From Balanoglossus misakiensis (Eukaryota > Animalia > Hemichordata), in NCBI GenBank assembly GCA_040954595.2, contig CM082576.2:5368760-5432759 (forward strand): a stretch of DNA of 64,000 nucleotides, given 5' to 3'. Positions 1-64,000 of this stretch are shown here, piece by piece. A program made the translations under genes and the position numbers. Position 1 is the stretch's first letter. Each line of letters starts with the position of its first letter. The notes under the pieces are model-generated. The model was not told the origin of the DNA and did no database searches. It saw only the letters and a program-made list of their open reading frames with translations.

Positions 1-502
1 GATTGAAATTCTCGTAAGGGGATCTTTTCAGAGGTAATCGGGGGGGGGGGGGGTGTTTTGGAATAGTACGTAGATTCTGTGGTGTCGCATAATAGCATGT
101 TAATAGCATAACTTGAGAGACAGAAAACAGTATGCAACTGAAAGACAACTAAACGGACAAGCTGATACACGTGACAACAGATAATGATTGGTGTGTTTTA
201 AAACAGCCAAGTCAACCAGTTACTGTATTTTCTACAACAACTACCTTCCAACAAAGTCATCATACTTTGGACTCTTCGCTATCATTGTCGTAAATCATAC
301 TGTTTTATATAGTCAGCATTGATTTACATTTTGAAATAAAAAATACTTCATTGTAGTGATAAAACAAGTAGACTGTGAAACTAGTTCTAGGCGAAGACTC
401 GGCCAATAACTACTAAATCCATACATTTGGCGCCGTATTCAAAGAAACAAATTTGCAAGAGAAACAGTACCATGTCTGTTAGGGCAACTCAGAACTTGGA
501 AC

Positions 503-786
<284 letters not shown>

Positions 787-3700
787 GCAGTCGCTAAGAC
801 CTCTTAAACTTGTACACATTTTCAATGCCAGATTTTGAATAAAAATGATTCACTACTTCGACTACTACATGTCCTTTTTCACAAAAACATATTGGAAAAT
901 ATAGGATTTGCAAGACAACAGTTTGGAATATAATGTTTTCCCCTGTGAGTCTTGTATTTTCAATTGATGTATGGCTTGCGTGATATGAAGTCGTTTCTCC
1001 TTTTCAAGGCCTGTTTATGAGACACGCACGATGAACATTTTCCTTGAAATGTAGGAATTATGGTTTCCATTTGAGTGCACTCTATACACGACGTCTGCAA
1101 TAAATGGGTATTTATTGCACGAAAACCTCACAGTCTTTCCTGGCTTCGTGAAAGAGCCACGTTTTACTTTTTTTTAAATGCTGACTTTTAAGAGGAAATC
1201 AAGCTAACAGCGAGATTAATGGGCAGATGGATGACTGGATTAATGGAATGGGGGAAGAGATAGAGAGAGAGGGGGGAGGAAGGAATGGACGGATACCAGT
1301 GTGTGTGTGTGAGTAAGCATGTCTGTATCCATGCGCATCTTTGCACAGAATCGCCCATCATTGCCGGCGTTTAACAGATGCACTTTAATTGTTCTCGTGT
1401 GGGAAGTGGTGCTTTCATGCTGCTGACATAGATCTGACGACTGACTGGTGGCTCGACAGACAGAGTCTCTCTTATAGCCCCGAGGCATTGTTAAATGCGC
1501 TCTCTCAATCTATTTCATACGGCAAGCCAGTCTTCGTTCGTGTAAACATTCCCTCTTGTCGGAGTATGTACTTCAGGAAATGGTCTCCCATGGCCGTTTG
1601 ATTCGAGTTTCCGAAGGCATGAAAACAACGGATGAGTAATCGATGATGGTTACGCTGACGCTCACGGATAATCGCCAGAACTCAACAAGGCGAACTAAGA
1701 TGGGGCAGATTTTGCACAAAATGACCAGGAAACCTATTACAAATATAGACCACTTTACCATAAGATACTAGTTGTAGATATGTTGCCATGTATGTCCTCT
1801 ACTGACTTCAAAAACGATGCCGTGGTCTATTCTGTTTTGTTCATTACGTTTAGGGGCATTGCTCCTTCAGAAAATCCAAAGCAAGACACATTATTAAAAC
1901 AACAAAGCAAACTATGGAAATATTCGCTGCCTCATCTCTCATTAATATGTATGTTTGATTTCACGCATGATTTCATACACTCGGGATCTCGATATAAATT
2001 CTAAGATTTTGTGACACCGTACAAACAACGCATCTCTGTTGCGAATTAAAAACGACAAACTGTTTTGTCAATTAAGAGAGAGGATATTACATGCAAAATG
2101 TATGAACTTCACGGAGCTTGAATGCAATGTTGCGCACGCGCTCTCTCCAAAGACACGTCATGGCACTGGTCATATAGCCAGAGGTGTCATCATTGATAGC
2201 ATTAAACATTTATCCATTGAAGTTCATTGACTGGTCTCTCAAGAAAGGGAAACCACAAGTCTATACTGTCCACACTGTGATTCAAAAGTTTCATATATTC
2301 CTAAGTTCCACCTCTGACGTCATTCCTTGTATGAAGGTAACTGAATATCATACAACTGGTGTCATTATATAATTCCTCCCATAAGTGAGGAAAGCGAATC
2401 AATCATTGATGTATTCTCCTCCATAATAATAAGAGGGATTGGGGTTGATTATTAACGATGCATGTCTTTATCATGAACAATGCCAATTTATTCATGACTA
2501 CTCGAGGGGGAAATTTCCCTTTAGAATTGAGGATACCTTTTAGCTTTTGTCCTTCCGACAGCGACATTGGTGATCTATTATTCGCGGTGTTTATGGTATG
2601 AATTAAGACGGGCTCCGTTTCTCTTATTGAAATGAAAAGTTGAAAAGTTAGCGTTTAAGAGTTTAAAAGGTCATCAAGTAGGGAACGACATTCACCTTGA
2701 CCATGAGTGTCAATCAATAGCAGCAGGAGCTGAAATACTGTATCTGCGCAGATCTGTCTTCTGACGCAGTCAATTACGGCAGTCAATTACAGCCAACCGA
2801 GTTAATTACAATTTTAAGACTCGAAGGAAGTGATGCATCGGTGAGGCGTTAAGACCAGGCGGGAGCGTCCAATCTGAAGCATCTCAGACCCCGTCGCGTT
2901 ACGTAAAATATTCAATCCCGGGCGGGAACCTTCGTGACGTGCCGGGGAACGTGTCGTGACACCAGGAAACTAGCGATAGCTAAACTAATTGGGTTCCCGA
3001 ACGTGACGTCGATTAGCTGTGTGGGTACACATCAAAGCGTTGCACATAAAGGCGAGGAAATTAGATTTTTGCAGTCAAGGTGTGGACTGTACGTAAATAA
3101 GACTCGCGCTGCGCGTGTGTTTTCGTGTTATACTCGTTCTTGTTTTTCTCTCTCTTGACGGTAATCACGCAATACGTCGATGCAAATGATACTTAAGCTG
3201 GCAAAGTCACTCTTGCCCCGGTCTGCAATGCTCAACAATCCCCCTTTACCGCAGAAACCTTCCATCTTCACACTCACCTACTGAACTCCACGCTACCTCC
3301 CACGGATCCACTCCGGGAGTGCCGCGAAAGTGTCGATACATTTTACCCAGCTCCGTGTCAAAATCACGAATTTCATTTTAGAGGTCGAGCGAGAAAAGTC
3401 AAATTGCATTATTAATGCTAAACTTGCTGCGTGAGCATTTTGATAAATCTACATTCAGACCCGACATTCTGCAAGATTCCTTCTCACAAATCACAGTTTA
3501 AATATACTATCCATATCATATCTTATGCCCCCTCGCGAAGTATTTCTAATTCTATGTTCTGCAAATTGTTCTACAGTCTAGTTTTCCCTGTATTAAAAGA
3601 AGCGCGGTCCCGATGGTCCAATTCCAAGTTGATTTCAATACCATGTATCTGATAGAATTCGGCCATTTTCAAGAAAGCAAGAATTCCAGGGCGTGTACAT

Positions 3701-6700
3701 ATTCGACTTCTCCGTAAATGACCCGTACAGGAAGACTTCAACTGCAATAAAAGCCGCCAACATTTGTGTCGATGTTCACCCGATGTCGATGTTTGTGTCG
3801 ATGTTCAACACCTCCGGCCATGGCAGCCTGTAATTTGGACGGGATGTACGCACCGCGACGTTTTTTTGCTCGGGGAAAATACTTTGTTAATGAGGTGAAA
3901 TATGCCTTACTTTTTTACGTGCTGACACGGCTGACACGTATTTCCCCCTAACAAGATGGCATTTCTATTGACAGGTCGCAGAGCTACTGCAAAATGAACT
4001 GAAGTCGGGTCGGGTACAGATTCACACTCCAAAGAGGGCTAAAAGACGGATAACAACTTGATTGACAACCATACGGTTGCAGTATTCGGTGTACAATACA
4101 ATGCTTTGGTATTTTAAAAAGTGGAAATGTCTAATATTTTTGTCGGCGCTCAGACTGGAAGGCAAGCTAGTGCATATGCAGGTCTATTTTCCCACAAAAC
4201 ACAAAGACCAGACTCCATTCAAAATAATAATTACGTAATTTTCGCGTTCTCGTGCTAATCATGAAAATTATCATGAGTTGATACTTGTATTGCTTTCTTT
4301 TATGTTGGAAACAAGTTATCCTCGACACGGAAGTAAATTATAAAAATCTTGTGTCATTATTTTTAACTTTTCAGTGAAGTATGACCCTTTGAACACCCAG
4401 AGAAATGGTGTTGAATCCAGTATGGATTTTAGATCATTCCTTCATAATATTCACGTATATTACGTCCAGCACGAAATGTAAGTGACAACTAGTCAGACAC
4501 TTCAAAACAAAGAAAAGCGCGAAGAAAAGTTCTTTTAGTCGTTTTTTTTCTTTTACCAATGACTCTAACAACTCAAACTGGGCATCTTGATCTGACCGCC
4601 CATAATATATTCTTATCATCGTTAATGGTTGCAGATCGCATCGTCATGATGGAAGAAACGTGATAAGTCTATAAAAATAAAAGGTCATCGAAATTTACCT
4701 CGGTTTGCCTCATGGAGCGGGCGGGAACGCAGCGCTCAACGTAAGCCCTGTTAAGGATGTCAGTTTCCACCCGATAGAGTTCTTCATTTCAGCGGCGCGC
4801 GCGCCCAGGGGATATTTGACATCTTGTGCAGACTCGTCGGTTCGTTACTTTTCACAAAGGTTGAAACTCACCAAAAGGTGTTTTCTGAAATTGTGCAAGA
4901 CGGCGTGCTGTGAAAACAGTGCCCTACTTTGCAAGAGTTTATAGCGCACTGACGTTATGATGACATAATGATAGATTGGTCAAAAAACAACTGGATTTAA
5001 ATCTCAGCTAAATCTTGCCAGAAATATCTACTTTTCGTCTAGGTACCATTATATAGTGTAGCTGTGCTACAACAGTTCGTCTACAATCAGTTTTACTTTT
5101 TCAAACAACAGTCTGCATGGCTTAGGTCAGTGTAAAAAAGTTGTGTTTTAATTTTTCGCCATCCAGAAATATGATAGGTAGGTAGGAAATATTTTCATTT
5201 GACTCACTCGGTCGGAAGAAAGTTGCGAGATTTATCCAAAAATGATACGAATTTGCGTTCTCGGTGTTCTGGTGGCCGAAAACTCTAATCCAAAAATATC
5301 ACACTTTTGTGCGTAAAAATCGTAAATCCCTGAAGTTTTACAGTCGGCCGTCTGTAAGTCGATCGATCGCTTTAATCGAAAAGTCATTCGCTGTTTTCGT
5401 CAAACCAACAATTATCAAAATAAAAAATATCAATGTATACCACGTAAAAACAATTGCTCTTTATTCTTCTCACAGCTGATGTAGAACTTAGACTGGCAGT
5501 GAAGTTATTCATATCGGAATTTTTGATGTCGTAGACAAAGGGAACAACGTCTACCTCGGTTCTGGTTGCGTGTCGTCGACAAACTCTCCAACCTTTGCGC
5601 ACTGAAGGTAGAGTTTGACAAACAGATCGATGTCTACTTTCCAGCGGTACCATTGAAGTCACCTGATATTACATATGGATGTTCTTCTCCCTTGTTTACT
5701 CATTTCCGCCCGTCAAACCCCGGAGCGTTGCTTGTTACTCTCTCATTCGAGCAAGGGTCACGTGCTTGCCGGCGTCATCCAAGCCCCTTTCGGAGAGTGT
5801 AGTCATTCTTCTTTCAGGTTCCCACAACTAGTCAAATTACAGAACATCACGTACCCAACTACTCTGAAAACGAAGACGTTTATGGCGGAGTTCGTATTTT
5901 TTGGTATAATTTGTTATCTCCACCCGAAGCACAATTTTCTTTCATGGCCAACCTACATGTTCACCCCGTGTCGCCCACACAGAGGGGTTAAATCATATTT
6001 TTAATGGCTTGTTAATATGTCAACTCGCAAAAAAGCAGTTTTTGATTGGATGGTTGCAAGAAGCAAGTACTCCTATGTGAAATGAGATTTCTTTTTTTTT
6101 TTAAATTATAAATAGACGACTTTCAAATTTAATAGTTAAACAAGTTGCGAATCTTATATACTTCTTTCTCGTTAGAAACGCACCGTGGTTTGCACATGCC
6201 CCCTCCCTTTGAGGAATAGACAAGGGTCACTCTGATCTGATCAACATAAATATTTCCTCCCAACGAAAACCACTTTCGCTAAAACCATTTTGGCGTCAGC
6301 TATCAGTGGGACACAAGACTAAAACCGAAGCGTTATCATCAATTCGTGTGAAAAACGGGTTCACTCGGTCCAACAGGTCAGGGGAAATGATCGCGTTGAT
6401 CCTACAGTAATTGATGGCGTGCCGCATTTTAATGGGGAAGAGGGGGACGCACATATACGTGTGTTTGTACAAGTCGACACAGTATCCGGAATGTGATGCG
6501 TCATTTTATGACGCTGATATGATGAATAGCAGAGTGAGTCGAAATTAATATCCGTATATGCAACATCAGTTAGTAAAATGATACAGACATCATATTTCTG
6601 CATGTCATGCATGTATTACAGTATCCTGTTGGTTTTGTCTCGCTGACACTGTATGTCATCGGCATCACCTCACCCTTTCATTTCTCTTCATAAACAACGC

Positions 6701-9700
6701 ACATGCCACATATTTTCCGGAAGCTGAGCATCTGATCTTTAGTATGAAGTGAATAACTTACAGGAAATTCGGAAGGTCGCTGATAGGTGTCAGAGAGATA
6801 AACAGCCATTCGGTGTTATGTCGTTGTAAGATAAAATAACTCACTTCAGGGAAGAACTCGCGCGGGGAACTTCTGTTTTGTGGTAATACCTATCCTCGCT
6901 CTTCCTAGGCAGATCTACGTTCTGAGGGGAAATCGTTAAACTCACATTGATCACAATTCAATTGAAGTTTAGTCCCGCCGTGAGTACTTCATCGACGTCT
7001 TTAAAACTGATTTACAAAAGAGTGGAAATCTGAGACGATTCGGCCAACGCACAGCCAACAGTTCGCAAAAACAACCTTTAAAAGTCGATAATGGTAAGTT
7101 ACCAAATAATCAATAAGAGTGCCGCGGTGACCGGATTTTAAAAATGTGTTTTATCGATTGGTCACCTCTTTAACCAACATTATTTAATGACAAGCTGCAA
7201 TTTGTCTAGAGAGTGGAATTTGACAAACAATTGCAATTTTCTGTACAGTGCCTCCTTAAAGGTAATAAAAGCAACTTTGAAGATATTTTATACTGATCGA
7301 CCTCTCATTCGCGGAGCATTATGGGTATTTCAAAGACTCATCAAGGTATACGAAGCGCCTGTCATGATTGGACGCGCGCTCATTTCGGCCGTTTCTCAGA
7401 TAGTTTGCCCCAGGCATGGTGCGTGGGGAATCATGGTGGGCCACATACATTCATTAATGTCTCTTCAATGCGAATCATAAATCGCTCTACAATTGTCCAA
7501 TCTTCCAGCTTTGTTATCAGTGCCGCCAAATTGCGCAATAATCTTGAATGAAGCACTTAAACATGCGTTTTTTTCTATCATTTGCGTGAATACTGACTGC
7601 ATTACACTGCGGTATAGCTTATGGATAATAACGGAAATCGCTGAAGAGAACACACGCCATAGGGTCCATTGTTCAGTGACGTAATTATATCAAGTGAGCT
7701 CCCTTCTTCTGACCCTGGACCATCGAACAGTGTATGCATTCGTATTGAAAGAACGAATTTTTATATTGGGTCAGAATTCTAGTATTACACGCACAGTATA
7801 TATATTAGATGGAAACCGGGGCTTTATATTGGTGGATATACTGCCTAGGTTTATATTCTCCTCTATACAAAGAAATAATCAAAATTTCTGTAGGCAACGA
7901 GGTCTGGTAATGCATTACATTTTGCACCCAAACACCGGGAAACGCCTACAATTTTACCGTTCCTGCATAGAATAATGAAGAAGGGCAGTACAAAGCCCAA
8001 CTCATTCAAGTGTGATGCGGGGAATGCTAAGATACTTTCCTCTGTAGTATTCACTGAATATGCTTATTCCTATATATGTCTTGAATCAATTAGTTCTAGG
8101 GCACAATATGTGTCGGTTCATACGCAACACCTCGGCGCTCTCGAGGAAAAACGAAAGAAAGTGGAAACAATCTCGTCGGCGTCGCAAGATTAGCCACAGC
8201 CAAAATTTTGCGCACACAGGCTATATAGTTTGCGCACCCTCGAATGACGTCACTGTATGCTGATGCGGCAAGGTGAAATCTGCCGTGTAATCTGTTGCAT
8301 TACAACACTACATGTGACCAGTCTCTTTGTTCTCTTGGGACATTATCTATGATAATGCACTGGTACCAGTGCAATATCTGGATATTGCACTGCACCTGGC
8401 ATAATAAGATTCACTACAACAAACAAGATAGCTTTGACAGGAGGTGCTGCCTCTGGCGGGAAGAACTGCTTCCAGGTGCACACACTTGGTTCGTCCATCT
8501 TTCTTTGTCGTGATCTCTGCGCTGCAGGGCTGAAAGCTTGATTTTTTTTCGACGTACCCAAACTTCCCTGAAGTGCCTACGCTAAAACTACAAATTTACA
8601 AGTTCCGAGGAAAATGACAGAAAAATGGTACTTACAGTAGAGGATGTGCGCAATGGCGGCTGCAGGCCAGGAGAAAGGCACCCTTGATTTTCTGCAGGAC
8701 ACTTTCCATGACCGATGGTTTATGTACATTCTCTTCAATGAAGCTACCAAAATCTTGGAATATCCAGTCCATATCGTAAAAGCTACGCCTTTCGCTTTCG
8801 CTTGGTGTCGGAACGCGCTCTGGGTAATGAAAAGCTCGTGCTCTTCGCTACTTTCGGCCATGGTGTTTGTCTGTCGAAGGTTGAGTTCCGAATGATGATG
8901 GAAACGTGGCACCTCAATGACCACGTGACAAATGCCCTGGCTGACAAGTATCCAATCGAAATGAGTCATACACCAGGTGTATTTTGCGACGCTTGTGATT
9001 GGTTGATGCGGTTGAGAAGTTGTTTAGCATATATCAAGATCACAGATGTTGCGACGTATTGTAAGCCGGATAATGTACTCTTGTCGTGCAATCGTTCAGA
9101 TATTGAACGATTGCACTCCACTCGTACATTATCCTTTACATAGTACATGCATCGATGATGATGTGTGTACCCCCAGATGTACATCTTATAATGTATACAC
9201 GATAAAAATGACCTAAACCGATGCTTCGGCCGTCGTTGCGTATGTCAATCAAGAAGCGACAAACACCGTGCAATTATCAATGGATGGAACAATGTACGTG
9301 GAAAAGTCACACGCATTTCAAGAAATCAGAATAGCTGAATTGTACATGTAATGTGGTGTATATGATTTACTGACAAAGGAAAAGTGGACGATCGACATGG
9401 TCGGTGTCCAGGATCTCATTTCTGTCAAAAGGTTCCAAGGCGGCCAGTATACACACGTATATCAGCATTATGTAACGTTCTGCCGGGTCAATGATTTTCG
9501 TTGATGAGATTCAACGGGAAGCTGTCATAATTGTGTGACTGCAATTATCGGTTTATTACCTTCTACCATCATTACTTGTCACCTATTCCAATGTGTTCAT
9601 TACACGATTTGCATATTAATGTCAGTTGTTTTACCCGTGAATGAACATTTTAGCCACAAGCCCTGTAATTTAGCTAACGTTGCCTGTAACAGCCGTAACA

Positions 9701-10664
9701 GCCTATAGTCTTCACGTTAGGTGTGCTTGACACTGTGCAAATTAGTGTAACTCTTTCCCCAAACTTGGCTCAGAATTGGCTGAATCATCTCAAATTGTCA
9801 CACTTGATTTTTATCAATATCGTACAACAAAACAAGACTTTTGTTCGTAAATACAGTTCTCAAAGTAAAGATACATATTGAATCTGAGTGACAGTGGTCC
9901 CATGCATTTCGGTCTGCGCCTCCTGTTCACAAAATAGGTGTGTGTCAAAAAGCTTCAAAATGGCGTCTAACGGCAGTGTGTGTCACGTGTCAGATTTTGT
10001 GTCAGTTAGGTTATAAAATGATGCGGTTTAGCTTTGACCGAATGGAAACTCGATGAGGTACGTTGCCGGCAGCAAAAATGTCGCGCTAAAAACATCGCCT
10101 GTATTGTCAAAGACAAGTACGGGGCATATTTTCCCTGGGGATCAGAGATCAAGTGCTTGTCACTGTAAATCGCTTAGTATACTGGGTCATAGCAGGTGAT
10201 ACAATTTAATGTAAGCTCATGTATTACAAACAGATATTCCGCTTTAACTGTCTATGTTGTCTGTACCTCTCTGTTTATGTCTGTCTGTCTGTATCTGTCT
10301 GTCACTCTCTCTGTCTCTCTCTCGCTGTCTCTGTCTGTCTCTCTGTCTCTGTCTCAGACCCCCCTCTCTCTAAGATAAAGGATGAAAAGATAGTGAATAT
10401 TTGTTCAAAACAATGGTATGCCAAGCATAGGCACCTCAATTTATTATCAAATAATATAATTTAAAAACTGAAATCAAACGTGAACTGAAAAGCAAATTGG
10501 AATGTAGTTCAACTGTTATAATAAAAATATTACGATCGTTTCATTCATCGGTGACTGTGCCATGTTCAAAAGGTCTCGACGTATTGGAAAGACAAAACAA
10601 GAAAATATTGAAAAGTTATGTTTCTTGTAATCTTGAAATAATCTTGGAAGTGTGTACATTTTTA

Positions 10665-11048
10665 TCAATGTCTGATACAGTCAGGATCTACAGATGCTCC
10701 GTTGGTTATAGTACACATCCTGAGGCAATTTTTGAAGTCGTATGGAACTGCATCTTTTCGGAGCCAGGAATACGAGAAATGACACCAGGCACACTTGTGC
10801 ATGCAGAGTTTGCAGTTTTGACCGCATCTGTAATTCCTGGCATCGAAGACCTCTTCTTCTCCGTCTTCGTCTCGTTTGTCTTGAATTCTGTACTCCGAAT
10901 GAGCACCTGGAAGATCGATCGATATTCCCAGCGCCCTCAGAAGGTCGACGTCGTCTTCAAGGGTGGACGACTCAGTCACCGGAAATGCTGCCCACGTGAT
11001 CACTATTAAAATCATACAGACTCCCAGATTGGCCATGTAACTCGCCAT
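10665..11048 (-). CDS. Secreted cysteine-rich prepropeptide, eclosion hormone (EH)-like
   Basis: Single coding exon from ATG 11048 or 11036. It encodes a hydrophobic signal peptide (MANLGVCMILIVITWAAFPVTES), an acidic pro-region, a dibasic KR site, then C-x3-C-x2-C-x3-C-x2-C-x18-C-x3-C-x11-C. The last six Cys match the EH spacing (Manduca EH is C-x3-C-x2-C-x12-C-x3-C-x10-C). A CAGCAG acceptor sits just before the ATG, and an AATAAA lies at 10440-10445 on the minus strand. Confidence 0.75.
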   Translation of the reverse strand: MASYMANLGVCMILIVITWAAFPVTESSTLEDDVDLLRALGISIDLPGAHSEYRIQDKRDEDGEEEVFDARNYRCGQNCKLCMHKCAWCHFSYSWLRKDAVPYDFKNCLRMCTITNGASVDPDCIRH

Positions 11049-11260
11049 CTGCTGGTTTGGTGAGAACAAAATGCAACGCGAGATTATTTGTATTGTGTGC
11101 AGGAAAACATTCTGCGAAAAACTGACAACTTTCGCTGAAAAGGTTTCTCTAAATGCCACGGTCATGTTTGGATAAACAGTGCGTTCCATGCTGGAAACGC
11201 ACAAATAATCAACGAATAAACAAACGGTAAATTATGATTATCAGCATCCTTAATAATTAC

Positions 11261-11321
11261 CTCAGGCAAGATTTCGTCGAGGTTCAAACACAAACTTGTC
11301 AACTTCAAACTATTATTTATA
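11261..11321 (-). promoter_or_regulatory. Putative TATA box and short non-coding first exon of the EH-like gene
   Basis: Minus-strand TATAAATA at 11314-11321, followed by a GAG|GTAATT donor at 11261/11260 that can pair with the NAGNAG acceptor at 11049-11053. Confidence 0.5.
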
Positions 11322-13625
11322 CTTAATCAGTTGATTCCTGAAGAAAAATAATAACAACATCAGAAAGTGTCATTTGCAATCATGCCAATCATGCCGTTCA
11401 TCTTGTTAAATTTGTGTTTTAACCTACACCACCCGAATGAGGACATAGGAGGTATAATAGGATACAAATCTATATCATGCCCCTGTCCTTGTTTGTACTC
11501 AAAATATTGCGCTCTCTACACGGGATTAGGAATGGCCTATTTCCATATTATTTCCATATTTTGTAATCTTTCACGATTATCGTTCTCCGATGACGGCAAC
11601 GATTATCTTGTCACTCGGGGGTAAAATTAATCGTCCCGTGAAGGGGATATTTCGAATTTCCGTCTCGTAACCATAGGCGTTTTACGCACCATTAATGCCT
11701 GGATTAGCATATTTTTTGCGACGAACATGCAGTAATTTTTCAGGAGCGCTGCACTTAACAAACTGACTAGCACACTGTCAGAGAAACCGTCTACACAAAC
11801 TTCAAACTAATTTGACCAAATCAATTGTTCAAATTAGAACATTTAACTCGATATTCATTGACAACAACACAAATGTGTTTTATCTCGATTAAGTACTCAC
11901 TGGGCTGCCGCGAGAGCAAAAGTAGATTGAGTTTCATTGCGGTTTTTTAAAAACTTCAATGTCAAAGAATTAAGGTGGGTAGGGTATGAAACGGAAAACA
12001 TAGTATTTGTTTTTATGTAGCTAGTTTCTACTCTGATTTGTCTTTTTCGGGTTTGGAGAAATGCAACCATAGTTCAGATACTTATGAAAATTATGGTTTA
12101 TGGATGGTTACTATGCTCGCTATCATGAATGGTTCACTGAAGGATACAAAGGACAAGGTTGGTACTCTATGAACTGAAACGGTAGTTTATACAGTAACCT
12201 GTATGAATAGGCTCAATTTGATTTTGTCATCATTTCAAACCCTCTCAGCGAAGAGCGATGGTAGGTAACACTAAACAAAAGAACCCTTTTCCATATATTA
12301 AAGCTCTTAGATCCTGTTAACTTTTACAAGTTGGTTTTCTGTATTTGACATGGCGCCAGTTTTAGCCGGTTTCATGGGTGATAGTTTCCAGGTTGTCCTT
12401 AACGACGAATATAGCTTTGAAGAACGGATCAGGCACGGATCAGTACTATAATATTAATGTATGTACAACTGCGGAAGGGTGGAAGTATGCAGGTATACAC
12501 GTATACTCACGTTTGGAAATGGCGCCCTAGCTTCAAGTTCCGTAACAGTGATGACAGCTCAAGCCAGTAAGTAACTTTAATTTCAGGACACCAATACACA
12601 CTCCTGTCAGTGGAACTTCTAATTCTTAACAATACGCGTTCCCGGATTTTAAAACACCCCCTTTAAAAACCCACCCACTCCCTGGAGTGCCATACGAAGA
12701 TAGCCAATTACCTACGAACAAAAAGCAACGCGGATAGATATTCGCAATAATTAAAAATTATGGAAACTGTGTGAATGATTTCGATTGGGCGCGCATTTAC
12801 GCTGCCGTCAATTAGGCAGGGGATAAAATTGGTAATGAGATAGGTCAAAACAGAGGCGCCTGACGCAGTGGGGCGGTCTCAGAGGAGCGTGGATTATAAT
12901 TCAAAATGAGCCAATGGATATTGCCCCCATTTATTACAAATACACACTGGCAGAGTCAATTATGCCTAAACCAACAAGATGGGGTAACAAACGTACAGCG
13001 AGAATGGCTTGGGCCTCGTTATTCGCCGGTTCAAGAAGTTTGGGGAAATTAAATCAACTTCCTCACAAAATAAAATCAGACCTATTGTGCCTAATTTAAC
13101 CGATCATGAATCCTGCATTCAAAATTCGCCGTGGGCCGCATTTTTGCACCAAATGTCTAACGTCACACGGGATCCAAACCGAATGTACGTCATACAGGTT
13201 CCAGGTGTAAATCGTTTCCTGTAGCAATTAGGGCAGATTTTGGATGATCAGGAAACGACGTCTGTGATGTTGTACTTGAAAAAAGGCGGTCACTTAAATC
13301 AGACTACAGTTTCCTGCCCAGAGTTAATCGTTTTAACCAGAAAACGTCAAAGGGACCTCGCGTAAGTAGAGATTTCATTGGTGAACGGCAACACAGTCAA
13401 CTCGGCTATAACTTCTTATTGGGATCTTGTTATTTTAATAATGTACAGTGTCTCTGTGTACTTAAAAGTTTATCATATTTTACTTGGGTTCGGAAACATC
13501 AAATTAACTCGGTTCTTTAAGTCACCCATAACATTTTTTACTTCTCGATTATGAATATGGACATGGAGTAAACATGTTGTCAAGCTAGCCACTGCTAGGG
13601 TAATCTATATTTACATATCTGATAT

Positions 13626-13885
13626 ATGTATTTTATGTATGTATTTTATGTATGTATGTATGTATGTATGTATGTATGTATGTATGTATGTATGTATGTA
13701 TGTATTGTATTGTATTTATGTATTGTATGTATGTATGTATGTGTGTATGTATTGTATGTGTGTATGTGTGTATGTATGTATGTATGTGTGTATGTATGTA
13801 TGTATTGTATGTATGTATGTATGTATGTATGTATGTATTGTATGTATGTATGTATGTATGTATTGTATGTATGTATGTATGTATG

Positions 13886-13914
<29 letters not shown>
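13626..13914. repeat. (TATG)n tetranucleotide microsatellite, imperfect
   Basis: Directly visible; source of the MYVC/YIHT ORFs. Confidence 0.97.
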
Positions 13915-13916
<2 letters not shown>

Positions 13917-16666
13917 CATCTTTAAATTGTACTATAAAGATTTTAATGTGTACTGTCTCAAAAATTCTCAAGTGTGGGCGAGTGTAATTTTCTTGCCTAC
14001 ACGGGTGGGTATGACATAATTTATGGTCAAAGTTCTACACAATTAGCTGTGAAAATTTATTAAGCCACGGGACATGAATTTTCTTAAGAAAATGCTATCA
14101 TCACCGGTTGAATTTTCCGCTAGCAACCTCATTCTCCCACAGCGAGTAATTAATGTCAAATATTGATTGCGACTGCGGGTCATACTCGCACATGTCGTTA
14201 TATATTGATGAAAAGTGTGACGCGCGGGGGTCATTTGGAACGCGTGATGGACTAGGATTGTTGGGTTAACCCAGAGGTACTTTGTAGCATGATGTGAAAC
14301 ACTGTCAAATCATTGGACGGAACTATATACACTGCATTAGGTGAACAAGAAACAAGTGGTAACCTGTGTGTGTTTTATCTCCAAGGCACGACTGATTCCT
14401 CTGCTGGCGACAGGGGATTTTTTCATCAAGATCAAAAGCCACAAACATTCTGTATGGTTTGCCCCTGGCATTAAGCCGTGAGTTTGCGAAACACGAGGAA
14501 ATTAGGTTGTCCGTCTCGCCTCCCTCAAGAAAATCAACGTGATAAATGTTCGCGACTTTTTTCGACAGTTTGAAGCAGTCAGAAGCTGTGTGTTTTCACG
14601 TGTAGGCCTATAGTTATATTTTTATAGTACTCCAGAGATACGCGTCTGCTTGCGTCTGACCTCGATGCTGGCAACAAGAATCACTACAGTAAGGTTAATT
14701 GGTTACAGCATTTGAATAGATGGGCGGTCATTGAGAAGGGCAAATTCAATCTAAATTTGCCCTATGTTTTCTACACCATCTGGTGGTATCCAAGAACAGC
14801 ACATACCAATTGCAACACTGACATGGCTCATATAAAGATACCATTGATACTGACAGGTTGATTTTTATAGGGACTTATTCATCTGTAAATAGACAAGTCC
14901 AAATAACAAGTATGTGTTATTGGGTGTTTTTCTGTCGCGGAATACTTTCCAATTTAATACCAATATTTTTCTTCTGCTAACTGCAATGTGACAACTTGAG
15001 TTCGTATACATACATGCATTCTCGTGGGTGGTAAAAAACAAATGGTTGAATGCTTAATGTAAACTGACAACGAACCGAGCATACATAGTGTCAAATGATT
15101 GACACTTTGTACTTTTTGTACTGGTTCACGACATGCACTTACTGTCACATGAGGATTGTTGTTATTCGCTGAGCGACTCAACAGGTATACATGTACACGC
15201 CCCATGGCAAAGTGGGCTTGACGTATACACGTGGTGGAGATAGGACCAATTAATCAATGTCATTTTTCTGATAAACAAATGCAATGTTGCCATATCATGT
15301 GAAACACGATTGGGCAGTTTGAAGAACCCCCTCACACTGATTATCTGTAAAAACAAATTGATAGCTTGTAAGTACTGAAATACTATAGGTACGTAATGCA
15401 AACGAAAGTGCTCTAACTCAACGTGTACACTACTACAAGTGTACACACACGTTAAAGCTCGATAATAATTACAGTACGTTGCTCTCTGTCTCACTCGCAT
15501 ACACGGCACATAATCTAGCTCATCCGGGATATAATACAGAAGACGCCGTTTGTTATCCAACCTAATCAATGGTGTCTCAATTTGTCATGTTCGAAATGAC
15601 TCACTTAATGGCTCATAAAAACATACCGGTACCAGGTACTACGACGTTTTAAATCAATCCTTATTCTTATGATGATTTACTGCGAGAACAGCGTCATCAA
15701 CGTCTCCATTCTATTCCCGGCCCCGTGAGCTGACAAATTCATGCAATATTTTGCTATTAGGCCTGACACACATCAACCCACACTTTATCGTTTTCTAAAA
15801 TACCTTCACAAGCACCAGTTTTACGACCAGGTGAACCTCGGCCAACAGAACCAGTAATTTCACATAAGGAACTCGCTTGTCAGTCAGTATTTATATATCC
15901 TTTGATCTTGCAATCCCATTTTGTGAGATTATATATTAAATATACCAGCAAGTTTCATGAAGTTTTGACGCAAGTTGTCTTTCTGATGATTCAGATACAA
16001 CATTGATTACAAGCAATACGTGGATTATTCTATTTGGCTTTCGCATGTGTTCATATCATTTATCATAACAGTCGCAAATCAGGATATTAAGGTACACGCT
16101 TCAAGCCCCGACATGGCTGTGGGGTTTGTGTCCTTGCACAAGGTACATTGTACATTGTACTTTACTTCTTATTGCTGCGCCACACCCAGGAGATATGAGT
16201 ACATGTACCTAGTGTGTTAGCTTTGATGCTCCAATTAGCACCTCAGATATGAACGGATGTCTGCTCCCAAGGGAGTTAGTTAAAGTGTATATGTTACATT
16301 TGCTGTGATTGGTGCACACGATTTTCAAGCCGTTGGCAACAGAACTCTGAAGGGTTTTGCACGCGCGGCTTTGTCGAGGAGACTGTATTGGCTGACCTAA
16401 CCCCAACCATGACAGTCCTGACAATGGCTATGCTGATGCATCGCTGGGGTATTAGTACGGTGTATGGTATGAAATGAAAAATAAAAATATTTATTGTCTT
16501 AAAAAACTAAAGGGTGGAAAAAAAAACGCAATAAGGCAAATACTGATAATCAGCATACTGTATTTGGGTGTGCTGATCTTCCTGCACTCATGAAATGTGA
16601 TCCTTGTGTTGGGGAATGGCAATGCTCTGACGTCAGGAGTCTGGCAAGTTTGGTTTCTTCGACAGT

Positions 16667-19600
16667 CTAGTAGCATGGACCAATGTGATCAACGATACCA
16701 CTTCCTTCGGTTCCGTTGAAGAAGAAGAAGTTGTCATGCGGAGGATCTTTTCCTGAAACAGCCTGGACGAAATCACAGAGGGACGGTGACGGGGTCAATA
16801 GTTTCAAATTGTTACGTTACAATAAGTTATCAGTTGTGCGGGGTGAGAGTTACACAAGTAAAAGTCTGAGAATACTATTGCATACTTTACCTTAATCACT
16901 TCTTGGCCAACTACGCCACCAACCACAGCACATGTGGGACTCAGCTCTCCCATACAGAATCTACGGGGGATGAAGGACAACATGAATGAGAAATCATGAT
17001 GACAGAAAGGGTTCAGCATGTTTCGGATTGCAGAAGAACATAAAACAAACAGACATACATACATACACATACAGATGCAACCGATCCCATAATTTATAAG
17101 GTCCCACTGGTATACAACTTGTATATGTATATACAAATGGGACCTAAAATGTCACAAAAGTGAAAACGATTCGACCATGTCTCTTTAATCTACGCCATTC
17201 ATGTATTTAACTTAATTTGGCAGATCACAAACTTTGGAACTTTGGAAGCAAGGTCCAATTTGAAGAGGTGATGACTGAAACTCGATCAAGTCTACAGTTG
17301 ATGGATGACTATCATCCTTCACGGAAGCTAATTCTTCGCGAAAAAAAAGAGTCCATGATAGAATACTTGTCAAGTGAGGAATACTCTAACAATAAGGCTA
17401 ATACAGTGAAATTTTCAATTTGTCAATATTAGTTCCATTAGGCACAATCCACGCATTCGTAAGAGCCGTCTTGAAACTGAATAATGCAGACGCAATTCAG
17501 TTACCATGGAAATACACAAGCCATTTCGTTAACACCATCACCTTCTCGTTAACGGTTCGCGATTTTCCATTTTCTGAAAACACCATTTCTCTTTGCTCCC
17601 TCATCACACTTCGAATGTTTACTCTCAAAACACTGTAATAACGATGCCGAAGTGCGACTACATGATGTTGTACCAGAGCAATAAATGTTCATTTCAACCG
17701 ACAGTAACCTTTGGCATCAAGAGCACCCACCAACGCCTCATCACTTTAGCGTAATACAGAAATGTAAAAAAAGATCACGATTTCCTGTCTTATCACGAGA
17801 AAGGATAGAAAACTGTAAATCAAGAAAAGTGAGTAATATAAATCTGTCGGTTCTTCACTCAAGGGAATAATGAACATGGAGGCTTGTGATTGGACGACCG
17901 TAATCATCGGAGATATTCATGTATTCTGAAATGTGACATCACCTTGTGAAATCGCCGTTCACTTTGTCTTGGTTCACCTTGATCTCGTTCATGACTTCAT
18001 CTCGAAGTTTCAGCAGGCGGTCTTCATCCTCCTCCGAGTGTTGTCGGCAGGGATCTCGGCCATGGTCCTCTCGAAATTTCAGTAAAACTGGTCGAGAATC
18101 AAACAGAAAGGCATTGACAGAAATGCCATGGTAAAATATGATTTTTTATGACAACTGCAAACATGGACAAACAAGAAAAGTCTGTCTCTTCCGTTCACTC
18201 AGTGGCATTAGCACATAAAATGTATATTTCTGAAAACACAAAGGAAGAGATTGTCATGACAGTACAGACATATCTGAGTAGAAGTCTGAATAGGTGGGTT
18301 ACCAGGGTAGCCAAGAGCTGACCCAGTTGGAAAGGAATTTCTGATCTCTACAGGTCAAATGACACACATGGAGATGTGTCAAAATTCTCATTTCACTTGA
18401 GATTATTTTTCTAGGTACTTACTTTGCATGAGGAAATAGATACTTGACAACCTCTTCAAGGACTTCACCGCTTTTTCTTCCGTCCAATCAACGGACAACG
18501 CTTCTTGCAATCGGCAGTATTTCGCACTTTTCTTTGTAATGACTGTTTCGGCCACTGACACTTTGGCTTTTTTGTCCGTGTGGTTCTCTTTGGACGGTTC
18601 ATGTTTGATCACTTTGTGTTTTTCTCTGTGGGAGAGAAAAAGAGTCCACTGATTATACGCTATTTGCAATTGAGCTCAAAATAAGTGTCCAACAAATGCA
18701 TGATCAGATATAATGCAAAAGTGCAATTTAAAGGGGACGTCTCCAAGGATGCTTTTTGCATATACGTCTCCAAGGAGGTTGGTTAGCCAATAGAAGTCAT
18801 TGCATGTAAAATGTCACTATTTGTTGACTTCAAAGCAGTGATGTGTATACACACAATGGCAATGGACCTTGACTTCATCACCTTTTTATGAAGTGTCCTA
18901 ATTCTAAAATCCATTTTCATACCTGATAAATGCACACATGTAATTTATGGAATAGCTTTGTATTAACAGTGTGACTGTATACATTGTAACTGCAGGGACG
19001 ACTAATTTCGGAAGAAGGGTTTTGTAGTGCCTTCAGTATAAGATGCAAAGAGATCATAGATTTGAAATTCCCTTTTAGGAAGTCTAAATCCCTTTATAAA
19101 CTGTGGTATACACGTAGGAAGCACAACGCCGTATTTCACGCAGGGAGCTGGCAGTAAAGGGTGTGCAAAACCACGCAAAACAATCTCGTTGGAAAAACAC
19201 AGAAAAAAAACAATCAGTACTCACTCAACATAGTTGTGCTCAACAAGATCAGAAAACATGTATCCGTAATATCCAAAGACGTCACAGGCAAAAAACTTGA
19301 CTTTACTTTCATGGCAGATCTCGTTGATTTTAAGCAGTGTTTTACGATCGCAGCATGTGACACACACAATGTTGAACTTCTGGAAGAATTCTTTGGGTTT
19401 GTCACCGACACTACTGGTGTCGACCAGCACTTCAACATTTGGGTTCAGTTCTTTGGTGCTCTCCGCGGAAGCTTCTGCTCTCTGGAACGGAAAAACAAAA
19501 ATTGTAAAACCTCTGATAGTGACACTTTTCAAAAAAAAAAGATATGACTGTGGGATAAAGCCAAACAAAGTTACGAGTATCATGTGATTCTCGTTACTCA

Positions 19601-21816
19601 ATGATATCTTTACGTTCAGTGCCAAATTTGAAATATTTTTTACATTTGCACAAATTGTAGGTCGATGACCAGTTTTATGTCAATACATGTAGGCACTGAC
19701 CCACCCGCAGAAGAAAAAAGGTGTATTTTGCAATCATTACTGACCACAAAAATGCAAAACCTGCAGGATTATGAGAATGCTGAAATCCCAGATAGGCATG
19801 TTACAATATCAAACCCCTTGCACAACATAAAGTCCCAAGGTAAGAAACAGTCACACATGCAGAGAGATATTATGCACCTCACCATTTTGCAATTCAAGAA
19901 AGTAATCTGAAAACTCATTATTTCTGGGAGAAATATGGGTATTTATCTATTTTGAAACGGCACCATCACCCACATCATTATATCCTTTCCTAACTGCAAA
20001 AACATTTGTCGCAAATACACATGAGAATAGCTTTATACTAGTATAGTGAGGATGGCTGGCACCTTGGGGCCAATAAATTTTCCCCAACAAAAGCTCAATC
20101 TCTGAGACACAATTTGTGGACATTTCATTTCTCTTTTCAATTACAGACACAATCAATTGCCCACTGTGGTCATGTTAACACAGTTTTATGTACAAACTCA
20201 CAAGCGAACATCGTTAAGGGATGGCCTGACACGTTGTAGACCTGGCCTACACAATTTCATATACACTGATGGTACATCTAATCCCGCAGTTTCAATTTCT
20301 AATATGCTAAATATTTTTCACACTTTGTATACTAAATGCTATTACTTGTTTTGCATTTAAATCATGTTGAAACACACATTTTTCCAGTCTATCAAGAAAT
20401 CATTAGTATGCATAATTAGTTGACACTGTTGAAATTAAGTTCCTAGGTCCACTTAAATTTCACTGTCGCTGGTAAAAATGCATGCTCCCGTGCTATGTTT
20501 TTTCCAGTACTTTTCAACAACAACAATAATAGTGATGTGTGTTAATAAACTACTTTTTCACCATGGTTAAGGGTTCTTCAGCAAATTTGAAGAAGAAATT
20601 TTAAGCAGATACACAAAACAAAAAAAGATCAAAAATGAGACAAAATATGCAGCTATAAATGTCCAGCCTTTCAGCAGGATAAAACACTGCATATATGTAA
20701 GGTGTATTGTGAGTGTGTGAAATATGTAGTTGATGTTGAAGACTTATCATGTACTGTACTTACATTCTTTCCAACAGAATCTCTTGTCACAAGGAATTGC
20801 GAGAACGCATCCTCTTCTGTCACATTGGAGTCGTCAAGAAGAGTAATCGACTTCAAACCAGACAGGACGACATTTTTACAAATCTCTGCACCCACACCTT
20901 TCAGTCCCACAAGCAGCATTTTAGAAGCTCTGAGTCTAGAAAACCACAAAGAGAAAGCATCCCAATTTATGTGGAGGGTCACGCACAATGTTTACATAAA
21001 TACTAAAATAGACAAAAATCTTTCCCCAGGCTACACTACGTACTTGCTGCTTTGAATCAGAGCCGCATTTGTACAAGCCTTTCAAAGTTTAGTGTTTGGT
21101 TTCTCAGGGAAGTTATTAAGCATACATGTATCTGCACATAATTAGCTACGTCTGGTTTCGCTACATGTGCATGACCAAAACAGCTACTTCTGTACGCAGT
21201 AAGTTTTCTATAATTTTTCATACTATCCACATCATGATGATGACGTAGAGGGCGCCACCCTCAGGTGTGCATGAGTGCATGTAGGGCATGTAGGACAGTA
21301 GTAGGACTGGCTTGCGTATATTTCCGTGCAATAGATATTATACATGTACATCTACTTGTATTGCTGTTCTGTCAAGATATCCGTAAGAACGATATAGGTA
21401 TATTTCTAACGTATCATAAACAGCAGGCTTGTCGAAACAGACAGCTGTCTTTGTGATGAAGTCCTTGTAATGCAAGTTGCAATATCGACTTGACGGATCT
21501 GGTTCTCTTAGTGGACACGACTCTACCCCATGGCAACGATACCATGGCAATGAGGGTGAGTTAGGGTTAGGGTTAGGAGGGTTAGGGGTGGCAATGTGAG
21601 GGTGAGTTTAACCCTAACCCTAACCCTCCTAACCCTAACCCTAAAAACCATTGTATCGCCCATGGGGTATAGTCGTGTCCACTAAGAGAACCAGATCCGA
21701 CTTGACACATCTCGTACTGCTCACCTTTTCTGAGCATCCAGCCCCCACAGACGGATCTGTCTGTCGTAAAGAGCCGCTTCATCTTCAGTAATTGCGTCGT
21801 TCTGTTGATCAGTCAT
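16667..21816 (-). CDS. SAE1: SUMO-activating enzyme subunit 1 (Aos1), 344 aa
   Basis: Exons 21725-21816, 20764-20935, 19225-19481, 18423-18625, 17943-18087, 16891-16960, 16667-16762; all introns GT-AG with consistent phases (1035 nt). Motifs: ITEDEAALYDRQIRLWGLDAQKRLR, LLVGLKGVGAEICKNVVLSGLKSITLLD, ELSPTCAVVGGVVGQEVIKAVSGKDPPHDNFFFFNG. Confidence 0.97.
21495..21698. mobile_element. 204-bp palindromic MITE containing TTAGGG/CCCTAA repeats, with 8-bp TSD, in SAE1 intron 1
   Basis: TIR GGATCTGGTTCTCTTAGTGGACACGACT is perfectly mirrored at the right end. Direct repeat GACTTGAC at 21487-21494 and 21699-21706. Confidence 0.9.
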
Positions 21817-22050
21817 TGTTTCAGTAGATTTTGGCGACTTCATTCAAACAAACCGCACATGTGAAATTTCTTACTGCAGTTCCGGTTACGATGCATTGTG
21901 GGACATCGTCTATAACGACTAAAGCGATTGGGTTTTAGTGCCTATACCCCCATAATATTGACCAATCAAACGAATTCTTCTTTTAGTGAATGGTGAGTGA
22001 CCTGGACCCGGAAGAAGCCATTTGTGATTGTACACAACAAACCTACCACC
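21817..22050. promoter_or_regulatory. Compact bidirectional promoter region between SAE1 and SRP14
   Basis: Only 234 bp separate the divergent start codons (21816 and 22051); a CCAAT motif is present near 21962. Confidence 0.7.
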
Positions 22051-23742
22051 ATGGTTCTCCTTGAAAACGACGCCGTGAGTACGATCGAAGTGATTTTTAA
22101 CTAGATTTCGTGCACTCATTTACTATATTCTATGACATTTGAAGACTATATAGTTTTATAATGATATTTCTACCTCCCGTTTCAGTTCCTGAATGAATTG
22201 ACGAAACTGTTCCAAAAAACTCGAACAGCTGGTACTGCATGGCTCACAATGAAGAAATGTAAGTTAACATTGATTTCTCACTTTATAATCATCATGTAAT
22301 GTAATATTCACGCACTTGTATGTTACTATCATTGACTAAAAGGGAAGGCTGATAATTCCATTTCATAGAGAATCGCCCAAACGTTTTGTAGAGGTAGGTT
22401 GAGCTTAGAGATTATCAACACACTGTACTGTAGGTAAAGGTGAGGTATGGGTTAGGGTAGCTATTTGTGTGTGTATGGGGGGAGGGGGGGGGGGGCTATT
22501 CCTGATTACATTATAACGTGTAGGATCTAGTGCATGGGAATACCCCCAGTTTGAAGAGAGGGGCTTTTATGAAGCATTTATAGCAATCATCATTATGGTT
22601 ATTAACAAACATTGATGGATTGTAATATTTTTAGATCACGGCCAGACGAAACCCAAACCGAGAGCAAGTAGAGGGGATTCTCACGAACACACTGAACAGA
22701 AATGTCTTCTTAGAGCATCAAATGGGAAGAAAAAAATTAGTACTGTGGTAAGTTTTTTGGTAAAATAATCTTGGTTTGTCTGAGTAGAGAACACTAGTCA
22801 ACGATTTAAACCTGTTATTTACAAGTGAGATTTATTAAATTTCTTGCTGTGTTGCCATGCAGTGAGAATGAAAAGAACGTATTGTAAATTGCAGCGGTGA
22901 AATGTCAAAGTATATATCCTTTCCAAAATTGGAAAAATCCTTTCCAGATTCATCTTCTACTTCTGATAGATCAAACAACCGCTTTTCATGTTGAATATCA
23001 TTATATGTGATGAAGACTTATGAAAGCAATGTTGAAGTGGCAAGCAAATTTCCAATCAGTTTTGAAGGTGTTCTTTTAATGAAAAAAAAATGACTCGCAT
23101 ATTTCTTTTGATTATGGCACTCGGCTAATATTAATTGATGGGTCACTCCTATCAGAGGTGAAATAGTGCATATACCGTATCCCATTATTGGAATAAAACT
23201 AGCAATTATAAATAAACATCATTTTTTATGGTATCTTTTCCACAGATTTCTTCAAAAGATGTTAACAAGTTTCAGATGGTAAGTGAACCATATCTCATAA
23301 TGAAGACACAGAAATGCATGTTGGGATGTGTCCATCCAGTTACTGATGTAATAATTACATCATTTGACATTCAAGAAATACCATTTGTAATTTTCTTCCC
23401 AGTTTTTCTCTGTCTCTCGGGTGTTCTGCAGTGGCATGTTATTGCGCCCTCTATGCATGAATATTACCATTCTTCTGTTTACATTACACCATATTGGCTT
23501 CCAAAGACTGTTGTATTTTAGATTCCAATGAAACTGAGCTTCATAAAGTACATCGATAAAGAAATCATTATTCTAAATGTAAGGCAGCAAAGCATTTCTC
23601 ACAAATAATCTGACAATGACATTTTCTCTCTCCCTGTTTTCATCAGGCGTATGCAACGGTTCTAAAAGCGAACATGGACAGTTTGAAGAAGAGAGATAAG
23701 AGCTCCAAGGGAAAAGGCAAAAAGTCAAAAGCAACGCAGTAA
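22051..23742 (+). CDS. SRP14: Signal recognition particle 14 kDa protein, 112 aa
   Basis: Exons 22051-22074, 22186-22258, 22635-22747, 23246-23278, 23647-23742, all GT-AG and in frame: MVLLENDAFLNELTKLFQKTRTAGTAWLTMKKYHGQTKPKP...KCLLRASNGKKKISTVISSKDVNKFQMAYATVLKANMDSLKKRDKSSKGKGKKSKATQ. Confidence 0.97.
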
Positions 23743-25170
23743 TGCTGACGTCAGAGATACTGTTATGAATATTCTTTTAATTTTATCGTACGTCATCTGG
23801 GTACCATGAACATTGAGTCAGTGGTTTGCACGTAATCATTAGTTTGGAGCAGCAACTTTAGCAGTTGTCAACAAACCTTGGTGTCTACTACCCAGAATGG
23901 AATACCAGAACATTGAAACCCGGGCTGCCATCATTTAACTTTTATGAATTCCAGTCGTTTCAGCTCGTGTCAAGTTTGTTTTCCCCTGCTTTTTTATGTT
24001 CTGAAAATGTGCAGTAAATTTATGTACACCTCATTTTTTTGAGAATGCTTGAATCAAGCTTGTCTCTCAATTTGTTTTTGATTATTATTAAAGTCTGTGA
24101 CAGAAAAAAAACAGCTTGTTGGCCAATTATTTGAATGCGGGTCGTGATGAGTTATCCAGTATATTCTGTAACTCATAGTTGCAGACACAATCCTAACTGA
24201 TTCTTTTTCAAGGAATGTTAATCTGTGTTTTGGCCACTGGTGGCGTTAGCAACTGTGTCCCTGTATGTGACATGTACTGCTTCAAACACGGCCTGGGAGA
24301 ATCTGGTGTTTACATTATTGAAGGACTGGCACTAACAATTATACGTTACATTTCAAAGCAAGATGAGATACATGATGAATACATTTATCATGATACTATG
24401 AATCAATAAATAATTACTCTTTACCCCCCCCCCCCCAAATAAAGTACTACTTGCATCAATACCTGTTCCACCATTAAACTAAACAATAGACAGTCCTGGT
24501 CATATAGAAATATCTAGAATAAATGAAAAGTTAGATTAATTGGATGTGGAGTCTGTATTAAAACACTACAATATATGGCTAAAGCAATCAAGTGCATATA
24601 GAATTTATAGTACCGTATCGGGTCAGTGATATCTGACTAATTTCAGACACACAAAGGCTCGACCAATTAGTGTACAACACACAAATGGTCTTTTGAAACC
24701 CACTCATGCGAATCGAAAATGTGCCTATAATTACAATTCAGTGACAACTGACATCTAATAAAATTAAACTGGAAATAGTTGAAAAGTCAGTGACAAAAAA
24801 TAAATTCATTTGGAAATGTTTCATATTCAACATTCTTTTTAAACTCGTGAGCTTATGTGGTGCAAATGTTTGATATGACAGACATCTGACTTGATATGTG
24901 AATTAATTGTACTTATGAAAAATTGTAATTGTTATGAAAATAAAAGTGCAGTACAAATGTAGATACAGATCGATACCACTTCACAATTATTGTACAAAAA
25001 TACATAGCCTGAGATTGGTATATTTTTTTAACATCAGAAACAAAAATTGTGTGAATAACAAAAAGACGTTCAAAATATTGCTCCGTGAAACTGTTACTCA
25101 TTTCCCCTGATGTTGGTCAAGCCACAATATGGGAAATGTTTGGCAGAACCAAACTGTAGAGGCGGTTGAT

Positions 25171-28100
25171 TTAAAACTCTGCAATGCTGTCGGCTCTTCC
25201 GCTGTCGACTGTCTCGTTGGTGTGGCCCTGCTTCTCGCGATCGCCGTCGTCCTCATATTTCCCCGACTTGCAAGATGGCGACGAGCACCCACAGATGACG
25301 CCGCAACACCAGAATCCGCAGCCTTTTGACGTGCTCACTCCGATGTCGACAGAGGGTTTGGTCTGCGTCTTTGCAAGATCCAGCTCTGTTTGCAACTGGA
25401 AAACGGTGGAAGGGATATGGGTGAACAGCAGCGTAGTGCACTGCAGTACAGTGTGGTGTGGTGAGGGTAGTGCTGTGTTCTGTTGTGTAGCGTACACACA
25501 CATGGAAAGTGGCAGTCTTCACAACTTACTTTTGCTAAAATATTGAAGTTTTGTAGTCAGCAAAAATATATTTTAGTAAATCATTAGGTTTTGTGTTCTA
25601 CAGCTTTACAGATACTTTATAAAGGCCAGGGGCGACTAAATTATAGCATATAGGGCCTAGGCCTAGATGCAAAATTTGCATCATGTAGTGCCCATTCCTA
25701 AATTCACCTCACCGGGAATCAGGGATTTAAAGACTTGAATTATTGTTTGTCTTATCCAAAGATGTGATAATTTACCGAATCCGTCAAAGCTGGAGGATTT
25801 TGTTATAGATTAACTTTCGTAATTCCTGCCCAGTGTAGCAGTTTGAAACCGTATTTTGATGAATCGTGGGGATATGAAGTAAAACGGCAGGGGAGATAAA
25901 AATAATGATAGATGGTCGTGTCAGTAACATTTAGTCTAGTCCTTCAGAAACGCAAGAGAGAAGCAACATGTATCACTCCAGATTATCATGATAATGTAAA
26001 CTGAGTGGGCGAATTGCTAGGTGAAAACGGCTATCTAATATACGCACATCCCCCCCCCCCCCCCACACACACACACACGGCCCCCAATGTTCTCACACTT
26101 TAATGTATAGCTATAGGCTAATCACTACCTGTTGAATTCTGTCCTTCAGTTCGGATTGCTCTTCCGCATGCACGTGTTTTGAAGATTCATAAGAATGGTT
26201 GGTGGACTGTGCTTTGTTCATGGTAGAAACTGGCTGGCCCTCAGGATACTTCTTCACGGATAAAATCTTGAAGGACATAAAAAAAAGTTAGACAGGAAAT
26301 TACTTCTCCTTGCTGGTTCTAAGACGACTAACATGGCAATTCGCTGTTTCTCTTCCTTTGGTAATAGGCTATTTTTTTTTACGAAATTGTTTCTTCGCGT
26401 GAAGTCAGTTCAATTGGCTTCGGCTCTTCATCCGCGTGCCCCCGGCAAGGACATCTTTTGCGTACGTATAGCAGTATACCTGGAATGCCCGTTAGCCATA
26501 CTGTGTCGTGCAATCGATTCCATGGCTGCTTCGTCAACTCACAATACAATAACCAGAGTTTTGCAATCATCGAGTGGGTTATGTAGTAAACTGAACGACG
26601 TGACAATTCATATTTCTCGTATGAAAGGACACTGTTTCCAATTTCAGCACGGGATGCTTTGGTGACCTAGCCTTTTGGCATTTGGTGGAAAGTCTGCTTA
26701 TAACGACATACATTATACAGACACAATTAACCTTCTCCGACTGTGATTTGATATCCATGTGTTGAACCGTTTTAAATTGTGATCTATCAATGCGCCTAAC
26801 CAACGTACCTTAGGCACAAATACAAGAAGCAGTGTTATCGATGTACAGAATATATCGATGGCCGACAGAAAGCCAAACAATGCATCGGCGTTGTGGTTTA
26901 TCACTGGGCTGACAGCAACACCAATTACCGATAAAACGATGACGTTGTAAACACTCATTCCAATATACTTGCTGTCGTTCAGGGCAGGTATGGAAACCTG
27001 AGGTAAATACAAAAAAATGTTGTGTTTTACCGATTGCAACTGAGGTTCGCAGGGCTATTTCCTTCAAAATGGAAATAACACTTCATTGAAACTCTTCCTA
27101 ATTCGGGCTCTTTAGGAGTCACCGCTCGTCAATAATAGCGAAGACTTCGAAAGTCTATTACGAGTATGCGAAAATTGTGTTAGCAGGGGGAAGTGCATAT
27201 AGCAATTGCTTGTCGTGTAATTTTCTTCTCAATAGGGTACATTCTAAACAGTGTCATTGATGGAAGTGCACCAAATGTTCCACGGTTATACTGAATACTC
27301 CAATCCGTGTCTTAGAACTGATACAGGATCGGAATAACATTCATAGACAAATCTCGCAGTGACGTGCACGGGTCTTTCACGTAAACATTTCAGTTGGCCG
27401 AGATATCTGCGATCAAAAGTGCGTTGCCAGAAACCTTTCACGCAACCCCGATGTAGAACAACGTTATCTCACAAAACTCTGTCAATGTTTTGCTGTGATA
27501 TGATCATATAATCCCATTTATTTGGTGACGTATGGAGGTATCCACGGTGGCGGCTCGGTTACCTTTCTAGTTTCCCAGGCGAGGAAAGTGCCGAAGATGA
27601 GGAGCAGGCCTTTGTAGGCATACAAGGCACCGAGCCAGTAGATGATGTCATCGCAGTGGCAGAATTCCACGATGGGTTGTATGATCTGATTCGGCACTAC
27701 AGGGTCATTCTGCAATCAAATATGACAATTTAGCGTTCGAACAGATGTTACTAACTTCAAGAAGTCAAGCAATCCCATCAACCTTTCATACAACTTACCT
27801 CTGGGTGAAGCATTGTTGTCGCTCGTCGAAAAGGGGAGAGTACTTGCCACACGGTCAGGATACTCACGTCAATCAGAACCAGTATTAATATCATGATGAA
27901 TAACTGCCTGTCCGTCACAATCTGAAGAGAAATCAGGGATCTATTAAAATGTTATATTAACCAAGGGGTCTTTGGATAGGTGGGGTTGTGTGTGATTTGG
28001 TGGGTGGTTTTTTGGTTGGGTTTGGGTGGGTGGGTGGGTGGATGGCTAGGGGTGGGTGGGTGGATGTGGATGGATTTGTGGACGGATGGCATAGGATGGG

Positions 28101-31100
28101 AAAGGAATGGATGGGATGGGATAGGATGAAAACTGTGTTGGTGATCAAAATGGCGGCCATACGTTTTACGACGGTAGTGATGACAACTGTACTCTGACAC
28201 CTAACGGAACACTTACCCTTCGTTTCGGCGTTTTCAGCGTGGCTACTCGGTGAACCCTCCAGGTCTTGCTAAACATTGCCCCATAGGCTACGACAAACCC
28301 CACCGATATGACCCAAGCACGAATCTGAAAATGAAAAAAAAGCTATACAAGTTACTGTTTTGCATGCGAGACATTTGAAAGTCGAGTTCGAGTTACAACG
28401 TCAACGACAACTAAGTGAGCAATATAAGAGACAAGTCAAAGGAGATTTGAATATCATATGCCATTGGCAGCGGAAGTCCGGACGAGGGATCAGAATATCT
28501 TTACAATATTTTTATAACTCTGAAATCCAGTTTTTTTTCCTGTTTCCCAGCAGGTGTATGCATTTATATCCGCTTCTAAGGATCACTCCTTCATAACACT
28601 CGTCATTACCTGACAAATGATTTCAAATGTCTCTGGGCCGATGAACGTGTTGTCGAGACCGAAGAGAAACACGGCTGCATAGACGAGAATGCTTCCCAAG
28701 ATGATGATGTTATTCAGATTAGGGCTTGACATCTTCACGTATCTGAAAATTTGGGAGAAAGGGTGTGTTTAATATAGGTAGCTGGGCAGACAGACAGACA
28801 GACAGACAGACATACAGGCTTCCAGTGAACGAAACAGCTAGACCATGAAACTACGCGTAATCATGATCCTAGTTTAGTACGGTAACAAACTAGTTAATGC
28901 ACAAATGATGTCTACCCGTGGGCTGGGATTCGTTTTCCTTATTGCCGGCCGTATCTTATTTCGATGCAAATAGAACATATAAATACCAGCGTGCATTATT
29001 GGCTATGATAAACGATTCGATTACAATTATGATGTACGTCTGTACTGTAATCGTAGTGCGCAAGGCAGAAATTCAATATTACTCTGCCCGTCACAAATGA
29101 AATACAGGAAATATAATTGCAGTAAGCTTATAGATCACGAGATGATAAAACACCCACGATTTAAAATTATGTTTCGTTTAAAAACGAACAGAAGAGTAGA
29201 CAACACAACACAACGTCACGACGAAAAAAGACAAAACAAAACAAAATCTCAGTAGCTTTCCCCGTGATGCATTCAAGTGGAACATCATCACCAAAGGTGT
29301 AAAATTACCTCTGCTCCCTGTATTTCACATTGAAGCAGAAAAAGAAGCAGGCCATTATTATTCCTAAGGCAGCCATGGTACACATTGCGAAGTAGAGGGC
29401 AGGAGTTATGGCTAACTTTCTCTCTATGGTGGTGACGATCACGGTTGGCGTATGATCCAGGGGAACCTTGCCTCCTAGAAAAATAGGACAAACATATGAA
29501 TACATTGGGATAGCTGCGTGTCCCAGGGATTCGCCAGCATTCGTTTCGTTATAGTGCACACGTTTGAGATTTTCCCGACCTACAGGAGAATATAAACACG
29601 GAATTCTTATAAAAAGGAACATGAACCCCTGAATAGTGCTGCAATAGTTTAGCAGCAGTGGGCGGCGGCATTGACCGGAAAGTGTTATCTGGGAATTGGA
29701 AGAGATGTTTTAACATGTTCACTGAAATGTTCATCTCTTAGGTGTTGCATGTTGCTGTATAAGATGCGCATGTACGCATGTGAACATTTAAATCTATGTC
29801 AATTAGTCGTCAGTTACTATACTACAAAACACTTTCAGTGACCGAAAACCGAATATGTGTGCAACGTCACGTACAATTTTGAATTTGTGAAAATGATAGC
29901 AATTTAATGGTTTTGCTGCTCTGCTGATGTTGATGCGGTGGACAGGACAAGACAGCATTCATTTGAAAGTCAATCGGAAAAATCAAACAAAATAAGGCGA
30001 TTTTTGAGACATCGTACCAAAAATCGTGTACAGCCGGTACGTGCATTGGAATATTAAATTGCTTTGGTTCATTGTCAATGCTGAAGGCAGCGATATCATA
30101 TACAAGGGACATTGTCGGCTACGTTTGCGCCTCAAAGACTCGGGAAGATAAAATTCACAATCAATCATCCGGAAAGCAGTGCACAGTCTTTTAAAAGCGA
30201 TGATTTATCACCATTAATAATCCTATCGTATTCCCATTGTGCATTGAAAACTATGAGACGCTTTAAATCCAGGCTGAAGCGAATCACGAATTTACTCGAA
30301 GTGGCGCATGCGCTTTGATTTCCTTTCAAATTGACATAACTCATAAATTCTCTTTACGGAAGTCATCACGTTAATTTGACTTTCCATCTCCGATGTTTTT
30401 CTGTTCGTTGTGATTTGACCTTTTCAACTGGAACAATAACACACATAGACGGCGAGCATGTGCGTTTGTGAACTCCTGGAAAGACTCTAGAAAAAGTTTT
30501 GTCTGCAAACTCACCACGCCACTGGAAGTTGGATACATAGTCCAACACATTTCCCCTTTCAGTGTAGAGCGCTACTTGCTTTTCATAATATTCTGCAAAA
30601 AAAGAATAACAGAGGGGAAAACGCGTCAATACAAGAATTTCGTTTTTATCTGTGCGTGCATTCTGTAATTCCGTCCGCTTTTCGCTCAACAGAAGACTAC
30701 TGTTCAGTCGAAATACATCTGTTTACATTGCATGCAGTTTCTCATACTAGTACATGTAGTTCATGTTTATCAAACGAAATGATTGATGATCGGGGGATTT
30801 CACACACCTGCATTGCTTTGGCAGATAAAGCCGTTCCTTTGTTGACAGCTGACGGGGCGCCATTCTCCGGCGTGGGTGACAATGACGCAGGTTCCGTTCG
30901 CGACCTCGAGATCCGGTGTAGCGGAAGCAATTTCACCGCTAATGGTGGAGTTAGACCTGAAGGATTTGCCGTCCAGCCACTTAAACTCCCCGTCAACAAA
31001 TGTCAAACCGATAAACCTGACGGGGAGGGAGGAGGGGGGAAACAAGAAATACATGTGAAATTATTTGATATCTAAAGGGTGAAACTTAATCTTCTGTACA

Positions 31101-34100
31101 GTCGTGGTTATCAACTTCCCGGACTGTAGCTATTGAGGTCCGAATATTGATGTCAGAATGCATATATAGGCGCCACGGTGGCTGTAAACTAGTTCGCTAG
31201 TCCATACATTTACTCGCTATCGGCAACTTGTTGGTGCATTTTTATTAATATCATTTTATGGCGTTGTTAATCATTCCATCATAATTCCACCATAGCACCG
31301 AAAGCAATGCAAAATGATAGGTTAAAGAGTTACTCGGTCATAATGACGATTTTATCACATTAAATTATATTTCATTATAGCAATTCGACACAGCCATGCC
31401 CGACAATGGGTCAGATATTGATACACTGGCCGCAGGGAGCATTAAATAATAGTAATAGACACCTCGGGAAATTTCTGTTCGTCTCTTTCATAAAGCATGA
31501 TAAGAAAACCGCTCACGAACACACCTATGCAAATTTTGCCACATTACCACGACATGTTAAAAATTAGCCAATCCAAGTTTTCGCCTGGATGGCCTCGCGG
31601 AAAAAAGCACGCCACTGAATGGTCAATCGTAGACCTAGACATGACCCTTTAACCATATATGGGTATATGTAAATAAGGGGTGATTGTAATCCTTCCCAGT
31701 ACTATGGTGGGGCACAAGACAAAAATTATGCTAACCATTTCTCGACGACGCTCTTTTCGGTGTTTGCTTTAGTTGTCAGGAATTTCCACCGATCTTCAGT
31801 CATCATTGTTGTCAGGTCACCACCAGATGCACGGCACCAATCACGCGCCGCGTTAAAATTCTCGGTTGCATCACTTATGTAATAGCACACGCCATTGGCT
31901 ATCTCCCATCCATCCATACAACCGGCTTTCAAGAAGAAGAAGAAAACACAAGATGGCCGTCGGTTGGTCAGTGAAAATTAACAAGGAAATTTTTAAAAAG
32001 TACGAGAAAACGGCAACCGTTTGTAATGAAATTATTTTAGTGCAGCTTTTCAGATCAATTAAAATGCACAAATAAGTTTACATTGGAACATTTTAATTGT
32101 AGTCTTGCCCGCGTGGAATCCTCTCTGAACTAGTCGCATGACGTGATCAATGCACACCACACGCAAGCCAAATTTGGATAAGAAATTTGATTCGGTCGCA
32201 TGCAAAAATAAGAGTCCATCCCGGCGCCAAAATTACGGTCTACCGGAACATGAGAAAAAATGACTTTTATGCTTTCGAATGAACAAAGCATTATGTTCCG
32301 GTCTTGATAGTTTTTCATGGATACCTCCGGAGGATACATGTGCAAATACCGTGTGTGGGGCGTTATGTAAGACTCACTCGCACTCACGGATTCATAAATC
32401 TGATAAACAATGAAAGGTGTTAGCAAGAGAAATCACACCGTCACATCTATTCAAGGATTTGTTTTGTATAACGAAGCGCTAATGAGCCGTAATAATGACT
32501 TTGATAGTCGCCACTAATTGCCAAACAAGGTCTTTGTACAGTTTGACTCGATCCCCAGAGCGAAAACACTGAACACAACCTGTTGCGTATATTCTCGTGA
32601 CTGGTTTGTAGATCCTTCGCAGACGAGGATGTGTGTTCTGTAACTGTATACGCATTTTATCCGATTCAGAAAACGCAGCTGCTTTTTGACAAGATGATAA
32701 TCTTTTCTGCTGTAAGCGTAGGAGGCCATTTTGCAGATGTCACGACTTTAACGGGAATCGCGTACAATTGAATTATACTCACGTTGAAGTTGTTCGATTT
32801 GCGTAACACCCACTCGGTCTCCGTTTTTGAAACTCACCGGTCCCTGAATTAAAAAACAGAGAGAATATGTATATGCGTGTGAATGTGCTCAAGTGATGTC
32901 TTTTACACCTAAGATTGTTAGAAGTACACGGAATACAGTAGGTGGAATACATCCCATATTTCAGTATGATTGGTTCGCAAAGATCAAACCTTAGAATGTG
33001 ACAGACATCTTATTTCTGTACGCAGAGTACAGTAGATACGAGTAACTTGATGTTAAATTAAAATCGGCCAAAATATTTTGTTCTCATCTATTACTGTACA
33101 CCAACTGATAGTTTGAAGAAAATAAAACATTCTGTTCAAAGGACAAAACAATGTGCCAAATTCTAAACAGAAATCTGAGGAGCAGAAGATTGGTTGGTGT
33201 CCATGCAGAACCAAGGGTAATTTCGCAGAGACTGTGGGTGCAATTCACAGCCCCATATCTCGTTGCCAAGCTTCAAGAAGACACTTTCTCTTGTCAAAGA
33301 ATAACTCGATTATTACCGACACTCCCAGAAAATCGGTGTCGGTCAACAGATCAAAGAAAAGCTGGCTCATTTCGGCATCGTCGTACGTGAAGTCCTCCAG
33401 TCTCTTCAACTCGCCATCAGAGAATCTCCGGGTCTGCATGATTCTGGAGGCCTTGTCGAGCATCAGCGCCACTGTCCACGTGGCGTCGTATCCATACGGC
33501 GCCAGTCCATTCCAAGCATAATTCCGATTTTCTGGTCTTCGCAATCTTTCCCGAAGCAAGCTCTCGTATTCCGCAGACGTCTGGAAGAAAAAAATTGACG
33601 TTGATTGATGATTTTTTTGCATTTAACGGTAATTCCGGTATCGGTAATATAAATTATGAGTGAACATGCCCTGGTAGTTTTTATTACACGGCAATTTGTT
33701 GTGCCGCTGTTTACTTCTTTCCCAAGAAATGACGTCACGTCCGACGACATTCTCAACAAGTTGTTTTCGCCCTTCCCTCTTTTTATATTATAATGACATT
33801 TACAGATCTTTATGGATTCATTTTGTCATAATAACGTTTCTTGCGGATCCACTAATTTAAAATTAACTAACACTAGATATAGATTCTGCTGATAGCAACA
33901 AATGCCGGGAAGGTGACGTGCACGAAGCCCAACCATCCAGTACAACTGTAACCACCGTTTTGCGTTGATGAATTCAACACAGATCAATCTTCCTCTGACA
34001 CGCTATCATTTTCTGCTCTTCACGTGATTATCATTGACCCCGTCCATCAATCAAACAGACATCGGCAACGCTGTAGTCTGTAAGCCATATTCCTCTCTCT

Positions 34101-37100
34101 TCAAAAAGACATAATCCACCGTCATTACGCATGCCTCTGATTGGTTCGGAATGCTATAGGACACCTGATCAGATTGCATGTGTCTTTTCAACCCTGTACA
34201 GATGTCAGTTTTATTCCTGGCACAAGATACACACACAAGGACAGTGTATTACACAACATTTGGAAATGGACATACTGTTTGTACAGACGATATTACGCAC
34301 ATGCGCATAAGACGATCGTCGACCTTTATCGATATAAACAAATCAACGAAGTCTTTCGACTCTAGGCTCTTTGGAGGTGATAACAACATTCTCCGATTCA
34401 AAAAGTCATAATAACAACCTTACTATCATTAACAACCTTACTATCGAATTAAACAATGTTACTGACCGCCAGTAAGCTTGCTATCAATGTGGATGAAAAC
34501 GAATTATATGATTATTAAAACCCCATCAATGGCTAATCACCACTAATGGCCAACTTTCCATCAATGGCAATCCGATTTATAGTGCAGGCTCTTCCTCATA
34601 TCTGGAGTATCTATTGATTAAAACTCATCTTGGCATTCGCATATCAACTGCACCTCTAAAATCACCCCTAAAATGAATATGGAAATAATCTCACGTTTTG
34701 TCCCTAGATCCATATTAATGCTTCTCTACAGCACGCTTATCTTCGACATTTCGGTGTATCGACACTGGAATCTGAATAAAAACTTGACCAAAGTTTCCGC
34801 TTTCATTACCTTCTCTCAGTTCACGACCGAAATCACAACCAAACGTCCCCGAACTGATAATTCTCAATATTTACAAATTGATGAAAAGCTCCAGGTGCAC
34901 AATCGCTGAACATATACACTTCCATTTTCCTTCCCATGACATCCACAACCGACTGTCCAACAGTGGGGACTACATAATTCCACAACACAAACTAAAACTG
35001 GAACAAATGCAGTCCAGGCACTCCGGACCGTGGCAACGTGAAGCTTTGAAACTCACACCATCCATCCGCCACTCAAGCATCCCACAAGGCATTCATTCAA
35101 ACAAAAACGCTACCTCAAGGTCAAATATTTCACTACAATCGTGTACTCACTATTCCGGCGACGGTTAATTCTGGAGACGTGCTCAACTGTAAACTCTCAG
35201 TCGAAATGTACTGCGATCCTTCGACAGCTTCCTTCATCTCCTCCAGCGTGCAATCCACATACGGGTCTTCAACTTCCCACCATTTTGTTCCGTACCAGCC
35301 AATCAGAATCCATACATAGTCAGGTCCCGTCATGTCTTGTTTGTAAGCCTTTGCATCACAATTATTTGTGTGTGAGAGAGAGAGGGAGAGGGAAAGGGTG
35401 AGAGACGGAGCAGGTAGTTTGAATCGAGACAGGCAGGCAGACACACAGAGATTTTTCGTTGATTGACTGACTGACTGACTGACTGACTGACTGACTGACT
35501 GATTGTATATATTGTATATAATGCATATAATTACCTCACAAAACATTCTCCTGGCCATATCTTCATACATATTGCCAACAATTATTTTGGCATCCCCCTT
35601 CTGAAACGGTAAGATCAACCCAACATTCAGTATCTGACGAGATTTGTGTGAAATATAATTATGTATGTAACCGGGGACGCTGATTCGAAGTCAAGTACGA
35701 CGCTGGTTATTCGTTTCCATAACTCGGACACTTGCAGACAGACACACAGAGAATACAGGCGCTCAAACCAACCATCATATGGTCCATGGGTCATTGAGTG
35801 GCTGAGAGATAGTGCGTAAATGAACGCCCGAACGAATAGGTGAGCAAGACTTTTGACTAGTAAAAGGTCAGGTTCTTTTCCAATGCTGTATACAAAACTT
35901 TCATATGACGAAAAAATACCTACAGCCTATACTCATTGGTCAGAGCGGCGCCACTCAGGTATTTAGTAAGCCATCTGCTTACTAAATTTGCTCTCTGAAT
36001 TTGGACTAAAATGTCCGTAATGGATGGATTTGCGAGGGTTACAGGGTATAGTTTGGTGATCGTTTAAAGGAGCAAAAAGTTCCCTTTTCAGTCGCATAAT
36101 ATAGTCTCCAGTTTCTCGTTAACGTGTCCTATTAGTTACAGCCGTGAGATGTACCAGAATCATCATGCGTTATTTACATTACCTTGAGATTTTCAATTTG
36201 ATTCTTGGGGTTTTCTGAGAAGCTCTCCGATTTAATCGCCGAGATATTGTTCTCTTTCATCAACGTTAGAAGGTTGTCGATAGCCTGGAGCAAACAAAAA
36301 AGTAAACGGTTGAAAAGAAGAGAAGAGTATTTCTCTTGGGGAAATCACGAAACACGGACCTAGCATCCAGAGAGCACTTACGCCGTAAGTAGTTATAGAG
36401 TCTAAATGTCGTTTATAGAATCATTATTTATGAATGAATTGATCTTCTGAAGTCGAGTAGAGTTGGATTCGTAAACAAAGAAAAGCCCTCAGATCATTAT
36501 CACCAGATGTCACATCTTTAAATGCATCCTGTCCAGAGGAAGTAAGCTTGTTGACGTAATGGCGCATTCATAAAATAATTGTCTACTACTAGCCATTCAA
36601 TTATATGTATGGAGGGCTGAAGCATATAGACAGTAGAAAGTATTTGAAGTATACTGTCTCTCATAATACACTAAATATCAGTCAATATCAAAATGTGATA
36701 TTTGGGAATTCCTGGAATTTCTTCGTGAATGACAGCACGAATTGTGTGGAAGTAATACATTTTGCCGATATATGGTAGGATTCGAATGACTTTCTTGAAA
36801 ATTTGCATTTTAGATCCCCGAGTCGGCTTACTTATTCCTCTGAGGCGAATCTGGTTGAAGTAACTTCATGCCAGGACGTTATTGCATTGCGACACTGGTC
36901 ACTGTCATCAACATTTACGGGAAGAAGCGATGATAGAAAAATCGACAAAAAGTGATTACACCATGGTATCATGGTTTGATAATTGTTTTGTTTTCTGACC
37001 TTGGTGGCAGAGGGTGCTTCTGCAATCTGAGAACTTGAACAGCCGTGGAAGTTCATAGCTGCTTCAGAAAGCGAACGAAGTGGCTGCATATTGTACTGAC

Positions 37101-39868
37101 CGCATAGTGAGGTTATGCATATAGATCGGAAATAACTAACGGAAGAGAAACGTCAACCAAAGCTGCGTGTCTCTTATACTCTGCACACGCTTATACTTTT
37201 TCTAAGTTCTCCGGCGGTATTGAAAGTCTCCGAACACGGTGAATGGGACTGATTTGGCAGCAAATCTGCGGGTGTTTTGAACTCGCAAGAGATAGATTAC
37301 ACGTTGAAAAGGGCAAAGATCAATGTAATCAGACGTACCAATGAAAACAGGTCGTGATTCTCGTGTATGGTGGCAACCCTGTCCCAACCAAAATCCTTCA
37401 TCAGTCGTATTCTGGCAGGATTGTAAGCGGCGTCCGGCAGATAAGTACGGAAAAACAGCGGATATTGCTCCCGGTTGGAAAGAGCGGACGATGCCGCTGA
37501 ATAAGACAGCTGTCGTGAATAATACCGAGAAAAGTAAACGGGTTAAAAACGCGCATATCAATGAAGAAGTTTGATTAGTGAAACAAAATATGCGTAACCT
37601 TTATTGGTGGCTGAAATAACTCCTTTTTTTCACGATCGGATAATTTCTGGCCTTAATACCGTTTATATTCACAAAATTTTGGCGATCACTCTATACCTTA
37701 AAGCTGAGATTATCGACGAGACTTGTACACAATTTCTTTGGGACTGCACCTGGGCAAGAAATAGCTTGCTCGATTATGCCCACATTATGGTATATACATG
37801 TATTCGGGTGCACGCCATAAAACGCAACGACCAAAATCTATATTGACATAAAATGTGTGATCGGAAAAACAACACAAAATCAACATAGGCCTAATATACG
37901 AGCCTTTTGTCAAGCAATCGTGAAAGGTCGTTACTATAAACGGCCTGATAATCTGACCGACTATAAGCGGAATTCCCCCCCCCCCCCCCGGCGTGCCGAG
38001 CTGCCGCGCCGCCACCGAGGATTTGTAATTAGTCGCCGATACACAGCTTACCATAGCATAATTGCTTCGAACAAAATACGTGTCAAATCAGTGACGAGCA
38101 CTCACCGTCACCAGGTGCCAATGTGTGGCGGTCTCAGCGACCGCTTGTGCTCCTGTACTACACGGCGGCCCCAACACCATGAGCTTGGTAGGGTGATGGT
38201 AAAGTTGATCGAAGAAAACACGAGTTGCAAGGCCGGAGTCACACTGAAAGAAGAAACAAAATGACAAGGACATTTCACGAGAAGATCTTATGACTGAAGA
38301 TAGCATCATGGTGTTGTTTTATAAGTCATGATTTTAAGTTGTTGTTGTTTTTTCGGGCGTATAGCAAGACGATATTGAATAGATCTTTATTTTATGCCAA
38401 GATTAAGGATTTAATTTCGATTATTGTAGTTCTCTGCGAAAAAAAATACCGATTGCCCAGTGACTTCAGGGCAACCTCGTAATATAAAAAGGGGGACAAA
38501 GTGGATTCCATTTTTTGGTAGTTTCTGCAAAAACCTATACATGTATCTCTGCTTGGCGATTTCGGGTCGCAAGACATTAAACAGACTATCTTCAAACAAC
38601 TATGGGGAAGGGAAGTATCGTCCCCGCTGCATTGGAGTCTCTTTAGGCAGATAAAAATACACTTAATATTTAACGTACGATTCATCTGCGAAAACAGCTG
38701 GCGTTATTTGGAGTTGTAATGATGATGATAGTCTCTCTTACTTTCTCTCTCTCATTATTTCACAATTGTCACGTTGGTTCGAGTGTGAGTAAAAGGTGAA
38801 TCATCTTGATGTTAGTTCTATGGAAACCCCCCTGGGGACCTGCAGCAACTGTTGTTAATCTACCGAAAAAAAGCTCATGGAAAGCAATAATGAAAGACCG
38901 TCACAGCTATTTCAACAAAAATGGGCTTTGGCTGACATGATCAACCACGCTGAAAACAACTAAAATATCACCTTTCCATGCAGTTCCCATATTATTAGGC
39001 TAATATTTATTTTGATGGCCCTAACCGTCAGATCAGCTGATGCATGAAATGACGAGATCCGATTTCGTGAAAAGTTAACTTTCACGTGAAAAATAACCTC
39101 TTATTTCAAACCACTATAAGCTTAACTGTTTCAACATGTTGTGTTTTAGTACGACAATTTCCCAATATGAATGCCTTTGACAATTTTGTTTTTAACCCTT
39201 TGGAATTGGAGCGTTCTGGCTTCCGCCCAGGAGAAACGGTAGAATGAGTTTACATTGTAATTATAACCATACGCACACGTTGATTACAAACCTTGATTAG
39301 GTGGATCTATGTTGCAGCTAGCACCGTGACGAGTCCCGCTCATTTGTAAACTCATAAGCCTAGTTATTCAGTAATGCGTTACATCGGAAGCTTGTACAGA
39401 TACGAATCGACAGACATACAGGCAGGCAGAACGACTGACAGACAGGCAGACAGAACGACTTACTGACTTACTGACTGACTGACTGACTGGCTTGTCCGAG
39501 AGACGATTGTTAATGTCGGGGTACGCTATGATATACAATGTAGGTAGAACGAGGGATCAGTGTCAAAACCAACTCACCCGCGTATCATTCCACACCATTC
39601 GTAGGTCGTATTCTGGAAGGATGTCATCTCTGGCATTGATTTGCTGAAGCGCCATTTCCACAGCCGGCAGTATACCGCTGCCGTCCCAGTTACCTCCAAG
39701 CGAGAAAAAAGCACCGAGATAGATCGCCGTCTTGTTAGGGTTTCTTGCGCCATCCCCATCACCGCTTTCAGTGGTGTTTCCCGCCGGGAACGGCGTGGTC
39801 AGGCTCCGCGTCGACCACGCAGCAGAGCTCAACACGAGCAGCGTGCACCCAAGTGTCAAGGAATACAT
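25171..39868 (-). CDS. GABA-B-receptor-like class C GPCR (Venus flytrap + inserted C-type lectin domain + 7TM), 998 aa
   Basis: 19 exons: 39578-39868, 38106-38243, 37339-37509, 36183-36284, 35535-35600, 35151-35348, 33317-33580, 32783-32843, 31736-31925, 30808-31016, 30515-30592, 29309-29474, 28610-28742, 28217-28324, 27799-27921, 27563-27709, 26809-26997, 26129-26266, 25171-25395 (2997 nt, all GT-AG, frame intact). Signal peptide present. VFT motifs: PAVEMALQQINARDDILPEY, LSNREQYPLFFRT, YVWILIGWY, APYGYDATW. 7TM motifs: [67 protein letters not shown]. Confidence 0.93.
30808..31925 (-). other. C-type lectin-like domain (two exons) within the GABA-B-like gene
   Basis: Exons 31736-31925 and 30808-31016 give PGCMDGWEIANGVCYYI...FNAARDWCRASGGDL...WFIGLTFVDGEFKWLDG...CVIVTHAGEWRPVSCQQRNGFICQ, a long-form CTLD with 6 Cys and the WIGL-type motif. 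Confidence 0.9.
35461..35502. repeat. (GACT)n microsatellite in an intron
   Basis: Directly visible tandem repeat. Confidence 0.9.
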
Positions 39869-40243
39869 CGTTCACGTGCCCGCCGTACTTCAAAAGTTTA
39901 TTTCTACCTGTATATGCCTTCAACGGATGCGACAGTGAGAATGCATCTTGCTCTCGCTGATGTAGACCTTTAAGTGACACCCTATCATTCAACATTTTGA
40001 TGTCAACATAATAGCTTGAATCCCCCTATAGTTGGCTTCCTGAATATTTCTTCGTTGTCTCTGTAGGGAGAGAAAATGAGTTTGTTGCCAAGATAGCGAG
40101 CAGGGTTGCCTAGTAACAATGATGTCACGTGCCCGGATTCGTACAAATATCTTGCACGAATTATTATCATTTTACTAACTAATATCGCTAAGGGAACCAA
40201 CCACAGACAGACATTTCAACCTATGTATGTATGTGTGTATATG

Positions 40244-40505
<262 letters not shown>

Positions 40506-43500
40506 TTATATCACCAGTCTCTAATCTATATCTCTTATTTCTGCGATAATGGCACATTTAATAACGCCGGTGAATCGCCTGCAATCATGTCTGTGTGATA
40601 TTTTAGAGGAAATTACAACGCAGACGATGAACAAAAACACACCCTACGCATTTCCTGATTATCCGGTACTGTCTTCTGTCCAAGAACAAGTGGACGGCTG
40701 CAGACATTTGAATGTTTTGAATTACCTGAGGCCTGAACCTGACGCTACCACGCTATACCGCTTTACTAATCAGCCCTTCGATACATGACGGCACTTTCGA
40801 AATTACCTGGCTTGCTTGTAATAATCATGACTTACGCTGTGTGCGTAGGTGTCTCAACCATGAATTTCACCCTTTATAGGACAAAAAGGCAAACCAGTCG
40901 GTTTGTTTGGCAGTTTGGAGTGGCGCGCTGGCTTCCTGCTCCTTGCCAAAATCTGTAAACAATAAATAATATCAATAAACAGTTATTCCCATACACAATA
41001 TCCATAAAGATCATAAAATTTAAGAAAAGGAAACCAATATCCTTGAATTAGACTGAAAATAGCTGCGAAACTAATAATCTAGGTAAGCCTCAAAATTAAT
41101 TACGAAACTGTTTATCAAATGGAATAGCTATTATAAGGTTTCATGCATCTACAAACTATCATTACCTCACTTAATTAAACATGACAGTGATAAACCCTGT
41201 AAGTAGCGTTCAGACTTCACATAAAGTTCCTGCTACTAAGAGTTTTTGATTTGCCCCAAATAAGATATTGATATTTTTTTATCACTGATGGAACATCATA
41301 ACAAGGCCCTTAGGACCCCGCAAGCCAAATTGCAAAGGGATAGGTATCCGAGGAATGACGTTCTTAACTAGAAATGACATAAATGCCCCCAAAATATAAT
41401 TTGGCACATCATATAGATATACAGACAGACTGACGCCGGTTGATCCATAACGCCCACATGGGTTTACCAAACGGGGAGCTAATCAGTTGGCGGGTCACGT
41501 TCATACTATGACATTGAGATAGTTTCTTGGGCAAGCCACGGCCCCATCGTTATGTTAAGATATTTGATTTCCAAATTCAAGGAGTTCATTTCACTTGTCT
41601 TTGGTGTATGCCACAAGATAGCTGGAAACCGTCCATCCAGCTGTCCAAACGGCAGTTTTGGAACTCAGTTTGTTGTACAGAATGGGATCTCCGCAACGCA
41701 CGGCCAATTTATATTTGAACTGGTCATTGACCTATGAACACTAAAACGAAAGACCTGCAAGAGATGCGACAATGTGAAACGCTTCTAAGGGACCCAGGTT
41801 CTACATCTAAGATAAAGCACACACACTTCAGAAACAGGAGATCGACCACACGGTTATTATTACCTTATGGCCGGAGATTCCGAGGCTGTCCACTTGTGTT
41901 AGAGTGAGCACGCTTTACAGTAGACTCATGGCGGGTTGTGACAGACATGATATACGTGGAATGGCTGACAACTTACAGGAGATGCCAGGTTCAATCCCGG
42001 TGGCTGGCGGAGTCGGCAAGTCGAGTCCAACAACAAGTAATACACTAGAAAGACTGCTAACTGCAGTGTATCTTGGTTTTGGTGACCATACACGAAGAGA
42101 AATGGTGATTCTATACATACGAGTGAAAATGGTGGCTCCTCTGTAGAAACGGGGATTGCACGTCACACGAATAGAAGCGGAGTAACAAATGGGTACAACG
42201 AGCTTTATCCGTAACAGGACGGTTTATTGGTGCACTCGATGTAAACAACAGGTGCCGCACTTGTAATATGCAGATTCACTTGACCAGCAATCACGTCTCG
42301 ACAATGTACGAGAGATGAATACCTAGGCCAATCCCTTCCTCAAAGTTTGCATGGATATGAAAGCATACAGACATTTGGATTTATCAGATCATAGTCACAT
42401 CACCCACATGTGCGCTATGCATTTGCCTGATGCCACTAAAGCGTGCATTTTAGGAAACTTTCAATTCACCAAAATAAAAAAATCTGTACAATTGTTTCGT
42501 AGTTGTTGTGTACTTTTTATTTGCCCATAAATTCACATGTGCTTGGCGTTTATGCGGATTAGTGTCGACATGTTCTGAACCTTCTTTGATGTAATCCCAT
42601 TTAATAGAAACAGTCATTTTTTCTTGTTCTATTCATGGTTTCCATCCCCTTCTTAAGCCAGGCTAGTAATTGAGGACAACACTATATACTCTTAATTCGA
42701 CACTGCTGATGCTTGTGTGACAAATCCAGTCTTTGCTCTGAAATCAGAAAAGTCCAAAGGAAGACTTCGATAATCTTTTTTTTCTCGTATGAACGACTAT
42801 GAAAGGCCGCTTTAATGTTTCCAAAGATGTTATAAGTAGCTTATAAATGCGAACGTTTTGAAAATCTCCATCTTGCAACATGCTTTTAAGTAAAACGATG
42901 TAAAGGTTTTCCCAGAAGCTTAACATGTTATGGATTGGATTTGTTTGGCAGTTGTGTTCTCCTTAAGAAGTGTCAATCAGCTGATTCGTTCAGAAGTCCG
43001 TCGAAAGTAATGCACCGTGAGTGAAATCAAAGTTAGTCTTTTAGTCTTTTTTTCGATGACCAGTCACGTTTGAATCACCTCAGTTGACAAAAGTGATTAT
43101 TTATCATTTTATTTTTGCAATTTTCAAGAAAAGGGCGAATCGTTGCCAGGTTTTGCATTGCTAGTTTTATGAGTATATTTGCAACTTTTTATTTGTAACA
43201 TGAAACTATGTCACTAGAATAAAATATTATCTAGCTATCTATTTATCTATCTATCTTAGTGTCTCGCATTCACCCCGCATGCGCAATACTAAGTCAAGAG
43301 GATAAAGTTTAAATGCGTCACAGGGAATTAAACCCAGTGGTACCACAGGAAACAGATAGCATGTTGTTTAATATTTTATTAGATATTGTTTGGTTGTTAA
43401 TAAAACTAAATTGTAGTATTTACCCCCAAATCCCCTCTCAGTGGAGGTAAGAAATCACGGGACAATGTATACCAAATGTAAGCCTGTGGCCGTACTGACT

Positions 43501-46500
43501 TTGCACGTTGAAACTTGAATTGTCTTATAACTTTAAGATTAAAACCGTTTCATTTCAAAACGACTTTTGAAGGTATCAAAGGTATCATGTAATCCGCTGA
43601 TAAGACACCGAGTGCATCGCTTGAAAGAGATAGGCTAAGCGGTTGCTTCCAAACTTATGGAAATTTGCCATAAAATGTATCGGTTCAGGAAGTAAGAAAC
43701 TTTCACTCGAAAGACCTACTGCCACTAAACATTGACTTGTCTATCTAGGTTTTTTGCCCCTCCTGGCGTGATAGCAGCGCGTGGTTGAAGTATGTTGCCA
43801 TGGAGATTAATCACCAACTACCGACTTATCGACGCACGTAAATGAGAGTAAGCGATCGTTTGGATAATCAAGGATAAATACATGTATACAAGAAGACTTA
43901 CGGGGTTTTCAATCACTAGGAGCTAATATATAAGACCACTAATTAGCTCTTGGAGACGAATGATGTACACACACGAAACGCAAACTTTATGCCATTTGTA
44001 TGCAGTTTACGCAGAAAAGTCAGCTGGCAAACAATAATGTACCCAACAGCCAAATCTCCATGAGAATAAAACGTGGTATCTATATATATGTAAACACCAA
44101 TCACGATGGTGACGTCAACAAAATAACTTGTCGCATAGATACACCACTGGTGTTCACCAACTCATATGGCATATGTCTAAAAGTTTGACTGTAGTAATAG
44201 AAAGTTGCTGTTTTCTAGAGATAGAAACTTCTATAGAAACTTCTTCTGCTTTGTTCTGTTTTCCATCTGCACATATTTTTAATTTGACTCTCATGGCCAC
44301 CTTTCTGCTATAGGCTACTGCACGGCTTCAACAACACTATAATCAACCCCCACACCTTGACAGCAATTTTGCAATCTCGCCACTGAGCCTATTGGGTATC
44401 AATTTCCCAGTGCAAGGACAAGTGCTTAATCATTAATGTGGTGATTTTGTAGAGAGGAACAATGATCTCTTTTGAAAACATATAAATCAAGGTAACTGAA
44501 GACAAAGAGCGGTTATTACATTACAGCGATTATTTTGCTTTTGGGTGTCATGAGCTGGTAGAAAAATAATTACCGATTGCATCATACGACACCTGTCTTT
44601 AGATTTTGCGGGTGCTTCCTTTGGGGCAAGGTTTGCTTAATATTTTCGAAACACCTGACATCAGGTCTCGACTGTCCTGAGCACTTTGTCGGTTGTCTGT
44701 GATGTTTGGTTTTCTGTGTGGATGTAACATTTGACATATCAAATTTGCATTAAAATGTAATACAAAGCAACAGCGAATTCTTTGCAGTCATATATATATA
44801 TACTATGCAACCATTTTTACTACATTTTATTATTGTGAGTTGTGGATGAAATGCGCTGTTCAAAAGCAGAAAAAGTCACACAGGCAAAGCTTCAACGACT
44901 CGACTGCCGCTCCTCATGAAGACGCCGTACATGGCAAATTTCGTATTTATGTAGATTGACGGTGACATGAAAGCTGCTGGTCCGAATCGGTGTCGGGGGA
45001 ATTCTGACTAGAACGTATGCTGATAGCATTCAATGGAACCGATCTTCTGAAACTTGTATAGGCAGATAAGATTAAAACTAATTGAGAAAATTGGTTCTTT
45101 ATGCAAATGGGGCGTGGCATAGCAACAACGGTGGGTGTATTCGTTGCATGGAGCTGGGCATTCATTTTTCTCTCTTTCCGGATAGATAATAATTGCGTTT
45201 ATATCTGGCTAACAGAGATACCAGGTTGAACACAACAGTTTTGCCTTCTGCTGTCCGAGCCGCTTCAGTTACGCGTAGCAAGCAACGATATCATTTTCGT
45301 TAACTTTAATGACAATATCTGGGCAAGTAGTCTCAAAGATATCATCACCAAGGTGATAAGCACAGAGAGAGAGAGTCGTCACTGCCGACATGGAACTGTA
45401 CACGCTACCGCGAAAGCCAATCAACCTCTATTAGTCAAGATTTATTAAAAGTCATGTCTTCGGCGAAGTCATAGTGCCATGTACACTTCAACCGGCATTT
45501 TCCTGTGGAGAGGTTAATAGAAAACTGATTGTTTCTGTTGATGACGATTTCAATGGAAAAAACAACAGTTTACAGGAAATCCCGGAATGGGGTTAAGGAA
45601 AGTGTTGTCTCACGACACTTCCTCAAGCGATTACAACGAAGACAAACATGCACGTAACCAACATGGTAACCATTCTCTCCATTTCATGAATAACGTAGTA
45701 AGAAATGAATGATGCGTTAGTTTCTACGTATAAACAATTTTTTTAATTCTCTCCTTAACAAAGTATGTCAATCATAGTCGTTGGCAAACAACCGAAAAGG
45801 GGTAAATTATCCCATTAGCTGGTAATGACGCAACCACAATAAATAGCTATTGGAAGGTATCATTTGTTGCTGTGGTAACGAAGGTCGGCATTGTAAAGTG
45901 AAGCCTCCGGGTTACTTTTATGGACAGATGGCTGGAATACTAAATCCGTTCGAAAAACGGCAGATTTCTCTGAAATATGGCCATGTAGCAAATGATGCAA
46001 TTTTACCGCCGGGTATATTTCCATCAGTCTTGTTCAAATGTTAATACCTTACAAGTTTGGGGGCGGCTACTCCCACAGAAAGGTGTACGGGTTCGTTTAT
46101 ACATGTATGTCTTAACAACCATGCATACACGCGTGTGACATTCACGCGACCCCTCCGTTCGTTTACGCACGACTTGATAAGATGCAAAAGAAACCAGTGG
46201 CAAGTCGCGGCTACTATTAAAGTCGCAAGGCCCTACAGACAATGATCCCGATTCGTGTCCGTACGAACGTTCCTATAGCTTCAGTTAACGTTCCATTAGC
46301 TGTAACTTTTCGCTATGTCTTCAGCATTTTGTGTTGGGGCAATCGTGCTTTTGCATACCTGGACTCAATGGGAGCATAGGTCTATGTACTCATGCCTCTA
46401 AAACACATCAAATTATTTCCGGTGATAGCGAGACCAATATGTCATCCCCCCCCCCTTGAAAGCTCACTATTCACTATTTCCCCACTTTCACTTACAGGGT

Positions 46501-46984
46501 ATAGGCTAATCCCCATCTATACTTTACTGATGAAGACCTTAGAGAGTTAGTTTTGTAATAATGAATATGACTTAATGAGGGCGTATGGTTGCAGTGTCCC
46601 TGACGAGTTGGCAACAAGCCCTTACTGGATGACATTAGTTCTACCCTGTGTCCTAAGGGAACGATTAGCGTAATAGTGCAGGTTGAGTCATGGGACGCCA
46701 ATGAGCACCGAATGGATTTTTTTTTCAGTCAGTTATCTAGGATAAAAGGTTAATTCATTTTCACTAGGTATATTCAGGGGTAGGCCTAGAGGATATAAGA
46801 TTCTAGTAAGCTTTCTTCAGTATTAACTTGTCGCGGTGATTTGTCTAGACTCTCCCACAGTCCACACCCCCACCACCACCATCCATCCATCCATCCCCTC
46901 GACGAACTGAAATGCATTGTCATTCTGATTCCGTACTCGAGGAGCACTTACGGCCGCGTGGTGGCGCAAGTGAACAAGGTAACT

Positions 46985-47216
46985 ATAGACCACCTCCTTG
47001 AATCAATCCAAAAGAGAGCCCTTTGCATTATTTTTTTCCTGGAAAGTCTTATCAAGAATAGGGTAACATTGATACCAGCACAGAAACTTTGCCCCGACAC
47101 TGGTTGCCACCAGAAGGACTCGCCACTCATCAAAAGGAGACATGAAAGCTTATCTCCGAGTTTCCGCACACGAAGATTTCAAAAATAACTTTATTCCGTA
47201 TGGTCTTTGCAACTAT
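46985..47216 (+). mobile_element. Degraded 3' end of a non-LTR retrotransposon (CR1/L2/Rex-like) ORF2
   Basis: LLESIQKRALCIIF, then after a frameshift RTRRF-KNNFIPYGL; these resemble the C-terminal motifs of LINE ORF2 proteins. The frame is broken. Confidence 0.6.
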
Positions 47217-47568
47217 ACACCGGGATTGTTCAATGTATTTTCCACATACATGTACTCGCTATATATTCATGGATATCATATGTAAGATTGAATGACAATG
47301 AAAGCCATAAACTCGGTGAATTTCTCGAAATCCGGGAGCACACACAGTACGTCTTGCCAGCAGCCTGACTTTTTCACATTTGCATAGTTTTACCATTAGC
47401 CGCTTTAAATAGGCAGGGTTCTACACACGGGACTGTGTTCCTCTTCTCCAAAGCAACCCGGGTGTGTCACACACAATTGTTTTTTGAAGATAGCACCGTG
47501 AAGATACTGCCTTCGTTCCCCTAAGCCCGGAAACTCTGCACATTTTCCGATACTGTGACGCATCCACA

Positions 47569-50500
47569 ATGTCGAACGCAGTCAACCCTTTCGGTACACT
47601 GGATTTTGTGGTTTTCTCAGCCTTGTTGGCAGTTTCGGCAGTCACGGGCGTCTATCATGCACTAGTCAAGGGAGGTCAACGCACAACATCCCGGTAAGTC
47701 TCACGGTCGAGTTGAATGTTTACCCCATGGTTTGCCGTACGAACCTCAAGCCATCAAGGCAGCTTACAATGACGATTTGCAATGCACACCTTGACAAGGG
47801 GACCGCAAAATACGCCAGAATTTGTCTCAACATTATCTGAAACAACTGAATGGTGAACCAGTGTTGTTCTAAAAATGTCCCGATGCGACATATTCGTTCA
47901 AGCAATGAAAACAAATCATTGTCTGCGAAACAATATTGCCTTTGTCCCAGGTGGTCAGTAAGTAGGACGTCCATGATCACACGGCGGAACGAACTGCTGC
48001 TCAAAACGCCATCGCATGAACGCGCCTGAGTTTAAGAACTATGTAGTTATTCAAGTAGTGATGATGTGCGGCAAAACGATCCGATTTTAATGTTGGCGTT
48101 AATTCAGCTGATTCGCGCAATCGGATAAATCAGCAGCAAAGTACGCTTAGTTGCTTTGTGAAAGTAATAATTATCATTCAATAAAGAGCTTATGTTGAAA
48201 ACAGCTATTGTGTTATGCACACGGAAGGTCAACCTTTCATTTATGCTCTGGGTGAATTGAATTGAGGAAAAGCAAGTGTAAGTTGTGTTCGTTTGAAACT
48301 CCCAAAGTCGCCTAACTCTGAAACTATACTCACACTGGTGTACCCGTTGCTGTTCTCCAACTTCACACTTCTATTTTTGTACATGTACTTACAGGTTACC
48401 GATTATCTATATCGCGAGAAGTCTAATACTTGGACTTTTGATGGATCACGTTTTTCGTGTGTGTTTTTGTCTAGATATCTGTTGGCAGACCGTGGAATGC
48501 ATGGATTGCCGGTGGCGATGTCAATGGCCGTGTCCTTCTTGTCACCCATCACCGTTCTGGGAGGACCGGCAGAAATATATCATCACGGAATTACGTACAT
48601 CTTCCATGCTTTCTCGTGTCTGTGGATTTTTCCAGTTGCGTGCGCATTGTTTGTTCCTGTATTCTATGATCTGAAGGTCAGAACATCGTACGAGGTAAAG
48701 GCAGGCCCTATCTATTTTTGGCCGGGCGGGGAGGGGTCACTTGAAATGAACCAAGACTGGAAGTCCGCCCCCATCTGGCAAACGCAACTGATTCCACGCG
48801 GTCCTAACGGATCGATAGGTGCTGTCGGACATTTGTATTTACGTGGTACATATAATTCGTGAAATTCGCACGTAAAACACGATCAAAGTATATGTGGTGG
48901 AACGGTATTGGTAATGCCCCCTTCAAGTTCAAAGTCACTCACGAGGCTGAAATCTTTAACATGATCCAACGTCTTTGTCCCTTAGAAGGTTTAGTATAGG
49001 CCCAGGGGTATAGTGCCACGTTTTGGGCAGATTCGGAGCCAGGTTGAAATACGCAATGATGAGTAATCGACGTATTTGAATTTACTTTGCAGTATTTGGA
49101 ACTGCGTTTCAACTACCCACTACGCCTGATGGCATCAGCGCTGTTCGTCTTACAGCAAGCGTTCTACATGGCACTTTGTCTGCTGGGACCCGCACTGGCT
49201 TTCGAAGCAGGTACATGTAAATATGAACCTAATTACATTGCTCTAACACAATTCCCAATAAAAGAGTCATTGATGACCTGTGATAACCCCTCTCTTTTTT
49301 CCCTCCAGTTCAGAACTTTGACATGTGGAAAACGCTAACTATAACTGGGGTGGTGTGTACTTTCTACACGGTGCTTGTGAGTATACAGTATTGCATTCCG
49401 TTCTTGGGGTGAATGTGTACTATCGCCTTTTCTCAATTTCTCAATCGCAATTAATAGTAGTGAAAGAATTCGAAATCGTCGACTAGAGGACATGCGTGAT
49501 CACATCGAGAAACGTACCGCTCCTATAACTAACTTTGGCATTTGTTTTACATGGTTTGTTTTCTACCGCAGGGAGGTCTGAAGGCTGTCATATGGGTTGA
49601 CGTTTTCCAATTCCTTGTTATGCTTGCGGCCGTTGTCACCTTTCTTGTTATTGGAACTGTTAAAGCTGGTGGTCCTGAATTCGTTTGGAATTACAACGCT
49701 GCCCACGGAAGACTAGACATTAAGTACAGAATACTCACTGTTTTGATATCTCCTGACACATTTTCTTTGAATGTCACTATTGGCAAGTTTGTTGAGTTAT
49801 GTTTTCCAACTAATATGCTAATATGTTGACAATCTTCACCTTTGAGTCATTTGCTGTTGGACCTTTCATTCTCAACAGTTTTTCCTTCGACCCCACCACT
49901 CGTATGACAATGCTTAACTCCCTGTTTGGCACGGGCATGTTGTTCCTCAGTTTCCAAGTTGGACAGACATCTGTGCAGAGATACGCCGCCACAAACTCCA
50001 TGAAACAAGCCAAACTGTGAGTTCTGACGTCATTACTTTCTACAGAAAGCCATCTAACGTACGAACGCCAGCCAAAGGTTGGAAGTGAGAGACGGCGATG
50101 TGTGTGGTGATACAAATTGTGTTTTTTTATATACTAGGTTGAGCTCAATTCAAAGACAAAACCATTATTAGAAAGAATATTTCAACAAATTAAAGCGCGT
50201 AGCTCGTCTCACACGCATGTTCCAACTGTAGCCGCTGGTTACAGACGTTCAGTGAACAGTCAATCCCATAAGGCAGTGCTCACACAAGATGGCGGCGACC
50301 ATAATCTGTGTCGGAGATCGGGAAAAGACACTAGCTTGGGTGAAAAGGAGGGACAAAACCAGAATCTACTTATACGGTGCGCATGAAATACGGAAGGAAG
50401 CGAAAGCAGTCCACTATTTGAATGCATCGAACGAAAAATTTTCTGTGAAGTTACGCGCATGCGCGTGAGACGAGCTACCCGCTTTAAAGTGTAAATGCTA

Positions 50501-53373
50501 CATCTGTGTTTTCCATTTTTCCAGGACTGCTTTGATGAATATTCCTTTTTGGATGTTATTCCAGCTATTCTTCAATTTTCTTGGATTGGTTCTGTTTGCC
50601 TTTTACAACGGTAAGGAAGTGTTAAAATTGCTACTGTTTTGCAAGGATGCGTCACATCGAACATTGGGGGGAGGGGAAATGAGATAAGTGGCTGTATATG
50701 TTTACATTTTACTTTCTGATACTATAATTTCTACTTTCTGCATTTCAGATATTCCAAGTGTACTGCAGCCGGGCATCATAATTAACGCGACCTTACCTAC
50801 CGGTCAGTAATTTTTTCTCAATGGAACCGTCAAATGTAACATACAGAGTACTAAGTACATATAAATCTAAAGCTTCTGTTTTTAAAACGTGCCGTTAAAT
50901 ATATTACAAAGTAGCATGACGACACGTAAATGTTTTAGCATACCATAACCATATGTGCAAGTGTTATTAAATCTCATTCACTCTTCACAATTGCATTTGG
51001 TTTTGAAGATGTTTTAGCCAACGCGTCGGTCGTCCTCGGAGAAATCCAACCACGTTACTCGCCAGACTACAGCTCACCTGACCAGGTAAATACTTGAAAA
51101 CGATTTAGTTATTCGTGTAGAAGCAATTGGAGTCGTTTGATTGTTTTTCTATCTTTCCATTGAATCATGTATAATAACCACGTTGTGGTGTTACAGTAGT
51201 TATTACGTCAACTTTGTGTCTCTCGTCAGATCTTGGTGTACTTTGTAAGTACTCAACTTGGAAGAATACCCGGAATACAGGGACTGTTTATTGCATGTGT
51301 CACGGCGGGAACTCTCAGGCAAGCTGAACGTTTTCCAACTGTCTCCGCTTTGAAATAAACTGTAGCAAAGACACTCGATTCATTTACATTTTCCTTCAAG
51401 GGCAGCTTCATCGGTTCAGAAATTATGAGCGTATTCATTTCTGAGTGAAGTCCCCCCCCCCCCTTTTATAGGCATGTCAGAATATAATAAAGCCAGTCAC
51501 ATATCCATCCCTGTTATTTAATTAGTTCGGTGTCGTCCAGCATCAATGCCATGACAGCCGTGACGTTAGAAGATTTCATCAAACCTTTCCGGAGATGGCG
51601 CGCGCGTCGCAAGGCTGGTGGACAGACAGAAGCAGATCTTCAGAGAGATGCAACAGACACGCTGCTTTCCAAGATTCTGTGTAAGTTTACTGAACAATAT
51701 AACGTCATATTTCTAACTTGGCGCAAGCAGAGTTCTATATCACCTGACATGAGGCACACTACTCCAAATGACAGCGGGCAACAATACAACAGGTAACGAT
51801 TCACTCATAATAATGATCCGTAGCTGCTACTTAATGCTCTTAATGCTCGTTTGTTGTACGTTAGGCTGCAGAGTCATCTGAAAGTTTTAATACGCGTGTT
51901 ACGTTTTCACAATTGTATGTAGTCGGCACCTGTCGCTGAAATGCTGATTTCCAAAACGCGTTGCCTAACTTTGCTTTTCCGAGCCTTAGATATTACAAAT
52001 CCCTGAACGAAACTGTAACTTTTATATATGTACGTTGTTCATTTTGGGGATAAAACCCTAGCATGTGTCTATGGCGTAGCTGGCATAGGTCTATCATTAT
52101 TGTCATCTACCATGGGGACTTTAATAACGGCGGCAGTTATTCTGATGGGCATAGTGGGAGGACCCATGATGGCGCCGTTTCTAACGGGAATGCTGTACAG
52201 GCGAGCAAACAGCAGGTAGGTGCATGCCTGCAAAGCCGAATATAGATGAAGAGGATCTTTGGCAAACTGGGGCTTAGCCGGTTAACTCGCTTTGCATCTG
52301 AAGGTGGTTTCAAATTTAACACACCTGTTGCAGGAATTCAATTGAAAAGAAAGAAGCGCAAGGAAATTACGTAATCACGCGCAACCTTGCTGGACTGCTC
52401 CAAGTACCAACTGGTTTGTGATTGATATACTAGTATCTTTGGTAGTGTCCACATGGGACGAGGTGCTAGAGATTTAACCCTTTCACCACCAGGGTTTGAT
52501 CAAAATTCTTCATGTTTTTCCTGTCGTAAAGTTCGGCCTTAACAGGGGTAACGAAAGTGGAGGGGTTACGACAGTGTCGTGTGTACTACACGAACCATAG
52601 TCATCAACTATTAGTACCTACGTTAGGGCAATGATGTCTTCAATATCACTCATACTGTTCCATTTCAGAGGGATGGTCCTGGGCACAATCGTTGGTTTCG
52701 CTCTTGGCTTGTGGCTCGCCGTTGGTTCGCGTGTCTATCGTGATGTACTCGACCAAGTTTCCCCAGTTTACAGTGTAAGTACACGATACATTTTTAGATT
52801 CGTACACGACTAGATGATTCATTCTGTACCTGGCTTTCAACAGCTGACGAGGATACTGCCACCAACAGTCTCTCGAAGAATCATATTACATGCTCGTATG
52901 AGGGCGCAATCTAATAGTAGTGAATATTTTAGCTGAGGGTTTATATACATACAAGACCTTTTCCTGAAATTGATTTTAAAATGCCTATTGTTTAGAACAT
53001 AATTTGATTGTCCCCGCAGTTGTCTTCCATGTGGTATACAGCGTTCACCTGTGCGGTTGCCATGGCAGTTGGTATTTTAGGCAGCGAAGTTTTTCGACTG
53101 ATTTATCGAGGCGAACGACGAGCCGTTGTCAATCCCTCTCTGCTGGCAACTTGTTTGAGGTACGTTTATCTTGAATTTCTTTGCCGCTGCGCTGAACTAC
53201 AATAAAGCCAATTCGCCGCTGAAATAATGCTTGACTTTATTTTCCATTGCAGACCAAAGGGTTGGCACCGATCCTCTGCCCATATCATTCCTGTAGCGCT
53301 TGCGTCGGATAAACAATCGGAAGTCGGGAAAGAAGGAACGCTAAAACCACCGGAAGCTGAAACTTTTCTGTAA
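47569..53373 (+). CDS. Sodium:solute symporter, SLC5A5/6/8/12 (NIS/SMVT/SMCT)-like, 600 aa
   Basis: 15 exons: 47569-47693, 48475-48694, 49093-49210, 49309-49376, 49572-49723, 49879-50016, 50525-50610, 50749-50802, 51009-51085, 51230-51318, 51526-51680, 52062-52215, 52669-52774, 53020-53159, 53253-53373 (1803 nt; one GC-AG intron). Motifs: YLLADRGM, PVAMSMAVSFLS, SYEYLELRF, GGLKAVIWVDVFQ, QTSVQRY, PGIQGLF, GTLSSVSSSINAM; C-terminus ETFL. Confidence 0.93.
50194..50483. mobile_element. Kolobok-type MITE (TTAA TSD) in an SLC5 intron
   Basis: TIR AGCGCGTAGCTCGTCTCACACGCATG pairs with CATGCGCGTGAGACGAGCTACCCGCT (2 mismatches); TTAA flanks at 50190-50193 and 50484-50487. Confidence 0.8.
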
Positions 53374-54278
53374 TGATCAAGACCGTGGGAAATATTCAAG
53401 TGTAAACGTCTCCTTCGATCGTACGTGTTTTGACCTATCAACCCTTATACCACGGCCCCTCCGGACCCAGCACTGTACGCAGTTCTCTTCACACGCCCAT
53501 GTTTCATTATTGTGTTCACAACACTGAGCATAACCTAAAACGAAGGAAACCGAAGGAAACCGAAGGACACTGATTTTTCCATATTTTAGTGCGAAGGACA
53601 CGGTTTTCTGTATGCTAGAGGCCGAAGGACTGGTTTAGCTTCGAATTAAACGCCGAAGGACGGGTGTAGCTCCGTAATTTTGGCCGAAGGAAAGCGAAGG
53701 ACACTGATTTATCCGTATTTTAGTGCGAAGGACGTGGTTTTCTCTATGCTGGGGGCCGAAGGACTGGTTTAGTTCGGTAATTAAAGCTTAAGGACGGGTG
53801 TAGCTCCGTAATTTTGGCCGAAGGAAACCGAAGGACACTGATTTTTCCATATTTTAGTGCGAAGGACACGGTTTTCTGTATGCTAGAGGCCGAAGGACTG
53901 GTTTAGCTTCGAATTAAACGCCGAAGGACGGGTGTAGCTCCGTAATTTTGGCCGAAGGAAAGCGAAGGACGCTGATTTATCCGTATTTTAGTGCGAAGGA
54001 CGTGGTTTTCTCTATGCTGGGGGCCGAAGGACTGGTTTAGTTCGGTAATTAAAGCTTAAGGACGGGTGTAGCTCCGTAATTTTGGCCGAAGGAAAGCGAA
54101 GGACGCTGATTTATCCGTATTTTAGTGCGAAGGACGTGGTTTTCTCTATGCTGGGGGCCGAAGGACTGGTTTAGTTCGGTAATTAAAGCTTAAGGACGGA
54201 TGTAGCTCCGTAATTTAGGCCGAAGGAAAGCGAAGGACGCTCATATCTCCATATTTTAGGGCGAAGGGAAGCCAGTAA

Positions 54279-55059
54279 GGTGCGGAATTGCGTTTTATCG
54301 TTTTTAGAAAGTTTAGCTACAAGTGTAGAAAGCTAAATTAGCTGTAGCTAAATAGTTCTAAACTATCTAAGTTTTAAGGATAATTATCACTACGATAATT
54401 ATCGCTTTCTAAATATCGTTCTAAATTTATAAATTAGCCACAGTTTAGAAAGCCCCCCCCCCCCGACTAAAATTTTCTGCCGACGATATAAGTGCTGTAT
54501 TTCCATTCCAATATTTGCGGAATTTTCATGTATGATTTCAATTGGTGCATTTCAATGTCAATATTTGCGGACGGGAGAATGTTGGGAATCGTTTATTGCC
54601 CAAATCAAGCCTTATCTCAAAACTCCTCTCAGTTTATTGAGATATGGGCTTCGTTTGTATGACACCATTGTTCTGTGCAACGACTGAAGTCTCAGGTTAA
54701 TCAATGTCTTAACACCATTGTTCTACCATTATGAGGTGTTGTAAAATGTCAGAGTTAGAACTTCGACTATATAAACTGTTAAAATAAAACAAAGATCACA
54801 TTTGACTTCCCACCGAAGTACTGGCCATCCCGTCTCTCTCTTCATTCCAAGCCTACTTCCAAAGTGTACGCCGTACATTTGTAAACGCCCAAGTAGTCCA
54901 ACTTTCTAAACTGCTGCTAGTTTAGAAAGTTTAGAACGATATTTAGAAAGTGATAATTATCTTGAAAAAAGCCGTGTTTATCATTATTAGCTAAATTAGC
55001 TTCCTTAGACAATACATGTAGTTTAGAAATGCCCCTTCAATAAGACACAATTCCGCACC
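54279..55059. mobile_element. PIF/Harbinger-type non-autonomous element nested in the foldback
   Basis: TIR GGTGCGGAATTG / CAATTCCGCACC, TAA on both sides (54276-54278, 55060-55062), and subterminal inverted blocks (GATAATTATCGCTTTCTAAATATCGTTCTAAA). The foldback repeat resumes after it. Confidence 0.8.
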
Positions 55060-55182
55060 TAACTCAGGAAAGCGAAGGACAGTGATTCTCCATATTTTAG
55101 GGAGAAGGACATTAGTATCCATCTCTCTGTATCTCGGAACTAGGATATCAATAGTGTGATCTTGTGTTGAGATCTTTTTTTG

Positions 55183-55368
55183 TCAGTTGTTTTTCATTTC
55201 CAGTTCATGGAACGTAATGTCGGCTATTCCCGGTGAAGCATTTGAGCCCACGGTACAACTGCATGTTTGCTTGTAGAATTTGTTGTTTAATTCAAAAGAA
55301 TTGTTACGTAGACTTAGTGATAGCATTTCTATGAGGTATGTTTGTTTAGATTTGTTTCGTGTAAACAT
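55183..55368 (-). pseudogene. Penelope-like retroelement reverse-transcriptase fragment
   Basis: LIEMLSLSLRNNSFELNNKFYKQTCSCTVGSNASPGIADITFHELE resembles the PLE RT motif N.F.F....Y.Q..G..MGS..SP..A.I.M..LE, with substitutions. Confidence 0.65.
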
Positions 55369-57295
55369 GACACTCTACTTAAGATCTCGACATTGATATC
55401 AGTAACTCTGGTCAGACGTGTACTAGCTGACGCCAAGTCTCTGATAATCGTGAGAGAATCGTGTCCTTCGCCCTAAAATATGGAAATATGACTGTCCTTC
55501 CTTTTCCTTCGCCCTAAAAAATGGAAATATGACTGTCCTTCGCTTTCCTTCGCCCTAAATTACTGAGCCACACCTGTCCTTCGGCCACCAGCATACAGAA
55601 AACCACGTCCTTCGCACTAAAATAGGGATAAATCAGCGTCCTTCGGTTTCCTTCGCCCTAAATTACTGAGCTACACCTGTCCTTCGGCCACCAGCATACA
55701 GAAAACCACGTCCTTCGCACTAAAATATGGAAAAATCAGTGTCCTTCGGTTTCCTTCGGCCAAAATTACGGAGCTACACCCGTCCTTAAGCTTTAATTAC
55801 CGAACTAAACCAGTCCTTCGGCCCCCAGCATAGAGAAAACCACGTCCTTCGCCCTAAAATATGGAGATATGAGCGTCCTTCGCTTTCCTTCGGCCTAAAT
55901 TATGGAGCTACATCCGTCCTTCGGCGTTTAATTCGAAGCTAAACCAATCCCTTGGCCTCTAGCATACAGAAAACCGTGTCCTTCGCACTAAAATATGGAA
56001 AAATCAGTGTCCTTCGCTTTCCTTCGGCCAAAATTACGGAGCTGAACCCGTCCTGCGGCTTTAATTACCGAACTAAACCTGTCCTTCGGCCACCAGCATA
56101 ATTAATTACCGAACTAAACCTATCCTTCGGCCACCAGCATAGAGAAAACCTTTTCCTTCGCACTTAAATATGGATAAATCAGCGTCCTTCGCTTTCCTTC
56201 GGCGTTTAATTCGAAGCTAAACCAGTCCTTCGGCCACCAGCATAGAGAAAACCTTTTCCTTCGCACTAAAATATGGAAAAAACAGTGTCCTTCAGTTTCC
56301 TTCGGTTTCCTTCGGTTTCCTTCGTTTTAGTCTCACCCCAACACTGCACTGGGTACAGTCCAATTTATCAGACCCTGTGCTGTGTCTCGGGGCGTGTTAC
56401 ATGCACGTTCATAGTAACGGATATTAACCCAAGAGAGACGCGAAGCTCTCTACTACCAGGCTCTAAAATTAAAGAGTATAACTCCAGAGACAGAATCATC
56501 AACACATACGATATACAGATATATATTTTTTTCAATTCTTTTATTGTCTAGACTGTTTTACATCCGGGGAAACGACCTTTAGTAGCCATTATCATTCAAC
56601 GTTCTGCTACATCCTTACAGTGTTCAGAGACTCAGCAATGTTCTTGAGCTAAAAAGCTTGTGTGATCTCAATGGACACCAACTTCCACACGTTACGTGCA
56701 AAAAGTTTATCCATGGAAAGCAGAACGGGTCTTTTTTTATTTCGAAGTCTTCCAAGTATCATAAAGAACGATCAGTTTTGATGTTAAAGGGCGCCCTCGT
56801 TGACATAACTTGTCGCGTCATTCGTCAACAGATTCTTAGTTTAACCTGAAAGATTTCGAGTTCGTCTACACTCTGTGAGGTAGATTCATGTAAAAGTTAT
56901 TCAAACAGCGTTCGAGGTCATTTCTTTTACACCCGTATTTGTTCATTAGCGTCAGCATAATGAATTGTTCCACATCCCGAGGATGTACATAGGCAAAAAG
57001 ACGAACCAACGCATGCGTATTCGGTCTTCACTAGTCTCATCTACACAGTGGCCGAAAAAATGGGTGAAATAGTACAAATTGAAGTCAATGACAAAAAACA
57101 CAGATGTCAAAGAAACATGAACAGGCGAATATTTCAATTGTATCGGTCATGGCGACTATTGCTTGGATGGGGATGATGGTGGTGGCGATGATGACGACAG
57201 AAAAAAATCACACTGATGGAATTCGGAAATGGAGATGCATGACATGGATGAAGAGGCGACGAGCGATGGAAGCAGTATGTGACGTCAGAGAGTAT

Positions 57296-59785
57296 TTACT
57301 GCCTCAGCATGTACAGAGCGAGTGACGAAACCACCACTGCAATAGATGCCGATGTTCCTGGGAGAAATAAGGGAGAAAATGCGATTTAATAAAGTTATCC
57401 TGTTGTTGTTGTTTTTCAAAGTCATTGCATGGGCTCTGTGATCTTTATGCGAAAACCTCTTGAATCGTCAGTCACTAACGAACAACTTTATAAACATGTA
57501 CATTCTATTATATTTAGATGGGGTGTTTACCTGTTGCCGCCGAGGGCGTAGTTGGGGCGCCTGTTTCTGCTGCACTGGTTGGTTCAGCAGATGGATCTGC
57601 TGTCCCTTCGGCTTCTGGAGTTGATGCTACAGTTTGGTCTTGGGCAACTGCTAGTGCGACCACCGCAAGCAGGGCGGCAAACAACAAAACCACCTGTAAG
57701 ATACAATCAGTAGATTTTAAACAGTTACTCTAGTGTGATGGGCGCAACGAACATACTTGGCCATATAGTTGACGGATCCAAGCGCAATTAGATTACTGCA
57801 GGCCAAGTTCTAGCCCACTGGACCGTGGAGTCTTCATTAGTCAAACACTGGCTATATCAGTTTTCAATTTGCTTACTCCATGGTTTCGCGAAGAGATTTC
57901 ATTAATTCCCATATGAGATAACAGCCAAAGGAACTCATTGAAAATGAGCGAACGCATTTCTGTAGTCTTTTAAAGACGTTCAAATGACTTGGCAAATTGG
58001 TTAATATAAAGCACCACAAGACTATAGCAGTGTCTATATACCGTCGTGTCGAGTATATGTGTACATCAGATAATATACCCAATCATGCACATTTACATAA
58101 AGAAAACCAATTGTCTATCGCCTGCGTGTGCAACCCCGCTGACTTTAATGATATTCAATTAATGTTGCCATCGTTACTGTGTCATGTTCTTGCCGAAAGA
58201 GAAATATAAATGTGGTTGTTTTGTGAAGTCCGCATTGTTCCCAACCATGCTTAACGATGTCCACGCGGTACATTATAATACATTACTCAGGCGTGATATT
58301 GATTCTAAAAAATTCATCGTATTTGCTATAGGCATTAAATTATTATGCTATTCACAGACAATTCTCTACAATCTACCATATAAATCTAATAATGGCGTGT
58401 TTATTTATTCTTGTCGGAATTTCAAGCTGAAATGTTAAATCACGTAATCTGCTGAGTAGCAATATTGATCTTCGGATTAAAAAAGTAAAAATCACAATTT
58501 TCATGAGCCATGTAGTCAGGAAGGGCGCTCTCAGACAAAGCGATTGTGTCTGACATTATTTGGATAATTTGATACTGATCCAGCGCATTCATTGTATTGA
58601 GAATTTCACGTCTTTCCTGGTAATTCAAAACTGTTGCCCATTTTTTAAAAACAAATCAGTGTCTATTGCCGCAAGTGTAAATTTTATATTTCAAGAAAAA
58701 AATCAAGGATAACGTATCTCCATTTCCCCACGTTGGGCCCCTACCGAAGATGAGTCACTCCTTAATCATAGGCACACTTTCAATTCCAATTTACAAGCTG
58801 CCAGTGTTTTCTCCATTTACGTTCCCATGTGTTCCCATATGAAAATTAGTAAAATAATTGTATGTTGTCACGGAGATGTTAAAATACTGCTTTGGGCGGA
58901 TCGAAAACGGAATTAACGTTTTTTTCGAATTCTACATCTTGCCAAAAGCTCATTTAATATGTTGCTGTGGGGAAAAAAATCTTGCCACTCTGAAATTCAA
59001 TCGTGAATCATCACGAACGAGAAGCGCAAAAAACGTGTCTGACTCATAGGTACTAATCCGAAAATCATTTTATCATAATCCCCGCTCATGCCATTTTCTT
59101 CCCGCCAACCTGGGAAACAATCCGGTTCGAACCGGTTCTCATTCAAATTGCAGTGCGTTTCCCAGAAAAGCTGGCTGCCGCCGTTTTGAGTCATACCTGC
59201 CATCAGCAGCAAATTTATTTCAGGGACAAGTATTTTGTCGATTCCAAAGCGTATCTTAAAGAGGAGTCAGCTTGCTGAGTGGTTTTAAAAGTTTTTAAAA
59301 TATTGATAGCTTCAAGTTTGCTTGTACAGCAAATCAAAATATATGACACAACTATGGATGGAGTAGACACTTCGTGAGCTGAAAAAAAACCCACTAAAAA
59401 CACCCTCTGCGCAAAGCTTTGGGTGCTTTGGATTTTTCTCTCCGGACTCGTTTAATCCTTCAATATCACTAGAAGAAAACTGAACAATCGGCAGCACTTT
59501 GAGTCTTTGTGAGCTGTTGACACTGATACTGGGTCATTAGTTCCTTTATGCAGAAACTTCGAGCAATCGAAGAAAACTGGTCCGTCGTCGACATGAAGGA
59601 GAGCATTATTCTATTGACTTGAACAATGTGGTCAAATTTTGGCATTGCTCACTGCGATTTGGGTGGGGGCTTTGACATTAAATATGAAAATGACATGCAT
59701 GTTTCTGGTTGAAAGATTGGGAAAAGAGACGGACAGACGGGAAGACAAACGGAGAGATGAAATCTTTACTCACCTGACGAAGCAT
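57296..59785 (-). CDS. Small secreted Ser/Thr/Pro/Ala-rich peptide, probably GPI-anchored, 78 aa
   Basis: Exons 59774-59785 (ATG CTT CGT CAG|GTGAGT), 57531-57693 and 57296-57357 give MLRQVVLLFAALLAVVALAVAQDQTVASTPEAEGTADPSAEPTSAAETGAPTTPSAATGTSASIAVVVSSLALYMLRQ*. Splice sites are strong and phases match; the 12-nt first coding exon is the least certain part. Confidence 0.72.
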
Positions 59786-61835
59786 TCTGTGTGTGGTACC
59801 AATCACTAAACGCAACTCCTTCACTGATGGAACTAAAGTAAAAAAAAATAAGAAAATGTATTAATGCATTCGAGCGTCGTTGTGAGGGCGTGTCACCGCG
59901 TTCCGCGACAAAGAAAATCTGTCTCGAACATTGATGAATTTCTTCTTTTGATGCCAATTACGCCTGGTTTAGAATGTATCGTACGCTTGTTGCGAGGGAC
60001 TTTGATATATTTTTTCAATTTCAGTTTATGCATTTAGACTACGTTTCTTGTTCGAGCGCCATTTCAAGTCCACGTTTCATCAATTGAAATTCGTGGTTGA
60101 AATCGAATTATACGACATATGGAATATTGAACAAAAAAGAAATCGCAATCAATGGCTCAATCACTGACTGATTTTCATCCATGAAAACTGCACTTCTGAT
60201 ATCCAAAATTACACCCTCCCCCCTCCAAAAAAAAGAGCAGGGAGATGAGAATAGACGCCTTACCTTCTCTCTGGCTGCCAGCAAATGGATGAGGTTGAGA
60301 ATCCTGCAAGATAACACATCAACGCCTATCAGCATACGCTTATCGGCAATGACGTCACCAGCATCTCTTGATTCCTATTGGCCGGCTGGAGCCTGTGCTT
60401 ATTATACGGCAATGAATTCGATGAAGTTGTTTGCATCTCAATGTGAGCTCGCATAATGCAAGCATTAAAATTAGGTTTCGCACTTTGCGATTCAAGCCCG
60501 GGGGTAATTATGTCGATTGTATGTTAGTGTGTGTTCTGATGAGGAACATTTAGAAAAGTCATAGGTTTATTTTCTTTATGAACATTTTTTTGTCAAGTTT
60601 CTTTTCATTGTCGCAGATGGGTATTTGTTACACCTTCATAGAACCGAGAGAAATTTTCCTTCAAAACCTCACACCATATTCCCCCGTAAAGGTCAACTTA
60701 AAGAAAGTGGAGTTTTCTCGGAAATCGCGTCACAGCGGTAATGTTCTATACAGCATCTCGAACATCAGACAAACAAATCCACATCGATATAATATATGCA
60801 CTGCCAAAGGTTTGGCTGAACGAGAACAGACAATGACTTCATCTCCTTTCGAAATTTAATCATGAAAAATGCAGTTCAAATTTTAGACAGAAGCTGAATT
60901 AGAGGGACAGGGCCTCCTGTTTTATCTATGCAAATACAGGCGGCGTGGGTATCTCTCCTTTTTGCATAAAAACGTGCACAAAACGTGCAAAACCTGGCAA
61001 AAAAAATATCAGTTGATCTGATCAGTGCGCATGCGTGGTGAAGGATCATGTACATTGCATATACTCTCATTCGCATGTTCCTCAAGGTGTTTTGCACAGA
61101 TGAATACATGTCTCGTTTTTTTTCAAGTAGCAACATTTCACGTGTTTTTTTCCTTCTGGTGATTTAAAGTGTGTCAACTCCACCATCCAGGTCTGCTTGT
61201 TTGATTGTACCTTCAGCCTGTCTGCGTGGTCGCTAGAAGATTTGCTCGGACGGCTATAGATAATGCCTCAGGGAACATATAGATGGCTCTGTTGCCATGG
61301 CAATGGAGAAAGGCCTTCTCTTAAGGGGATGATTTAAATTTTGTTCACGTTGACTATAAAACATGTTAATGAGTGTTTTGGGGGACTCGGACATTGCTTA
61401 TTATATTGACTCGACTATAAGGTAATTACTGTCTTTGTGTTCGTATCACGACATCGCATACAAAAAATTGCAAAATTATTTGACCGTATTGTTTCCTTAG
61501 AAACGTGTTTTACAATTAAATGGCACCAATGAATTGACCGATTACTGTCTTCAACGACCTGCAAAATATTCAATTTGTGAAGTGTTGTAGCTCCATCGTG
61601 ACAATTAACGAATTCCCCAAAAGGCCTCACGAACGAACTCTAGTGAAAGTGACAGCATGCAGCGACATGGAAATCACTCGCATACAACGTCCATTGCACC
61701 TATATCGCGTTCACATTCACCCAATGCAGCTACAATGAATGATGAAAAGTAAACATCACTATATATGATCCATTTGTTTGAACATAAATAATTCAATGTT
61801 AATTTCAAGGTGTGTTTGAGCACGTGAAATTTTAG

Positions 61836-61921
61836 TCTCTCTCTCTCTCTCGTTCTCTCTCTCATACCCTCTCTCTCTCCCTCCCTCTCTCTCTCTCTTC
61901 TTCTTCTTCTCTCTCTCTCTC
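61836..61921. repeat. (CT)n/(CTT)n simple repeat
   Basis: Directly visible. Confidence 0.85.
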
Positions 61922-64000
61922 AACGCTGGTATTATATAATAATAAATTCAAGGCGTGTATAGCCACGAGAAATCTCTCTACGCCAGCTCGCTCGGCCTCA
62001 ACATCCATCTCTCCCTCAACCTTTCAACCCTTCTGTCGACCAACCTTTCTCTCTCTCACAATGAATTTGTGCTCCGCCCACAAATACCCAGCGTGAGAAA
62101 GTGTATACTTTTCGCAAACTCAATCAGTCTAAAAAAATCTTCGGATTTATTCGTTTGCATTGTGCTTTGCTGAGACATGGCCAGTGGAACCGTTACTTTG
62201 GGTCTCCATTCAACTGTGGATTGCCCGTCACTCGCTTAATAGTGGGAATTTCTACCGCAAGCACAATGAACCCATTACCTGAACAGATATGTTCTCGCTT
62301 TTCAATAAATGAATGCCTCGCCATTCAATCTTCGCCTACACTACATCAATTAAGAGGTTATCTTGAAAAGGAGAACCCCTTCTTCCAATCGTCTGCTGCA
62401 TAAGAATCAGGGCAACACTAAATCGCACGGCGCTCAGGTGCTTTTAAATAATGTTGCCCCCAGTGATACAAGTTTTCGGGACAGTAATCTTCTACAGTCA
62501 CATGACTAAATCTGTCCCTTTTCATGGGCCCTAAAGTCAGTTTTATATGAAAATAAATTATGAGCAAGCATACACAGGTGTCCGCGAATTAAAACTGAAC
62601 TCGCAGTTGAATAAACCAACTGTGAGCTAAAGTGTTATGCATTCCGTCTGTGTTTCCAAATGGGTCTGCGCATGCATACGTGATTGGAATAGAGATGACG
62701 TCAGGAGGATGACATGATAAGACAGAATGAATTTAGCTCGACTTCCCATTCAGTCCCTCCCTCCCTCCCTCCCTCCCCAAAAATAGTAGTAGATTCAGGC
62801 CCAAAAAGACGTCTCTGTGTGTAAATCTCACTAGTCAAGTTAGCGTTCACATCTACATTAACATCAATTAACAAGGGGTTGTTCAACATGGATGTGGCCA
62901 ACATATGTGCAAGTGAAGCAAGGTCGATAACTATGCCATAATACCCCAAATGCTCCATCCCCAGATCATCGCAGAGTTTTGGGGGTGACGGAAAGTTGTT
63001 GGTTATTTCAATCAGTGTGTGCTATCTGTTGTACATGTATTACAAAACTGGTATATTTCAAACCATGTGCCCTAAAAAGAACGCGACACTGTTGGCTCGA
63101 CAACGTTGTAGCATAGACATATCTTCCTGCGGAGGCCCCCAATTCAGTGGAGTGGAAGGTGGGCGACCTCGAGAACGTGACGTCAGTTGGTGATAGGAAA
63201 ATGAGCCGAGAAGCTAAATTTTCGTCAAAAAGAATACAGTGATTCTTATGTGTAACTGAAACATTACAGCTTATTCTTCTCTTATCGGTATTGGAGAGGG
63301 GGGAAGCCGGCACATTCCCCTATACGCGACCTCTGTACAATATACATACAATATCATGGTGGGACTGTAACCGCCCTACTTTAGGTGTCAAATGGCGACA
63401 TTTTGACGAGAAGAAAATGAGGTATCGTTCGGCAGACAGGTGTCGAGTAAGCAACAGACAATGCCTGACAATCGCATTCAATGCAATTCATCCAACCCAT
63501 CGATTTATTGCACAAAATGAAACTAACGACCTTTTCTGGCCTCTCTGTGAAATAGATGACGCCGTTCCACATCAGATGGTGCGGTATGAACTCACACTTG
63601 TCAGCTGACATTCAAAGCGACATCTTAGACTGTCACTTCTACACATTCATTGGCCTTGTGGTTCGAGAACTAATCAGATTAAGGCAGTCACAAGTCTTCG
63701 CTAAATGGAAAATTGTATGCATAGAATAACATGCTCCCGATGTGCGTTGAATAATTCAAGAGTTGGAAGGGTGCATCAGTCAAGTGATATTCGCTGCAGG
63801 CAATCTGAAAATCGGGATTACGTTTCAGTCAAACGAAAATCTGCCAATGTACGGATGCGTGATGACGAATGCTAAATTGGCATTTTGGTAAATCGTTTCA
63901 TTTTTTTCCCGTTTGCATGGAAACGGACACTGATGAATATGAGAACGAACGAACGAACGAACGCGGTTGCAATAATGCATGGAAAACGGCCTTGCTTCTG

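Follow-up and report, generated by a model that had tools for sequence, protein, structure and literature searches.

A GABA-B-type receptor gene of Balanoglossus misakiensis with a C-type lectin-like domain predicted within the last hairpin of its flytrap

The closest described relatives of the receptor analyzed here are the GABA-B subunits GB1 (human 4MQE and 6WIV_A, Drosophila 9JR0_A) and GB2 (human 6WIV_B and 7EB2). The GABA contacts given for GB1 in the available text of PMC12499500 are W65, S130, S153, H170, E349, Y250 and W278, and the accessory domain listed for this subunit in a table of PMC8687355 is an N-terminal sushi domain. GPR156 (8IEB, 8YJP), a Gi-bound homodimer according to a figure legend (PMC12499500), matches our receptor in its GABA-B-type seven-transmembrane domain (7TM) with an E of 1e-35, but this likeness is confined to the 7TM, with no match to the Venus-flytrap domain (VFT) or the C-type lectin-like domain (CTLD). 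Odd invertebrate paralogues with two flytraps or an extra C-terminal domain, some of them lacking binding residues, are known among the Nematostella GABA-B-like receptors, for which the available text (10.1101/621060) mentions no lectin domain. Adhesion GPCRs with Lectin_C (class B, 'GPRX'; available part of PMC8687355) also carry a CTLD in a GPCR ectodomain; however, they belong to a different 7TM class and bear the CTLD as an N-terminal bead, whereas here it lies within another domain. In calcium-dependent C-type lectins (the scavenger receptor C-type lectin 2OX8, DC-SIGN) and in calcium-independent CTLD proteins (dectin-1, NKG2D), the CTLD is terminal and not internal to a GPCR ectodomain.

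We analyzed a stretch of 64,000 nucleotides (the window) in which the receptor gene occupies positions 25171..39868 of the minus strand. Read from 39868 to 25171, its 19 coding exons, all with GT-AG ends, form a single frame of 2997 nt (998 aa and a stop), and the initial annotation of one intact 19-exon gene was thereby borne out; the junctions were read from genomic DNA by a check of splice sites and frame. The product comprises a signal peptide (recognized by eye), the VFT with the inserted CTLD, a stalk, the 7TM, a predicted coiled-coil helix and a Cys-rich tail. No second GABA-B-like gene was found within the window. Exon 1 (39578..39868; aa 1-97) encodes the hydrophobic N-terminus and the start of the VFT with W61 (GB1 W65). 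The VFT continues through exon 2 (38106..38243; aa 98-143) with C125 and S126 (GB1 C129 and S130), exon 3 (37339..37509; aa 144-200) with A149 and Y166 in place of GB1 S153 and H170, exon 4 (36183..36284; aa 201-234), exon 5 (35535..35600; aa 235-256) with Y246 (GB1 Y250), exon 6 (35151..35348; aa 257-322) with W274 (GB1 W278), and exon 7 (33317..33580; aa 323-410) with L348 in place of GB1 E349. The acceptor of exon 6 has a poor pyrimidine tract (0.44), yet it is the sole AG within 65 bases and preserves the frame.

The outgoing strand of the last VFT hairpin is encoded by exon 8 (32783..32843; aa 411-430), which ends in phase 1, and the returning strand with the end of the ectodomain by exon 11 (30515..30592; aa 564-589). 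Between them, exon 9 (31736..31925; aa 431-493; phase 1 to 2) provides the first half of the CTLD with C433, C444 and C461, and exon 10 (30808..31016; aa 494-563; phase 2 to 1) the second half with W494, C537, C551 and C559. The pair comprises 190 + 209 = 399 nt or 133 codons and is entered and left in phase 1, and the junctions 32783>31925, 31736>31016 and 30808>30592 proposed earlier are all exact in the spliced frame as deduced from the DNA. Removal of both exons leaves an open frame of 865 aa, while removal of either one breaks it. The membrane half follows with exon 12 (29309..29474; aa 590-644; stalk and TM1), exon 13 (28610..28742; aa 645-689; ICL1 with R645 and K648, equivalent to GB2 K510 and K513, and TM2), exon 14 (28217..28324; aa 690-725; TM3 and ICL2 with R712, equivalent to GB2 R577, and A717 in place of F582), exon 15 (27799..27921; aa 726-766; TM4 with D729, equivalent to GB2 D594), exon 16 (27563..27709; aa 767-815; ECL2 and TM5) and exon 17 (26809..26997; aa 816-878; ICL3 with L821, equivalent to GB2 L686, TM6 and TM7). 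Exon 18 (26129..26266; aa 879-924) begins the cytoplasmic tail and its predicted long helix, and exon 19 (25171..25395; aa 925-998 and stop) encodes a Cys-rich motif with a tryptophan common to the clade described below. Ten of the 13 pieces scanned gave a Pfam match at E up to 0.1. The expected combination of ANF_receptor (exons 1, 2, 3 and 6), Lectin_C (exon 9, E 0.009; exon 10, E 1.8e-6) and 7tm_3 (exons 12, 13, 16 and 17) was recovered on separate exons.

The same domain order is present in the Ptychodera flava protein P0003, which speaks against a nested gene or a chance assembly. In an alignment with human GB2, residues 64-432 and 562-926 of P0003 are matched by two segments that follow directly on each other in GB2 (chain 393 to 395). 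An AlphaFold model of P0003, in which strands 424-433 and 560-570 form the entry to and the exit from the CTLD (with a block pLDDT of 79-92), and its overlay on solved structures agree with the earlier proposal that the CTLD takes the place of the turn in a hairpin close to the VFT's end. Residues 45-596 of the model share the flytrap fold of the GB1 ectodomain (4mqe_A; Z 49.5, rmsd 2.2 A, 406 aligned of 409 residues), and the hairpin is predicted to be prolonged as a two-strand ribbon into the CTLD, leaving the flytrap whole. Since the full model reaches a pTM of only 0.53, it does not fix the orientation of the CTLD. Structural look-alikes of the CTLD reached TM 0.52-0.61; a feature search of the ESM Atlas with the junction region gave no usable match. 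Self-pairing of ectodomain pieces received weak support with a score of 0.41 (best control 0.11), at least 72% of contacts agreeing between runs and a partner pLDDT of at least 86; because a GB1b homodimer has been solved (6w2y), this signal may come from likeness to solved dimers. Of 78 solved complexes 51 pass the mark applied, as do 2 of 108 mismatches, and scores of up to 0.60 include only 5 solved complexes and all 4 passing mismatches.

With respect to the ligand pocket, alignment to GB1 showed that C129 and four of the seven GABA contacts (W65, S130, Y250 and W278) are kept, while three are lost (S153A, H170Y and E349L). H170 and E349 occur together in none of 33 CTLD-bearing rows, and the A/Y/L trio is also present in acorn worms, sea stars, a brittle star, a sea urchin and a sea cucumber. 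ANF_receptor matched P0003 with an E of 6e-52, and the flytrap scores 319 bits to GB1 vs 225 to human GB2; the conserved specific pocket of the clade is missing from the Drosophila GB2 row. Since the pocket retains S126 and the aromatic cage and trades the polar contacts of GABA for A/Y/L, the ligand might be a carboxylate whose other end is hydrophobic or a methylated ammonium, e.g. a betaine or a hydrophobic amino acid, which is a guess and a rather doubtful one.

The class C 7TM (7tm_3, E 1.5e-59) has GB1 and GB2 as its best 15 PDB matches. Best of all is GB2, as the membrane half scores 317 bits to the human protein vs about 216 to GB1, the latter obtained as the total of 531.7 minus about 316 for the flytrap. 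Among the 11 G-protein contacts of GB2 listed in the available text of PMC12499500, 4 are identical, 4 conservative and 3 changed (F582A, K586T and K593T); mutants in the Drosophila equivalents of F582 and K593 showed impaired coupling (same source). We consider it likely that the receptor couples to a G protein through its own 7TM. It differs from GB1 in the three pocket positions, the 133-aa insert and GB2-like cytoplasmic loops, and from GB2 in the GB1-like pocket, the three contacts and the CTLD. The stalk is short as in GB1 and lacks a cysteine-rich domain: NCD3G (nine-cysteine domain) had no match in 3 of 3 proteins, and there is no Cys between aa 560 and 620. The GB1 tail carries an arginine ER-retention motif; no R.RR or RR.R motif is found in the tail encoded in the window.

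Database proteins with a CTLD at the identical site came from 3 hemichordate and 12 echinoderm species, and from none of 25 rows of other or unnamed taxa. An insert of more than 100 residues at this site was seen in 33 of 75 aligned rows including that of the window, all named ones being hemichordate or echinoderm. In a tree of 30 rows calculated with the CTLD left out, the clade holding the CTLD-bearing rows had an SH-aLRT of 100, and the GB1 rows, including Ptychodera's own GB1 (P0037), formed a separate starred clade; the single GB2 row was that of Drosophila, and no vertebrate GB1 or GB2 was among the rows. Grouping with Drosophila GB2 was absent (AU p 0.035 for the flytrap, 0.10 for the membrane half). 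The phylogeny suggested in the initial annotation yielded, on aligned sequences, a wide ambulacrarian clade apart from GB1 and apparently also from GB2; a sister relation to GB1 was neither supported nor rejected. A GB1/GB2 recombinant was considered because of the bit scores, which place the flytrap nearer GB1 and the membrane half nearer GB2. It was rejected because separate trees run opposite to this pattern: the flytrap falls weakly among GB2/GB3-like rows (23), the membrane half beside GB1 (87, unstarred), and AU tests against these groups gave no significance (0.15 and 0.26). Retained ancestral states account better for the mixed similarity. The wide clade and the altered pocket had been overlooked at first, while the insertion site and the intact, conserved gene stood.

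Databases carry these proteins under automatic GABA-B subunit 1- or 2-like names. A paper on the Saccoglossus GPCR repertoire (Gene, 2013) would be the likeliest place for a prior mention. In agreement with the initial remark that no characterised receptor of this architecture is known, no publication with this layout was found in the literature searched, i.e. in the available parts of PMC12499500, PMC7042368, 10.1101/621060, PMC8687355, PMC3971589, PMC7618208, PMC11957666, PMC6267866, PMC9759900 and PMC12467107; the layout could still appear in the supplements of PMC7042368 or PMC3971589 (architecture figure S3).

The insert shares the CTLD fold with the lectins named above, including three disulfide pairs by pattern and the WIGL-type tryptophan. 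Its six Cys are invariant in 31 of 31 CTLDs and the WIGL-core W is kept in 30 of 31; Lectin_C scored above the Pfam cut-off in P0003 and P0004, and the structural matches place it in the C-type lectin-like domain superfamily. Calcium-dependent sugar binding is defined by EPN or QPD in the long loop together with WND in strand 4 (available text of PMC7618208). In the CTLD of the window EPN and QPD are missing and WRP stands where WND is expected, the QPD and WND of 2OX8 aligning to EIA and WRP. Across 28 CTLDs we found WND in 0, QPD in 0 and EPN in 1, that one outside the loop. The loop region measures 6-39 residues and is almost missing in four sea-star proteins (6-16 residues). Because the paired motifs are missing and the loop is shortened in these sea-star proteins, canonical glycan recognition, as proposed at first, is unsupported. 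The available text of PMC7618208 also documents CTLDs binding proteins independently of calcium, and dectin-1 binding glycan without calcium, so that absence of EPN/WND is compatible with calcium-independent glycan binding.

The explanation we lean towards, with somewhat more than even confidence, is an orphan GABA-B-type receptor for a non-GABA small molecule, whose CTLD would dock onto a partner protein independently of calcium. The symmetric phase-1 exon pair would have been shuffled into the gene once, before the hemichordate/echinoderm split. The receptor would probably act as a homodimer or as a pair from within the clade, in which flytrap closure would activate Gi/o as in GABA-B, and the CTLD would position or tune the receptor and not be its on-switch.

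It seems unlikely that the CTLD is itself the true sensing site, at which a microbial, glycan or protein cue, bound without calcium, gates or triggers signalling in a two-input receptor. Its retention through the whole clade history with invariant disulfides would suit such a role, as would the predicted ribbon to the flytrap, the multiplication of CTLD-bearing rows in the brittle star (12) and in the sea cucumber Holothuria (7), and the far faster divergence of the CTLD between the window protein and P0003 (46% identity, vs 88% for the flytrap, p 7e-21; 87% for the 7TM). However, the calcium-site motifs are missing, the loop nearly vanishes in four sea-star proteins, 3 of 4 close species pairs show equal conservation of CTLD and flytrap, and among eight brittle-star paralogues the CTLD is not more divergent than the flytrap (0.83 vs 0.85), while pocket residues vary. 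Rather improbable is a passive passenger or spacer in a surface turn, with at most a steric effect and with its folding kept because misfolding would wreck the receptor. This would fit the conservation limited to core residues (8 of 133 columns reach 90% in 19 rows, and outside the fold core no surface is conserved) and an exon pair that can drop out in frame. In the annotation of some clade members from brittle stars, a simple hairpin of 7-8 residues takes the place of the CTLD, which may thus be dispensable, and the tree requires three state changes. Yet the cleanly removable pair was retained in all five animal classes sampled, and every site-spanning RefSeq isoform inspected keeps the CTLD in one unbroken alignment each, although skipping isoforms might sit in other clusters. 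The conservation pattern of the CTLD sequences is equally compatible with a fixed partner, a changing one or a passive domain.

An alternative GB2-like partner, which would pair with canonical GB1 and give the GABA receptor its G-protein coupling plus a targeting domain, appears quite improbable: the GB2 likeness of the membrane half, the lost GABA contacts, the long tail helix (905-927 in the P0003 model) and Ptychodera's own GB1 favour it, but the flytrap is closer to GB1, a specific pocket is conserved that Drosophila GB2 lacks, and the receptors do not group with that subunit. Scarcely credible is a nested gene or prediction artefact skipped by the receptor mRNA. The frame would survive such skipping, but 15 named species share the in-frame insert at this residue, in RefSeq as well as in submitter annotations (KAJ and PIK accessions), the acceptor tracts of the CTLD exons are strong (0.89 and 0.94), no start codon lies in frame upstream of exon 9, and read-through beyond exon 10 meets a stop after two codons. 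A more speculative and doubtful extension is a two-input detector, whose flytrap would read a conserved non-GABA small molecule and whose CTLD would recognize a partner on a cell surface, in the matrix or on a microbe, with binding and coupling both in one subunit; a sea-cucumber subgroup of 4 proteins, which has lost the G-protein face and kept the pocket core and CTLD, would then have re-evolved the GB1/GB2 division of labour.

A class C flytrap is predicted here to accommodate an entire folded domain in its final hairpin, where it has been retained from before the separation of echinoderms and acorn worms. Since a GB1-like pocket and a GB2-like cytoplasmic face appear in a single chain, the receptor offers a test case for binding and signalling by a lone GABA-B-type subunit, which bears on how the obligate heterodimer arose. 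Given the automatic names, echinoderm 'GABA receptor' counts probably include receptors that do not bind GABA, and the brittle-star and sea-cucumber expansions are candidate chemosensory receptors. The pair of exons 9 and 10, removable in frame, provides a natural comparison with and without the CTLD. By their sequences, members of the clade were encountered here only in acorn worms and echinoderms; a metagenome scan gave one locus (L001), which was dropped as tblastn of the full protein did not match it. A search of 1.84 billion representatives added, within its best 150, six more insert-bearing proteins, five named as sea cucumber and one without a taxon name.

The receptor gene of the window, a GABA-B-like class C receptor with a C-type lectin-like domain (CTLD), was rebuilt by coordinates as 19 minus-strand exons from 39868 to 25171, all with GT-AG boundaries, and the joined exons gave a 998-residue frame with a single, terminal stop. 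Exons 9 and 10 (31925–31736 and 31016–30808, minus strand) both matched Pfam Lectin_C and together comprise 399 nt with phase 1 at entry and exit. Skipping of both exons leaves an 865-residue receptor frame open, while skipping of only one breaks the frame. The exon coordinates and the 133-residue length of the CTLD in the initial annotation were reproduced exactly; the splicing as given is that predicted from the sequence and the orthologues.

Human GB2 aligned with P0003, the Ptychodera flava orthologue, in two stretches which are contiguous within GB2. In an AlphaFold model of P0003 (23-row alignment, mean pLDDT 74.9, pTM 0.53), strands 424–433 and 560–570 lead into and out of the CTLD, and residues 45–596 were overlaid on the GB1 ectodomain (4mqe_A) with 406 of 409 residues aligned (2.2 Å; Z 49.5). 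As this overlay extends across the whole segment, the sequence past the CTLD is predicted to complete the Venus flytrap, which makes the CTLD, according to the model, a true domain insertion. The Atlas's own model (residues 380–600) matched C-type lectin clusters with TM 0.52–0.61. We consider the architecture to be real with hardly any doubt, while the mechanism proposed for the receptor, as stated, is only slightly favored. The layout is conserved and apparently undescribed: no description was found in the mostly open-access literature searched. Already known are the component parts and the proteins themselves, which carry automatic names in RefSeq and UniRef; the three Pfam families are precomputed for database proteins with this layout.

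A search with exon 7 yielded 3 proteins out of 142 candidates (Ptychodera, Saccoglossus, and Asterias), all three with the insert. Two broader searches provided 74 usable database proteins of more than 300 residues, with one guanylate cyclase match excluded. Among these and the window protein (75 rows), the insert site held more than 100 residues in 33, a partial insert in 2, a turn of 7–11 residues in 37, and a gap in 3. All named insert-bearing rows were from hemichordates or echinoderms, and none of the 25 rows of other or unassigned taxa in this set carried the insert. Including Lytechinus pictus and Diadema setosum, added via cluster look-ups, 3 hemichordate and 12 echinoderm species bear it. 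The best 150 rows of a profile scan of 1.84 billion representatives comprised 13 multi-CTLD proteins and 137 class C-like rows, 11 of the latter with a CTLD; the 10 named ones were all ambulacrarian. No crinoid or amphioxus member was present among the named database rows. The flytraps of the window and Ptychodera proteins are 88% identical. Seven CTLD-bearing members came from Holothuria leucospilota (P0023, P0029, P0033, P0038, P0114, P0122, and P0137); all list an identical length for the longest contig (75,826,135), which suggests a cluster on one chromosome.

With the CTLD columns left out, the insert-bearing proteins formed one clade (FastTree support 0.985 for the flytrap and 1.0 for the membrane half; SH-aLRT 100 in a 30-row tree). 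The trees, in which all subunits were non-vertebrate, separated the clade from GB1, of which Ptychodera has its own (P0037), from Drosophila GB2, and from an arthropod/mollusc group, which we take to be GB3-like. The clade also includes several proteins from brittle stars whose annotations show a plain turn in place of the CTLD. The 30-row tree required three changes of insert state, read as one gain and two losses, although the apparent losses may reflect exons missed in annotation. By bit score, the flytrap is nearer to GB1 (319 vs 225 for GB2) and the membrane half nearer to GB2 (317 vs about 216 for GB1). A GB1/GB2 recombinant origin was without support in separate trees of the two parts.

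Seven GABA contacts of GB1 are named in PMC12499500, of which the window protein keeps W65, S130, Y250, and W278, whereas S153, H170, and E349 are replaced by A, Y, and L. H170 and E349 occurred together in none of the 33 insert-bearing rows and were both kept by GB1 rows. Thirteen proteins share the A/Y/L trio; their sources are acorn worms and sea stars as well as a brittle star, sea urchin, and sea cucumber, and for two of the proteins the identity to other members checked does not exceed about 39%. This pattern would point to a conserved ligand other than GABA. In the brittle-star expansion, these three positions are variable.

The six CTLD cysteines were invariant in 31 of 31 rows. According to PMC7618208, canonical sugar binding requires EPN or QPD together with WND; among 28 rows, WND and QPD were found in none and EPN in one, outside the loop. 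In an alignment with the true lectin 2OX8, its QPD and WND are matched by EIA and WRP. The loop region is 6–39 residues long, conservation at 90% is limited to 8 of the 133 columns, and each of 19 rows has a net acidic domain. Compared with the flytrap, the CTLD has diverged faster in 7 of 10 species pairs; three close pairs and a set of eight brittle-star paralogues show no such excess. Calcium-independent docking would be the best reading of its role; that the CTLD is itself a sensing domain, or that it is passive, would be less probable alternatives.

PMC12499500 also lists 11 GB2 residues contacting the G protein; the window protein retains 4 of these, has conservative substitutions at 4, and differs at the other 3. 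These last include F582, replaced by A, which occupies this position in 26 of 33 rows. Coupling to a G protein is likely but not certain. A divergent subgroup (P0122, P0149, P0171, and P0183, three of them assigned to sea cucumber) lacks the GB2-type contacts K513, R577, and D594, yet keeps the CTLD with its six cysteines and the pocket core residues W65 and S130. Self-pairing was weakly supported by a prediction without an alignment, which scored 0.41 vs 0.11 for the best control, with contacts agreeing to at least 72% across runs and a partner pLDDT of at least 86; 5 of 78 solved complexes and all 4 passing mismatches had passes this low, and the score may reflect likeness to the already solved GB1b homodimer. 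Exon 19 (25395–25171, minus strand) encodes a Cys/Trp-rich motif beyond the tail helix, possibly a lipid-anchor site, whose strict pattern was present in 16 of 31 clade rows vs 0 of 13 others.

Elsewhere in the window, a single-exon ORF of 127 aa (11048–10665, minus strand) encodes a protein with a hydrophobic N-terminus, an acidic spacer, and a KR site, together with a C-terminal peptide that contains eight cysteines. It had no Pfam match at E 0.1, and its best three Atlas matches, to be taken as a lead only, were eclosion-hormone clusters (scores 0.75–0.77); the product may be a precursor resembling that of eclosion hormone but with one cysteine pair more. A ThiF exon (19224–19679, minus strand; Pfam E 1.7e-9) belongs to a downstream E1-type gene, presumably SUMO-activating subunit 1. 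The upstream neighbor, in divergent orientation, contains a sodium:solute symporter exon (48266–48859, plus strand; E 1.5e-7), and a tetranucleotide microsatellite of about 66 copies (40244–40506) is located 376 bases upstream of the receptor start codon.
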